Shown here: positions 1 through 64,000 of the stretch, piece by piece | Position numbering within the stretch: the first letter of the stretch is position 1 | How the letters are laid out: every line of letters begins with the position of its first letter | Origin: a virus | Reading direction: 5' to 3' (one strand) | Length of the DNA: 64,000 nucleotides | Virus record (IMG/VR): IMGVR_UViG_3300027782_000054 | Location: 31,175 to 95,174 of that record | Position numbers and translations under genes: made by a program | Notes under the pieces: model-generated | Database searches by the model: none | What the model was told of the DNA's origin: nothing | Seen by the model: only the letters and a program-made list of their open reading frames with translations

Positions 1-903
1 AATCCAAATCTCTTGAGTGGTGGTAACGCATCTACGCCTTACGCATCATCTGCTCTACAGGCTGAATTCTTGAATCAGATGCTTCGCACCTATCAGAATT
101 TCCTCAAGAAGCATTACAAAGAACGCGCACTTATTGTTGCTGAAGCTCAAGGTCATTATGCATATGAGAAGCGTGGAGATACTCGCGTACCGATCATGGA
201 AGAAGTTCTTATCTATGATGAGGAAGGTAATCAGCGCATTGAAAGACGCAAGAAGCTTATGATCCCTGAGATGAGAATGAAAACTCTTGACCTTCGTGAC
301 GAAGCAACTCAACGTCAGTTCCTCACATCACTTAGACAACAGGGTGTTCCGATCCCAGATCAAGATATTACAATGGGTATGCATTACGACTTCACAGAGT
401 CTCTCAATAAATTCAGCGATGAGACAGTTAAGAAGACTATCGCAACTCAACAGGCTAAGGTTCGTGCCTACAATATCCTTGTCGCTATGAATCTACCTGT
501 CCCACCAGACCTCCTTGCAGAAATGCAGGTTGCTGGACTTGCCCCTGCCGGTCAGCAAGGCGTCCCAGGAAGTCCTCCACAAGGACCACCAGCAGGACAG
601 CAACCCGGTGGTGCCGGAGGTGCCGCAGGTGGGCCAGGAGGTCCTCCTGCAGGTGGAGGCGGTGGAGGCATCCCTATGCCCCCAGTTCCTACAGACCTAG
701 GTGGATACAATCCTGAACGTGGCAACGTGCCTGAGCAGTCTACTGAGAGGCTCCCAGGGCCAGGAGGAACTAATGCTCCTGCTGCACCGAAGGCTGCTTC
801 CTACAAAACATCTAACTTTGACCTACCAAGAGCTAAGTCTATTCCTAAAATTGAGTTCCTCCATACGTGGCAACTTGATGATGAAGAAGACTTGACAGAC
901 TAG
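1..903 (+). CDS. C-terminal part of a probable portal protein (5'-truncated by the window edge), with Gly/Pro-rich tail
   Basis: Frame is open from base 1. The YASSALQAEFLNQMLRTYQ...LRDEATQRQFL segment resembles, from memory, portal proteins of large actinobacterial myoviruses. Confidence 0.45.
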   Translation, partial: NPNLLSGGNASTPYASSALQAEFLNQMLRTYQNFLKKHYKERALIVAEAQGHYAYEKRGDTRVPIMEEVLIYDEEGNQRIERRKKLMIPEMRMKTLDLRDEATQRQFLTSLRQQGVPIPDQDITMGMHYDFTESLNKFSDETVKKTIATQQAKVRAYNILVAMNLPVPPDLLAEMQVAGLAPAGQQGVPGSPPQGPPAGQQPGGAGGAAGGPGGPPAGGGGGGIPMPPVPTDLGGYNPERGNVPEQSTERLPGPGGTNAPAAPKAASYKTSNFDLPRAKSIPKIEFLHTWQLDDEEDLTD

Positions 904-920
904 CTAATCTACGCTAGTAT
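892..920 (+). promoter_or_regulatory. sigma70-type promoter TTGACA-N17-TAGTAT giving a leaderless start at GTG 928
   Basis: Consensus -35, 17-bp spacer, start codon 7 nt after the -10 box. Confidence 0.6.
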
Positions 921-927
921 TCCTGTT

Positions 928-1359
928 GTGTTAGAACAGAAGCAGCTATCTCTATTTGGTGATAAGCCAAAGTATAGAATCGTATCCACTGCTGAAAAAC
1001 GCAGTCTACTTGAAGAGGCAGGAGAGTCTTGGCCTGTCTGCGATTGTTGCGGAATAGAAAAGCAATGGAACGCACAAGCTTATAAAAAAGCTGGAGGTTC
1101 TTGGGCATTACGTTGCTCAGTATTAGCCTTGGTTCATAGAAATGCAAAAACCCCTGGCACTTATCGTTATAATACAGGTCATGGTATAGGTGAACCTGGG
1201 GCGAAGGCAAGGGCAAAAAAAAGAAGACTGTCCAATACTCCTGGCACTTATGCGTACAATCAAAGAATAAAGGTTATAGATCAAAGAATGCAGAAATACA
1301 TAGATGGTACTCCTGAAAATATTGAATATCTAGAAAGGGTTAAATCAACATGGATCTAA
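928..1359 (+). CDS. Hypothetical Cys-containing basic protein with internal TPGTYxYN repeat
   Basis: 143-aa ORF behind a promoter; CDCC...C motif; CCTGGCACTTAT occurs twice. Confidence 0.6.
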   Translation: MLEQKQLSLFGDKPKYRIVSTAEKRSLLEEAGESWPVCDCCGIEKQWNAQAYKKAGGSWALRCSVLALVHRNAKTPGTYRYNTGHGIGEPGAKARAKKRRLSNTPGTYAYNQRIKVIDQRMQKYIDGTPENIEYLERVKSTWI

Positions 1360-1571
1360 AAAGTAAAATTACTATTGATGATGATCTTCACAGAGCAAAG
1401 CTAAAGCAGAGTCATGCTTTACGCGCAATCTTCAACTACAATGTTGGTATGCAGCGCATTGACCATCATTTTGATGTAATTAGACCTGCTCTTGCACAAA
1501 TTGATAAGAATGCTATTAAGGGTGAAGTTCCTGTGTTTGAGTTACTGGAAATCAATGCAAATCAAGGCTAG
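1350..1571 (+). CDS. Hypothetical protein
   Basis: 73-aa ORF overlapping both neighbours in operon fashion. Confidence 0.6.
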   Translation: MDLKSKITIDDDLHRAKLKQSHALRAIFNYNVGMQRIDHHFDVIRPALAQIDKNAIKGEVPVFELLEINANQG

Positions 1572-2148
1572 TAATAAAAAGCTCAAGATCCTAGACTTTG
1601 ATCTAGAAAATAGACCAATCAGTTATGCAGGTAATGACTTCACATTTTCTGATGTTACTGCTATAGCTGCATCATTTGTTGGCTCTAGAGAAGTCAAGGT
1701 ATGGGCTATCCCAGAAGTATCTTATGAAGAGATGCTTGCTGAGTTTAAGATCATGTATGATAAGGCTGACATGGTTACTGGTCATAACATTCGCAAGCAT
1801 GACCTTCCTATCCTTAGAGGAGCAATGCTTGAGTTTGGTATTGGCATTCTTTCGCCCAAGCTCACCTCAGATACTTATCTTGATCTAATTAGCTTCAGTG
1901 GAGTTTCCAAGTCTCAGGAAAACCTATCTGATATGTATGGGCTTCCTGCTTCTAAGTTTCACATGAATCAGAATAGTTGGAGACAGGCTAATAGACTAAC
2001 TGCTGAAGGCATCGCTCTCACTAAGAAGCGTGTCATCTCTGATGTTAAGCAGCACAAGCAACTGCGTAATCGTTTGATCGAAGCTAACGCGCTTCGTGGT
2101 CCTAAGATGTGGACTGGCAAAAGTACATTCACTGTTGGAAATCACTAA
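1555..2148 (+). CDS. DnaQ/RNase H-like 3'-5' exonuclease (RNase_H_2/YprB-like)
   Basis: ExoI LDFDLE, ExoII GHNIRKHDLP, ExoIII DV motif; likely start MQIKAS. Confidence 0.75.
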   Translation: MQIKASNKKLKILDFDLENRPISYAGNDFTFSDVTAIAASFVGSREVKVWAIPEVSYEEMLAEFKIMYDKADMVTGHNIRKHDLPILRGAMLEFGIGILSPKLTSDTYLDLISFSGVSKSQENLSDMYGLPASKFHMNQNSWRQANRLTAEGIALTKKRVISDVKQHKQLRNRLIEANALRGPKMWTGKSTFTVGNH

Positions 2149-2156
2149 GGAGAACT

Positions 2157-2333
2157 ATGGCTAAGACAGACTTTAAACCGGAATATGCTCTCAATCGTTG
2201 CTGGTATCTAGCAGTTTACGATGTTCAAGGTGGACCCGTTCCGCCTCAGGCAATTGAAGATCTTGAGTCCTTTGCAGAACAGATTGCAGAGCAGTACAAT
2301 CTTGTCGTTTCATCTGAAATCGCAACGAGATAG
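2157..2333 (+). CDS. Hypothetical protein
   Basis: AAGGAG Shine-Dalgarno before ATG 2157. Confidence 0.6.
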   Translation: MAKTDFKPEYALNRCWYLAVYDVQGGPVPPQAIEDLESFAEQIAEQYNLVVSSEIATR

Positions 2334-2336
2334 ATT

Positions 2337-2900
2337 ATGCTAATCGGAATGACAGGAGGGCTTAGGGTTGGTAAGGATACAGCCTTTAAGCTTATTCAGG
2401 AAGAGCATCCGAGTGTAAAAAGAATTGCCTTTGCTGATAAAATGAAAGAGTCTGCTGCAGCGATACTAGATATCTCTGTGGCAGAACTCAATCATCTTAA
2501 GTCACATCCTAAGGTTAAGCTGTCTCTATATGATCCTCTCAGCACAGTCTCTGTGTCTCTCTCTATGAGACAGTTTCTTCAGAGATATGGAACAGAGGCT
2601 CATCGTGACATCTTTGGTAATAATTTCTGGGTAGACATTAGTCTACCCAGAGACTTTAGTCATGACAATAATATCGTCATCGTCACAGATGTTCGTTTCG
2701 AAGAAGAAATCAAAAGGATCCATGAACTTGATGGATATATCATAAAGATCTCAAGAGATAATAGGCATAGCGTAGATAGTCATATCTCAGAACAGCAGAT
2801 AGATGATTATGATTTTGCCATCGAAAACAATTCATCTCTTCTTGAATACAAGAAGGGTCTTTTAGATATTATGGGGTTAATTAATGATAATCCAAGTTGA
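2337..2900 (+). CDS. Deoxynucleoside monophosphate kinase
   Basis: IGMTGGLRVGKDT P-loop, FAD.MK, RQFLQRYGTE, IVTDVRFEEE and HISE motifs typical of phage dNMP kinases. Confidence 0.9.
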   Translation: MLIGMTGGLRVGKDTAFKLIQEEHPSVKRIAFADKMKESAAAILDISVAELNHLKSHPKVKLSLYDPLSTVSVSLSMRQFLQRYGTEAHRDIFGNNFWVDISLPRDFSHDNNIVIVTDVRFEEEIKRIHELDGYIIKISRDNRHSVDSHISEQQIDDYDFAIENNSSLLEYKKGLLDIMGLINDNPS

Positions 2901-3489
2901 TATTGACTCTACACTCTATGATGCCGACCCTCTCTTTACAGAACTAGCAAGAGAGGCTGGCATTGATTATCCAGAACATGCATATAGATGGATGTCATAT
3001 AGTGATATTAAAAAGCTAGATGGATCTCCTGTAACACTACAGGAGATGAAGTCTGTTTTTAGGAAGGCTCATTCTGCTGAGTATATTAATAAGCAAGTTC
3101 CTTATGAAAATGCAGCGGCAGTTCTTAATTACATTAAGCGTGTACATGATAATGTAGATATTATCTATGTGTCAGATAGACATCAACAATCTAATGGCTC
3201 TCTTCGTCAATGGCTCATTGAGCATAATTTTATCAAGTTCAATGATGAGAATGTAGCTACTACAAAAGATAAACGTCATTGGATGAGGACAAACAAGCCA
3301 GAGGTTGTCATTGATGATCGTGTACGCACGATCCTTGTGGCAAGATATGAGTTAAATTCAAAGGTAATCGTTCCAAAGCATAATCATAATGTAAATCTCT
3401 TTGGAGAAGCTGAAGGTATTTATGTAGAAGATGATTGGAACCATATTGGCACCAGACTTGACAAACTAGTAAGTTTGTATCTAAAATAA
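2884..3489 (+). CDS. HAD-family 5'(3')-deoxyribonucleotidase-like protein
   Basis: N-terminal VDIDSTLYD (DxD) motif and VVIDDR motif. Confidence 0.75.
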   Translation: MIIQVDIDSTLYDADPLFTELAREAGIDYPEHAYRWMSYSDIKKLDGSPVTLQEMKSVFRKAHSAEYINKQVPYENAAAVLNYIKRVHDNVDIIYVSDRHQQSNGSLRQWLIEHNFIKFNDENVATTKDKRHWMRTNKPEVVIDDRVRTILVARYELNSKVIVPKHNHNVNLFGEAEGIYVEDDWNHIGTRLDKLVSLYLK

Positions 3490-3505
3490 TTATAAGGAGA
3501 ATAGA

Positions 3506-3799
3506 ATGACTGAAAACGAACAAACAACTCAAGATGATCCTCACGGTCCATCAATAGGGATTTACCCATCTATGCATGGTATTGTCCTAGATGTGTCTGA
3601 TGGCACAGAGACTAAGCAGCAAATTCTTCTTAGCCCGGATGATGCGTCTAAGATTGCTATCAATCTTATTACCAACATCGTATTATTCCAGATGAATACT
3701 GCAATGAGAGCAGCCTCAGAGAACATAGAGGTCGAGAGAATGCGTCAGCTTATTACTCAGGGCGTACAAGGAGTACCCAGTGTTCCAAATATTTCGTAA
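3506..3799 (+). CDS. Hypothetical protein
   Basis: 97-aa ORF with AAGGAG SD and an upstream TTGACA. Confidence 0.6.
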   Translation: MTENEQTTQDDPHGPSIGIYPSMHGIVLDVSDGTETKQQILLSPDDASKIAINLITNIVLFQMNTAMRAASENIEVERMRQLITQGVQGVPSVPNIS

Positions 3800-4022
3800 A
3801 AATAAACCGACTGTCACTGAGATCATCGCACTTCAAAACATTGGCATCATCGGGACTATCGAAACTCGTTCATGGCTAGCTCATGAATTCAAAGGTTTCC
3901 GCAATGCCCGTAGAGAAGATGTAGATGGTATGATTGAAAATTATGCTTCTGCTGCAACTCAAGAGCCAGAAGGTAAGTTCAACGATTTTGGCTTTAAGGA
4001 TGATGAGGACTACGATGATTAA
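3780..4022 (+). CDS. Hypothetical protein
   Basis: 80-aa ORF with AAGGAG SD. Confidence 0.55.
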   Translation: MFQIFRKNKPTVTEIIALQNIGIIGTIETRSWLAHEFKGFRNARREDVDGMIENYASAATQEPEGKFNDFGFKDDEDYDD

Positions 4023-4024
4023 CA

Positions 4025-4198
4025 ATGACAAAGGCTAAGAAACCAATTAAAATTTATTTTAAATACTCTTTCTCTCCATGGTCACTATATGATCAGACTA
4101 GAGATGAGTCCTGGGCGGATGTTCAATTTGAGAGAATGAAGCAAGATCACCCAGGTGCAGAATATAAAAGAGAACCGGAGGCAAAAGAAAAGAAATGA
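4025..4198 (+). CDS. Small hypothetical protein (57 aa, not in ORF track)
   Basis: Manual translation MTKAKKPIKIYFKY...KEKK*; fills the gap and couples by ATGA to the next ORF. Confidence 0.55.
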   Translation: MTKAKKPIKIYFKYSFSPWSLYDQTRDESWADVQFERMKQDHPGAEYKREPEAKEKK

Positions 4199-4365
4199 CA
4201 TATGGAAGTAATATACTGCCATCCAAGTTTGGTCGTGGAAAAGATGATCCCCAGGAATGGACTTGCATCTGCGATAAACATAATAGAAGATGGCACAAGA
4301 AGTGTCAGGTCTGTGGTATTGACAAGGATCTAGCTAAGAAAGCGATTCATGAATCTAAGCAGTAA
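4195..4365 (+). CDS. Small RanBP2-like zinc-finger protein (56 aa, not in ORF track)
   Basis: Manual translation contains WTCICDKHNRRWHKKCQVCG. Confidence 0.6.
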   Translation: MTYGSNILPSKFGRGKDDPQEWTCICDKHNRRWHKKCQVCGIDKDLAKKAIHESKQ

Positions 4366-5353
4366 ACTTGGGTTAGGTCTGACCTATGGAGATGTTCTTC
4401 TTGTCCCTAAATTAGGGATTGTCTCATCTAGAACAGAAGTTAATACAGATACTTTCCTAACAGAGAGTATTAAGATGACGGTTCCAATCGTTGCAGCGCC
4501 AATGTCTTCTGTTACTAATGCTAAAGTAGCTAGGTCAATTTCTATGATGGGCGGTAGCGCTTTCATCCATAGAAATCAGGCAGTAATGTATCAGGTAAAC
4601 GAATGGAGTGATTCAAGAGCTAATAACACCAATTCAGGTAATGTAGGATGCGCTGTAGGTATCACTGAAATGGTGGGAGATAGGCTCATCCATCTTTATA
4701 AATATGGCTGTAGATTATTCTGTTTAGATATTGCCCATGCTCATTCAGTTTATGCTGAAAAATGGCTTAGTAGTATCCCCGGCTACATCATGGATGAGTC
4801 TGAGTTTATTTTTGGGTCAATTGCTACAGGAGAGGCTGTAGACTGGTATAAGCAAAGGTTTAACCCTGCTGGCTTCCGTGTTGGTATCGGGCCGGGAGCG
4901 GCCTGTACAACGCGGGAGAAGACTGGTCATGGAGTACCCCAGCTAACCGCTGTCTCTGAATGTGTTCATGCTGCTGATGGTATTCCAGTTATTGCTGATG
5001 GTGGAATTAACACATCAGGAGATATCGTCAAAGCACTTGCGGTTGGCGCATCTTCTGTTATGCTTGGTAGGCTCCTAGCAGGAGCAGAAGAATCACCTCA
5101 TCCAGGTCATTATTATGGGATGGCAAGTGATAGAGCTAAGAAAGAATTGGGCTACACTTCTGAATTTACAGAAGGTGTAGAAGCAGAGGTTCCAGTACAT
5201 GGAACTATTGAGAGTATTGTTAATTCACTTATGTCTGGAATAAAATCTGGCATTAGTTATTCTGGTGGTAAAGATATTCGTGGTCTTCAAAAAAACTATG
5301 AATTTATTAAGGTATCTCCTGCCACTGAAAAAGAGAGTAATGTTAGAGTATGA
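4349..5353 (+). CDS. guaB: IMP dehydrogenase/GMP reductase family protein (no CBS domain)
   Basis: [21 protein letters not shown], catalytic [25 protein letters not shown] and YYGMAS motifs. Confidence 0.9.
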
Positions 5354-5386
5354 ATCTATTCGTAACTAAATATATAATGGAGAACT

Positions 5387-5605
5387 ATGGCTGATGTATA
5401 TGAAATTTGTTTAAATTGTCGTGAAGATGATTGCGATTTATGTGAAGACTCCTGGGTAAGCCCAAATGGTGATGAGTATTTTTGCATTTGTGATTGCAAT
5501 AAATCAGATGACGATGGTATTCTAATCGATGTTCAATCAGATACTTGGAATAAATATCGTGATGCATATGAAGATCTAGATGACGATAAATATTACGATT
5601 CATGA
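5387..5605 (+). CDS. Small acidic Cys-rich protein
   Basis: GGAG SD; CxxC...CxxC...CxCxC. Confidence 0.55.
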   Translation: MADVYEICLNCREDDCDLCEDSWVSPNGDEYFCICDCNKSDDDGILIDVQSDTWNKYRDAYEDLDDDKYYDS

Positions 5606-6219
5606 TTAATACAGTAGAACTCATCGGAACATATGGTGATGACTTTACGATTGCTCAGTCAGCATGGACTAGTACTAGCCGTGACTTGTCTGAGGAACGT
5701 AAGAACAGGGTGGGTGGCCTTCTCAGTATGCTTGCTAGGGAGGGCCACCATACTCCCTTTGAGAAGAGTATGCTTCATTTCTATGTTGTGTGCGATACAG
5801 CAAGTCATATTCACTTCCTTAAGCATCGCGTTGGTGTCAGTATTAATGCTGAGTCAGCACGTTACAAGGAATTGAATGATGATAAATTCTACGTTCCTGA
5901 GGATTGGCCCGATCATCTCAAAGCCTTCATGAAGAGAAAGGCTAATTATCTATATGATGACTATCACTATCTCATCAATGAGCTAGAGGAATTGGGGTAC
6001 GATAGGAAGAGAGCTAAAGAGTCTGCTCGTTTTATTCTTCCCTATGCAAATCAGCTAGGTCTTGATGTTAGTTTTAACATGAGGTCATTCATGCATTTTC
6101 AGGGTCTTCGCAATAAACCTGATGCACAAGTTGAAATCCGTGAGATTGCGGATCAAATGCTTCAGCTAGTCAAAGACACAGGAAAGTTTGATCTTACCTT
6201 AAAAGCTTTTGAATATTAG
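5602..6219 (+). CDS. thyX: FAD-dependent thymidylate synthase
   Basis: HHTPFE, KHR..SINAESARY, ESARFILP and LR..DAQVEIR motifs. Confidence 0.95.
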   Translation: MINTVELIGTYGDDFTIAQSAWTSTSRDLSEERKNRVGGLLSMLAREGHHTPFEKSMLHFYVVCDTASHIHFLKHRVGVSINAESARYKELNDDKFYVPEDWPDHLKAFMKRKANYLYDDYHYLINELEELGYDRKRAKESARFILPYANQLGLDVSFNMRSFMHFQGLRNKPDAQVEIREIADQMLQLVKDTGKFDLTLKAFEY

Positions 6220-6242
6220 CTTTCTATGGTATAATATATACC

Positions 6243-6437
6243 ATGGGACGTAGAGTACAATTTGCTTATCCACCTTGCCAAGTGGATCCGTCTACGGAAA
6301 AACCATATCCAAGGCATGATTGGGAGATAATTAAGGACACTCTCATTAAGAAAACTTTTAATGATGAGTCTATTTATTACTACAAGGTTCGTTGTAGGCG
6401 TTGTGGTATCAATGATCCTAATCCACCTCTACACTAG
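6243..6437 (+). CDS. Small zinc-binding hypothetical protein
   Basis: Leaderless start after TGGTATAAT; C...HDW...CRRCG. Confidence 0.55.
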   Translation: MGRRVQFAYPPCQVDPSTEKPYPRHDWEIIKDTLIKKTFNDESIYYYKVRCRRCGINDPNPPLH

Positions 6438-6439
6438 AC

Positions 6440-6467
6440 TTGACAATCACTTCAAGAAGGGTACAAT
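6440..6467 (+). promoter_or_regulatory. sigma70-type promoter TTGACA-N16-TACAAT, leaderless to ATG 6474
   Basis: Near-consensus boxes. Confidence 0.65.
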
Positions 6468-6473
6468 GTAGGT

Positions 6474-6674
6474 ATGTCAAAGATATTCTCTAGCGGAATT
6501 ATGGTCCGCTGCTCAGATAGCCCGTGTCATCACACGATGATGTACTACGATCCGCTCAAGAAGAGTACGAACACTGATCCTCCGTGGCAGTGTGATCTTT
6601 GTAATAGTGGCCGTGGTCCGTTTATTCCTAAGGATGCCCGTGTAGGTCAGCAGAAACAGAGTAAGGGTAAGTAG
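6474..6674 (+). CDS. Small zinc-binding hypothetical protein
   Basis: CSDSPC...WQCDLC; lies behind a promoter. Confidence 0.55.
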   Translation: MSKIFSSGIMVRCSDSPCHHTMMYYDPLKKSTNTDPPWQCDLCNSGRGPFIPKDARVGQQKQSKGK

Positions 6675-6835
6675 TGATAATCGTTATCCTGATTGCCTTA
6701 TTTAACTTTATTGCTTATATATTAAGTCTATCAGGTAAAAATATTGAGGCCGCTGGTATTAATGGCTCTTTGATATTATTTTATACATTTTTACTATGGA
6801 GCCACTACAAAGAGAAATTCGCTAAGAAAAAGTAA
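6674..6835 (+). CDS. Small two-TM membrane protein (53 aa, not in ORF track)
   Basis: GTG coupled to the previous stop; two hydrophobic stretches and a basic C-terminus. Confidence 0.45.
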   Translation: MIIVILIALFNFIAYILSLSGKNIEAAGINGSLILFYTFLLWSHYKEKFAKKK

Positions 6836-6909
6836 TGATAATGTGTCTACGTCCCCTTTATTCTTTGGAAGAACTGTTTTAGAATTATAGAGAATTGGAG
6901 TTATAAAAT

Positions 6910-7296
6910 ATGATTCGTAGACATGGACAGCCCGACGGATTTTGGGGCGTAGGTACAACTCAGGAAGTGACTGGCGCTAGTGGTGCTTCACGCGCCGTCC
7001 AGCTTGGTCAAGCTGTTAGCCAGTTTATTGTCTATTTAGACGTTTCTGGTGCTACAGTGATTACCATTCAAGCTGCTCATTCAGGAGAACCTGATGTAGA
7101 TGGTACAGGTCAACAGCCGCCGGATCTTTCTACTTATAAAGATCTTTATTGGATAGCTGATCCAATGACTATTACCTTCGTTGGCAGTGGTTCCAGGGCA
7201 GTAATTGTCCCTGACTTTACTCCAGGTTGGGTAAGACTCACAAGTTCAAACAGCGTTAGCTGTCTCGCCGGTTGGGAAGTCTCAGCGGGAGACTGA
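6910..7296 (+). CDS. Probable virion structural protein (beta-rich)
   Basis: G/S/T/V-rich; first gene of the structural block. Confidence 0.5.
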   Translation: MIRRHGQPDGFWGVGTTQEVTGASGASRAVQLGQAVSQFIVYLDVSGATVITIQAAHSGEPDVDGTGQQPPDLSTYKDLYWIADPMTITFVGSGSRAVIVPDFTPGWVRLTSSNSVSCLAGWEVSAGD

Positions 7297-7308
7297 AAGG
7301 GATAAATT

Positions 7309-7860
7309 ATGGCAACATGGGCAGTTTACGGAGCTTTACAAAGCAGTGGTACTTTACAGTTAAATGCGACAGATCATATCTGGCTTACTGGCACATCATT
7401 TAGTAATAATGTTGTTGCTGGTACGTATCAGGATGGTACGCATATTTCAGATTCAAATGATGTTCAAAGAGACACAGCTTCGCCTATAAATAATGTGAAG
7501 TATGTTACATCAAGCACGGCATCACTTAATGGTGCATCTGCTGTTGCTCTTAGCTCTATATCACAAACGTACGTTTCATTTAAGTTTGTTTTTTCAGACG
7601 TAGGTTCTGTTGCAACCTCTGCTGCTAAATTCTATGCTTATGATGGAGTAACAGATACCACCGCCCTTATTGGAATTGATTTCCAGGCAGCAGAACAAGG
7701 AAACTCAACTTGGACTGCTGCAAATGGTTCTGGTTCTGCGTTAAGCCTTGCTAATCAAGGCGCAAGTACAACACACAACTTCTATGTTATTCTATCTGCT
7801 TCACCAACATCTCCTGGTGCTAAATCAGGATCTGTTAAATTAACAATTACCTATTCGTGA
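7309..7860 (+). CDS. Probable virion structural protein
   Basis: S/T/A/G-rich beta-type sequence ending in KLTITYS. Confidence 0.55.
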   Translation: MATWAVYGALQSSGTLQLNATDHIWLTGTSFSNNVVAGTYQDGTHISDSNDVQRDTASPINNVKYVTSSTASLNGASAVALSSISQTYVSFKFVFSDVGSVATSAAKFYAYDGVTDTTALIGIDFQAAEQGNSTWTAANGSGSALSLANQGASTTHNFYVILSASPTSPGAKSGSVKLTITYS

Positions 7861-7895
7861 TAGGTATGCAGTAAAAACTGAATGTTGTCTTCATA

Positions 7896-7930
7896 GGGAA
7901 AACCGTCAATTTTGACGGTTTTTCTCTTTT
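7896..7930 (+). terminator. Rho-independent terminator
   Basis: AAAACCGTCAA-TT-TTGACGGTTTT hairpin followed by a T-rich tract. Confidence 0.75.
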
Positions 7931-7946
7931 ATGCTATAATTTTTCT

Positions 7947-8363
7947 ATGATTAAATGGGTAGCTACACTAAGTAATGGAGAAATTGCTACTGAGGGTGAA
8001 GAACCCTGGTCAGTAATTCCCGAAGAAAGACTTCCTTGGCCTCGTCTTTGCAAGTATCTACAAGAAAATAATCTACATATAGATGATGTAAAGATTTTAG
8101 ATGAAGATAACAATGTAATCTTGACACAAGTTGAAGATGAGTGGAATAGCAAAGGAGAACAACCTCTATATTACTCTATTCAATATGATGTAGAATTAGA
8201 CAACATTTTGGGCGGTGGAGTATCAAAGACATTCCTCCATCTCGCCAGTCATTATGATGACCATATTGAGCATTTCTATATAGACTTTGATACTAAAGAA
8301 GTCAGATCAGAAATCACAGAGAAATACAGCCCAATAGTTCCAAGTCCTTCTAGAAAAGAATAA
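7947..8363 (+). CDS. Hypothetical acidic protein
   Basis: Leaderless start after TGCTATAAT (7932-7940); W.A.LSNGE...W.RL..Y pattern seen in phage proteins. Confidence 0.65.
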   Translation: MIKWVATLSNGEIATEGEEPWSVIPEERLPWPRLCKYLQENNLHIDDVKILDEDNNVILTQVEDEWNSKGEQPLYYSIQYDVELDNILGGGVSKTFLHLASHYDDHIEHFYIDFDTKEVRSEITEKYSPIVPSPSRKE

Positions 8364-8387
8364 GGGAGAGGTTTCCCTCTCCCTTAT
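8360..8387. terminator. Bidirectional terminator hairpin between convergent genes
   Basis: Perfect 12-bp inverted repeat ATAAGGGAGAGG-TTTC-CCTCTCCCTTAT. Confidence 0.75.
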
Positions 8388-8416
8388 CACTTCTTAATTT
8401 ACGGTAAAACTTAATC

Positions 8417-8800
8417 TCACGTAAATTCTACGCGCCAAGTGAACTGAATTGAGTCTCCGTCATTGAGGTTGACCTCAAGGAAGTCGGAGTACGCAAACAT
8501 GTCACCTGTAGCATTAGCAGAATCAAGGAATAAACCTGACTCTGTAATGGCATACGAAGCATTAGCAGTAAGAGTAGCAATAACTTGGTACGTGTCACCA
8601 GTAACCGTAGTCGTCTCAATGCTTTCCGTACCGCTAGCCTTGTTCTGAACTTGGTCGTCTAGATCATTACCGCTCTGTAGAACACCGTTACCTATACCGT
8701 AGGCGACATACTTCGGGCCGTTGGTGTAGGTGGCAGGCGTTGTTTGGAGACGGTCAGTAATTACGTTCTTACCTTTATCGGTAGTGTATGGACCAGCCAT
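8417..8800 (-). CDS. Virion protein, tail-fibre/baseplate anchor-like
   Basis: YVAYGIG...ITESGLF...GDMFA..F..VNL..GDSIQFTW pattern typical of fibre-attachment proteins; AAGGAG SD. Confidence 0.65.
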   Translation of the reverse strand: MAGPYTTDKGKNVITDRLQTTPATYTNGPKYVAYGIGNGVLQSGNDLDDQVQNKASGTESIETTTVTGDTYQVIATLTANASYAITESGLFLDSANATGDMFAYSDFLEVNLNDGDSIQFTWRVEFT

Positions 8801-8953
8801 TTATTTCATTCTCCTTACGATTTTTTTTAGAAACGATTCTTTCTTTTCCCAATGAGCAATCATGCCCAGGTTTTCCTTGTCACCATTAGCTCTTGTGATA
8901 ACAGCCTCTAGTTCAAGCTTTTTTACAGGTGCGTTTATTTGTACATTTCCCAT
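8801..8953 (-). CDS. Small hypothetical protein (50 aa, not in ORF track)
   Basis: MGNVQINAPVKKLELEAVITRANGDKENLG...; stop abuts the next ATG; preceded by the TAATAGCTGAT motif. Confidence 0.6.
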   Translation of the reverse strand: MGNVQINAPVKKLELEAVITRANGDKENLGMIAHWEKKESFLKKIVRRMK

Positions 8954-9037
8954 ATCAGCTATTAATTCATAGAATATAATAAAAAGATAGGTACAGTACC
9001 TTCTTAAAAGTAAAAATCTGTTGCATTAATAAATGAT

Positions 9038-14944
<5,907 letters not shown>

Positions 14945-14966
14945 AACAATATGAGGATATTCAATT

Positions 14967-15764
14967 ATGGCTAATACCGCCGCACAAACATACGTAGGAG
15001 CTACTGGTGTAACTGGTCCAGCTGGCGCTGCTGGTGCATCCGGTTCTACAACTTATGCAGGCAGTCTTGCCTCTTCATCTTCAGTTGCAGTTTCATCTGG
15101 AAATCAGACATATCTTCTGACTGGCACAACTGGAGTAACTACCGTTACAGGTGGCACAAGTGGTTCAATATTAACTCTCATCGCTTCAGGGCAAGCCACG
15201 GGCGTCTGTGTCGTTCTCAACCATGCGGCATCTACCAACAACCTGTCGCTGCGTGACTCCGCAAACCTAGGGATTTACGCTGGTGAGTCCGTCACGTTCG
15301 TGTACGACGGAACAAAGTGGGTTGAGATTGCCCGCGACCTTCGCAAAGTGCTGTCGTACAACTTTGCTGAAGCTTCCGGCAGTATTTCGTCAACGACCGT
15401 GGCTGGCGGAAACACGTTGGCTACAGCATCTTCGATTACGTTTGATGGTGCAACGCCCATTGTAATCACCCTCTACCTCTACTACTGGGCGACCGGTTCA
15501 ACAGCCGGTAGCGCGGTCTTTGCAAACCTGTGGGATGGCGCTACCGCAAAAAACCGAGTCGCGTACCTAAGTAACAGTGCGGTCGCTTCCGCGCAGTCCT
15601 TGACTCTGTTCACGCAGGTTCGGTTGACGCCTACGGCTGCGGCTCGCGCCTACTCAATTCGTGCTTTTCGCGCAACCTCAAACGGAGAATGGGGAACAAC
15701 CGATAATCCGAGCGCCACCGGCGATAACGGGCAGGGTTTCATTCGCATTGAGCGGGACATCTAA
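14967..15764 (+). CDS. Fibre-tip paralogue 1 (class A N-terminus)
   Basis: Shared core LSLRDSANLGIYAGESVTF.YDG..W.E..R plus variable C-terminal beta domain. Confidence 0.7.
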   Translation: MANTAAQTYVGATGVTGPAGAAGASGSTTYAGSLASSSSVAVSSGNQTYLLTGTTGVTTVTGGTSGSILTLIASGQATGVCVVLNHAASTNNLSLRDSANLGIYAGESVTFVYDGTKWVEIARDLRKVLSYNFAEASGSISSTTVAGGNTLATASSITFDGATPIVITLYLYYWATGSTAGSAVFANLWDGATAKNRVAYLSNSAVASAQSLTLFTQVRLTPTAAARAYSIRAFRATSNGEWGTTDNPSATGDNGQGFIRIERDI

Positions 15765-15836
15765 TGTCTCCGAACTTTTTCACTAGGTGTTTTTTTTGAT
15801 GCGTACGAGAAGTTTCCCGGCATTGGTATAGGCTAA
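15764..15836 (+). pseudogene. Deleted and frameshifted remnant of the 56-aa gene at 19464
   Basis: Encodes CFF/DAYEKFPGIGIG* versus CFPDAYDKYPGLGIG*; frame broken in a T run. Confidence 0.7.
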
Positions 15837-15913
15837 TTAATATTAATTTTGCCCAAAACCTTTATTTTTACTCTACAACCAAGAATAATATATAGAATGA
15901 ATGGATTAACACA

Positions 15914-16240
15914 ATGACTGATGTTGTCACTAAATTTTATCAGGGGTATCTAGCTCCTTCTGGAACCAATATTACAGGAGTAGCTCCTGCTGCCACAAAC
16001 TTTACTATTAAGCATATTGTATTTAGTAATGTAGGTACAGGAAGTGCTTCAATTGCTTGTGGATATAACAATATTGCCGTTTCTTCTAATTATATTATGC
16101 CAAGCGGCATTGTCATTGGTGCTGGAGAATGGGCAGAATCCACAGACATCTATGTTCTTAATGCTGGAGACTCATTATTTGCCGCAGCATCAGTCAGCGG
16201 TACAATTACCGCCACTGTCCATGGAATCACTAGTACCTAA
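15914..16240 (+). CDS. Small virion adaptor-like protein (paralogue of 36440)
   Basis: FYQGY.A.SGT...I..IV.SN...AGDSL.A...ITA.VHGIT shared with 36440. Confidence 0.65.
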   Translation: MTDVVTKFYQGYLAPSGTNITGVAPAATNFTIKHIVFSNVGTGSASIACGYNNIAVSSNYIMPSGIVIGAGEWAESTDIYVLNAGDSLFAAASVSGTITATVHGITST

Positions 16241-16257
16241 ACTAGGGCAGGAATCGT

Positions 16258-17055
16258 ATGGCCTGGAAATTCTTTAATAATAGTGGACAGCAGAAGATTA
16301 ATAGTCCTACATATGATTTTGCTACCGTTTCTTCAGCATCTTCTATTGCCATAGCAAACAATACCGTGAATTCAGTTACGGGGACAACAACTATCTCTTC
16401 TATGACTAATGGAGTGCCTGGAAGCATCGTTACTCTTCAAGCTTCGGGTCAGGCTAATGGTACATGTCTTATCTTAGCAAATGGAACTGGATCAAATAAT
16501 CTTTCATTAAGAGATAATCAAAATTTTGGTATTTACGCCGGTGAATCAGTTACTTTTCAATATAATGGTTTTAAGTGGGTTGAAGTTAATCGTAATATAA
16601 GAACTATTCTCCAAACAGTTAGAGTTACTACTGCAACAACAATTACTGCAACTACTTCAACTTCAGGAAACTCTGGTGGAACATTAATAGCTGACTTGGG
16701 CGCAATGTCATTTGATGGAACTACTCCAATGTCTCTTGAATATCATATTCCATATATATATTCAAGTTTAAATGTAAATGGAATTAGTCGTGTTTTATTT
16801 TGGCAAACTTCTCCTTCTAGCATCCAGATAAGTAGTTACTTTTTATATTACCAACCCGACAATGCAGGACAAGAGTATTTTTCAATGAAAAACTCTTATC
16901 GTTTTACTCCTTCAGCTGGATCTGCTACATATAGATTAACAGCTAATCGTGACAGCTCTGGAGTCAGTTCATCTGCTGCAGTGGCTGGAACTAATAATTC
17001 AGGAGGCCAATGCACAGGATACTTCAGAATTGCAAGATCTCTATCTTATGCTTAA
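16258..17055 (+). CDS. Fibre-tip paralogue 2 (class B, MAWKFF)
   Basis: Shared LSLRD.QNFGIYAGESVTFQY core. Confidence 0.7.
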   Translation: MAWKFFNNSGQQKINSPTYDFATVSSASSIAIANNTVNSVTGTTTISSMTNGVPGSIVTLQASGQANGTCLILANGTGSNNLSLRDNQNFGIYAGESVTFQYNGFKWVEVNRNIRTILQTVRVTTATTITATTSTSGNSGGTLIADLGAMSFDGTTPMSLEYHIPYIYSSLNVNGISRVLFWQTSPSSIQISSYFLYYQPDNAGQEYFSMKNSYRFTPSAGSATYRLTANRDSSGVSSSAAVAGTNNSGGQCTGYFRIARSLSYA

Positions 17056-17073
17056 ATATTAAGGATTATCAAT

Positions 17074-17853
17074 ATGGCATGGAATTTTTTTACAAATAAT
17101 GGATCTACCAAATATAATTCAGGTGGGAATAGTCCTATTGTCGTAGCATCTGCTGCCTCTATTTCAATAACTAGCAATACTGTGAATTATATTACAGGGA
17201 CAACATCTATAAGCTCTATGACTGGTGTAGCGCCAGGGGACACCGTAACTCTTTCTGCTTCCGGTCAAGCAACTGGTGGCTGTCTTATCCTAGTGCATGG
17301 AACCGGATCAAATAACCTTTCTCTTAGAGACTTGGCAAATTTCGGTATATATAATGGCGAATCGGTTACCTTCCAATACACAGGCTCATATTGGGTTGAA
17401 ATCAATCGTAATGTAAAAGAGATTATTAACTATAAATCTATTACAGCAGATACTTCTGTGACAACTTCATATAGCGAGACTTTTGCGGGTGTTTTCAATG
17501 TAGCCACAACGGACAATATAACATACGATGGAGTCACTTATGTTGATATTGAAATGTATCTATCAGATCTTTATTCCCTTCTTATTAATGCAAATTTGTA
17601 TCTTACCTTATGGGAAGTCAATAGCCAAACAGCAATTGGAAGAATAGCTAGGTATTCTGATCCTAGTAGCGCTGGTAATTTTCATAGACCTGGACATGGA
17701 AGAATTAGATTACAGCCTGGATCCGGAACATCTGGTGCATATCAGTATAAATTAGGCGCTAATTCCGTAACTGCCGCAACAACAATTGGAGGCGCTACTT
17801 ATGCAGGTTCATACCTAAGAGTAGTAAGATCTCCCGCATCCATTTCTTCATAA
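17074..17853 (+). CDS. Fibre-tip paralogue 3 (class B)
   Basis: Shared core motif. Confidence 0.7.
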   Translation: MAWNFFTNNGSTKYNSGGNSPIVVASAASISITSNTVNYITGTTSISSMTGVAPGDTVTLSASGQATGGCLILVHGTGSNNLSLRDLANFGIYNGESVTFQYTGSYWVEINRNVKEIINYKSITADTSVTTSYSETFAGVFNVATTDNITYDGVTYVDIEMYLSDLYSLLINANLYLTLWEVNSQTAIGRIARYSDPSSAGNFHRPGHGRIRLQPGSGTSGAYQYKLGANSVTAATTIGGATYAGSYLRVVRSPASISS

Positions 17854-17872
17854 AAAATTAGAAAGATACATT

Positions 17873-18652
17873 ATGTCTTGGAATTTATTTACAAACTACG
17901 GATCTATTAAGAAAAACACAACAAAACAGACAACTGGAGTTGCCACAGTAGCTTCTGCGTCGTCTATTGCTGTAACCAATAACGCCATTAACTATATTAC
18001 AGGTACAACAGGTATTACCAATATGACCGGAGGAGTACTAGGAGGCATAGTTACCCTTATAGCATCCAATCAAGCCGCTGGAGCTTGTGTTGTTTTAAAT
18101 CATGGTACATCAACAAACAATCTTTCTCTTAGAGATTCTATAAATCTAGGTATATATGCCGGTGAATCAGTGACTTTTCAATACAACGGTTCATATTGGG
18201 TTGAAATTAACCGTAATTTAAGAACTATCATTGAGAATAAAGCTACTACATCTGCTATTACAACCATTACAACAACTGATACCTCATCATCTACATTGTT
18301 TGCTTCAACAAGCAGCATAACATATGATGGTGCAACATATATTACTCTTGAAGTTTTTGCCCCAACTTGTGCGCCTCCAGCTATAGCCGGTAATTACGTT
18401 ATTGCTACTGTTTATGATGGAAGTACAAATACAGGCTATATGGTCGAACGAAAAACATGTGCCAGTGGTGCAGATTATGCTTCATTTACTGGAATTTCGA
18501 CAATAAGACCTACAGCAGGCGCTCATACATACAATGTAAGACTGTGGCAAACAGTAAATGGTGGGAACGTAACCTCTGGTGTCGGTGGTGCAGGTGCTTA
18601 TGTAAATGGAGGGATAAGAGTTAGTAGACTTTTATCTGGATATACAAATTAA
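17873..18652 (+). CDS. Fibre-tip paralogue 4 (class B)
   Basis: Shared core motif. Confidence 0.7.
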   Translation: MSWNLFTNYGSIKKNTTKQTTGVATVASASSIAVTNNAINYITGTTGITNMTGGVLGGIVTLIASNQAAGACVVLNHGTSTNNLSLRDSINLGIYAGESVTFQYNGSYWVEINRNLRTIIENKATTSAITTITTTDTSSSTLFASTSSITYDGATYITLEVFAPTCAPPAIAGNYVIATVYDGSTNTGYMVERKTCASGADYASFTGISTIRPTAGAHTYNVRLWQTVNGGNVTSGVGGAGAYVNGGIRVSRLLSGYTN

Positions 18653-18708
18653 ACTTATATTTCAAGAACAACTGTCTTATAATAAGAGAAATGAGGATAG
18701 CATAAGCA

Positions 18709-19464
18709 ATGGCATGGAATTTATTCACTAATACTGGTAGTCAAAAGACTAGTGGTACTGTTACTGCTGGTGTTTCTACAATAGCCTCTGCATCAAGCAT
18801 TGCTATCACTAATAATTCCATTCATCTTATTACCGGTACAACTGGTATTAGTGCAATGACTGGTGGAGTTCTTGGTAGTTATGTAACACTTGTTGCAAGC
18901 GGACAGGCTACTGGTGTGTGTGTTGTTCTTAACAACGGAACTACGTCCAATGCTTTGAGTTTGCGTGACTCCGCTAATCTTGGCATTTATGCGGGTGAGA
19001 GCGTGACGTTCATGTATGACGGAACGAAATGGGTCGAGATCGGCCGCGACCTTCGCAGCGTCCTCGACTACGTGCAAGGCACCTCGAACACAAACATCAC
19101 TGCCACAACGGCCGGTACCGCTAACACCATTGTGACCGCCACAGCGTTTACATCAGACGGCGCAACACCAGTCGATATCACCTATTTTGCCGCAGCCATT
19201 GACACCCCTAACGTCGTAAACGGCACCGTTAGTCTGATCCTGTACGAAGACGGCACGAACCGCGGACGCATCGGGGACTCCCCGGGCATTCAGAACACCC
19301 GTTTTGGCTTCGGCACATATGTGACTCGGCTTACACCGGCATCTGGTTCTCGCACTTATTCAATGCGCGGATATGTTAACGGTGGTACTGGCGTGATTCA
19401 GGCCGGTGCAGGCACAACGACGACCTACACGCCGACGTACATCAAGATCAGCAGGGCGCTCTAA
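18709..19464 (+). CDS. Fibre-tip paralogue 5 (class B)
   Basis: Shared core motif; GC-rich 3' half. Confidence 0.7.
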   Translation: MAWNLFTNTGSQKTSGTVTAGVSTIASASSIAITNNSIHLITGTTGISAMTGGVLGSYVTLVASGQATGVCVVLNNGTTSNALSLRDSANLGIYAGESVTFMYDGTKWVEIGRDLRSVLDYVQGTSNTNITATTAGTANTIVTATAFTSDGATPVDITYFAAAIDTPNVVNGTVSLILYEDGTNRGRIGDSPGIQNTRFGFGTYVTRLTPASGSRTYSMRGYVNGGTGVIQAGAGTTTTYTPTYIKISRAL

Positions 19465-19634
19465 TGCAACTAGTCATCAAAACAGACACAACGTATAACG
19501 AAGACAGGACTGTTAATACTCAAGGCAAGTGGTGGTATGAACATCCGGATGGTTTTGTATCGGATCAATTCGATAGCAGGGACGAATGCTTCCCTGATGC
19601 TTATGATAAGTATCCTGGTCTTGGTATAGGGTAA
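19464..19634 (+). CDS. Small protein (56 aa, not in ORF track) coupled to tip paralogue 5
   Basis: TAATG overlap; MQLVIKTDTTYNEDRTVNTQGKWWYEHPDG...YPGLGIG*. Confidence 0.65.
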   Translation: MQLVIKTDTTYNEDRTVNTQGKWWYEHPDGFVSDQFDSRDECFPDAYDKYPGLGIG

Positions 19635-19690
19635 CTGGTCTTATATTGATAAAATAACTTCCTCATAATAAGAGGAATGGGAATAATATA

Positions 19691-20473
19691 ATGACTAGTA
19701 GCTCTGAACAGACTTATATGGGTCCTGCTGGTCCTAGTGGCGCAGCTGCTCCCTATGGAATATCCACAATAGCTTCTGCGTCTACAGTAGCCATTACGTC
19801 TGGATATACACATCTTATCACTGGCGTAGTCCCCATTACTAAAATGACTGGTGGTATCCAAGGGTATACAGTGACCTTGGTCGCTTCTGCTCAATCATCT
19901 GGAATTTGTATTATCATTACCAATGGTGATGGTTTTACACAAGACACACTTAGTTTAGTTGGATCAAGATCACTTGGTCTTTATGCTGGCGAGTCTATTA
20001 CTTTTCAATATGATGGTGGATCATGGAATGAAGTCGGGAGAAATCTAAAAGATATATTAGATTTTCAATCAATATCTTCGACAGTGCCTTTCACTGGTGG
20101 ACAGTTCTCTATAGCACAACTCGTAATAGCACATAATGCTATCACGTTTGATGGTGCGACTCCTATTGAAATTAAGTTTCATTGTCCAGCAATTACCGCT
20201 CAAAAACCCTATGGTAGCGATGGTATATCAATACAGATATGGGCAGGAACGGTCTATACTGCGGATATTGGATACATGGGAAAAGGAAATATCCAAAGTT
20301 CTAGTTACATTGGATCATACTCTCGATACTTTATTCCTCCTCACTCATCAGTACAATATACCATTAGAGTTTTGGGAACTGTTGAAAGTCCAGGTTCAAA
20401 TTATATTCAAGCAGGAAATAGTAGTTCAGGTAATTATGGAAATGCTTACTCAGTAATAAGAAGAGCGATTTAG
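19691..20473 (+). CDS. Fibre-tip paralogue 6 (class A)
   Basis: QTYMGPAGPSG N-terminus; LGLYAGESITFQYDG..W.E.GR core. Confidence 0.7.
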   Translation: MTSSSEQTYMGPAGPSGAAAPYGISTIASASTVAITSGYTHLITGVVPITKMTGGIQGYTVTLVASAQSSGICIIITNGDGFTQDTLSLVGSRSLGLYAGESITFQYDGGSWNEVGRNLKDILDFQSISSTVPFTGGQFSIAQLVIAHNAITFDGATPIEIKFHCPAITAQKPYGSDGISIQIWAGTVYTADIGYMGKGNIQSSSYIGSYSRYFIPPHSSVQYTIRVLGTVESPGSNYIQAGNSSSGNYGNAYSVIRRAI

Positions 20474-20481
20474 GATATACA

Positions 20482-21264
20482 ATGACAAGTAGTATTTCAC
20501 AAGTATATATAGGAACAATGGGACAAACTGGACCCACTGGTCCTACTCATAATTCAGGATCTATTCATATATATTCAGATTCTTCTATTGCAATAACCCC
20601 CTACTCCACAAACTATATACAGCTTGGGGATAATCAGATTATCCAATCCATGACAGGGGGATCACCTGGGGATATTATAAATATAAAATCAGATGTATTC
20701 CCTCCTCCTGACATCCCCGGAAAAACTTATCTTACTCTGCAGAATGGCGTTGGATCAAATAGCCTTTTATTGAGAGATTCTAAGGATGTTAGTCTTTATA
20801 TTGATGATTCAGTAATGTTTCAGAATGATGGAACTCAATGGATTGAAATAAGTCGCAATATTCAAAAAGTATTGTCTCATCAATCATCATCTTCTTCAAA
20901 AACTATCAATCATAATACTGAGGCCACTGCTAGTCTAGCCCTTACTCATGATCAATTTGAGTTTGATGGATCTACTGCAATAGAAATTATGTACTTTATG
21001 CCTAAACTTGACTTAGCCGACACAAGCTTTTCTGTAATATTATTTGACAATGGTTCTTCTGTAGGCAAAATGGGATATTCAAATATTACGGCAACTTACC
21101 CATCTTCTGTTTCACAACTTTTAACACCGACATCTGGAAGCCATGAATATAGTATTAGATTATTGAATTCAGGAAGCAATCCAACGACTATATCTGCAGG
21201 CGCTGGTACTTCATCAGGGTCTAATCCAGGCCCAATGTATTCAATAATGAGAAGGATATCGTAA
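20482..21264 (+). CDS. Fibre-tip paralogue 7 (class A, divergent)
   Basis: QVYIGTMGQTGPTG N-terminus; LLLRDSKDVSLYIDDSVMFQNDG..W.E core. Confidence 0.7.
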   Translation: MTSSISQVYIGTMGQTGPTGPTHNSGSIHIYSDSSIAITPYSTNYIQLGDNQIIQSMTGGSPGDIINIKSDVFPPPDIPGKTYLTLQNGVGSNSLLLRDSKDVSLYIDDSVMFQNDGTQWIEISRNIQKVLSHQSSSSSKTINHNTEATASLALTHDQFEFDGSTAIEIMYFMPKLDLADTSFSVILFDNGSSVGKMGYSNITATYPSSVSQLLTPTSGSHEYSIRLLNSGSNPTTISAGAGTSSGSNPGPMYSIMRRIS

Positions 21265-22007
21265 TGGCTAGTAGCTCTCTACAAGTATATCCTGGCCCTA
21301 CTGGTGCTACTGGAGCAGCTATACCCGCTAGTATTTCAACCATAGCCTCTAGTGGCTCTATTGCAATTACTCCAGACTATACTCATTTAATTACTGGAAC
21401 AAATACAATAAGCACGATGACTGGTGGAACTACTGGATCAACCGTTATTCTCATTGCTTCTGAAAGTGACATACTTATACTAAGTCATGATACTGGGTCA
21501 GATAATTTAAAACTAAGAGACAGTAAGAATTTTGGCATCTATTCTGGTGAATCTGTGACTTTCCAATATGATGGCACAAAATGGATAGAAGTTGGTCGTA
21601 ATACCAGATCAATCCTTAGCTACAAATCTACTCAATCTGCTATTACTGTCAGTGGAACATCTGAAGCTACTGCTGTATCTCTCTTTAGCCATGACTCTAT
21701 CCCTTGCGATGGAGTAACTCTAGTCCAAATTGAATTTAGTTGCAACGCATTGACATCCAGTACGTCTAGTGATACATATTTTGTACTTTTTGAAGACGGA
21801 GTATCAAAAGGATTCATAGGAGTAAGCACCATGGACTCAGTATCATACCCGATAACAACTTCTAGAATATTCACACCTTCATCTGGAAATCATCAATATT
21901 CTATAAAAGCCTATAGAACTACTGGGAACAATACTATCCAGGCTGGCAATGGAACATCGGGAAATTACAGCGCTGCATATTCTATAATTACAAGAGTTTT
22001 CAGGTAA
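21264..22007 (+). CDS. Fibre-tip paralogue 8 (class A)
   Basis: QVYPGPTGATG N-terminus; LRDSKNFGIYSGESVTFQYDG core. Confidence 0.7.
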   Translation: MASSSLQVYPGPTGATGAAIPASISTIASSGSIAITPDYTHLITGTNTISTMTGGTTGSTVILIASESDILILSHDTGSDNLKLRDSKNFGIYSGESVTFQYDGTKWIEVGRNTRSILSYKSTQSAITVSGTSEATAVSLFSHDSIPCDGVTLVQIEFSCNALTSSTSSDTYFVLFEDGVSKGFIGVSTMDSVSYPITTSRIFTPSSGNHQYSIKAYRTTGNNTIQAGNGTSGNYSAAYSIITRVFR

Positions 22008-22049
22008 CAAGACTTACATTTAAGCAGTAACTTTGTATTAATATTAGAT

Positions 22050-23885
<1,836 letters not shown>

Positions 23886-23938
23886 CCTAATTAATTATTT
23901 TATGCTATAATATATTTAATTATTATAGGATATCAAAT

Positions 23939-24991
23939 ATGAGACTACACCTTGTTGCAATGCCCCATACTAAAGTAACCGCAGAGTTTTGCGGTTGTGC
24001 ATATACGGCGAAGGCATTGAAGTTCTGCAAAATGATGACTGCTATTGGTCATGAAGTTATTCTTTACGCGCCCGAAGGCAGCGATGAGACTTATGCCAAA
24101 CTAGTAGTTTGTCTTACAAATGAAGAGCGCATTGGCATCTTTGGTGAAGATGATTCATCAAGACTTCCTGCGTGGCCTAATGATGATGAGTGGAGGCTCT
24201 TTAATCAAAGAGCCATTGAGGGTATCAAGGAAAACGCAGATCCTCACGATCTTGTTCTTCTAGCATCTGGTTGGTCACAAAAGGCTATCCAAGATGCTCT
24301 TCCTGATCTTCTTTATTGTGAGCCAGGAGTAGGATATGAAGGTATCTTAACCTCAAGATGTGCATTTGAATCATATGCCTGGATGCATCATATCTATGGC
24401 AAAGCCAATATCAATGATGGTAGATGGTATGACGCTGTAATTCCAAATTACTTTGATATGGCCGATTTCCCCACTATTGGAGAAGGAAAAGGCGGTTACC
24501 TAGCTTACCTAGGCAGACTTATTCATCGTAAGGGTGTAGAAACTGCTGCTCAAATAGCCAAAGATATGGGTATGCCATTAAAGATTGCTGGTGCAGGTCA
24601 TATGAATCTACCTGGAGATGTTGAATTTATTGGTCCAGTAAATGTGCAACAAAGGGCCGAATTCCTTGGTGGAGCAGTCGCTCTACTTACTCCAACCTAT
24701 TATATTGAGCCATTTGGCGGTGTAGCCATTGAAGGAATGATGTCTGGAACACCTGTAATCACCACAGATTGGGGTGCTTTTAGCGAAACAGTCAAGAATG
24801 ACGTAAGCGGATACCGTTTCAGACTGCTCCGTGAGGCCATAGAAGGCGTTGAGAAGGCTGCAAGCCTTGATCGCAATGCTGTGCGTCAGTATGCAATAGA
24901 TAACTATTCACTAGAAGCCGTAGGACCCATGTTTGATAAATGGTTTAATAACCTTCAAACACTCTGGGGCGATGGCTGGTATGCTAAATAA
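23939..24991 (+). CDS. Glycosyltransferase family 4 (GT-B)
   Basis: YLGRLIHRKG and EPFGGVAIEGMMSGTPVITTDWGAFSE motifs; upstream TGCTATAAT at 23903-23911. Confidence 0.9.
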   Translation: MRLHLVAMPHTKVTAEFCGCAYTAKALKFCKMMTAIGHEVILYAPEGSDETYAKLVVCLTNEERIGIFGEDDSSRLPAWPNDDEWRLFNQRAIEGIKENADPHDLVLLASGWSQKAIQDALPDLLYCEPGVGYEGILTSRCAFESYAWMHHIYGKANINDGRWYDAVIPNYFDMADFPTIGEGKGGYLAYLGRLIHRKGVETAAQIAKDMGMPLKIAGAGHMNLPGDVEFIGPVNVQQRAEFLGGAVALLTPTYYIEPFGGVAIEGMMSGTPVITTDWGAFSETVKNDVSGYRFRLLREAIEGVEKAASLDRNAVRQYAIDNYSLEAVGPMFDKWFNNLQTLWGDGWYAK

Positions 24992-25060
24992 AAAAGTCAA
25001 TGCACAAAATAAGGTAAAAACTCTAGCATAATCTGTAGATAGTTCATAGATAGGCAATAG

Positions 25061-28000
25061 ATGGAATTTTACCCACTAGGCGACGACTCTTTAGGTACAG
25101 ACGGCAGTGTTCAGCATGATATCCCCCTTGAGACTTCTGTTTCTACTTCTGTTAGGGAAAATAAAAAAGCATATGTTCTATTGGTGTCTGCTACGCAGAA
25201 TGTTCTTTCGTTCCTTTATATCCTAAAAGCTGTGATCCTTGCTGCATCTATTCTCACCTCTATTCCTAATGCGATAGGAAAAGCAATTGCCAAGCGCATT
25301 CCATTTATTCAGAGTCCCTCATTTGCATTTAGTCATGCAATTCAATTATTTATCGGCAAGATCACTGCTCTTACTCAATCATCTCTTGCTACCACAATAG
25401 TCCATGAGCTTAAGACCATTGCTATCATAGTAGCCGACTCTGCAAATCTTACAAAAAATATCCTCTTTAATCGCTTAGTAAGTCAATCTGCCAATATTGC
25501 TCGTACAAATGCCATAGCCAAGACAATCTTGGCTACGCAAGGCTTGTTCATTGCTGTTATTAAGGCTATCGCACTAACTATTGCTTCAAGTGTGACAACT
25601 ACAGTCAATGTTGCCAAAGATCATATTCAGCATCTTAAGGCCATCGCTGCTTCTGTACTTGGAACAGCATCTCTACTTAAGAATATTGGGTTCAATAGAT
25701 CTGCTTCACAAAGCTCAAATCTATCCCGCAATAACCTTATCTCTAGAACTATTTCAGCTGCACAAAGCGCGTCATTTGGACTTGGAAGAGGCATCCAGTT
25801 CTTTATCGGGAAGTTTGTAGTTGCAACTCAATCTTCAGTCGTAACAAAAACGGTCAAAGATCTGAAAACTATTGCAGCTTCTGTGGTAGCATCAGCCTCA
25901 ATCTCTAAGGCTATCTCATTCGCTAGATCCATTACCCAGTCTTCAAATCTAAGTGCTGCAAAAGCCTTTAGTCAACTTATCTCTGTTGTTCAATCTACTA
26001 ACTATGCCCTTGCCAAGGGTTTCCAAATGCTTGTCGGCAAGTTTGTTATCTTCACTCAAGCTTCAGTTATTAGAAAAGCAGTTAAAGAGCTAAAGACAAT
26101 CTCTGCCATAGTAGCTGATTCTGTCAATATTGCTAAACTTATCTCATTCAAGAGATTAGCGGGTGCTGTTAATTCAGGTTTCCTAGCTAAAGAAACATCT
26201 CTCGTTCGTCGCGTAACACAGTCCTCTTCCTATGGATTCACCAGAGGGTTCCGCATGGCTATTGGCAAGTTTATTGTAAGTACAGTTGGCTCTGTCATTA
26301 GGAAAACAGTCCAAGAGCTTAAAACGATCTCTGCCACTGTGTCAGACTCTGTCACTCTTTCTAAGGCTAAGTCACTTACTCTGGCGATTCTGCAGTCATC
26401 CAGTCTCTCTCCGACTAAGGCTATTGGTAAATTTGTATCTGCTTCTCAAGGAGCAGCTTATGGATTTACCAAGGGTTTCCAGATGGTGGTTGGAAAGATT
26501 ATTATTGCCACGGATGCTTCTGTTGTCCGCAAAGCAGTACAAGAACTTAAGACCATTTCAGCTACAGCATTAAGTTCTGTCAGTGTACTTAAGAACATCC
26601 TATTTAATAGAACGGCTTCCCAGTCTGCTACATCTACATTAACAAAGTTTATATCAAAAACAATAATTGTCTCACAAAGCATTGTTGCTTATATAACCAA
26701 GGCTATCAATAAGCTCATTCAGGGTATTAATGTTGCAACACAAGTATCAGTCAATTCAGACATTATTCTTCACCTGAAGGCCATCTCTGTTGCAGTTGCA
26801 AACTCAGCATCTCTAATGAAGGCAATCTTATTCAATAGACTTGCTACTCAATCAGAAAGCCTCGCACAAAATAAATTCATTGCAAAGACAACCTCTTCCA
26901 TTCAGTCTTTATCTTACGGCTTTGTAAAAGGATTCCAGATGGTGGTTGGAAAGATTATTGTCGATGCACAGGCTTCAGTTATTCGCAGAACAGTACAGGA
27001 ACTTAAGTTTATCTCTGCAGCTGTAGCCAACTCAGCCACAATAGCCAAGAGCGTTCTATTTAATAGGATCGCCACTCAATCATCAACTGTCTTCATCGCC
27101 AAGGCTATAAGTAAAACTATTGCATTCGCTCAAAGCCTTATCTTTGTCTTTACTAGAGGAATGCAACTCTTTGTCAGCAAGACTATAGTTGATGTATCTG
27201 CCTCAGTCGTAAGAAGATCTATTAGTGAACTTAAGGCTATCTCAGCGACAGTATCTAACTCAGTCAATCTTATGAAGAGTGTTCTTTTCAATCGCATAAT
27301 TGTACAGTCATCTACTTCTCGTCTAACAAAGGCAATCTCTAGATTTGTTGATTTTGCTCAAGCAGCAACTGTTGCTCTAACAAACAATAGAGCTATATAC
27401 CAAACTATATCTACACAAGTATCATCTTCAATAGCTCGCATTATTGATGTCTCTAAGGGTGTCGCCTCTAGCGTAGCCACCTACTCAATGCCATTCAAGG
27501 CGATAACTCTTGATATTGCCAAGATCATCTCTGCTTCAGTCGTGACTGTTGCCAAGGACAACATAAGAGAATTTAAGATGATTGCAATATCTGTAGCTAA
27601 CTCAGTTTCAATAGCGAAGGCAATTGTATTTAATCGGTTTGTAAATCAATCAAGCAGTTTAACGAGAAATGTTGCTATTAATAAAGCCGTATCAATTTCT
27701 CAGAGCATAGCGTTCACCTTCGCAAAGGGCGTTCAAATTGCTGTTGGTAAAATCATCGTTGCAATCCAGGCTTCTGTAGCAAGGATGACTGTTCAGGAGC
27801 TTAAAGCAATTGCCGCTTCAGTCTCTAACTCAGTAAGTGTTGCAAAGTCCACCGTGTATGCAATACAATTGTTGCAAAGCTCTAGTTTAAACCTCACAAA
27901 GTTTATCTCTAAAGCTGTTTCCGCCGGACAAGCAATATTCTTTGTCTTCGCCAAGGGCGTACAAATCCTCGTTGGAAAGACAATAGTCGCGTCTGTAGGC

Positions 28001-31000
28001 TCTGTAGCTAGGAAAACTGTTCAAGAACTCAAAGCGATTACGGCCACTGTTGGAAACTCCGTTACTCTGTCTAAGGCCAAGTCGCTTACCTTAACCGTTC
28101 TACAGTCATCTACGCTTGGACCAGTAAAGGCCATCACAAAGTTTGTATCTGCGGCACAGGGAGCGTTATATGGCTTCACAAAGGGCTTCCAAATGGTCGT
28201 GGGCAAGGTTATTGTGTCTATCCAGGCATCAATGGTCAAAAAGTCTATAGCGGAACTTAAGGCGATTGCTGCTTCAGTTGCAAATTCAGTCAATATTACG
28301 AAAAATATCTTCTTCAATCGTGCATTCAATCAAGTTACGTCAGTTGCTCGCACTAATGCCATACACAAGAATATTAGTGCCATCCAAGGCTCACTTGTTG
28401 CAATAGCAAAATTAGTTGCATTAACACTTAGTGCCTCTGTAAATACAATTGCGACTGTGACCAAAACTCACATTGCACATCTCAGAACCATCTCTGTCTC
28501 TGTCTTTAATGCAGCTACTTTAGTCAAGAATATCTCATTCAATAGAATCTCATCTCAGTCTGCCACTCTAATACGCGGTAAGGCTATCTCTAGAGCGGTA
28601 TCTATTGCACAATCTACATTCTATGTCTTTAGCAAGGGCGTACAGATATTTGTCAGTAAGTTCATCGTAGATACTCAGGCATCTGTTGTCAGAAGAGCAG
28701 TTAAAGAGATTAAGACGATCTCTGCTACTGTATCAAATTCAGTATCTATCGCCAAATCAATCTTATTCAATAGAAGCATCTCTCAAGCAAGTAATCTATC
28801 TTCACACAAGTCAACTAACAAATTTGTTAATGCTGTACAAAGCTCTTATTTCGTATTCTCTAGGGGAGTGCAGCTATTCATTAGCAAGTTCATCGTTGCC
28901 TCTGTTGTTTCTGTTGCCAAAGTCGCTGTTGCTGAGATCAAGGCTATCTCCGCATCTGTATCTAGCTCTGTCAATTTGACAAAGGCTATCTCATTCAGCA
29001 GATTTATTACACAATCTAATAACCTACAGCACAACAAAACTATCTCTAAAGCAATAGATGTTGTTCAATCTTCATTCTTTGCTTTAGCCAAGGGTTTTGA
29101 AATGATCGTAGGAAAGATTGTAGTCGTAATCCAGTCTTCAGTAATAAGAAGAACAGTCAGCGAACTGAAGACTATCTCTGCTTCAGTCGCCAATTCAATC
29201 AACCTACTTAAACTTATATCATTCAGCAGAAACGTAAATCAATCTTCAGTTCCTGGGTTCACCAAGGGCTTCCAGATGTTCATCTCTAAATTCATTGTTG
29301 AAACACAAGCCACTGTAGTCAAGAGAGCAGCGGAAGAATTCAAGATAATCTCTGCCACTGTATCTAGCTCAGTATCATTAGCTAAGGAAATCTTATTTAA
29401 TAGATCCCTAATCCAAGGTTCGTCATCAACAATAGCCAAGGCGATTTCCAAATTCATATATGCATCACAAAGCACTTCAGTAAATATTGCAAAGAGAATC
29501 TCTCTAGTAATTAAGGCATCTGTTTCTACTATAGTAACTCTGATTAAGACACACGTTGCACATCTCAGGACAATTGCTGTAGCAGTCTCAAATCCAACAT
29601 CGCTTATTAAAGCAGTGCAGCAACACAAGCCTACCTTAGTAGCTTCTAATTTCGTATTCAATAAGTTTATTGGGACAGCCTTATCAGTAACACAGGGCGC
29701 TCTTTATGGATTTACCAAGGGCTTCCAAATGTTCATTAGTAAGATCATTGTCGATACTCAGTCTTCTCTGGTAAGAAGATCTATTCGTGAAATTAAGACA
29801 ATTTCACTAGCAGTAATGAGTTCAGCGAATGTTGCCAAGAATATATTGTTTACTAGACTTACTACACAATCATCTATTGTATCTTTAAACAAGGTCGTAT
29901 CTCTTACGATTGCCTTTGTACAAAATACAGCCTATACCTTCCTTAAGGGTTTCCAGATGCTCGTTGGCAAGTTTATCGTTGCAACACAGATTGCTGTAGC
30001 CAGAAAAGCAATTGCTGAAATCAAGGCTATCTCGGCTATCGTCTCAAACTCAGCTTCAATTGCAAAGGCCATCTTATTCAGTCGCAATGCTACTCAATCA
30101 TCTAGTTCTGAAATCGCTAAAGCAATCTCAAAGATTGTTCACTTCATACAGAGTGCTTCGTATTCAATTAGAAGAAATGTTTACCTAACAATATCTAGTG
30201 TTGTTAATGTATCTGTAACTCTTAGCAAGATGGGAGTAGCACATCTCAGGACTATCTCTGTATCTGTATCTAATTCAGCTACTCTAATCAAAGACCTTGT
30301 CTTTAATAGAAGTGCGTCACAAGCCTCTGTCTTGAATCCTGCTAAGTTTATCTCTAAGACTACATCTCTCGCTCAGAGCATGGCCTACGGCTTCACGAAG
30401 GGCTTCCAGATGGTTGTAGGCAAGATCATATCTGCCACTCAAATAGCCGTAGCTAGAAAAACTGTTCAGGAACTTAAGGCAATCACGTTTGCTGCCGCTA
30501 GCAATGTAAATATTACAAAAGCTATATTCTTAAGTACGCTTGTTACTCAGAATATATCTGCGACAATAACTAAGCTTATTGGTAAGACCTTGGAGGCTAT
30601 CCAATCTGCGGTTGCTACTCTAGCTAAGAATATATCTCTAACCATACGCAGTATAGTTACCACAGTAGTAACTGTAACTAAGACTCATATTGCTCACCTC
30701 AGGACCATTTTAGCAACGGTAGGAAGTCCTGCATCCTTGGTGAAGGCAGTGCAGCAGCATAAGGTAGTCACAACCCCCCTGAGCTTTACTTTTGTTAAGC
30801 ACATCAGAGAAACTCTCTACGCTTCTCAAGGCGCTGTTTACGGGTTTATCAAGGGTTTCCAGATGGTCGTCGGTAAGATCCTATCTTCTACTCAGATAAC
30901 TCTTGCTAGAACAACAATTGCAGAGCTTAAGACTATCTCTCTTACTGTTGCAAATACAGCCAATCTCAATAAGGCTATCGCCTTTAGTAGAGTAGTAGCA

Positions 31001-34000
31001 CAATCCTCAACAGTTGCTCTATTTAAAACTATCAATAAGTTTGTTATTGCGACCCAAGGAACATTTGCATCAATTGTTAAGAATGTCTCTCTAACAATTC
31101 TTGCATCAGTTAACACAGTCACCGATACTATTAGAGATATCGTCGCTCATCTCAAGACCATTGCCGTAAGCGTAGCTAATACAGCGAATCTTAGCAAGGA
31201 AATTCTATTCACTAGATTTGCGTCACAAGTTAATACAATCAATTCTTCCAAGATTGTATCTAAGTACCTCCAGCTTTCACAGACAACAGTCTATGTCTTT
31301 ACGAGAGGTTTCCAGTTATTCATTAGCAAGTTCATAGTGGCGATACAAGCTGTAGTTGTAAGAAGAGCCATTGCAGAGCTTAAAACAATCACGGCTTCAG
31401 TATTTAATACTGCTTCTATCATAAAATCAATTGCATTTAATCGTAACGCAAGTCAATCCTCTACGATTGCTCCTCAAAAGTTTATTTCTAAAGCCACTTC
31501 ATTTACTCAGGCTATGGCATATGGGTTCACTAGAGGATTCCAGATGTTCATTGGTAAGCTTGTAGTAGGGGTTCAACCAATTGTTGCTAAGCTAGCAATC
31601 TCTGAACTTAAAGCAATTACCGCAGCTGTAGCTAATTCAATTAATCTAACTAAGGATATCCTGTTCAGTAGATTCATTAGCCAATCCTCTAACCTAAAGA
31701 GATTCAATGCCATAGACAGAGCGATTGCTATTGCTCAAGGCGCAGCCTATGGGGTTACCAGGGGATTCCAGATGTTAGTTGGTAAGTTCGTTATCGCAAC
31801 GCAGATGTCAGTTGCTAGAAAGACTATCTCTGATATCAAGACCATTGCTCTTACGGTTAGCAGTAATACAAAGATTGCCAGGGATATCGTGTTCAATAGA
31901 GCAATTATCAATAACACACAAGTAACTGTTACTAAGAGCATAAATAAGGCAATTAGCATCGCTCAAGGCATCTCTGCATCAATTGTTAAGTACATTTCAC
32001 TAACCATTATTGGGTCTGTGAATACAGTCGTAACTGTGAATAGAGCAAGCATCGCACACATAAAGGCAGTATCTGCTTCTGTATCCAGCACAGTCAATCT
32101 TACAAAGAGTATTCTATTCAATAGGGCTATTGGACAATCAGTAATTGTTAACCTCACTAAGGTTGTATCTAAGACAATCACGTTTGCACAAACAGCTGCC
32201 TACAGCTTTACGAAGGGCTTCCAAATGTTTGTTGCTAAGTTCGTAGTAGCAACTCAAATGACTGTTTCAAAGCTCACAGTAGCAGAACTAAAAACAATTT
32301 CAGCAACAGTTGCTAACTCTATATCTCTAAATAAACTTATTTCATTCAATAGAGAAATATCTCAAGCTTCTTCAGCAACCTTATCTAAGGCTATTTCCAA
32401 GCTCATCGTATTAGTCCAAACAATGTCATATGGCACAGTTAAGGCTGTAGGAATACTCGTTGGTCGTATACTTACTGTCACACAATCATCTGTTGTCAGG
32501 AAGACAATTGCAGATCTTAAGACAATAAGTACAACAGTCGCAAGCTCTGTATCACTAGCCAAGGTCGTTGAGCTTAGACGCCTTGTGGCTCAGTTGTCAA
32601 GTCTATCTCTATCAAGAACTATAGCTCAATTCATCTCTGTATCACAACAGACTGCCTATTCACTTGCCAAGGGCTTCCAAATGTTCGTAGGTAAGATCAT
32701 AATTGAAATACAAGCATCTATGGTCAGGCTCACAGGTCAAGAGCTAAAGACAATTGCTACTACCGTTGCTAACTCTGTGAGACTTTCTAAGCGTATCTCA
32801 TTCAAGAGATTCGCAGTTGTTATCGATCCAGACTTGTTAATTAGAGATATCAATTTTAATCGTAAAATTATCCAATCTTCAGTTCCTGGGTTCACCAAGG
32901 GCTTCCAAATGTTCATTGCTAAGTTTATTGTAGGTACAGTTCTTTCTGTTGCAAGAGTGACTGTGCAAGAGATCAAGAATATCTCAGCAACTGTAGCTAA
33001 TTCCGTCAATCTGACAAAGAGTGTTCTTATTAGAAAGAACATAACACAAGATGTTTACTATTCAATTAGAAAAAATATAAACATTACCATAAGTAGAATT
33101 ACAGTAACTATACTTTATCATATACATAGGTATGTTGCACATGAGTTCTTAGCTCTTGAGACTGTTGTAGCAAGCTCAATAAACCTTATCAAGGATATTT
33201 TCTACTATAAATCAATAGTATCAAATACTCAATCATTCATAACAAAAGCAGCATCTAAGGTTATTAGACTCGCACAGGCTTCTGCTGCATTCCTAAATAT
33301 AAGTGGAATACTACATCACGTACTCATAAGTGTACTCGTCAACACAAGAAGAATCACTCCATTGACACGGATTGGATCTGCTGTTGGTAGATTTGCTACT
33401 GGTCTACATCCAATTGGTTATGGTGAATATGCCTATGAATATGCGAAGATCCTGCTCTTGCAAGTTAATTTAAATAAGAATATAAATCAATCAACGAACG
33501 CCTCTCTTGCAAAGAGAATTGGTAAGTTTATCATAGCTGTCCAGGCAACATTCTCTATGTTCACAAGAGGCATCGTCCTTTCAATTGCAAAGACAATTGT
33601 TTCATCATCTGCGTCAGTAGCGAAGAGAGCAATCCAAGAGTTCAAGTATATCTATGTATCTGTATCTACTTCACCGGCTCTAACCAAGTCCATCTTCTTC
33701 AATAGAGTGGCTACTCAGGCATCTACTCTCTATAGATACAATGCGATATCAGTCATAATCGCTGCAGTGCAAACGTCGGTATTTGTATTTGCCAAGGGAG
33801 TCCAATTACTAGTAGGCAAGATTATTGCAACAACGTCTGCAACTGTTGTTAAAAGATCTATCAGCGAACTTAAGACAATAAGCGCAACTGTATATAGCAA
33901 TGCAACGCTTGTTAAAGATATATACTTAAGCCTATTGTTCAATCAATCTAATCAGGTTGTTCGCATCAAGGCAGTCTCAGCAACAATTAATCTTGCACAA

Positions 34001-35956
34001 ACAATAGCATTCACATTTGCCAAGGGTGTACAAATCGCTGTCGATAAGATTATATCTGCAACCCAGCTAGTTGTAGCTAAGATCTCCCTTAGAGAACTAA
34101 AGGCAATTTCCATAACTATATCTAATTCAGCGTCTCTTGCTAAGTTCATAATGTTCAATCGCAATATAATCCAATCTTCTAATCTAGCATACAATATGGC
34201 AATTGATAAATCCATCTCTACGGCACAGAATATCGCTTATGGATTTACCAAGGGCTTCCAAATGATTGTTGGAAAGATCCTTATTATGACTCAGTCTTCT
34301 GTGGTAAAGAGGGCCATTCGGGAGCTAAAGACAATTACGGCTACTGTCGGCAACTCCGTCACTCTGTCTAAGGCTAAATTGGTTACCTTCGCTGTTGTAC
34401 AGTCATCCATCCTTAGTCAGACAAAGGCCATCGCAAAGTTTACCTCTATAGCGCAGGGAGCAGCCTACGGCTTTACAAAGGGCTTCCAGATGCTGGTTGG
34501 CAAGATTGTAGTCGCCACTCAATCTTCATTGGTTAAGGTTGCAGTTGCTGAACTTAAGACTATTACGGCAACAGTCGCCAACTCCATCACTCTCTCTAAG
34601 TCAATTCTATTCAATATATTTGCTCAACAATATTCTAGCCTAAGTCCTGTCAAGTTCATCTCTAGAGCTACTTCGTTCATTCAGAATACAACATACACCT
34701 TTACCAAGGGTTTCCAAATGTTCATTGGAAAGTTCATTGTTACGACTGTCTTATCTGTTGCCAAGCTCGCAGTTGCTGAAGTTAAGCTTATATCAGCAAC
34801 AGTAAGTAACTCAATCAACATTGCAAAAGCGATTTCATTTGCTAGGTCTATTAACCAACTCAATAGCCTAACACAGAATAAAGCTATTGATAGAACATTG
34901 CAAGCTGCTCAATCTTCGTACTATATGTTCACGAAGGGCTTCCAAATGTTTGTTGGTAAATTCATAGTAGCTACACAAATAGTTGTTGCTAAGAAAGCAA
35001 TCACCGAACTTAAGATGATCGCCGCCACAGTATTGGATTCTGTCTCATTAACTAAGTCAGTGCTGTTCAATCGTATGGTCAATCAAGCATCCACTCTATT
35101 CCAATCTAGAGCAATTTCTAGAACGGTCTACGCTATGCAATCTGCTTATTTCGTGTTCTCTAAGGGAGTCCAACTGTTTGTCAGCAAATTCATCACAGCA
35201 TCACAAGTTGCTGTTACCAAGATCTCTGTTGCTGAAATTAAGACCATCGCTACCTCAGTAGCTAGTTCAATCAACCTCTCAAGGGCTATCTCATTCAGGA
35301 GAACAATTCAGCAAGTGTCTATCGCATCCAAGACGATGTCTATCAATAAGTTCATCAGATTCATCCAAGACACAGCTACTTCTCTTACGAAGAGAATACC
35401 TTACCAACTTATTTCAACTGTCAATACAATAGCAACACTATCCATTAATAGGATCTATCGACGCATAATCACAGCAGCCGTAACAACAATCTCCTCTATT
35501 GCCAAGAATATATTCATCAATAGGGCTATCTCTGCTGCGTCTAATATTGCTCGCAATATCTCTCTAGATAAGGCCACTAGTATCGTACAGAACAGCATCT
35601 TTACTACGACAAGAGGAATCAAGTTCTTCATCAACAAGTTTATCGTTGATACACAGGCTTCACTTATCAAGGTAGCTGCCTCAGAATTCAAGACAATCTC
35701 TGCTTCAGTTGCGAGTGCAATTAACCTAGGCAAGGCAATATCCTTCAATAGAACAGTATCACAAGCCTCTATAGGGATGCTTACCAAGAGTCTACATAGA
35801 GTTATCCTTGCAATAGTCCATACATTAGCAGTAGTTAGATATGTAACGCCTGCGTATATCAGCGTAGGACTACGCATGACAGGCTTCGTATTCAGGCCGA
35901 TGGTGAACAAGGTTCGCTCAAGAAATATCAATAAGAATATTGATACAAAGAGCTAG
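25061..35956 (+). CDS. Giant (3631 aa) basic, aliphatic tandem-repeat protein, probable virion filament
   Basis: Uninterrupted 10.9-kb ORF with >30 units carrying F(T/A)(K/R)G(F/V)Q(M/L/I)..(G/S)K...ELKTI motifs. Confidence 0.75.
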   Translation: MEFYPLGDDSLGTDGSVQHDIPLETSVSTSVRENKKAYVLLVSATQNVLSFLYILKAVILAASILTSIPNAIGKAIAKRIPFIQSPSFAFSHAIQLFIGKITALTQSSLATTIVHELKTIAIIVADSANLTKNILFNRLVSQSANIARTNAIAKTILATQGLFIAVIKAIALTIASSVTTTVNVAKDHIQHLKAIAASVLGTASLLKNIGFNRSASQSSNLSRNNLISRTISAAQSASFGLGRGIQFFIGKFVVATQSSVVTKTVKDLKTIAASVVASASISKAISFARSITQSSNLSAAKAFSQLISVVQSTNYALAKGFQMLVGKFVIFTQASVIRKAVKELKTISAIVADSVNIAKLISFKRLAGAVNSGFLAKETSLVRRVTQSSSYGFTRGFRMAIGKFIVSTVGSVIRKTVQELKTISATVSDSVTLSKAKSLTLAILQSSSLSPTKAIGKFVSASQGAAYGFTKGFQMVVGKIIIATDASVVRKAVQELKTISATALSSVSVLKNILFNRTASQSATSTLTKFISKTIIVSQSIVAYITKAINKLIQGINVATQVSVNSDIILHLKAISVAVANSASLMKAILFNRLATQSESLAQNKFIAKTTSSIQSLSYGFVKGFQMVVGKIIVDAQASVIRRTVQELKFISAAVANSATIAKSVLFNRIATQSSTVFIAKAISKTIAFAQSLIFVFTRGMQLFVSKTIVDVSASVVRRSISELKAISATVSNSVNLMKSVLFNRIIVQSSTSRLTKAISRFVDFAQAATVALTNNRAIYQTISTQVSSSIARIIDVSKGVASSVATYSMPFKAITLDIAKIISASVVTVAKDNIREFKMIAISVANSVSIAKAIVFNRFVNQSSSLTRNVAINKAVSISQSIAFTFAKGVQIAVGKIIVAIQASVARMTVQELKAIAASVSNSVSVAKSTVYAIQLLQSSSLNLTKFISKAVSAGQAIFFVFAKGVQILVGKTIVASVGSVARKTVQELKAITATVGNSVTLSKAKSLTLTVLQSSTLGPVKAITKFVSAAQGALYGFTKGFQMVVGKVIVSIQASMVKKSIAELKAIAASVANSVNITKNIFFNRAFNQVTSVARTNAIHKNISAIQGSLVAIAKLVALTLSASVNTIATVTKTHIAHLRTISVSVFNAATLVKNISFNRISSQSATLIRGKAISRAVSIAQSTFYVFSKGVQIFVSKFIVDTQASVVRRAVKEIKTISATVSNSVSIAKSILFNRSISQASNLSSHKSTNKFVNAVQSSYFVFSRGVQLFISKFIVASVVSVAKVAVAEIKAISASVSSSVNLTKAISFSRFITQSNNLQHNKTISKAIDVVQSSFFALAKGFEMIVGKIVVVIQSSVIRRTVSELKTISASVANSINLLKLISFSRNVNQSSVPGFTKGFQMFISKFIVETQATVVKRAAEEFKIISATVSSSVSLAKEILFNRSLIQGSSSTIAKAISKFIYASQSTSVNIAKRISLVIKASVSTIVTLIKTHVAHLRTIAVAVSNPTSLIKAVQQHKPTLVASNFVFNKFIGTALSVTQGALYGFTKGFQMFISKIIVDTQSSLVRRSIREIKTISLAVMSSANVAKNILFTRLTTQSSIVSLNKVVSLTIAFVQNTAYTFLKGFQMLVGKFIVATQIAVARKAIAEIKAISAIVSNSASIAKAILFSRNATQSSSSEIAKAISKIVHFIQSASYSIRRNVYLTISSVVNVSVTLSKMGVAHLRTISVSVSNSATLIKDLVFNRSASQASVLNPAKFISKTTSLAQSMAYGFTKGFQMVVGKIISATQIAVARKTVQELKAITFAAASNVNITKAIFLSTLVTQNISATITKLIGKTLEAIQSAVATLAKNISLTIRSIVTTVVTVTKTHIAHLRTILATVGSPASLVKAVQQHKVVTTPLSFTFVKHIRETLYASQGAVYGFIKGFQMVVGKILSSTQITLARTTIAELKTISLTVANTANLNKAIAFSRVVAQSSTVALFKTINKFVIATQGTFASIVKNVSLTILASVNTVTDTIRDIVAHLKTIAVSVANTANLSKEILFTRFASQVNTINSSKIVSKYLQLSQTTVYVFTRGFQLFISKFIVAIQAVVVRRAIAELKTITASVFNTASIIKSIAFNRNASQSSTIAPQKFISKATSFTQAMAYGFTRGFQMFIGKLVVGVQPIVAKLAISELKAITAAVANSINLTKDILFSRFISQSSNLKRFNAIDRAIAIAQGAAYGVTRGFQMLVGKFVIATQMSVARKTISDIKTIALTVSSNTKIARDIVFNRAIINNTQVTVTKSINKAISIAQGISASIVKYISLTIIGSVNTVVTVNRASIAHIKAVSASVSSTVNLTKSILFNRAIGQSVIVNLTKVVSKTITFAQTAAYSFTKGFQMFVAKFVVATQMTVSKLTVAELKTISATVANSISLNKLISFNREISQASSATLSKAISKLIVLVQTMSYGTVKAVGILVGRILTVTQSSVVRKTIADLKTISTTVASSVSLAKVVELRRLVAQLSSLSLSRTIAQFISVSQQTAYSLAKGFQMFVGKIIIEIQASMVRLTGQELKTIATTVANSVRLSKRISFKRFAVVIDPDLLIRDINFNRKIIQSSVPGFTKGFQMFIAKFIVGTVLSVARVTVQEIKNISATVANSVNLTKSVLIRKNITQDVYYSIRKNINITISRITVTILYHIHRYVAHEFLALETVVASSINLIKDIFYYKSIVSNTQSFITKAASKVIRLAQASAAFLNISGILHHVLISVLVNTRRITPLTRIGSAVGRFATGLHPIGYGEYAYEYAKILLLQVNLNKNINQSTNASLAKRIGKFIIAVQATFSMFTRGIVLSIAKTIVSSSASVAKRAIQEFKYIYVSVSTSPALTKSIFFNRVATQASTLYRYNAISVIIAAVQTSVFVFAKGVQLLVGKIIATTSATVVKRSISELKTISATVYSNATLVKDIYLSLLFNQSNQVVRIKAVSATINLAQTIAFTFAKGVQIAVDKIISATQLVVAKISLRELKAISITISNSASLAKFIMFNRNIIQSSNLAYNMAIDKSISTAQNIAYGFTKGFQMIVGKILIMTQSSVVKRAIRELKTITATVGNSVTLSKAKLVTFAVVQSSILSQTKAIAKFTSIAQGAAYGFTKGFQMLVGKIVVATQSSLVKVAVAELKTITATVANSITLSKSILFNIFAQQYSSLSPVKFISRATSFIQNTTYTFTKGFQMFIGKFIVTTVLSVAKLAVAEVKLISATVSNSINIAKAISFARSINQLNSLTQNKAIDRTLQAAQSSYYMFTKGFQMFVGKFIVATQIVVAKKAITELKMIAATVLDSVSLTKSVLFNRMVNQASTLFQSRAISRTVYAMQSAYFVFSKGVQLFVSKFITASQVAVTKISVAEIKTIATSVASSINLSRAISFRRTIQQVSIASKTMSINKFIRFIQDTATSLTKRIPYQLISTVNTIATLSINRIYRRIITAAVTTISSIAKNIFINRAISAASNIARNISLDKATSIVQNSIFTTTRGIKFFINKFIVDTQASLIKVAASEFKTISASVASAINLGKAISFNRTVSQASIGMLTKSLHRVILAIVHTLAVVRYVTPAYISVGLRMTGFVFRPMVNKVRSRNINKNIDTKS

Positions 35957-36001
35957 TAACTCACTATAAAAGCTAAAAATGCTCTGTTTTAATAGATAGA
36001 T

Positions 36002-36424
36002 ATGGCCCTCTATAACCTCGTTCAAGTAACTACTAATACTGCTGGTACAGGAACTATAACTCTTGGCGCTGCCGTTGTTGGCTTTAAAGACTTCACTTCC
36101 ATTCCCGATGGCACAACTGTTTCTTACGGCATTGTAGATGGAAATAACCGCGAAGTCGGCAATGGAGTCTATAGCGCTGGAACTCTAACAAGAGGCCCCA
36201 TTACATCAAGCAATAGCAATAATGCAATAGACTTGATTGGAAATAATGCAATAGTCTATTTAACACCAAATAGCACTACACTGGTGACTAATGATTCTCC
36301 TGCATTCATAGGAATACCAACTGCGCCAACCGCTACAGCAGGAACAAATAATACACAAATCGCAACTACTGAATTTGTTCTTAATAACAAACCATCATTT
36401 GCAACTGCAAGAATTTATGCATAA
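36002..36424 (+). CDS. Short fibre/anchor protein sharing the N-terminal domain of the collagen fibres
   Basis: [20 protein letters not shown]...REVG.GVY...LTR; SPAFIGIPTAPTA..GTN.TQIATT.FV tail-fibre motif. Confidence 0.75.
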   Translation: MALYNLVQVTTNTAGTGTITLGAAVVGFKDFTSIPDGTTVSYGIVDGNNREVGNGVYSAGTLTRGPITSSNSNNAIDLIGNNAIVYLTPNSTTLVTNDSPAFIGIPTAPTATAGTNNTQIATTEFVLNNKPSFATARIYA

Positions 36425-36439
36425 AGGGAAATATTAGAT

Positions 36440-36772
36440 ATGTCAGATACAATCTCACGTTTTTATCAAGGTTATATTGCAGCAAGTGGAACAACTATGT
36501 TTATAGTTCCTACAGGACAACGATATACTGTTCGCAATATTGTTCTTTCTAACAACAGTAAGACCGGCGGTAGTGGAGCAAGTCTTTATATCAACTCTAA
36601 AGTCGATAATTCATATGCCATTATTCCATCAGGAAGTATGATCAATCCTGCCGCAATCATACAGACTACAGACTTCTATGCGTTTGCAGCGGGAGACTCA
36701 TTGATTGCAGTATTGGCATCTGGCTCTACAAATTCAATAACAGCATCCGTCCACGGAATCACTACTTTATAA
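36440..36772 (+). CDS. Small virion adaptor-like protein (paralogue of 15914)
   Basis: Shared motifs with 15914. Confidence 0.65.
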   Translation: MSDTISRFYQGYIAASGTTMFIVPTGQRYTVRNIVLSNNSKTGGSGASLYINSKVDNSYAIIPSGSMINPAAIIQTTDFYAFAAGDSLIAVLASGSTNSITASVHGITTL

Positions 36773-36776
36773 AACT

Positions 36777-37301
36777 ATGCCATTTTTTAATTCCACATTA
36801 TCTTCTGATAGTCAGAATAGTCCACCCGGAATAATCCATATGTACGGAGGAGTTACTGCTCCTACTGGGTGGTTATTGTGTGATGGATCTACTGTGGGCC
36901 GTGTTGCATATCCAGGTCTATTCAATGCCGTATCTACCCTATACGGATCTGGCGATGGATCTACTACCTTCACTTTACCAGATATGAGAGGCCGTATGCC
37001 TGTTGGCAAAGGTACTCATGCTGATGTGTCTACTGTTGGAAATAACGATGGAGTCGCCGTTGCAAATAGAAGATCAAAGCACAATCATACAGTTACCGAT
37101 CCTGGGCATACGCATAACATCGCGGACATCACTGGAGTTGGCGAGATCACGCAAGCCAAGGTAACCACCGGCGGCAGCGGCGCTGGCTACACGCCGCAAT
37201 CCACGACAAGTGCAACGACCGGCATCACGGTTGGTGTTGGTGGAACAGCCGCGACCGATGCTCCTGCTTACCTAGTCATTAATTATATTATTAAAACTTA
37301 G
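36777..37301 (+). CDS. Phage tail-collar domain protein
   Basis: PPGIIHMYGGVTAPTGWLLCDGS...Y..LF...YGSGDGSTTFTLPDMRGR; C-terminal PAYLVINYIIKT. Confidence 0.9.
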   Translation: MPFFNSTLSSDSQNSPPGIIHMYGGVTAPTGWLLCDGSTVGRVAYPGLFNAVSTLYGSGDGSTTFTLPDMRGRMPVGKGTHADVSTVGNNDGVAVANRRSKHNHTVTDPGHTHNIADITGVGEITQAKVTTGGSGAGYTPQSTTSATTGITVGVGGTAATDAPAYLVINYIIKT

Positions 37302-37304
37302 AGT

Positions 37305-37333
37305 TTGACATCTTACTTTCTCTCTGTTATAAT
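37305..37333 (+). promoter_or_regulatory. Consensus promoter TTGACA-N17-TATAAT (extended -10), leaderless, driving the glycan operon
   Basis: Perfect consensus boxes; ATG 7 nt downstream. Confidence 0.8.
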
Positions 37334-37340
37334 ATAATAT

Positions 37341-38039
37341 ATGAAATCTATTGCAATAATTATTCCTATTGTAAATAATTTTGGTGGAGCAGTTCAAGCA
37401 TTACAGAGTGTTAATACTAAGCATAGTTGGACTCCTATCATTTTACCTCAATGGAGAGAACCTAAACCTCTATCTGCTGCATGGAATAAAGGCATAGATG
37501 AAGCTTTTGATGAAAAGAGCTTTGACTATGCTTTAGTTATTAATGATGATATTATTTTTGCTCCATGCACTATTGATAACCTTGTAGCCGAATTTGAGAA
37601 CCAACCAGAAGATGTATTGATGGTCACTGGTTGTAATACAAGAGGAGAAATCGATCAGACTTATGGGACTCCTTTGGCGACTCTTGTATATCCCGATCCA
37701 GGTATAACTGGTAATTTTAGAGAACATCCTGACTTTTCTTGTTTTATGATTGATAGAAGGTTGCCTGAGATTGTCGGTAAGTTTGATGAGAATTTCATTC
37801 CTGCATATTTTGAAGACAACGACATGCATTATAGAATTCAATTAGCTGGCTGGAAAGCCGGTTGTACAAATTCTGCACCTTACTATCATTTTGGATCACA
37901 GACTATCAAGCCAGATTCATTCCATAATACTTTTAAAACGAATAGAGATTATTATATTAATAAGTGGGGAGCAGCACCAGGGCAAGAAACATTTGCAAAA
38001 CCATTTAACGATGTCTCTAAGACATGGAAAGATTTTTAA
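37341..38039 (+). CDS. Glycosyltransferase family 2
   Basis: LSAAWNKG, VINDDI (DxD) and FDENF.PAYFEDNDM motifs. Confidence 0.88.
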   Translation: MKSIAIIIPIVNNFGGAVQALQSVNTKHSWTPIILPQWREPKPLSAAWNKGIDEAFDEKSFDYALVINDDIIFAPCTIDNLVAEFENQPEDVLMVTGCNTRGEIDQTYGTPLATLVYPDPGITGNFREHPDFSCFMIDRRLPEIVGKFDENFIPAYFEDNDMHYRIQLAGWKAGCTNSAPYYHFGSQTIKPDSFHNTFKTNRDYYINKWGAAPGQETFAKPFNDVSKTWKDF

Positions 38040-39328
38040 TGGAAAAGATTAAGGTATTGGCTTGGGGCGATTTTTGTTGTTCTACGGGTTTCTCAACTGT
38101 GATGTCTAATATATGGAAGAGATTAGATGCAACTGGTAAGTATGATCTTGATGTAGTTGGAATCAACTACAGTGGCGATCCATACGATAAAGAGAAGTTC
38201 CCAGGTAATGTATTTACTGCCATGAGCGCTTTGAATCTAAAGCCGCCCTACAATGATCCATATGGTAGACAGAAGCTTCTTGATCTTCTCTCAGCAGGTC
38301 AATATGATATTGTATTCCTCTTGCAGGATACTTTCATTCTCCAGACTATAATGAAACAACTTTTGGAGTTACAGTCTACTCTAGAAAAGCCCTTCAAGAC
38401 CGTCTACTACTATCCAATTGATTCTACTCCAAAGAAAGACTGGATAACAGATGCAGTTGTTCCGTCTAATTATCCAGTAGCCTATACTCAATATGGTTAT
38501 GATGAATGTGTTAAGATAGCTCCTGATCTTGCTGATAGGTTGAGCATCATCTATCATGGGAACAGCTTCGATAACTATAACTACATTGAAGATAGGGAGT
38601 CCGTCAAGGCATTTAGATATTCAGCATTTAGAGGAGAGACTGATAACAAGTTCCTCATTGTTAATGTAAATAGAAATCAGAGACGTAAAGATGTTGCCCG
38701 TTCACTTATGATTTTAAAAGAGATCAAGGATCGTGGGGTTAATGATGCTATTCTCTATATGCACATGGCTCACGAAGATGTTGGTGGCAATATTGTTGAT
38801 ATGGCAAATAGCCTTGATCTTAAGATGGGCGTAGACTATGTTGTACCAGAGAACTTCTCTGTACACAGCGGCTTTCCTGAGGAAGTCGTCAACCTTATCT
38901 ACAACTCTGCTGACGCATTCCTGACTACCACTCATGGTGAAGGATGGGGTCTATCTGTGACAGAGGCTATGTCTACCAAGACTCCTGTGGTCGCTCCTAA
39001 CAATACGTCATTGACTGAGATGCTTGCAGACAACAGAGCGTTCTTAATCGACTCAGGCGCAGATCCCTCTATGTGGATTATCAAGGATAGTGACAATGAT
39101 CGTTTGCGTCCTCTAATGGATGTTAAGCAGGCAGCAGATAGACTCTTGGATATCAAGAATGGTATTCTCCCAGATATTGAGGGTGCCTATGAATGGGTCA
39201 GTAATCTCACCTGGGATAACATTGCAAAGCAATGGGAAGATCTCATCGACAAGGCTCATTCAAAGCCATTGGTCAAGGCATATGTAGGTCTTAATAGAGA
39301 ACAGAGAAGAAAGAACAAAGTTAAATGA
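38039..39328 (+). CDS. Glycosyltransferase family 4
   Basis: STGFS, VNRNQRRK and GEGWGLSVTEAM motifs. Confidence 0.88.
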   Translation: MEKIKVLAWGDFCCSTGFSTVMSNIWKRLDATGKYDLDVVGINYSGDPYDKEKFPGNVFTAMSALNLKPPYNDPYGRQKLLDLLSAGQYDIVFLLQDTFILQTIMKQLLELQSTLEKPFKTVYYYPIDSTPKKDWITDAVVPSNYPVAYTQYGYDECVKIAPDLADRLSIIYHGNSFDNYNYIEDRESVKAFRYSAFRGETDNKFLIVNVNRNQRRKDVARSLMILKEIKDRGVNDAILYMHMAHEDVGGNIVDMANSLDLKMGVDYVVPENFSVHSGFPEEVVNLIYNSADAFLTTTHGEGWGLSVTEAMSTKTPVVAPNNTSLTEMLADNRAFLIDSGADPSMWIIKDSDNDRLRPLMDVKQAADRLLDIKNGILPDIEGAYEWVSNLTWDNIAKQWEDLIDKAHSKPLVKAYVGLNREQRRKNKVK

Positions 39329-40137
39329 AGCTATCTATAGTTACCGGTGTATGTGGTCGTAATGAAATTACTCGCAGATGGCTCGATAGCACTATAGCCA
39401 ACTGCTCTCAGCCACATGAGCTTGTCATCGTCAGCAATGGCTCCACAGATGAAGAAGATCTTCAGTTAGATACATGGCTTGATGAACTTAGTTCTGAAGG
39501 CTGGAAGACTTTTAAGGTAGAAAGCGCAGATCCCCTTGGCTCTACCATCGCCTTGAATCTTGGTATTGAACATGCCACCGGCGACATTATAGCAATGCTC
39601 CATAATGATCTATTGGTAAAAGACAAGGGCTGGGATATTCAGTTAATTGACTTTTATGAAAATACTCCTAATGTGGGAGTAGTCGGCTTTGCTGGTGCCA
39701 AAGGATTAGGCTCCCCAGATATATACAAGACTCCATATGTACTTGTCCAGCTTGCAAGGAATACAGTCTATACGTCACTTCATGATTGGCAGAGTCATGG
39801 TATGCATTGTGTACAGCCTACAAAGATTCTTGTATTAGATGGACTCACTATTTGTGCAAAGAAAGAAGATCTTATTAGACTTGGCGGATTTGATGAACAG
39901 TATGTACATCATATGTACGACAATGACATCAGCCTTACTTTTGCTTATGCTGGTCTAGATAACTATGTTATCCCAGTTCTTTGTGAACATCTAAACGGTC
40001 AGACCGCTAACTTTGCAGCATACAATGAATGGGTTAAAAAGACTCATACAGAGGATGCAGATGGTGGCATTCATAGAATTAGCCACAAGCTATTCTATGA
40101 CAAATGGATAGGAAAGCTACCAGCTAGAGTACAGTGA
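39325..40137 (+). CDS. Glycosyltransferase family 2
   Basis: VIVSNGSTD, NLG...ATGDIIAMLHND and GGFDE..HHMYDNDIS motifs. Confidence 0.88.
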   Translation: MKLSIVTGVCGRNEITRRWLDSTIANCSQPHELVIVSNGSTDEEDLQLDTWLDELSSEGWKTFKVESADPLGSTIALNLGIEHATGDIIAMLHNDLLVKDKGWDIQLIDFYENTPNVGVVGFAGAKGLGSPDIYKTPYVLVQLARNTVYTSLHDWQSHGMHCVQPTKILVLDGLTICAKKEDLIRLGGFDEQYVHHMYDNDISLTFAYAGLDNYVIPVLCEHLNGQTANFAAYNEWVKKTHTEDADGGIHRISHKLFYDKWIGKLPARVQ

Positions 40138-41099
40138 ATAAGGTAGCTTTTATTACTGGCATTACTGGACAAGATGGATCATTCTTATCTGAACTTCTTG
40201 TTGAAAAAGGCTATGAGGTTCATGGTCTAGTTCGTCTATCTACTGATAATACTCAGTATAGAAATATTGAGCATATTTTAAATAAGATTAACATCCATAA
40301 TGGAGATCTTTCCTCCGAGACTTCCATAGAGCGTATTATTGATGAGGTTATGCCAGATGAAATATATAATCTTGGCGGCATCACTAATATCAAAGATAGC
40401 TTTTCTTATCCATTAAGAACCATTGATGTTAATACTAATGGATTCCTTCGTATATTAGAGTCAGTAATGAGATATAAGCCTGAGGCTAAAGTTTACCAAG
40501 CGTCATCTTCTGAAATATTCGGCAAGCATGTCCCTGGGCTTATAAATGAAAAATTCCCAATGAACCCTGATAATCCATACGGTTGTTCAAAGTATACAAC
40601 CTATATGCTAAGTAATATTTATAAATACAAGCATAGCCTTCACATATCTAATGGGATCTTGTTTAATCACGAGAGTGAACGTCGTGAGGCTAGTTATGTA
40701 ACTCGTAAAATAACACAAGCTGCAGCCAGAATTACTTATGGTAAACAAAAATCATTAGAGCTTGGGAATATAAACTCAAGAAGAGATTGGGGCTACGCAA
40801 AAGAATATTGCGAAGCAATGTGGTTAATGCTACAACAAGAAAATCCAGATAACTATGTCATTGGAACAGGGCAGTCTTTTTCTGTTAAAGATTTTTTAGA
40901 AGAAGCTTTCTCATATGTAAACCTTGATCCTTATAAATATTTAGCATACAATAAAGAGTTGTCTCGTTCAGGACAAATTGGATATGTCTGCGCTGATGCA
41001 CGTAAAGCAAAAGATAAACTTAGTTTTGTTCCTAAAACTAACCTTAAAGAGTTAGTAGGGATTATGATGAAAAACGATTTATATATAGAAAGAAAGTAA
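40134..41099 (+). CDS. gmd: GDP-mannose 4,6-dehydratase
   Basis: FITGITGQDGS, YQASSSE, PYGCSK, GILFNHESERR...VTRKIT and RDWG motifs. Confidence 0.93.
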   Translation: MNKVAFITGITGQDGSFLSELLVEKGYEVHGLVRLSTDNTQYRNIEHILNKINIHNGDLSSETSIERIIDEVMPDEIYNLGGITNIKDSFSYPLRTIDVNTNGFLRILESVMRYKPEAKVYQASSSEIFGKHVPGLINEKFPMNPDNPYGCSKYTTYMLSNIYKYKHSLHISNGILFNHESERREASYVTRKITQAAARITYGKQKSLELGNINSRRDWGYAKEYCEAMWLMLQQENPDNYVIGTGQSFSVKDFLEEAFSYVNLDPYKYLAYNKELSRSGQIGYVCADARKAKDKLSFVPKTNLKELVGIMMKNDLYIERK

Positions 41100-41308
41100 T
41101 GGATACATTAGGAAGCTTAATTGATAAACTCTCTGTTGTCAATATTAAAATTTTCCACTTGGTGGACGCAATCGAAGACAAGAATGCAGATGATATAGCT
41201 GTTGCTGCTGCAGCAAGAAAAGCACAGACTCTTAATAGAGAGAGGTCTAGTCTTATTAATGAAATCAATGAGAACTTAGGCATAAGGAATAGGATTACTA
41301 AATTATGA
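41099..41308 (+). CDS. Small helical protein, DUF4254-like
   Basis: TLGSLIDKLSVVNIKIFH...LNRERSSLINEIN pattern seen in sugar-pathway loci. Confidence 0.55.
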   Translation: MDTLGSLIDKLSVVNIKIFHLVDAIEDKNADDIAVAAAARKAQTLNRERSSLINEINENLGIRNRITKL

Positions 41309-42555
41309 ATATAGACAAGTGTAGATCATGTCAAAGTGTTGATGTAACCGATCTCCTTTCATTGGGAGATCAATATCTTTCTGACTTCAGAGAAGATGAT
41401 CAGTTGCCGCCAAAGTACCCTCTTGATCTAGTTATCTGTCAAGACTGTATGCTGGTTCAACTCAAAGAAACAACTCCTTCTCACGAACTCTATACAGACA
41501 ACTATGGATATGAGTCAGGTATTAATGAATCTATCAAAGCTGACTTAAACAGCATCGTAGCCAACGCTATTGCTATTTACAGAGGTAAAGATAAAGATCT
41601 AGATGATAAGGTCGTAGTTGATATCGGTGCGAATGATGGCACATTATTAAGTAATTATGCATATTTCGGATATCATCCCCAAAAACTAGGCATTGATCCA
41701 GTGCCGAAATTCAAAGAAAAGCTAAAGCGCCATGCTGACTACGCTCACACCGATTTCTTCAAGCACGGTATCTTTGAATCTATTTTCCCAGATCGCAAGG
41801 CTTCTATAATTACATCAATTTCGATGTTCTATGATCTTGATGATCCAAATACCTTTGTCTCAGATGTTAAAGATATCCTTGCAGATGATGGCATTTGGGT
41901 TGTGCAGCAGAATTACCTTGGAACAATGCTGTCTCAGACAGCGTATTGCAATATCTGTCATGAACATGTCGAATACTATTCATTGTATTCATTTGAAAAA
42001 CTTCTTAATAAATTTGATTTAAAGGTGTTCAAGGTCGGACAGAGTAATATTAATGGAGGTTCTTTCAGAGCCTTTATCTGTCATAAAGATACTTATGTCG
42101 AAGAAGACTCTGTTCAAGAAATGAGAGACTCTGAGATCTCTCAAGGGCTTGATAGGATCGAAGTATATAAAGAGTTTGCTGATCGAATTGAGCTTAGGGC
42201 TAATGAGCTTCATGATCTTATTGAAGATCTAGTAGAACAAGGTAAAACTGTTTATGTCTACGGTGCCTCAACTAGAGGTAATACGCTCTTGCAAGCAAGT
42301 AGATTGAATAATCATTTGCTACCGTTCGCGGTAGAGCGTAATCCTGGCAAGTGGGGAAAGAAGATAGCTTCTCTTCAAATTCCTATTATCAAGGAAGAAG
42401 AAGCCAGAGAGCATCAGCCTGACTATATGCTTGTTCTTCCATGGTTCTTCTTTTCTGAATTTGCACAAAGAGAAGCAGACTATCTTGAAAATGGTGGGTC
42501 ATTTATCCTACCATTACCAGAAGTAAGAATTGTTACGAAGGATAGTATTGACTAG
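41305..42555 (+). CDS. NDP-hexose C-methyltransferase (Zn-binding, Methyltransf_13/14 type)
   Basis: CRSC...YPLDLVICQDCMLVQL, DIGANDG, ICHEH.EYYS, YGASTRGNTL and PDYMLVLPW motifs. Confidence 0.88.
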   Translation: MNIDKCRSCQSVDVTDLLSLGDQYLSDFREDDQLPPKYPLDLVICQDCMLVQLKETTPSHELYTDNYGYESGINESIKADLNSIVANAIAIYRGKDKDLDDKVVVDIGANDGTLLSNYAYFGYHPQKLGIDPVPKFKEKLKRHADYAHTDFFKHGIFESIFPDRKASIITSISMFYDLDDPNTFVSDVKDILADDGIWVVQQNYLGTMLSQTAYCNICHEHVEYYSLYSFEKLLNKFDLKVFKVGQSNINGGSFRAFICHKDTYVEEDSVQEMRDSEISQGLDRIEVYKEFADRIELRANELHDLIEDLVEQGKTVYVYGASTRGNTLLQASRLNNHLLPFAVERNPGKWGKKIASLQIPIIKEEEAREHQPDYMLVLPWFFFSEFAQREADYLENGGSFILPLPEVRIVTKDSID

Positions 42556-43486
42556 AGTGCTTTATATCAATCATGAGTTTGCTCAATGTGGAGTTTTTCA
42601 AGCAGGAGATAGACTTGGAAATGCACTTCAAAAACATCAAAGCAAGCATGATTTTAATTATATCAATGTAAATTCATTTGAGGCGTATGCTCAAGCATTT
42701 TCTAATTATAAACCTGACCTAGTCTTAGCTAATTTCTTTCCCCCCACCATGGGATGGCTAACAGAAAATGCTGTTGCAGCGACTCCAGTACCAATCATCT
42801 CAATATGCCATGAAACATACATGTTGAACGATCTACTTAAGAAGTTTGATTACGCATCAGTACTCAATCCCTTTTATCCAACAAAAGACAAAAGGGTTCT
42901 TCTAACTAGAAATGGTTTACCAGAATATGTGCCTACCCCCACTGATCCAGAAAAAATTACTATTGGTAGTTTTGGATTCTCATTTCCCAATAAGGGTTGG
43001 CATCGTATTATGGAACAAGTTAACGAAGAGTTTGATGAAGCCCATATTAGATTCCATATGCCTCAGTCAACATTTGGAGATAGTGACGGAGCGCATACTC
43101 AAAATAGAATAAAAGAGGCAAGGGAGTTCCCATTTAAACCTGGGGTCACTATTGAATTTTCTCATGACTATAAGAATGAAAAAGATTTAATTGATTGGTT
43201 ATCTGAGAATACTGTAAATTGTTTTTTCTATGACGAATTTGGAGAAAGAGGAGTGTCTTCTACAACAGATTACGCACTTGCCTCAAGAAGGCCAATCGCC
43301 ATATCTAATTCCTCAATGTTTAATAATCTAGATGTTGAAGGGATTAGGGTTCCTGAAACGACATTGAGGCAAATCATTAAGAATGGAATCAGACCTCTTG
43401 ATCCACTTTACAAATATACAATGGATTATGTTGTTAAACAATATGAAGATTTTATAGACAGTATTATAGGTAAAAAAAATGGCTAG
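42548..43486 (+). CDS. Glycosyltransferase-like protein (GT-B)
   Basis: QCGV, IGSFGF..PNKG and GVSSTTDYALASRRPIAI motifs; operon context. Confidence 0.6.
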   Translation: MTRVLYINHEFAQCGVFQAGDRLGNALQKHQSKHDFNYINVNSFEAYAQAFSNYKPDLVLANFFPPTMGWLTENAVAATPVPIISICHETYMLNDLLKKFDYASVLNPFYPTKDKRVLLTRNGLPEYVPTPTDPEKITIGSFGFSFPNKGWHRIMEQVNEEFDEAHIRFHMPQSTFGDSDGAHTQNRIKEAREFPFKPGVTIEFSHDYKNEKDLIDWLSENTVNCFFYDEFGERGVSSTTDYALASRRPIAISNSSMFNNLDVEGIRVPETTLRQIIKNGIRPLDPLYKYTMDYVVKQYEDFIDSIIGKKNG

Positions 43487-44243
43487 AGCAGCAGTAACAT
43501 TTCCAGGTAAGGTTGGAGATATTCTTTGGAGTCTACCTACTGCAAGAGAGATTGCTAAAGAATATGGACCAGTAGATTTTTATGTCATGGAGCATTTCGC
43601 AGGTATCTGCGAATTAATCGAACATCAGCCCTATATTAATAAATGCATAGGTCTTGAAGACTGGACCGTAGATGGAAATAAATCATTGCAGGACATTAGT
43701 CCCCCTGCTTTAGCCCAAGAGTATGAGAAAGTTCATAATCTTGGATATATAGAGTATCCTAGTCAATCTCTAATAAATATTTCTCCTCTCGTCGCAGGAA
43801 TATCTTTATCAGAACCTGTTCTTCCATTTATTAATGTTGAACCTAAAGGTCAATATGATATTGTATTTGGATTCAGCGTATACGTTCAGCCAATAAAGGA
43901 AGAGTTTATCAGCAAAGTTATTTCAAGTGTTTTGCAAAAATTTCCTAACGCTACTTGGATCGATGCATCAGATATGCCCTGGAAAGAGTTTGCTGAATAT
44001 ACATCTGGCGGAAAGATTTACGTTGGCGACAAAACAGGAATGCATGTAATAGCACATGGTTTAAGTAAAAGATATATCATTGAAGCAGAAGGTAATATGG
44101 ATAGAAGAAGCCATATTTTTTCTTGCCCATATGACACTCAAAACACGATAAGGATGGACTTGCCTAATCATTATGGTATCATTGATTATCATCAAGTTTA
44201 TTCTGAGATGATAGAGCTTTGTCTAGGAGCTATATATGCTTGA
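43479..44243 (+). CDS. GT9/heptosyltransferase-like glycosyltransferase
   Basis: GKVGDILWSLP...QPYI and YVGDKTGMHVIA motifs. Confidence 0.6.
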   Translation: MARAAVTFPGKVGDILWSLPTAREIAKEYGPVDFYVMEHFAGICELIEHQPYINKCIGLEDWTVDGNKSLQDISPPALAQEYEKVHNLGYIEYPSQSLINISPLVAGISLSEPVLPFINVEPKGQYDIVFGFSVYVQPIKEEFISKVISSVLQKFPNATWIDASDMPWKEFAEYTSGGKIYVGDKTGMHVIAHGLSKRYIIEAEGNMDRRSHIFSCPYDTQNTIRMDLPNHYGIIDYHQVYSEMIELCLGAIYA

Positions 44244-44865
44244 TTACCCGATTTATTATTCTCAAGCTGGTCAAGATGGATGGGTTGTTGAGATGACTAG
44301 TTCTAAGAGAGACGGATTCTACGTAGATATTGGAGCGCACAATGGTGTTTCATCCAGTAACACCTATGAGTTAGATAAAACATATGCATGGAAAGGTATT
44401 TGTATTGAAGCTCACCCAGAAGCATTCCGACAATTAGTTGAAGCAAGGCCCAATGCTATTAATATCAATTGTGCAGCTACCGATTACAATGGTAAGTGTT
44501 TATTTGGTGGAGATAGGGTAGTTGAGGATGGAGGAGTAGAGACTCCTTGCTTCACTCTTTATTCATTACTTAAAAACAATAATGCACCTAATTTTATTGA
44601 CTATCTTTCTATTGATATAGAAGGTCACGAACCGATTGTCTTTGCTAAATTCTTTGAGGAAAATGATTGTTTTACGTTTGGCCTCATAACGGTTGAACAC
44701 AATGTATATAGCGGAGACGATACACAAAAGAAATCTTTATATAAAATATTAACTGCTAATAAATATGAAAGAGTGTTGGAAGATGTTACTGTTAGATCCA
44801 ATGATAGTTGGAATGGCCTACCGTACGAAGATTGGTATAGGAGCGTAAATTATGAGGCTATTTGA
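44236..44865 (+). CDS. FkbM-family methyltransferase
   Basis: YSQAGQD, YVDIGAHNG..SNT, W.GICIE and IDYLSIDIEGHE motifs. Confidence 0.88.
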   Translation: MLDYPIYYSQAGQDGWVVEMTSSKRDGFYVDIGAHNGVSSSNTYELDKTYAWKGICIEAHPEAFRQLVEARPNAININCAATDYNGKCLFGGDRVVEDGGVETPCFTLYSLLKNNNAPNFIDYLSIDIEGHEPIVFAKFFEENDCFTFGLITVEHNVYSGDDTQKKSLYKILTANKYERVLEDVTVRSNDSWNGLPYEDWYRSVNYEAI

Positions 44866-45418
44866 TGAAATTTATGAAAAGGTAGAAGAGTCAAGTCACG
44901 AAACAGCTTTCAATCGTGATCAAGCTAGAATATTCTATAGCATTATTAATCTAAATAAGCCTAAGGTTGTTGTTGAAATTGGTGTTCAATTTGGACGTTC
45001 TGCGACTGTCTTAGCAGAGCTACAAAAGGTTCATGGGTATGATCTTCATTTGATTGATGGTTGGATTGAAGAGGTTTCAAGCAGTGCAAGAGAGCATTTC
45101 AAAAATCAAACCGAGAAGCATGATTGGAGTTTTACCTTTTATCCTGTTAATTCTGATATTGCTATTGATGATTTAAAAAAGAATATTGATGAGATTGATT
45201 TCATCCACATTGATGGTGGTCATGAATATGAAGAAGTTAAATCTGACATCCTTCTCTATACTCCACTTGTAAAGAGTGGCGGATTCGTTGTCTTTGATGA
45301 CTATGGTCATGACTCTCTCCCTGGTGTATTTCAGGCTTGTGAAGAAGTCATGACTCCAGATAAATTTGAATTCATCGGTAGATATGCAAATAAAACTGGT
45401 GTGTACAAAAAACTATAA
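44852..45418 (+). CDS. Class I SAM O-methyltransferase (Methyltransf_24)
   Basis: VVEIGVQFGRS, DFIHIDGGHEYE.V..D and GG.VVFDDY motifs. Confidence 0.85.
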   Translation: MRLFDEIYEKVEESSHETAFNRDQARIFYSIINLNKPKVVVEIGVQFGRSATVLAELQKVHGYDLHLIDGWIEEVSSSAREHFKNQTEKHDWSFTFYPVNSDIAIDDLKKNIDEIDFIHIDGGHEYEEVKSDILLYTPLVKSGGFVVFDDYGHDSLPGVFQACEEVMTPDKFEFIGRYANKTGVYKKL

Positions 45419-45433
45419 TGATAGGAGAATAAA

Positions 45434-45607
45434 ATGATTATAGAAACTGAGCATATGGTTTGTGAGAGATGTATGGAATTTACAGAATGTAGGATTAGTA
45501 GTGGAGAGTGGTCATGTGAGGTATGTACTACCTTGCCTCATCTCGCATTAACTCCGCAGGACCTCATTGACAAAGACGCAGTTGATGATACACTTGGTGT
45601 AGAATGA
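45434..45607 (+). CDS. Small zinc-finger protein (57 aa, not in ORF track)
   Basis: AGGAG SD; CERC...CEVC. Confidence 0.5.
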   Translation: MIIETEHMVCERCMEFTECRISSGEWSCEVCTTLPHLALTPQDLIDKDAVDDTLGVE

Positions 45608-45697
45608 GCAAGAGAAGCGTTGCTATAGTTGGGTTTGCATCCCTATCTTCTCTTATCTTATCTATCATTTTTATATTTAAAAAGGAGAGAATCAAGA

Positions 45698-46294
45698 ATG
45701 GGAACCATTGAGGTAATTTGCGGTCCAATGTATAGTGGTAAGAGTGAAGAGCTTATCCGTCGTATTAGGCGTGTAGAGATTGCTGGATATGAGCCACTCG
45801 TTGTGAAGCCCATCATTGATAGTCGCTACTCATATACTGACGTAGTTAGTCACTCAGGTCTTTCAAGGGAAGCTAGTGTAGTTGAGAAGTCTTCTGACAT
45901 TATCAATAAACTTTATGGTGTTGAAGAAGTAGTCGCCATTGATGAAGTGCAGTTTTTTGATGAAGGTATCATTGATGTTATCAAGTATCTCCGTGGTGAG
46001 AAAGTTCGTGTAATCATCGCAGGACTAGATACAGATTACCGTGGAGAGCCGTTCGGTCAAATGGGTCATATCCTTGCTATTGCAGATAAGGTAGATAAGC
46101 TACAAGCTATCTGTCACCATTGTAGAGGGTTCGATGCAACCATGACTCAGCGCCTTGTAGATGGAGAGCCAGCAGAATGGGATGCAGAGACTATCGTAGT
46201 CGGAGGTAGGGAATCCTATGAGGCTCGCTGTAGGGGATGCTGGGAGGCTCCTGTGAAGACAGGGGATCATCCAGGGCAACTAACCCTATTTTAG
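45698..46294 (+). CDS. tdk: Thymidine kinase
   Basis: GPMYSGKSEEL, IDEVQFF, AGLDTDYRGEPF and Zn ligands C..C...YEARCRGC. Confidence 0.95.
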   Translation: MGTIEVICGPMYSGKSEELIRRIRRVEIAGYEPLVVKPIIDSRYSYTDVVSHSGLSREASVVEKSSDIINKLYGVEEVVAIDEVQFFDEGIIDVIKYLRGEKVRVIIAGLDTDYRGEPFGQMGHILAIADKVDKLQAICHHCRGFDATMTQRLVDGEPAEWDAETIVVGGRESYEARCRGCWEAPVKTGDHPGQLTLF

Positions 46295-46320
46295 GCTAAT
46301 TCTTTGCTATAATAGGTACA

Positions 46321-49300
46321 ATGGATGATTGCCGCGAATGTGGATACCCTATTCATATAGAAATAGGAATATGCGCTAATTGTCATAGCGATACCTTCAC
46401 TCCCCCATACAAATGGGATGGTCAAAAACCATATTGGTTCGGTGGAGATCCTGATATCAGCGCCGCTGAACCTATTGCAGATGTAGCCAGGGATCCCTTG
46501 GCTTTCTTCAATTCTTCTATTGATATATGGGAGAAGGATGCCGACTACGGCATGACTAATTTCCCGGCTTCTGATCCAGGTAGTCCAACAGACAATCTCA
46601 AGCAGAATCTAGATCCAATGTACAATGGATTGTCTTATGGAGCAGATGATGCCCCAGGACTATTGCGCCGTGTTAGAGATCGTCTTCACGATAAAACAAG
46701 AGGGCTACGTCATAAGAATAAGGGAAGAAGAGTCCGCCGTAGATATAAGAAGCCCCTCTTTCATGATGATGCAAGTCATGCAATATTGTTGCGCGATAAT
46801 AATGTCAATGTATATGCCTCAAAAGAAGAAGTACCTGCAATTTATGACATTTTACCGGGTCCTATCCCATGGGCAGAAATACCACAAAATGATGATAAGC
46901 TTGTCATTGATGATGTTATTGACTATGGAATGGTACCAGAAGATACTCAATGGAAGATTTGCGCCGTCCCATTAAAACTTTTGCCAGATATTCATTTTGA
47001 AGATTATGATGATGAGACAGGAAGCAGAGATAGAGAGTATGTAGAAGACCTTGCCGCAGCTATTAAGAGCGGAGAAGTCGATATGCCTCTTATGTGTTTC
47101 CTAGATAAGAGTGGCGGTGTAATTCTAGTTGATGGATATCATCGTACAGCGGCCCTTAATGAGCTTGGCTATGAATATGCAAAAGCATACATGCCATATG
47201 AAGATAAGAAGTTTAAGAAGATTGAGTCTAATGTAAAGATAACTGCCAGAGATCCTATTCAACAAATAGCAAACGATAATGGTTGGACATTGGAAGGATT
47301 GACCGCCAATAGTCATCGTAAGTATACCTTAACTGATCTCAATAGAATAGTCCACACTGTGATTGTTGGCGACAATCGCCATATGGGTGATCCCAGGGCG
47401 CTTAAAAATGCCACTGCTGATCTTCTTCGTTGTACGAGGGGCGGATGCATCCATGTACTTCAACAACAGAATCGCAATGTAAAGAATCCCAATGTAAAAA
47501 TTGCTCAACCTGCTATTTTAGAAGCGCCAGATATACAAATAGGTGAAATACAAGGTTTTGACTTTGAGAATTGGGCAGTATCAGATCATGGATGGCGTTC
47601 ATATTATTGGCTTCCTGCATTTGATTGTTTTAAAGACAAAGATCCTCAAATGTATCAAGATTTGATAAAAGCATACTTTTCGCCTTCCAATATAACTTGG
47701 CTAGATGCAAAAGAATTTTTGCTTCAACTAGCCCAGGGTATGATTAACAGGGATGATAATCCTCCTGGCAGTAGAGAAAAAGGCAACAAAATTATGTCTA
47801 TAGTGCAAACTGTGGCAGAGGGTCAAGAATTATCTACAACTATTCCCACAAACAATAATAATCTTGATCCAAAATGGGATTGGCTTCTAGTTATCGAAAT
47901 GGTTGATAACGCTCACGAATCTCATATAAAGATCAGTGAAGTAAAACCAGTAATCATTAAGGGTATTCATGACGATGCCAAGAAAGTCCTCCATAAGTTC
48001 TGGGAAGATCATCCTGATCTCCGCAAAGGTTGTTTAGATAAGTATGGCTATGATCCAATTGATGATGAATTGCCCTACTGGTATTATGGCCTAGCAGAGC
48101 CAGAGCATCATATGATCCTTGAGGACGTATTGAAGAATGATGGCTTCATTGATTTAGAGCAGGCCAATCGTTGGACAAAGAGTGAACTGGCCGCAGAGAA
48201 GAAAGAAGCTCACATTAAGATAAGTGAGCAAGCTTTTGATCAAGAGACGAACACTAATAGAATTATGGATATGCTGTTTCCTAAAGACATGAGTGAGCCG
48301 ATTAATGAACCACTTTATCATCTTGCTCCAACTAGTGAAAGAGCTAGAATAATGGCGCATGGTATTCAACCAAGTAAGCCCTTCGGATCAGAAAATTGGG
48401 GAGATGCCAAGGGGCTATTGAATCAACCTATGGCTGTCTATGCTGTAAAAGCGGAAGATATTGAAGAGATAAAAAAACTATATTATTGGAATAATATTAA
48501 AGAACTTGATCTGTGGGAAATCGATCCTGAGAGCGTTGGAGGAGCAAAAAGAGACAAAGTCTTAATTGGCTCTCAATCTTATACAATCCCCCATATGGTA
48601 TATGCAACACTAGTTCAGCCATACGAGAAATCTGAAGAATTCGATGAAGTCGCCTATCTAAAGGACTATCCAGATGAAAATAAGATAGAATCTGGTTGTG
48701 CGTGCGGATCAAAAGACTATGTCCTGTTAGATAAGGACAAAGTATGCAAGCACTGCCTATCACCCTGGCGCTATGCAGAAAAAGAACCGGGCTGGGGTGG
48801 ATCAGCGATGCAAAACCAACAATATAGAATGAATACTCGTGGTACCTATAATCCTATGACAGATCAATTCCAAATTCCTGTTAAGGCTATTACTGAGCGC
48901 TCAGTTCGTCAAAAAAAATGCCCCAGTTGCAATACTCGCACATTAACGAATTGTGGTGATTTCCTTTCTTGTGATCTATGTCCATTTGAATATTCCTTGG
49001 TCCAAGATAAAGAATCCAATAATGTAGCGGACAATGATTCTAGTTCTCGCTACATTCACATAGACCATGTTGATCTTGGCTCTTCATTAAAAGCAGAAAA
49101 GGACTATCAAGATACACATGAGTCATGCAAAACCTGCAAGATAAACAAGGCTGGCCTTACAGGTTATTGCCCTTCTTGCAATAAGGAACGTAAGTATGTC
49201 ACCGCCCATATTTGGGAGAAAGAAGCGGACATCACTCAGAATGATATAAGTGATAGTTTGACAAACACAACAGATTTACATGCTTTTACAGATGATACTC

Positions 49301-49818
49301 TTGCCGATCTTCGTTCAAGAGATAAAGAACATATTAAGGATATCGAGAGTTTTTCAGATGAAGATGGTAACGTATACTTTGTCTACTCAGATGGCAAAAT
49401 CCATTGGGGTAAGTCAATTGACAACATCATTTCACAACATCTCAATCATAAACATGATACATACACACATCCAGTCTTGGTTGGTTCATTCAATTTAGAG
49501 ACAAAAAAGGTTAGATTTGAGTCCAAGACTGAGCTAAATCAGACTGCTTCTCTTAAGCAATCATTCTTGTCTGCCCTTAAGCGCAACTTTAACACTTACT
49601 TCCCTGATATTGACTATCCCAATGAAGATATTCTCCATTCTGATGAGGAAATTTACGATGTCAAGATGGGTTCTACTAAAAAAGACAATACAGAGTATGA
49701 TTTTGATGAAGAAAAAGATAGTGAATCATTTAAATCTTGGCTTAAGTACTTCAAATCTGATGAAAAAGATAGTTTTGAGTGGAAATTAAACAAGTGGGTT
49801 AAGAAAAAGTCATCTTAA
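46321..49818 (+). CDS. Polyvalent multidomain protein (Zn ribbons, ParB/Srx-like, HicA-like, ART-like)
   Basis: VDGYHR..A; GW....T..SHRKY...DPRALKNA.ADL; LYH..P.....I..HGIQP; leaderless start after TGCTATAAT. Confidence 0.65.
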   Translation: MDDCRECGYPIHIEIGICANCHSDTFTPPYKWDGQKPYWFGGDPDISAAEPIADVARDPLAFFNSSIDIWEKDADYGMTNFPASDPGSPTDNLKQNLDPMYNGLSYGADDAPGLLRRVRDRLHDKTRGLRHKNKGRRVRRRYKKPLFHDDASHAILLRDNNVNVYASKEEVPAIYDILPGPIPWAEIPQNDDKLVIDDVIDYGMVPEDTQWKICAVPLKLLPDIHFEDYDDETGSRDREYVEDLAAAIKSGEVDMPLMCFLDKSGGVILVDGYHRTAALNELGYEYAKAYMPYEDKKFKKIESNVKITARDPIQQIANDNGWTLEGLTANSHRKYTLTDLNRIVHTVIVGDNRHMGDPRALKNATADLLRCTRGGCIHVLQQQNRNVKNPNVKIAQPAILEAPDIQIGEIQGFDFENWAVSDHGWRSYYWLPAFDCFKDKDPQMYQDLIKAYFSPSNITWLDAKEFLLQLAQGMINRDDNPPGSREKGNKIMSIVQTVAEGQELSTTIPTNNNNLDPKWDWLLVIEMVDNAHESHIKISEVKPVIIKGIHDDAKKVLHKFWEDHPDLRKGCLDKYGYDPIDDELPYWYYGLAEPEHHMILEDVLKNDGFIDLEQANRWTKSELAAEKKEAHIKISEQAFDQETNTNRIMDMLFPKDMSEPINEPLYHLAPTSERARIMAHGIQPSKPFGSENWGDAKGLLNQPMAVYAVKAEDIEEIKKLYYWNNIKELDLWEIDPESVGGAKRDKVLIGSQSYTIPHMVYATLVQPYEKSEEFDEVAYLKDYPDENKIESGCACGSKDYVLLDKDKVCKHCLSPWRYAEKEPGWGGSAMQNQQYRMNTRGTYNPMTDQFQIPVKAITERSVRQKKCPSCNTRTLTNCGDFLSCDLCPFEYSLVQDKESNNVADNDSSSRYIHIDHVDLGSSLKAEKDYQDTHESCKTCKINKAGLTGYCPSCNKERKYVTAHIWEKEADITQNDISDSLTNTTDLHAFTDDTLADLRSRDKEHIKDIESFSDEDGNVYFVYSDGKIHWGKSIDNIISQHLNHKHDTYTHPVLVGSFNLETKKVRFESKTELNQTASLKQSFLSALKRNFNTYFPDIDYPNEDILHSDEEIYDVKMGSTKKDNTEYDFDEEKDSESFKSWLKYFKSDEKDSFEWKLNKWVKKKSS

Positions 49819-49876
49819 TTATACCTCATATCTTATTATTAATAGATGGAGATAGCTTTCAAGTCTGGAGTACACA

Positions 49877-52084
49877 ATGCAGAAGTTTTTGCAATATATA
49901 AATATCGATTATGCTAATGATCTCCTCCAAAAGAGGAGATTTTTTTATGCCATTTTGACCATTATTACGATGGTTCTAGCTATACCTGCCGGTCTTTATG
50001 CGGATAACCCATTGGATCCAGTAGCTAAGGCTCAGGCTAATCTTAATACTGCTCAACAAAAGCTTGATAAACTTCAAGCTGCACTGGCTGTTGCAAAAGG
50101 CGATATAAAAACATATCAATCTGCATCACAAACAGCTGGAAATAGCCTTGTTACACAGAAACAGATACTAAATGATGCAACAAGCAAATTAGTAGTGTTT
50201 AAATCTATTTTTGATGACAAGCAATCTATACAAAAGAAAGTATCTGATGCTTTTGATACTCAAAATACCGTATTAAATCAAGCTAGAAATGATCTAGTGT
50301 CTGCTCAAGGAGCATATAATACGGCTAAAAGTAACTTTGATGGGCAATCACAAGTTGTTACAAATGCACAAGTTAATTTAAATATCGCAAATCAATCTGC
50401 AATAATAGCATCGTCAGCAGTTAGCAAGGCCCAATCTGACTTCCTCCAAGTTAAAGCAATTGCTGATTCAGCTAGAGAGATACAACAGTCAGCACAAAAT
50501 GCCTATAGTGATCATTCAAACTATATTCCAGATCCCACTGCATCACCGGCTTATCCTGGTTTGCATGTAGATGTATATAACAAGACTTCTAATTCATGGG
50601 ACAGAACAGCAACCGGAAATGTTTTATGTACTTCCACTATACTTATAGATGAACTGGCTTCTGTATGGGGTGGTGGAAACCTCTTAGGTTGTGGAAATAA
50701 CAATATTTTGGTTCATTTTCATGGATATATGACCTTCCCATCAGATACAACGGCTAACTTCTTAGGTATGGCAGATGATGGTTTTTATATGGAAATTGAT
50801 GATCAAGTTGTTATTAATGATTGGTATGCAAAGGGTTGCGGTGGATCAATATCTCCTACGGTTAATTTTGAAGCGAATATACCGCGTAAAATTGATGCTT
50901 GGTATTTTCAAGCTGGTGGAGGTGCCTGTCTCTCATTGCAATACTACACCACTGCTAATGGATGGAACAACGTATCTCCTGAGACATTTACTCAAAGTGC
51001 GCCACAAATGATGGCTGACCCTGCTCTTTTAGCAATATTAACTTCTTCCAATCTAATGTTAACTTTATATGAAGCACAACAATCTGATGCACAAAGCACT
51101 GTAACTCAAGCTAATACAGCATTAAGTACTGCTCAATCAGATTCAGTCACCAAACAATCTGCATTTAACAATGAAAGCTCAAAACTAAATACACTGGCAT
51201 CTACAAGAGATAGTGCAGATCAATCGGTACAGTCTAATAGTGACAATGTTTCAGTACACCAAGATGCCTTAAATAGCTTAAATACAACTAAAATTCAAAC
51301 ACAATCTGATTTAGATATGGCTCAAAATGATTTAAAGGCACAACAATCTAATGTTGATACTGCAACAGTCTTCTTAAATACACAACAACAACTCCAACAA
51401 ACTGCTGATAGTCAGCTTACAGTTGCAAGAAAGACTGAAACAGAATTATTGGCAGAATTAGATCAAGCTCATAAGGATGTCAATCAAGCATTAGATGAAT
51501 TAGCCAAAGCACAGAAAGATACTCAGGAGATCAAACAGAAGGAAAATTCAACAATCCCGATCAATCCTCCTAATACTCCACCGCCTCCCCCTACAACCCC
51601 TCCTGTGGCTCCACAGCCACCACCAAATAATCCTCAAGATAACCAGAATAGCCCACCGCAGGATAATCCAGGGACAACAACAGATCAAAATGCTACACCA
51701 CAAGATCAAGGAACATCAACAACAGACACAACTGCTACGACAACAACAGACAATAGCTCAACTGTTGTAGCTAATAATAGCGATAATTCTTCAAATAATA
51801 ATACACCACAAGATAATTCAATACTACCAGAGGATAGAATACCACCTCCACCTAAGCCAAGCGCAGCAACTAAAGCTGTGGCAAAAAAGTTTGATTCTGT
51901 AATTCCAGGTGCTGGTAAGGCAATCCTTGCAGTAGTAAGTCTAGGAAGCGATATGACTCCTAGAGAAAGAGAAAAAGCGCAACAAGTGGTAATCCCAGCA
52001 GTTATCGTCATGGGAATAATTAATGCAGTGAGTGCAGCCGCTGGCGCTGCTGCCGCTGGAGCAAGCTTAAGGAGAAAGATATGA
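49877..52084 (+). CDS. Membrane-anchored coiled-coil protein with PA14 domain
   Basis: N-terminal TM; F.GY...ADDGFYM.ID..VINDW...WYFQ.GGGA PA14 motif; P/T/N linker; C-terminal DMTPREREKAQQVVIPAVIV TM. Confidence 0.75.
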   Translation: MQKFLQYINIDYANDLLQKRRFFYAILTIITMVLAIPAGLYADNPLDPVAKAQANLNTAQQKLDKLQAALAVAKGDIKTYQSASQTAGNSLVTQKQILNDATSKLVVFKSIFDDKQSIQKKVSDAFDTQNTVLNQARNDLVSAQGAYNTAKSNFDGQSQVVTNAQVNLNIANQSAIIASSAVSKAQSDFLQVKAIADSAREIQQSAQNAYSDHSNYIPDPTASPAYPGLHVDVYNKTSNSWDRTATGNVLCTSTILIDELASVWGGGNLLGCGNNNILVHFHGYMTFPSDTTANFLGMADDGFYMEIDDQVVINDWYAKGCGGSISPTVNFEANIPRKIDAWYFQAGGGACLSLQYYTTANGWNNVSPETFTQSAPQMMADPALLAILTSSNLMLTLYEAQQSDAQSTVTQANTALSTAQSDSVTKQSAFNNESSKLNTLASTRDSADQSVQSNSDNVSVHQDALNSLNTTKIQTQSDLDMAQNDLKAQQSNVDTATVFLNTQQQLQQTADSQLTVARKTETELLAELDQAHKDVNQALDELAKAQKDTQEIKQKENSTIPINPPNTPPPPPTTPPVAPQPPPNNPQDNQNSPPQDNPGTTTDQNATPQDQGTSTTDTTATTTTDNSSTVVANNSDNSSNNNTPQDNSILPEDRIPPPPKPSAATKAVAKKFDSVIPGAGKAILAVVSLGSDMTPREREKAQQVVIPAVIVMGIINAVSAAAGAAAAGASLRRKI

Positions 52085-52551
52085 AACTAATTAAAAAGAT
52101 ATTCAAAAAGACACTATTCAAGTCATTGTACCTAATTGTAGAAGCAACATTTGTCTTATGTAAAGGACTTAATGTTCTATTTAATGCAATTAAATTCATT
52201 TTTAATATAATAAATACAATTTTTATTAAAATAATTAAGTTTTTATTCCTTTTATTGATTGATTTAATAAAGTTTAGTCACTTTATTGCCGGAAAGCCTT
52301 TATTCAAGCTGTTTTTAATAATCATTAAAATATTGATAAAGTTGGTTAAACTCCTGTTTAACGTGTTTAAAAAGTTTATTAAAGGCTTTTTTAAATGGGT
52401 AAAAGAGATTATAGAGCAAGCATGGACTCTGCTTGGTATGTTTGTGGCATGGATTGTCTTGACTGGATCCTCCAAAGCAATCGTTGGTTATGCTATAATC
52501 GTTATTTTATTAATATGGTTATTAACTCTTAACTGGCGTAATAAAGATTAG
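52081..52551 (+). CDS. Membrane protein coupled to the PA14 protein
   Basis: ATGA overlap; QAWTLLGMFVAWIVL.GS.K.IVGYAI C-terminal TMs; K/I/F/L-rich N-terminus. Confidence 0.65.
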   Translation: MKLIKKIFKKTLFKSLYLIVEATFVLCKGLNVLFNAIKFIFNIINTIFIKIIKFLFLLLIDLIKFSHFIAGKPLFKLFLIIIKILIKLVKLLFNVFKKFIKGFFKWVKEIIEQAWTLLGMFVAWIVLTGSSKAIVGYAIIVILLIWLLTLNWRNKD

Positions 52552-52552
52552 A

Positions 52553-52580
52553 TTGACAAGGCCCATCCATGTGATACAAT
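52553..52580 (+). promoter_or_regulatory. Promoter TTGACA-N16-TACAAT, leaderless to 52587
   Basis: Near-consensus with extended -10. Confidence 0.65.
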
Positions 52581-52586
52581 GCATGG

Positions 52587-52895
52587 ATGGGCTTATTTGA
52601 TTATATTATTGTAGAAACTGATATTCCTGGTTATGAATCAACAGAGGACTCTAATCCAGATTTTCAGACTAAATCGCTAGATTCTCTTATGGAATCCTAT
52701 AGAATCACCAAAGATGGCGATCTATTAAGAAAACCCTATAATTCTGATATCTGGCAGGTAGTCCAATATCATGGCATTATTAATTTCTATGACCAGGGTA
52801 ATGATAACGTGTGGCGTGAATACTATGCCAAGTTTACTGATGGCAAGCTAGTTTCTATCACTAAAGAAGATCCTCAAGAGACTGATAGTGTCTAG
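52587..52895 (+). CDS. Conserved phage hypothetical protein
   Basis: MGLFDYI...FQTKSLD..M..Y.I..DG.L...F.DGKL pattern. Confidence 0.7.
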   Translation: MGLFDYIIVETDIPGYESTEDSNPDFQTKSLDSLMESYRITKDGDLLRKPYNSDIWQVVQYHGIINFYDQGNDNVWREYYAKFTDGKLVSITKEDPQETDSV

Positions 52896-53073
52896 ATGGT
52901 CTAAGATCAGAAACCCAGATCATCTTATATGCGATGCATGTGAGAGTTCTGGTGTTGAAACAGACATGTATCGGAAGAGAGGCGGCGATGACCGCCTTTG
53001 TGTGTTATGCTTGATCACCTACTTCGATTCCGACCCAAGGAGTGACCTAGATGCAGAGTTTCCTTCCTTATAG
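52888..53073 (+). CDS. Small zinc-finger protein
   Basis: CDAC...LCVLC. Confidence 0.5.
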   Translation: MSRWSKIRNPDHLICDACESSGVETDMYRKRGGDDRLCVLCLITYFDSDPRSDLDAEFPSL

Positions 53074-53473
53074 CGATTTCATTAAGAGTGCCAAGGTGCT
53101 GGACTATAGACGCTGCGGAAAGCAGCGCATTGAAGCGCTACAGATGCTTCAGGCTATGGATCGCACAGAAGGTGGTTGGATCAATCATCCCTGTACCAAG
53201 ATGTGGTCTAGTCATCCTCTTGCCCTTGCCGCATATGGTCTGGTAATGTGCAATGAATGGGTCAGTCGTGGCTACAAAGACACTATGACTGAGCGTTTTG
53301 AGAATATCCTTGGCAAGCATTCGCTTCATGACATTGAAATGCCCGATTGGTTGGGCAATGATGACATTCATGCTAGCCATCGTTCCAACCTGCTTCGCAA
53401 GGATCCTGTATACTACGGTCAGTTCAAGTGGTCTGAGCCAGATGATCTGCCCTACGTTTGGCCCGTAAACTGA
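53051..53473 (+). CDS. Pyrimidine-dimer DNA glycosylase/DenV-like protein (MSMEG_6728 family)
   Basis: MQSFLPY...LDYRR.GKQRIE..Q, NHP..KMW and SHRSNLLRKDP.YY motifs. Confidence 0.85.
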   Translation: MQSFLPYSDFIKSAKVLDYRRCGKQRIEALQMLQAMDRTEGGWINHPCTKMWSSHPLALAAYGLVMCNEWVSRGYKDTMTERFENILGKHSLHDIEMPDWLGNDDIHASHRSNLLRKDPVYYGQFKWSEPDDLPYVWPVN

Positions 53474-53507
53474 CATATAATTAGCATCACCGTGTCATGG
53501 TTGTACC

Positions 53508-53536
53508 TTGACACTATGGAACATAGATGCTAAACT
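53508..53536 (+). promoter_or_regulatory. Promoter TTGACA-N17-TAAACT
   Basis: Consensus -35 and extended -10. Confidence 0.6.
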
Positions 53537-53647
53537 GGTCTATGTAAACGAAAGGAGACTAATGCAAATTTCATTTGCTGGTCATTATCGAAGTACGAAT
53601 CGCCGTTATGTTATGAAAGAATACGGTGATGGTAGTCTGGGGGGTAT

Positions 53648-54145
53648 GTGATGCGTAGATCAACTTCTATCGTCATCCTTTCAGTGACTATTCTACTGTC
53701 TACAGGAGTTCAAGCAATGGCAGCTGTCAATCCGTTTAGTGCCATTGATCTTCTTGTTGCTAATAGAAATGTAGTTCGTAAGAAAGTTAGTCGTAACCTT
53801 CAAATAGAGAGGGCAATTCGTAAGGTATTTGGCCCTCAACATGATGATACAGCAATCTGTATCGCTAATGCTGAATCAAGTGGCCCTGGTCCACAGGGTT
53901 ATTGGAGGCCCGGTATGGTAATGAGGTTTAACACCTCTGCATGGTCACAAACTGGTGATCATGGTCTATTCCAGGCCAACTATCTTGCTCATCATTGGCC
54001 GCATGAGAGTGAAAAAGTATTCCATGCGCGTATGAGTCAGACATGGTATAATATCAATTGGGCCTATAAACTGTCTAGAGATGGCAAGAGCTTTGCCGCA
54101 TGGACAGGAACATATGGCCGTGGTCTATGTCACGGACTAAGCTAA
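53648..54145 (+). CDS. Secreted lysozyme-like/lytic transglycosylase
   Basis: Signal peptide; AICIANAESS catalytic Glu; GLFQ motif. Confidence 0.7.
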   Translation: MMRRSTSIVILSVTILLSTGVQAMAAVNPFSAIDLLVANRNVVRKKVSRNLQIERAIRKVFGPQHDDTAICIANAESSGPGPQGYWRPGMVMRFNTSAWSQTGDHGLFQANYLAHHWPHESEKVFHARMSQTWYNINWAYKLSRDGKSFAAWTGTYGRGLCHGLS

Positions 54146-54157
54146 AGTAAGCATTGC

Positions 54158-54182
54158 GGGGGAGGGCGAAAGCCCTCCCCTT
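54158..54182 (+). terminator. GC-rich hairpin with GAAA tetraloop (terminator-like)
   Basis: GGGGAGGGC-GAAA-GCCCTCCCC, immediately followed by a TTGACA. Confidence 0.6.
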
Positions 54183-54252
54183 GACATTGACGATCACTAT
54201 GCTAAGATGGGATGAGTATGAAAGATTCTATCCCCTTCAAGGAGATTTTAAG

Positions 54253-54351
54253 ATGAATGATCTGAGTAAACTGACAGACAACGACCTGATCTTTGAGATC
54301 CGCAGGCTGCGGGAAGCGATGGAGGGAATCAAGATCGAGGCGGAGTCGTGA
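54253..54351 (+). CDS. Small hypothetical protein
   Basis: AAGGAG SD; MNDLSKLTDNDLIFEIRRLR. Confidence 0.45.
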   Translation: MNDLSKLTDNDLIFEIRRLREAMEGIKIEAES

Positions 54352-54647
54352 GCGGGCTACCCGAACTGCGGTCGCTGCTTGCACGGGTGCAGTCTGCGCC
54401 ACTGATCGCACCGTCCCGGCACAGCACAACGATGTGGGTGCCGTACCGTCATGTGGACGAATCAGACTGGCAGAAGCTCTCCGCCGCTGTTGCCGCTCTC
54501 ATTGCCGTCGTAGACGCAGCAGAGGAAGTGCTGGACTTCTTACCATTGTTGGACGAGAATGAACGATGGGACGCAAGCATCACCGCTCTCCGTGCTGCTG
54601 TCAATGCAGCGAAGGAGGAAGGACATAATGAGTTGGAAAATTATTGA
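54348..54647 (+). CDS. Hypothetical protein (GC-rich)
   Basis: GTGA overlap; helical Ala-rich sequence. Confidence 0.55.
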   Translation: MSGLPELRSLLARVQSAPLIAPSRHSTTMWVPYRHVDESDWQKLSAAVAALIAVVDAAEEVLDFLPLLDENERWDASITALRAAVNAAKEEGHNELENY

Positions 54648-54930
54648 AAGAATTTCAGATAAGTATCCTGGCAGCATTGTCAGGGTATTATCAGGCGGAC
54701 AACTGGATGAGAATACTCGTTTTACCTACTTCTGGGATGAGAAGTATAATGGTTGGAGCGTCATTCAGGAAGAACATAACAGTAAATCTGACATATGGTT
54801 CGTCATCAACATTGACAAGGCTCAGGATGAATGGTATCTTGAGAGTCATGTCCCGGTTGCAATCGCAACATGGGTAAGTAGATATCAGCAACAACAGGAG
54901 ATTAGAAATGAAAATCAAGATGCAGAATGA
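54628..54930 (+). CDS. Hypothetical protein
   Basis: AGGAGG SD before MSWKII. Confidence 0.55.
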   Translation: MSWKIIERISDKYPGSIVRVLSGGQLDENTRFTYFWDEKYNGWSVIQEEHNSKSDIWFVINIDKAQDEWYLESHVPVAIATWVSRYQQQQEIRNENQDAE

Positions 54931-55120
54931 TTTTGATATGTGTGATCATGGTAATGTTTTTACTCTTGATCCCAATAATTCTGAAGCTACTGAATGGATC
55001 ATTGAAAATCTTCCGGATGCTGCTCCATGGGGTTCAGGCGTAGTTATTGAGCATGGATATGTCAATGACATCCTTGACGGCATTGATCTTTGTGGCTATA
55101 CTGTTTCCATCCAAAATTAA
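54908..55120 (+). CDS. Hypothetical protein
   Basis: AGGAG SD; 70 aa. Confidence 0.6.
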   Translation: MKIKMQNDFDMCDHGNVFTLDPNNSEATEWIIENLPDAAPWGSGVVIEHGYVNDILDGIDLCGYTVSIQN

Positions 55121-55122
55121 CG

Positions 55123-55677
55123 ATGACCGTGGTTGAGAAGAAGAAGAGAGGTAGACCAAGAACTCGTCCTGTAAAGTTTACAGAAGATGAGCGTCGTCTA
55201 CTCGCGTATCCTCCTACTACTCAAACATGGATCTGCGTTAATAGATATGGAGAAGGGAATACCTTATGTGAACTTCCTAATGCTGGCTATCAGGATAAGT
55301 GTTGGGGTTGCGGTACACCCAAATCAGAGAAATCCTTGCTAGCATGGGATCTTTATGTTAAGGTATGTGAGAAGGTTGGGGTCGATCCTAGCCTTCGTAA
55401 GTCAGTAGATATCAATAACTACAATATTAAAGGAGGTGAAGAAGTGCCACTATTCCGCCGTCGCAAGAAGGAGACTGCTGTCGTTTTTGATGAGCCGCTA
55501 CAGACCCCGGTTGAAACACCGGCTGCTGTTAAAGCTACCGTCACGAAGTCAAGCCGTAAGCCTCGCACTACCAATCAGGCTACCGCCAAGGCAACATCAA
55601 CGACTGCTAAGACAACTTCCGGTACAGCTACTAATAAGCCTGTAATCAAAAAGACTGTCACACGCAAGTCATCATAG
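55123..55677 (+). CDS. AT-hook/zinc-finger protein with basic histone-like tail
   Basis: KRGRPR; W.C...C..PN....CWGCG; K/T/A-rich C-terminus. Confidence 0.6.
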   Translation: MTVVEKKKRGRPRTRPVKFTEDERRLLAYPPTTQTWICVNRYGEGNTLCELPNAGYQDKCWGCGTPKSEKSLLAWDLYVKVCEKVGVDPSLRKSVDINNYNIKGGEEVPLFRRRKKETAVVFDEPLQTPVETPAAVKATVTKSSRKPRTTNQATAKATSTTAKTTSGTATNKPVIKKTVTRKSS

Positions 55678-55747
55678 TCTGATACAATGGTGGGGCGCGA
55701 CACACACAACGCGCATTTTATCTTTATTCATATAGAAGGAGACAGTT

Positions 55748-56074
55748 ATGCAGACTGAGTATAATCCTGGTAATCCTGGCGCAACTCTATCTCAGCTTCG
55801 TCTTGACGGTTACCGCGTATTCGCTTCTCACCGGCGTCCCATGAAGAATATAGAGACTCCTTATCTTATGTTCTCTCATCATGAAATGAAGAACATGGGT
55901 TTTAATCTAAGTGAGGATTGGGCTGTCCGTGGTGGTCAGACTACGGTACACATCTACCTTGGAGATACTCTCCTTGGGTATGGTGAGGCTCGTTGTTGCG
56001 ATAAGGATCCATTCAATAAGAAGCGTGGCCTCATCATTGCTCTTGGCCGCGCACTCGCTGAAACCAACCTTTAA
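55748..56074 (+). CDS. Conserved phage hypothetical protein
   Basis: RGG.T.V...G.ARC..KD.FNKKRGL.IALGRA motif. Confidence 0.7.
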   Translation: MQTEYNPGNPGATLSQLRLDGYRVFASHRRPMKNIETPYLMFSHHEMKNMGFNLSEDWAVRGGQTTVHIYLGDTLLGYGEARCCDKDPFNKKRGLIIALGRALAETNL

Positions 56075-56090
56075 GTAGAGAGGGTTTGCC

Positions 56091-56231
56091 ATGAAGAAAG
56101 CCAGTAAAATTAAAGCCCTTTTGGGCAGACCCTTGACACAGCCCACTGGTAACGGCTATCATAAGGATAGGCGCACCAAGCGTGAGCAGAACACATTGCA
56201 GAAGGAACTGAATCACTATGAAGATAAATGA
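56091..56231 (+). CDS. Small basic protein (46 aa, not in ORF track)
   Basis: MKKASKIKALLGRPLTQPTGNGYHKDRRTKR...; GAGGG SD. Confidence 0.45.
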   Translation: MKKASKIKALLGRPLTQPTGNGYHKDRRTKREQNTLQKELNHYEDK

Positions 56232-56634
56232 GCCTTCTCTTGATAGGGCAGTAAAGATGGCGCAGAGATCTCCTCAGAAAAGATTCATGACTGGTGCAGT
56301 CATTGCCAGGGGAGACAGGGAGGTATCTACGGGATGGTCACATATGTCATCCCTTCGACTGAGTACGGTATCTAGTATTCATGCAGAGATCCATGCTCTT
56401 GGTCGTGGTAGGCATGTTGATCTTTATGAGGCAGTTGCATATATTGCAAATATTTCTCGCAAGTCAGGCAATGTAACTCTTGCCAAGCCATGCTTTAGTT
56501 GTGCTATCTCATTGTACGCAGCAGGTATTCGCTACGCTGTCTACACCATTGACAAGTCGAACTATGGTGTGCTAGACTTGACGAAAGACCTTAGTGGACT
56601 CAAGGTGTATGAGATTCACAAACCAAAAGACTAA
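56218..56634 (+). CDS. Cytidine/dCMP deaminase-family protein
   Basis: GAVI, HAE and KPCFSC zinc motifs. Confidence 0.85.
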   Translation: MKINEPSLDRAVKMAQRSPQKRFMTGAVIARGDREVSTGWSHMSSLRLSTVSSIHAEIHALGRGRHVDLYEAVAYIANISRKSGNVTLAKPCFSCAISLYAAGIRYAVYTIDKSNYGVLDLTKDLSGLKVYEIHKPKD

Positions 56635-57046
56635 AATATGACAGATAATCGCACACAACTATTAGAAGATATCGCACAAGCTGCACAGCGTCTTGTAGAT
56701 TCCAATGAAAGCAACTCTCTTACTAAGCATATGAATGGTACACAGCTTCTTAATTGGGATGCTATCATTGGTAGACTATCCCATCTTAAAGATAAATAGG
56801 AGGATATTATGGAGCATTACTGTGTTGAGTGCAAGAAAGACTTTAAGGGAGATATTTGCCCCTCTTGTCGTCGTAGCGTAAAGTTTTCTCCTTCCAGCAT
56901 GTTCCTGGCTCTTGTCAAATGAGAATTGAATTTCTAAAGAGCTATACTTGTGACAATCTAAATAGAGACTATTATGGTTGCACCCTTATCGTTCGTATCT
57001 TTAAAATTCAATTTGAATTGATTATCGCTAAACGTAGGAATAAGTA

Positions 57047-57403
57047 ATGTCAATCGTTCATCGCACACCCAAGAAGAAGGAAGATCTTAAGGCATCTTCA
57101 AAGGTAGTCGCGCCAAAGCCTGCTACTGTATCATATAAAGAGGGAGATACAGTAGATAGAGTCAAGACCAGCCAAATATCTAAAAGAAAAATTTTGGCAC
57201 AAAAGACTATTGATGGTCAAGACTATATTCTAGAGAGTGTACCGACAGGCTTTGAGTTAAGGGGACATTCGTATCAGTATACAAATCAATACTATGTTGT
57301 ACGTTATTTAAAAAACAATAGATGGCATGGACATATCTTTAGGGGAGCCAAGTCAGAGACTGAGGCAAAGTTATGCTATAGTCATATGCCAATGGAAGGG
57401 TAA
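57047..57403 (+). CDS. Hypothetical basic protein
   Basis: 118-aa ORF with SD. Confidence 0.6.
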   Translation: MSIVHRTPKKKEDLKASSKVVAPKPATVSYKEGDTVDRVKTSQISKRKILAQKTIDGQDYILESVPTGFELRGHSYQYTNQYYVVRYLKNNRWHGHIFRGAKSETEAKLCYSHMPMEG

Positions 57404-57406
57404 TCA

Positions 57407-57967
57407 ATGTCGCAATTTGTTGAACAAGGACATCTAGGTGGATATATTCAAGGTGGAGATGAAGCAACTTGGTATCCTGAGCTATGGACTTGGCTTGTAG
57501 AAGAAAAGGGAGTCAAGACTGTCCTTGATGTAGGATGTGGGGAAGGTCTGACTGTAGACTATTTCAGTAACCTTGGCTGTGAAGCTATTGGCATTGAAGG
57601 AGTAGAGCAGGATCATCCTAGTATCATTCAGCAGGATTTTACTCTTGGTGAAGCAGACCTTGATAGACAAGGATATGACCTTGTCTGGTCATGTGAATTT
57701 GTAGAGCATGTTGAAGAGAAATATATGCACAATTTCCTTGATGCATTTAAAAGAGGCAAGATCGTTCTGATGACTCATGCTGCCCCTGGACAAGCAGGCT
57801 ACAATCATGTAAACTGCCAGGATCAGAGCTACTGGGTTGGAGTAATGGCAGGCATTGGCTATAAGTTAGATGAAGAACTGACCACTCTCACTAGAGGGAT
57901 GGCAGCATTCAATCAATCGCCATGGAACCATTATAAAAGATCTGGCCTAGCTTTTGTTAAACGATAA
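57407..57967 (+). CDS. Class I SAM methyltransferase (glycan-associated type)
   Basis: VLDVGCGEG, DLVWSCEFVEH and APGQ.G.NHVNCQ..YW motifs. Confidence 0.85.
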   Translation: MSQFVEQGHLGGYIQGGDEATWYPELWTWLVEEKGVKTVLDVGCGEGLTVDYFSNLGCEAIGIEGVEQDHPSIIQQDFTLGEADLDRQGYDLVWSCEFVEHVEEKYMHNFLDAFKRGKIVLMTHAAPGQAGYNHVNCQDQSYWVGVMAGIGYKLDEELTTLTRGMAAFNQSPWNHYKRSGLAFVKR

Positions 57968-57987
57968 AGTCAAACAAGAGGAATCAA

Positions 57988-58182
57988 ATGTATCCCTATG
58001 TTGGCCCTGGTATAGTGTATCCCTGGATGACAGGCATCACAGAAGAAGATCAAAAAGGCACAATCTTTAAAGGCACATTACATTCTGCTCAGGGTCATTC
58101 TTACACATGGCGAGCAAACCGTCGCTATGCTATGCTCAAGAAGCAGATCGACAAGATGAACGCAAAGCCCAAGAAGAAGTAA
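57988..58182 (+). CDS. Hypothetical protein
   Basis: GAGGA SD; 64 aa. Confidence 0.5.
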   Translation: MYPYVGPGIVYPWMTGITEEDQKGTIFKGTLHSAQGHSYTWRANRRYAMLKKQIDKMNAKPKKK

Positions 58183-58194
58183 AGGAGCTTTATA

Positions 58195-58491
58195 ATGTTC
58201 GCAATCACAAATAATAAAGGCTTCCATATCACTTTTGACAATGGATGGACTGTATCTGTACAGTTTGGTTGGGGCAACTACTGCGACCATCATGGCAAGC
58301 CTTATGATTTTGATAATTTGACTGGTTATTATGGAGATAGCTCTACTGCTGAAATTGCAGCATGGGATACAAACGATGTTTGGCATGAATTTGATCTTGA
58401 TATTGTCAAGGGCTACGTCAAGCCTAACGATGTGCTAGACTTCATGAACATGATCGCCGCCAAGGATACTGTCACTACAGAGGAGAACTAA
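58195..58491 (+). CDS. Conserved phage hypothetical protein
   Basis: F.NGWTVSVQFG.GNYC...AEIA pattern. Confidence 0.7.
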   Translation: MFAITNNKGFHITFDNGWTVSVQFGWGNYCDHHGKPYDFDNLTGYYGDSSTAEIAAWDTNDVWHEFDLDIVKGYVKPNDVLDFMNMIAAKDTVTTEEN

Positions 58492-58493
58492 TT

Positions 58494-58928
58494 ATGCTGC
58501 CAGCAGGTACATATTACATTGGTGATCTTTGTTATGTCATGGATAACGAGTGGGATGATGTTTGTAGTAAGATCATTGTAGACAATACTGTTGTAGAGGG
58601 TGAGTTTGTTCTAGATGATGGTAGAATTTTCGCCAACTTCTCTACTGCACATGGTGATGGTGTTTATGCTGATAATCAGGATAAAAACTACGCAGTAGAT
58701 TCTGGCAGTATTGGTTGTATCAAGATTGACGATATTCGCAATCCCAATAATGGGGATATCAAGAGGCTTGGTAATATTGTCACCTTTGATGCTCCCTTTA
58801 ATTGCCACAGCAATGGAAAGGTGATTACCTTCGGCAACAAGATTGCCATTGACACAGACCCGGCTGACGACTATGATGACTACGACCCCGATAGTGTCTA
58901 TGATGATGAGAGTGGACTGGAGTACTAA
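58494..58928 (+). CDS. Conserved phage hypothetical protein
   Basis: PAGTYYIGDLCYVM...TAHGDGVY.D...VDSGSIGCI pattern. Confidence 0.75.
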   Translation: MLPAGTYYIGDLCYVMDNEWDDVCSKIIVDNTVVEGEFVLDDGRIFANFSTAHGDGVYADNQDKNYAVDSGSIGCIKIDDIRNPNNGDIKRLGNIVTFDAPFNCHSNGKVITFGNKIAIDTDPADDYDDYDPDSVYDDESGLEY

Positions 58929-58929
58929 A

Positions 58930-59175
58930 GTGGATATTGATACAGGAAATCAGGTTATTGCCTCTTTTGATAACAAGCAGAGGGTTGTTCTGGCAATTGA
59001 TGCCCGTATAAATTCTGATGCTTCCTGCAATCAAGCTGATTCAGGATGGTGGGCATTTGACATTAGGACTGAGATCGACTACTTTGTAAGTGATGAGCTT
59101 ATCGTATATAAAAGCGATAACAATATGGAGACTTTCGATATAGCTTGTGGTACAGTAGTCGATGTGCTACTGTAA
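58930..59175 (+). CDS. Hypothetical protein
   Basis: GGAG SD before GTG. Confidence 0.45.
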   Translation: MDIDTGNQVIASFDNKQRVVLAIDARINSDASCNQADSGWWAFDIRTEIDYFVSDELIVYKSDNNMETFDIACGTVVDVLL

Positions 59176-59203
59176 AAGATGTGTTGCGATGAAGGAGGAA
59201 CGG

Positions 59204-59440
59204 ATGACCATTGAACAGATTAAAGGCCAGAAGCGCTCAGGAGCCGTTCATGGAGCGAGAAGCACCAAGGAGGTTGCTGCCTACCTTCCGTCCAACTACG
59301 AGGCCGTAGGTGAGGCTACAGGGGACGATGGTCGCCTTATCGTGTACATTACAGGAGTAGATCGCAACGGTTGGACTTTTGATGAGTATGTCACTCCCCG
59401 TCTTGCTAGTGGTATGATGTACGCAAAGGAGACTAAATGA
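59204..59440 (+). CDS. Actinophage-like hypothetical protein
   Basis: AGGAGG SD; V.AYLPSNY...G.D..GWT.D.YV.PRLASG recalled from actinophage proteins. Confidence 0.65.
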   Translation: MTIEQIKGQKRSGAVHGARSTKEVAAYLPSNYEAVGEATGDDGRLIVYITGVDRNGWTFDEYVTPRLASGMMYAKETK

Positions 59441-59802
59441 CTGTTGACGAAATATACAATCAGATCAAGGATCACTTCTCCAAGCCCGGTGCTGTCCTTG
59501 CCAAGTCAGCCCCAGATCATGGTGGAGTGTGCTACTATCGCATGGACAAAGATCCAGAGTCTGCTGCAAGGTGTGCTGTAGGCTGTCTGATCCCAGATGA
59601 TATGTATGATCCCAATTGGGAAGGCAATAGCGTCTACGATCTATTCACAGAATTTAATAATTTTGGCCCAATCCTTAATATTAAAAAAGATGATAAGTCT
59701 TTTAACTTCCTTAAAGAAGCTCAGTATGACCATGATGGTTCACACAGTGTAGACTACTTCTTGGATAAGCTAAAAGACTCATATAATCGGCACAAGGATT
59801 AA
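59437..59802 (+). CDS. Tandem paralogue A (C.YR...RCAVGCLIPDD.Y family)
   Basis: Near-identical N-terminus to the next two ORFs. Confidence 0.75.
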   Translation: MTVDEIYNQIKDHFSKPGAVLAKSAPDHGGVCYYRMDKDPESAARCAVGCLIPDDMYDPNWEGNSVYDLFTEFNNFGPILNIKKDDKSFNFLKEAQYDHDGSHSVDYFLDKLKDSYNRHKD

Positions 59803-59806
59803 CTAA

Positions 59807-60184
59807 ATGACTATCGATGAAATATACAATCAGATCAAAGAATATTTCTCTCGTCCAGATGCTGTTTTTGCCATGAAAGACAGGGGCAAAGATGGTAACT
59901 GTGTATATCGCCTTGACAATGACCCCTCTTCTCCTGTAAGATGCGTTGTAGGTTGCTTGATCCCAGATGATCTGTATAATTCTGCTTGGGAGAGGGCTGG
60001 AGTGGACGCTCTGATCAAGCATCGCCCTGATTTTGGCGCAGCCATTGGTGTTACTCAGGATAGTGAGGCTCACAAATTCCTTGCAGTAGTCCAACCGATT
60101 CATGATCGTCTTGCCCATGATGAAGCTTCTACTGTAAAAGATTTCCTTAATAGACTAGAGGAGGTATATAATGACTATCGATGA
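59807..60184 (+). CDS. Tandem paralogue B
   Basis: Same motifs as 59437. Confidence 0.75.
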   Translation: MTIDEIYNQIKEYFSRPDAVFAMKDRGKDGNCVYRLDNDPSSPVRCVVGCLIPDDLYNSAWERAGVDALIKHRPDFGAAIGVTQDSEAHKFLAVVQPIHDRLAHDEASTVKDFLNRLEEVYNDYR

Positions 60185-60524
60185 AATGTATAATCAGATG
60201 AAGGATCACTTCTCCAAGCCAGATGCTGTCCTTGGCAAAACTGGCATTAACTGCCTTTATCGCCTTGACAGCGATCCTCTCTCACCTGTAAGATGTGCCG
60301 TAGGTTGTCTCATTCCTGACGACAAGTACAACCCTGTCTGGGAAGGTCTTGGCATCAGGGACGCAATGAAAGAATCTAATATGGCTGACGTACTTGGCAT
60401 TTCTGTTGGAGATAGTAACTCTGTCGGCTTCCTTCTGGCTGCTCAAAGAGAGCATGACGACTCAACCAGCACAACCAGTTTTCTTGAGGGTCTTGAGGAT
60501 GTCTATAATAGCTGGCGGGATTAA
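60171..60524 (+). CDS. Tandem paralogue C
   Basis: Same motifs as 59437. Confidence 0.75.
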   Translation: MTIDEMYNQMKDHFSKPDAVLGKTGINCLYRLDSDPLSPVRCAVGCLIPDDKYNPVWEGLGIRDAMKESNMADVLGISVGDSNSVGFLLAAQREHDDSTSTTSFLEGLEDVYNSWRD

Positions 60525-60794
60525 GAGGACACTTCACTTTACACAAAATGAAAAAACGCCATGAGAACTTGCCCTAGAGGGCATCTTGTGGTATGATTGA
60601 GGATAGTTTGGTAGTATGTGGTAGTGTCCGAGACAAGCAATTAAAAAAGCAATCCAAAACAATCAAAAATATATATAAAGAACATGACTCAAATACGCAT
60701 GAATAAAAGAAAATCGCCACACATTCTTCAGCTAACACTATAGACAGAGAATAATACAGACAATCATCCAGACATTCGGCAGAACATAAAGATC

Positions 60795-60890
60795 TTTTTC
60801 TTAAGACCTTTTATCTTAAGGGGAATCTTTAGAGAGATTATCTTAAGAGGGAATTTCTAAAGAGATTCTTTAAAGAGATATAAAAGATAT
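60795..60890. repeat. Imperfect ~13-15 bp repeats around CTTAAG/CTAAAG-(A/G)G
   Basis: tcttaagacc, tcttaagggg, ctttagagag, tcttaagagg, tctaaagag, tttaaagag in succession. Confidence 0.55.
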
Positions 60891-60970
60891 TCAAAACATA
60901 GTCAAAACAACTCAAAACATAATCAAAACAACTCAAAACAACTCAAAACATAGTCAAAACATACAAAAAC
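60890..60970. repeat. Tandem 10-11 bp repeat TCAAAACA(AC/TAG/TAA), 7-8 copies
   Basis: Directly visible in the sequence. Confidence 0.85.
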
Positions 60971-61016
60971 TAGCCCACTTTTTTCCATTCTCAAATCTCA
61001 AACTAAAAGATAAATC

Positions 61017-61208
61017 ATGAATATATCACGCAAACAAGCCAAATTATTCCTATTTAGTATAGTATTATCTCTATACGGGATATATATCGCCTTTTCTTTA
61101 AGGCATCATATTGCAAGATGGGACCAAATAGTCTTTGCCCCTCTCCTTGTTGCCTATATAGGCATCATGATATACTTAGCCGTGTCTATTAACAGGCGTA
61201 AAGGATAA
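61017..61208 (+). CDS. Small two-TM membrane protein
   Basis: 63 aa with two hydrophobic segments and basic ends. Confidence 0.5.
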   Translation: MNISRKQAKLFLFSIVLSLYGIYIAFSLRHHIARWDQIVFAPLLVAYIGIMIYLAVSINRRKG

Positions 61209-61416
61209 TCTCTAAAGGGATTCTCTAAAGGCATTTAATCGCCCCCAAAGGACACTTGACGATTTTTCCTATAAGGAAAACTCAGGGGGCAGATAACCTT
61301 TCCAAGCCAAATCAGGTTTTCGTATTAATTCATCAGATTGGACACTTGCCTTTTTCTTAAGGCAGTTTTTGCTTTAAACAAGCCAAATTCATCTAAATCT
61401 GATAAAAAACTCCCCA

Positions 61417-61445
61417 TTGACATCACCCAGCATCAATGCTACGAT
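61417..61445 (+). promoter_or_regulatory. Promoter TTGACA-N17-TACGAT for the first tRNA pair
   Basis: 10 nt upstream of tRNA-Asn. Confidence 0.65.
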
Positions 61446-61455
61446 GATATATTAT

Positions 61456-61527
61456 TCCCCTGTAGCTCAATGGTAGAGCATTCGACTGTTAATCGAAGGG
61501 TTGCTGGTTCAAATCCAGCTGGGGGAG
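61456..61527 (+). tRNA. tRNA-Asn(GTT)
   Basis: Cloverleaf; anticodon arm TTCGA-CTGTTAA-TCGAA; TTCAAAT T-loop. Confidence 0.92.
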
Positions 61528-61528
61528 C

Positions 61529-61601
61529 TGGCCCGTAGCTCAATGGTTAGAGCAATCGACTCATAATCGATGGGTTCTCAGTTCGACTCTGAGCGGGCCA
61601 A
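61529..61601 (+). tRNA. tRNA with CAT anticodon (elongator Met or Ile2)
   Basis: TGGCCCG/CGGGCCA acceptor stem; ATCGA-CTCATAA-TCGAT; lacks initiator features. Confidence 0.9.
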
Positions 61602-61823
61602 CCTCATATGAAGATCCTTCAGCATGTTTTCTAGTATAGAGATCTGCCTTTTAGTTTGATCTTTATTGGCAGAGTAAGCTAGTTCTGACTTTCTCTTGGA
61701 GAGGTTTTGTTCCACGATCCTGATTTTGGTGAGGTTCATGTCCATGCCCCAACTATATCAGCATCGAACTAATCCGCAACTAAATCTCGTAATAGATATC
61801 CCAGGTTCCATTAGCAGGTCTAC

Positions 61824-61852
61824 TTGACAAGCGTCTGGGCTGTCTGTAAGAT
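61824..61852 (+). promoter_or_regulatory. Promoter TTGACA-N17-TAAGAT
   Basis: Consensus spacing; followed by a perfect SD and a 3-codon minigene. Confidence 0.6.
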
Positions 61853-61903
61853 AGGTAGGGCAAGGAGGTGAAGTGATGAGCCTCTGAGCCAACTACATGG
61901 CAC

Positions 61904-61932
61904 TTGACAGCAATGCGAGTCTCATGTAGAGT
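61904..61932 (+). promoter_or_regulatory. Promoter TTGACA-N17-TAGAGT
   Basis: Consensus -35 and spacing, upstream of the ncRNA candidate. Confidence 0.55.
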
Positions 61933-61934
61933 AG

Positions 61935-62253
61935 TGAGTGTTGAAGTTGTGAGCGGGGATTTCAAGAGGCCCGTCATTGCATGGATGCGATGGTTATAGA
62001 GGCAGATGCCTACTAAACGGAACACAACTGTATCACAAAGGTCTAAATCTGTATCGGCAATCACACGATGCATCCTACTTCATGTTCCTCTTACCACACT
62101 CATACGTTGTCCTAGGCCACCTCGTCCCTGAGTCTCGTAACGAACCCCTGAGTAGCGACCCGTCAATGTTGCGCGTATCATTTAGATGAGGTGTTTCCCT
62201 AAAGGAACTACCAATGAGGGGCCAGGGCTGATCCCCCTGGCTCCTTCCTTTTT
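61935..62253 (+). ncRNA. Candidate ~315-nt structured non-coding RNA
   Basis: Bounded by a promoter and a terminator; no credible ORF; nested complementary helices. Confidence 0.5.
62216..62253 (+). terminator. Rho-independent terminator
   Basis: GAGGGGCCAGGG...CCCTGGCTCCTT followed by CCTTTTT. Confidence 0.7.
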
Positions 62254-62290
62254 CATACTATCTTCATACCTAGCGTTTACAATATTTGCA

Positions 62291-62318
62291 TTGACGACTA
62301 TTGCGTATCTGATATAGT
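62291..62318 (+). promoter_or_regulatory. Promoter TTGACG-N16-TATAGT
   Basis: Near-consensus with extended -10; precedes a leader hairpin and ORF 62362. Confidence 0.6.
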
Positions 62319-62361
62319 GCTGTCATCGGGGCGAAATGATCGCTCCCCATAGAGGAGTCAT

Positions 62362-62655
62362 ATGCAGATCGCTACTTGGTACAATCTTGTTCAGAAGAAG
62401 CATGAGGCCATCGTCATCGGTCGTGGACGCCCCGTTCGTCAGGATGCACCCATCTCTGAGCGCGAGAAGTCTACCCGTGAGTTCTTCACCGGAACCAGCA
62501 AGGACGAGGCTCTCATGGCACTCGCCAACAACCACGGCATGAGCCTTGAGGATGTCAAGGCAGCTATCGCCAAGGACACCAAGGTCGTCTACAAGGGCAA
62601 GCGCGAGCATCCCAAGGGTTGGAGCCACAAGGCTGCAGAGGTTGCGGAGGTCTAG
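62362..62655 (+). CDS. Hypothetical protein (GC-rich, strongly biased codon usage)
   Basis: GAGGAG SD; own promoter. Confidence 0.7.
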   Translation: MQIATWYNLVQKKHEAIVIGRGRPVRQDAPISEREKSTREFFTGTSKDEALMALANNHGMSLEDVKAAIAKDTKVVYKGKREHPKGWSHKAAEVAEV

Positions 62656-62717
62656 ACCCTCTGCTATAGTTGGGGAGTGGGCTTAGACCCACTCCCCTCT
62701 TTCCCCAAAGGAGAATC

Positions 62718-63179
62718 ATGAGCGATACTTTTGATAAGCAGGCAGCATTCGATGGTATGACCAAGCGCGGCATCAACCGTATTGAGATTCACTTCTCTGG
62801 CGGTAATGACGAGGGTGGCATCGACTACATGCAGGCTACTGATCTTGAAGGCAACATTATCGACATTCCAGATGCTCCCTGGGTTTGTAGTTGCTATGAG
62901 AATCAGACCGTCACTCAGGGTGTCTGGCTTCCTAATCAGGCCGTGGACGCGGAGTTCCAGAATCAGAAGTTCGTTCCTCTGTCTGATCTTGATGCAGAGG
63001 TACTTGATAATATCAACTTCCGTAGTAGCTTTGAGAACATCGTCTATGGCAAGTATTACACTTTCGCTGGTGACTACTATGTTGAGGGTACCGCCATCCT
63101 TGACGTTTCCGAAAATCTTGCTAAGATCACTGCACAGGAGAGTGTTCAGGAGTGGTCTGACATTGAGGAGAGCTTCTAG
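62718..63179 (+). CDS. DUF6878-like protein
   Basis: AAAGGAG SD; I.FSGGNDEGGID motif; adjacent to a DUF6915-like gene. Confidence 0.6.
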   Translation: MSDTFDKQAAFDGMTKRGINRIEIHFSGGNDEGGIDYMQATDLEGNIIDIPDAPWVCSCYENQTVTQGVWLPNQAVDAEFQNQKFVPLSDLDAEVLDNINFRSSFENIVYGKYYTFAGDYYVEGTAILDVSENLAKITAQESVQEWSDIEESF

Positions 63180-63541
63180 TGTCTAATCCGTATCATCATG
63201 CTGTCTCTAGTGCGAAGAGGTATGGTGGAGAGCCTGAGGACTATCAGGCTCTCCATGACTGGTTCGATGCGTCTAAAGAGATGTATGCAGACTTCAGGCA
63301 CCGCGCACTACGTCATCATGCTCAGGGCATCTTTGAGTCAGAGCGCGTGTTTGGTCATACCATCCTCAATAGTGCAGGAAAGCACATCCCTACTCGTTTG
63401 ATTGGGGAGCAGCATTGTATAGAGGATTGTGGTTTCATTCCATCCATTCAGGATTGGTTTAGCAACATTGAGCCTCAGAGGTGGATGAACAGTCCTCGCA
63501 AGCTGAGTAGAGAGCTTGACAGACAGACAGAAGTAGTGTAG
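63179..63541 (+). CDS. DUF6915-like protein
   Basis: PYHHAVSSAKRYGG..EDY..LHDWFD.SK...DFRHRALRHH..GIF..E..FG...GEQH..ED.G.IP..DW. Confidence 0.8.
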   Translation: MSNPYHHAVSSAKRYGGEPEDYQALHDWFDASKEMYADFRHRALRHHAQGIFESERVFGHTILNSAGKHIPTRLIGEQHCIEDCGFIPSIQDWFSNIEPQRWMNSPRKLSRELDRQTEVV

Positions 63542-63544
63542 GAT
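63516..63544 (+). promoter_or_regulatory. Promoter TTGACA-N17-TAGGAT for the second tRNA pair
   Basis: 10 nt upstream of tRNA-Glu. Confidence 0.6.
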
Positions 63545-63554
63545 GCATGCATAA

Positions 63555-63626
63555 GCTCCTATCGTCTAGCGGCTAGGACACAGCCCTTTCAAGGCTGGAA
63601 GAAGAGTTCGATTCTCTTTAGGAGTA
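63555..63626 (+). tRNA. tRNA-Glu(TTC)
   Basis: GCTCCTA/TAGGAGT acceptor stem; CAGCC-CTTTCAA-GGCTG. Confidence 0.9.
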
Positions 63627-63629
63627 TTT

Positions 63630-63701
63630 GGGGCTATAGCTCAACGGTAGAGCAAGGGACTTTTAATCCCGAGGTTGAAGGTTCAAATCCTTCTGGCCCC
63701 A
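63630..63701 (+). tRNA. tRNA-Lys(TTT)
   Basis: GGGGCTA/TGGCCCC acceptor stem; GGGA-CTTTTAA-TCCC. Confidence 0.92.
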
Positions 63702-63736
63702 TCTGATACAATGTGTCTATCGACTAGGGAGGCAAA

Positions 63737-63919
63737 ATGCTCAAAGAGAAAATCCTCAAGGTCAATAGCCGTATTCGTTTTGTTGAAGTCTTTGATGGAA
63801 TGACAAGCGAATGGCTTGGTACTGTCACTCGCATTGCCGACAAAGATCATGTTATGGTAAAGTGGGATCTTGGACTGACAGAGAAAGTTCATATCAGTAT
63901 CATCTCCCCGATTATCTAA
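63737..63919 (+). CDS. Small SH3-like hypothetical protein
   Basis: GGGAGG SD; LGTVT.I....V.VKWD pattern. Confidence 0.55.
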   Translation: MLKEKILKVNSRIRFVEVFDGMTSEWLGTVTRIADKDHVMVKWDLGLTEKVHISIISPII

Positions 63920-63938
63920 AGATATATTGTAAAGGCAT

Positions 63939-63966
63939 TTGACATGCCTCTCCTTACTGGTATAGT
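63939..63966 (+). promoter_or_regulatory. Promoter TTGACA-N16-TATAGT
   Basis: Near-consensus with extended -10. Confidence 0.6.
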
Positions 63967-64000
63967 AAGGGCATAGGCATTCCACTCTTAGGAAGGCAGG

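Follow-up and report, generated by a model that had tools for sequence, protein, structure and literature searches.

Organization of the locus

The window analyzed here is a stretch of 64,000 nucleotides (positions 31,175 to 95,174) of the IMG/VR record IMGVR_UViG_3300027782_000054, a 95-kb sequence of an uncultured freshwater tailed phage that is about 60% complete. Positions below are those of the window. In a tail-fibre module, eight intact paralogous genes for proteins of 247-265 aa lie between two genes for collagen-like fibres, all on the plus strand (Table 1). In the remnant behind paralogue 1, the repeat D13 matches 19595-19643 at 76%. Many glycosyltransferase genes are also found near the array. 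Genes for a sheath, tube or baseplate were not detected in the 95-kb record (about 60% complete).

Table 1. Features of the tail-fibre module and of the related downstream locus.
Feature	Position	Strand	Length	Remarks
Collagen-like fibre 1	9038..14944	+	1968 aa	Pfam Collagen, E 1.4e-85; CBM_5_12, E 1.1e-6
Paralogue 1	14967..15764	+	265 aa	Tag of class A, base up to codon 123 (nt 15335), then a TNF-like, GC-rich tip starting at 15336
Decayed remnant	15765..15836	+		Last ~14 codons of the small gene found 3' of paralogue 5; lacks a start codon
108-aa all-beta protein	15914..16240	+	108 aa	Always directly 5' of the first class-B gene
Paralogue 2	16258..17055	+	265 aa	Tag of class B, base up to codon 112, then tip
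Paralogue 3	17074..17853	+	259 aa	Tag of class B, base up to codon 112, then tip
Paralogue 4	17873..18652	+	259 aa	Tag of class B, base up to codon 114, then tip
Paralogue 5	18709..19464	+	251 aa	Tag of class B, base up to codon 113 (nt 19047), then a TNF-like, GC-rich tip
Small gene	19464..19634	+	56 aa	Its ATG and the stop of paralogue 5 overlap (TAATG)
Paralogue 6	19691..20473	+	260 aa	Tag of class A, base up to codon 117, then tip
Paralogue 7	20482..21264	+	260 aa	Tag of class A, base up to codon 125 (the most divergent of the eight, with an insertion), then tip
Paralogue 8	21264..22007	+	247 aa	Tag of class A, base up to codon 112, then tip; the gene start and the paralogue 7 stop overlap
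Collagen-like fibre 2	22050..23885	+	611 aa	Pfam Collagen, E 2.3e-20
140-aa protein	36002..36424	+	140 aa	Third copy of the fibre N-terminal anchor; short tail-fibre-type C-terminus
Paralogue of the 108-aa protein	36440..36772	+	110 aa	42% identity, E 5e-24
Tail-collar-domain protein	36777..37301	+	174 aa	3' of the 110-aa paralogue; PHROG tail and tail-collar families, best E 7e-27

Fibre 1 has an N-terminal anchor domain of about 95 aa and collagen runs of the Gly-X-Thr type with globular domains between them; it also includes a CBM5/12-like stretch. Its anchor domain is shared with fibre 2, which also has the same internal globular domain, and with the 140-aa protein (45% identity to the fibre 1 N-terminus), for which PHROG tail-fibre matches were obtained. 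The fibres vary among relatives. Fibre 1 is 804 aa long in L023 and lacks the C-terminal globular domain in L021, and the C-terminus of fibre 2 is replaced by a different domain in L015.

The 108-aa protein, with three database clusters, showed no Pfam or PHROG match. It is kept in L020, L021 and L023, with a dN/dS of 0.12 against L023. The AF2 model of this protein reached a pLDDT of only 54 and was unusable. No family match was obtained for any of the candidate tag receivers, namely the fibre C-termini and the 108-aa and 110-aa proteins.

Three modules and two classes of tag

The paralogy of the eight genes is far above chance. With paralogue 5 as the query, the other seven proteins were matched at E-values of 1.5e-30 to 2.2e-56, and nothing else in the record was matched. 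The alignment of the eight proteins contains 19 invariant columns, among them those of the G..W.E..R junction, DG.T, P......Y and the terminal R. The preliminary description of eight paralogues with constant motifs between the collagen fibres is confirmed by the open reading frames, the paralogue search and these columns.

Each protein consists of an N-terminal tag of 15-30 aa, a beta-sandwich base of about 90 aa and a TNF/C1q-like jelly-roll tip of about 140 aa. The two N-terminal classes proposed earlier, with four genes each, were recovered in the alignment: class A is defined by Q.Y followed by 2-5 Gly-X-Y triplets, and class B by M.W.(F/L)F.N.G..K. The class-B tags are near-identical across the four proteins. 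The class A tag had been called a mini-collagen; the triplets are indeed present, but the stretch is so short that it gains no significant Pfam collagen score (E 0.18). The base had been regarded as constant and the C-terminal domain as divergent. This holds in relative terms, since pairwise identities are 27-75% for the bases and 22-36% for the tips, with the base of gene 7 as an outlier.

In relatives, the base and tip are found behind other N-termini. They are fused to a Phage Tail Collar domain in P0015, P0026 and P0072 (E 1e-21) and, in P0033, to the anchor domain shared with the fibres of this phage (45-49% identity). At least six further types of N-terminal sequence precede them elsewhere, and we take two of these types to be tail-fibre N-termini. 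These fusions, together with the fibre, tail-fibre-like and tail-collar neighbours, bear out the assignment of the genes to a tail-fibre module.

Predicted folds of the tip and base

Structural comparison was based on one AF2 model, that of paralogue 5 (pLDDT 91.5). In this model the tip (residues 114-251) has the compact jelly-roll of the C1q/TNF-like superfamily (about 130-150 residues). The best structural match was the TNF-like lectin PLTL (9ib6), with a Z of 12.8 and an rmsd of 2.3 over 122 residues, followed by the Pgp3 C-domain (4jdn, Z 12.4), the tip of Bdellovibrio Bd2734 (8okw, Z 11.5), EDA-A1 (Z 10.6) and F-BclA (Z 10.5; BclA and F-BclA together range over Z 9.9-10.5). Phage proteins were also matched: a chain of the cyanophage A4 portal-tail complex (Z 10.2) and the short tail fibre of cyanophage A-1(L) (Z 9.9). 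Dozens of TNF/C1q entries at Z 8-10 span the whole domain, the Foldseek probability was 1.00, and the BFVD matches are, by name, C1q domain proteins of uncultured Caudovirales. In sequence searches, no Pfam C1q or TNF family was among the matches of the eight proteins up to E 1, and the profile of alignment A2 matched no PDB sequence at E < 0.5. As judged from the model, the likeness of the tip to the C1q/TNF superfamily is at the fold level only.

The base (residues 19-116) matched residues 610-701 of the tailspike depolymerase gp83 of Acinetobacter phage Solidus (24qj), with a Z of 9.6 and an rmsd of 2.7 over 87 aligned residues. Matches to PF25692 (Phage_depo_C) were found in all eight proteins at residues ~38-120, but at 17-22 bits (E 2.5e-4 to 8.6e-3) they stay below the gathering score of 25 bits. 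The database relatives P0006 and P0017 have a precomputed PF25692 match, and distant relatives of the base form the extreme C-terminus of proteins of 500-1700 aa. The model thus gives moderate support to a beta-sandwich like the C-terminal domain of tailspike depolymerases; the support is only moderate because the structural match is a single one and lies near the background level of the tool.

The base and tip of paralogue 5 are predicted to form a homotrimer. The ipSAE was 0.95 (median of three runs) against 0.01 for the best control, with a partner pLDDT of at least 89, at least 62% of the contacts in common among the runs and an interface spanning both base and tip. The score mark used was passed by 20 of 30 solved pairs and by 1 of 23 single chains. 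Since TNF-like trimers are among the solved structures, the pass may reflect likeness to them. Many fibres, among them BclA, the Bdellovibrio MAT fibres and cyanophage tail fibres, bind receptors or sugars through a head with the TNF/C1q-like fold. The earlier reading of the proteins as receptor/glycan-binding tips agrees with the lectin-type fold and the predicted trimer, although a TNF-like fold alone is no proof of sugar or receptor binding.

Exchange of modules among relatives

Metagenomic relatives are 85-99.8% identical in the flanks of the array, yet whole modules differ. Breakpoints fall immediately behind the tag, where base and tip meet, and where the gene ends. In L016 and L017, an identity of 90-92% ends at 19039 (codon 111 of gene 5) and returns at 19584 with 99.75-100%; the homology of paralogue 5 with L015-L018 ends at 19037-19039. 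Base and tip also differ sharply in their identity to the same relative. Paralogue 1 shares 97% of its base but 26% of its tip with P0036, and 53% of its base but 90% of its tip with P0068; similarly discordant base/tip values of 94/41% and 47/93% were obtained in other comparisons. The tip of gene 1 is found on a different base and at a different position in L020 and L023.

The GC3 values of the tips of paralogues 1 and 5 are 58% and 63%, respectively, against 17-27% for the other tips. By this composition, these two tips are GC-rich imports. In contigs from other lakes, it is exactly these two tips that are missing, and deletions of genes 7-8 are bridged. Three other lake metagenomes contain no match to the paralogue 1 tip at ≥90% identity.

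The size of the array varies as well. Swapped or missing members were seen in L015-L023 and in the runs X2, X3 and X6. Genes 6-8 are missing from L015, paralogue 6 is 99.75% identical in L016, and an X6 contig joins 20466 to 22013 without paralogues 7-8. The 56-aa gene is intact and conserved in L015, L018 and L020 and carries an internal deletion in L016, L017 and run X2. Contigs from RNA libraries also match the array, which is not proof of transcription.

In L023, the end of fibre 1 and the first 20 codons of gene 1 are kept (87% DNA identity) and are followed by an unrelated body of 249 aa. A start resembling tag A is found on a collar protein in L015, and tag B occurs also on proteins composed of collar, base and tip. 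The idea that the tags behave as independent modules is supported by these arrangements. It is worth noting that the conservation of the tag in L023 could partly reflect a crossover site in the collagen-like triplets rather than selection for docking.

The preliminary description had proposed an exchangeable library and had named invariance across relatives as an observation that would speak against it. Content and tips differ even among close relatives. In the evolutionary sense the proposal is therefore upheld, as the tags are conserved while the tips, the bases or the entire bodies behind them are exchanged, and the array varies in size.

Rates of evolution were compared between modules of orthologous pairs. 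The dN/dS of base and tip was 0.23 and 0.71 for paralogue 2 and 0.18 and 0.52 for paralogue 3, both against L021, and 0.15 and 0.64 for paralogue 4 against L017. These values show that the protein sequence of the tip evolves faster than that of the base, with a 3-4-fold higher dN/dS.

No sign of a programmed switch

Tandem variants with a constant and a variable part look cassette-like at first, and silent cassettes, an invertase or a diversity-generating retroelement might serve to replace a single expressed tip. Such programmed switching or diversification is, however, very improbable here. Each copy is full-length with its own start codon and tag, and the orthologues are under purifying selection. 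All copies lie on the same strand, with no inverted repeats in 14900-22100, and the tips differ throughout rather than at a few adenine-templated codons. RVT_1, Resolvase and Phage_integrase were not detected in the 95-kb record (about 60% complete), whereas the positive controls were. No sign of programmed exchange inside one genome was seen. The earlier remark that no recombinase or reverse transcriptase is nearby stands for these three families; general recombination genes (UvsX-like, RuvC-like and Cas4-like) are located about 25 kb upstream.

Proposed role of the array

The observations are best explained, and we think probably, by a multi-tip receptor-binding set of small distal tail-fibre proteins that evolves by cassette exchange. 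The eight genes would encode small stand-alone proteins composed of tag, base and tip. The tag of either class would probably dock the protein on the fibre or baseplate apparatus of the virion, and the base would be a beta-sandwich of the type that caps tailspike depolymerases. Since the genes are intact, closely packed and co-directional, all eight proteins are probably produced. The phage might then have as many as eight distinct binding heads, in the manner of a multi-RBP "Swiss-army" apparatus. Homologous recombination among co-circulating relatives drives the evolution of the locus, with crossovers at three module boundaries: behind the tag, within the conserved GESVTF.Y.G..W.E..R junction, and at the end of the gene or beyond it. 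It swaps tips, bases and whole bodies and leads to the gain or loss of genes.

There is another possible interpretation as to how the proteins are displayed. All eight may be made while sockets are few, with one for each tag class and symmetry position, so that each virion carries a random subset and the burst is mixed, as in bet-hedging, instead of consisting of uniformly octavalent particles. There are only two tag classes for eight proteins, the four near-identical class-B tags would compete for one type of site, and array size varies freely in relatives, as expected of individually dispensable members. However, nothing separates a random subset from full simultaneous display, and large phages with 4-11 RBPs have been modelled as carrying all of them on branched complexes (PMC6872550, PMC11414711). 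We regard competition among the tips as unlikely.

A role outside host range is still less probable. The proteins could be caps or branch pieces for stabilising or decorating the capsid or the glycosylated collagen fibres. TNF/C1q-like heads are purely structural in the exosporium proteins ExsFA and BclA and in the NC1 domain of collagen VIII/X, and Gly-X-Thr collagen fibres and many glycosyltransferases adjoin the locus. Cassette exchange, tips of foreign GC content and the higher distal dN/dS are, however, unexpected for purely structural parts, and relatives have the unit fused to tail-collar domains and to the anchors of tail fibres.

Within the preferred reading of a receptor-binding set, we tentatively suggest, as a somewhat doubtful extension, that the two tag classes are plug connectors for two sockets, one of them maybe the 108/110-aa proteins, and that the virion shows up to eight heads. 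A class-B-type gene follows the 108-aa protein at one locus and the 110-aa protein at another. Trimeric TNF-like lectin heads would then be placed on or beside the glycosylated collagen fibres. If true, the locus would represent a minimal, naturally standardised plug-and-play RBP system of tag, base and tip, the parts of which circulate among freshwater phages differing in GC content.

Comparison with known systems

Branched multi-RBP apparatuses have been described in phages of Klebsiella, Escherichia and Salmonella, such as KP32/KP34, SP6/K1-5, Menlow, PhiK64-1 with eleven RBPs and Ackermannviridae with TSP1-4 (PMC6872550, PMC11414711, PMC13352976). In the Klebsiella phages, short conserved N-terminal peptides serve for docking and the specificity domain is horizontally transferred (PMC6872550). 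As in these systems, the RBP genes are clustered in the structural region, where synteny is broken between otherwise similar flanks, a short N-terminal peptide is kept while the body is exchanged, and the proteins are trimeric (here by prediction). Unlike them, the array proteins are only about 250 aa long and lack a beta-helix depolymerase, and the specificity part is a TNF/C1q-like head; the array also has two tag classes with four genes each and an extra recombination point between base and tip.

In the MAT fibres of Bdellovibrio, TNF-like sugar-binding tips are swapped, and the repertoire of B. bacteriovorus includes the TNF-like tips Bd2439, which binds GlcNAc, and Bd2734 (PMC10769870). 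The array resembles the MATs as a large paralogous set of trimeric fibres (in the array by prediction) with swappable tips, including the match to the Bd2734 tip noted above. The MATs are, however, cellular proteins of about 600-1100 aa scattered in a bacterial genome, whereas the array units are minimal, tandem and phage-encoded.

With Phage_depo_C (PF25692) the bases share a weak profile match and a predicted fold like that of a depolymerase C-terminal part. Unlike that family, the array base is non-terminal, carries a TNF-like head, lacks a depolymerase body and scores below the Pfam cut-off. BclA/C1q-type proteins, in which a collagen stalk bears a trimeric TNF-like head, and phage fibre proteins annotated as "C1q domain-containing" have a similar TNF/C1q-like head, and class A likewise has a few Gly-X-Y triplets before the globular part. 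Unlike these proteins, the array has a collagen part of only 2-5 triplets in class A and none in class B, and an extra beta-sandwich base that separates stalk from head. The collagen of BclA is of the Gly-X-Thr type, as in the neighbouring fibres.

On the preferred reading, the array is the known general multi-RBP logic in a new, compact form. Multi-RBP phages and the exchange of specificity domains are already known, mostly from large depolymerase tailspikes of cultured enterobacterial phages. New here are the very compact units of about 250 aa with three cleanly separable modules in an uncultured freshwater phage, and the exchange caught directly in natural populations through breakpoints that are sharp, tips of foreign GC content and arrays of differing size. 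Should the tags turn out to be docking peptides, the proteins would provide small, well-folding trimeric scaffolds for the study of host recognition or for re-targeting in laboratory phage-bacterium systems. The array could also be used as a marker locus for tracking phage-host arms races in lakes.

Eight paralogues and two classes of N-terminal tag

The array of eight paralogous genes between the two collagen-like fibres was confirmed. All eight ORFs, of 247-265 aa each, were found on the plus strand where the preliminary description had placed them, each with an N-terminal tag, a base and a tip (feature table below). With paralogue 5 as the query, the seven others were the sole hits in the record (E = 1.5e-30 to 2.2e-56). 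Alignment of the paralogues showed 19 invariant columns, including the motifs already described. The two N-terminal classes, A (genes 1, 6, 7 and 8) and B (genes 2-5), are real both in the alignment and in a record-wide scan for the tag motifs, which returned the eight paralogues and a 209-aa ORF matching only the loose class-A pattern. The mini-collagen ascribed to class A is present, though it amounts to 2-5 triplets only. The contrast of a constant base and a divergent tip is real as a relative difference. When the proteins were split at the invariant W.E..R motif, pairwise identity was 27-75% for the bases and 22-36% for the tips; the base of gene 7, however, is divergent.

A PHROGs search gave no useful family for the paralogues, and a scan of viral contigs with their alignment gave no relatives. 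In the promoter and terminator scan, promoter-like sites were fewer than the shuffled expectation. Paralogues 5 and 6 are each directly preceded by a copy of a 52-nt element with TCATAATAAGAGGAATG-like sequence; the two copies are 75% identical and may serve both genes as a promoter or ribosome-binding region.

Features of the window in positional order
Feature	Position	Remark
Nucleotide-metabolism genes	1492-6219	exonuclease-like, dNMP kinase, IMPDH/GMP-reductase family (Pfam E = 1.7e-78), thymidylate synthase
Fibre 1	9038-14944	collagen-like, 1968 aa
Eight paralogues	14967-22007	plus strand
Remnant of small gene	15765-15836	after paralogue 1; last ~14 codons only
108-aa gene	15914-16240	before gene 2
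52-nt element, first copy	18654-18705	before paralogue 5
Small gene	19464-19634	56 aa; ATG overlaps paralogue 5 stop (TAATG)
52-nt element, second copy	19640-19691	before paralogue 6
Fibre 2	22050-23885	collagen-like
Glycosyltransferase	23939-24991	adjoins fibre 2
3631-aa ORF	25061-35956	many internal DNA repeats
Tail-fibre-like protein	36002-36424	140 aa; fibre N-terminal anchor domain
110-aa protein	36440-36772	paralogue of 108-aa protein
Tail-collar protein	36777-37301	174 aa
Sugar-modification cluster	38024-45418	glycosyltransferases, nucleotide-sugar epimerase, methyltransferase-like gene
209-aa ORF	44236	loose class-A pattern

Predicted fold of the base and the tip

An AlphaFold2 model of paralogue 5, built from a 56-sequence alignment, was a confident two-domain all-beta structure (pLDDT 91.5, pTM 0.83), in which residues 1-20 were of low confidence. 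Residues 114-251 of the model form a TNF/C1q-like jelly roll according to an exhaustive structural search, with which Foldseek was concordant. The best matches are the TNF-like lectin PLTL (Z 12.8, rmsd 2.3 over 122 residues), the C-domain of chlamydial Pgp3 (Z 12.4), the Bdellovibrio fibre tip Bd2734 (Z 11.5), EDA-A1 (Z 10.6), F-BclA (Z 10.5), a chain of the cyanophage A4 portal-tail complex (Z 10.2) and the short tail fibre of cyanophage A-1(L) (Z 9.9), with many further C1q and TNF entries at Z 8-10. In a library of predicted viral structures, the best matches came from uncultured Caudovirales, several under the name C1q domain-containing protein.

The base (residues 19-116) is modelled as a beta-sandwich matching residues 610-701 of an Acinetobacter phage tailspike depolymerase (Z 9.6). 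This agrees with the consistent sub-threshold matches to PF25692 (Phage_depo_C) in all eight paralogues. The PDB contains no sequence-level relative. A base-only profile searched against 1.84 billion proteins gave 960 representative clusters, 59 of them at E <= 1e-10, and in the distant relatives the domain lies at the extreme C-terminus of proteins of 500-1700 aa, as would be expected for a tailspike cap.

Paralogue 5 is predicted to be a homotrimer through both base and tip. The median score of three runs was 0.95, while the best control scored 0.01; partner pLDDT was at least 89 and at least 62% of the contacts agreed between runs. Of 30 solved pairs, 20 reached the mark, as did one of 23 single chains. 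Since TNF-like trimers have already been solved, this result indicates likeness rather than independent proof.

The base and tip on other N-termini

At 90% identity the family falls into 81 clusters, all of them from metagenomes and none with a name. The base and tip follow a class-B tag in 30 proteins and a class-A tag in six. In others they follow a Phage Tail Collar domain (E about 1e-21), sometimes with tag B ahead of it, or, in the relative P0033, the ~95-aa anchor domain shared by both collagen fibres and the tail-fibre-like protein (45-49% identity). At least six other types of N-terminal sequence occur, two of which we take to be tail-fibre N-termini. Relative P0072 keeps the base and has a different C-terminal domain. 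The variety of anchors suggests that the base and tip form a distal cassette, hung on different anchors by different phages. In this phage the cassette is encoded separately, behind short tags.

The 108-aa gene directly precedes the first class-B gene in the window and in three related contigs (L020, L021 and L023). Its product falls into three database clusters only, gave a poor AlphaFold2 model (pLDDT 54) and matched only unnamed viral proteins of ~108 aa in the ESM Atlas. The 110-aa paralogue (42% identity, E = 5e-24) belongs to a second mini-module (36002-37301), where it follows the anchor-domain protein and directly precedes the tail-collar gene; relatives have collar proteins with tag B at the head. 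A 108-aa-like gene is thus paired with a following tagged gene twice in the genome. Gene order, the one line of evidence here, offers a lead that such proteins might be the socket for the tags.

Exchange of modules among relatives

Relatives of the paralogues are encoded by thirteen metagenome contigs, mostly as two or three members in tandem; the portal relatives (L011-L014) stop short of the array and are uninformative on it. L016 and L017 are 90-92% identical to the window up to 19039 (codon 111 of gene 5), then carry an unrelated tip; identity returns, at 99.75-100%, from 19584 onwards into gene 6. In L015 and L018 the match is broken there too (19037). The match of L020 covers the end of fibre 1 and reaches 15329 in gene 1 (codon 121), where another tip follows; the tip of gene 1 (from 15279, 86%) is found in this contig on a different base, in the gene that comes after the 108-aa ORF. 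Over 6 kb upstream, L023 shares 95% identity with the window, and it keeps the first 20 codons of gene 1 before an unrelated 249-aa body, which has no Pfam match; the gene 1 tip (90%) is on its second member.

Array size also varies. In L021, gene 1 is missing, and the 108-aa gene and genes 2-3 align colinearly with the window (85%). In L015, the gene 5 equivalent and the small gene lead directly into fibre 2, genes 6-8 being absent.

Database relatives show the same pairing of a conserved module with a divergent one. The gene 1 base is 97% identical to that of P0036 (tips 26%), and its tip 90% identical to that of P0068 (bases 53%); likewise, the gene 5 base is 94% identical to that of P0007 (tips 41%), and its tip 93% identical to that of P0003 (bases 47%). 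GC3 is 58% in the gene 1 tip and 63% in the gene 5 tip, against 17-27% in the other six. Both tips were imported recently from a source of higher GC. At 90% identity or more, contigs of three further freshwater or aquatic studies extend over genes 2-4 and 6-8 (with gaps in run X6) and leave the tips of genes 1 and 5 uncovered.

The structural variants bridged by these contigs comprised replacement of the gene 1 body (15016 to 15847), replacement of 631 nt close to the gene 5 start that is consistent with insertion of a collar domain, an internal deletion of the small gene (19466 to 19584) and a joint of the gene 6 end to fibre 2 (20466 to 22013). Two joints that would link class-A tags of different genes (15026 to 20521 and 20546 to 21292) were set aside, their short sides of 20-21 nt being too weak.

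Orthologue dN/dS was 0.15-0.23 for bases and 0.52-0.71 for tips. Invariance of the array, which the preliminary description had named as the outcome against its reading, was clearly not found: modules are swapped, array size differs and dN/dS is higher in tips than in bases.

The small gene is intact and conserved, behind different tips, in L015 (1312-1482), L018 (~705-875) and L020 (1009-1182), whereas L016, L017 and run X2 have it with an internal deletion. The tip cassettes seem to have their right-hand crossover at the 3' end of this gene.

Probable mechanism of exchange and proposed function

Programmed switching by a diversity-generating retroelement (DGR), an invertase or silent cassettes was considered and rejected. 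Each paralogue is a complete gene with a start codon of its own, all lie on one strand, no inverted repeats were found at the array, and no reverse transcriptase, serine recombinase or tyrosine recombinase was found in the 95-kb record (~60% complete), in searches whose positive controls were detected. Ordinary homologous recombination between relatives that infect the same cell explains the exchange best, and crossovers would fall at the conserved junction motif, at the tags with their collagen-like triplets and at the 3' end of the small gene.

Each gene would provide a homotrimeric head, anchored by its tag to the fibre or baseplate apparatus, and several heads would give the virion several alternative binding specificities. 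All eight heads may be carried on one particle, or they may compete for few sites. The exchangeable or displayed library of the preliminary description is supported in part, by the variable content among relatives and the tail-fibre-type anchors.

In branched multi-RBP systems, secondary RBPs attach by conserved N-terminal peptides as short as seven residues (PMC6872550), and specificity domains move horizontally (PMC6872550, PMC11414711, PMC13352976). The tag-anchored, exchangeable heads proposed here would match this logic, and also the Bdellovibrio MAT repertoire, whose TNF-like tips bind sugars and were swapped in evolution (PMC10769870). The array belongs to a known class, the multi-RBP and modular tail-fibre systems, of which it represents a new and compact variant; the kind of mechanism is not novel. 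It is of value chiefly for a clear record of natural cassette exchange and for a minimal three-module architecture.

Genomic neighbourhood

The source virus is a tailed phage, and its 95,174-bp IMG/VR record, of which the window is 31175-95174, is classed as linear and ~60% complete (CheckV). Upstream of the window lie genes for ribonucleotide reductase, a DnaC-like loader, DnaB, primase, a large DNA polymerase and a UvsX-like recombinase, and further a Cas4-like exonuclease, RuvC, the large terminase and the portal. Metabolic genes interleaved with structural genes, here between the portal and the fibre module, are an unusual arrangement. DNA searches of the INPHARED phage collection with the array and with 20 kb of the window gave no match. 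Public runs containing the stretch come from at least 14 studies, with freshwater, lake or unspecified aquatic samples as the source of the metagenomes. In the lake metatranscriptome library X15, seven short contigs are 100% identical to pieces of 14700-22300 (fibre 1, the 108-aa/gene 2 junction, gene 3, gene 7, the gene 7/8 junction and fibre 2), stretches without cover in this RNA library being uninformative. This hints at transcription in nature, DNA carry-over being another possible source.

The 3631-aa ORF has no Pfam match, and its repeats are ~65-78% self-similar in locus comparisons. L015 shares 96% identity with the window over the glycosyltransferase and over the first ~1640 codons of this giant gene. 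BclA is an O-glycosylated Gly-X-Thr collagen. By analogy, since the two fibres of the phage are also Gly-X-Thr collagens, these fibres may be glycosylated by phage-encoded enzymes.

The fibres themselves are polymorphic. Fibre 1 has 804 aa in L023, and in L021 it is without the C-terminal globular domain, the last ~12 residues being kept. Fibre 2 ends in a collagen run in the window, whereas its L015 counterpart has a different, globular domain at that end. An additional 235-aa gene of L015 combines a tag-A-like start, a CBM5/12-like stretch and a collar domain.
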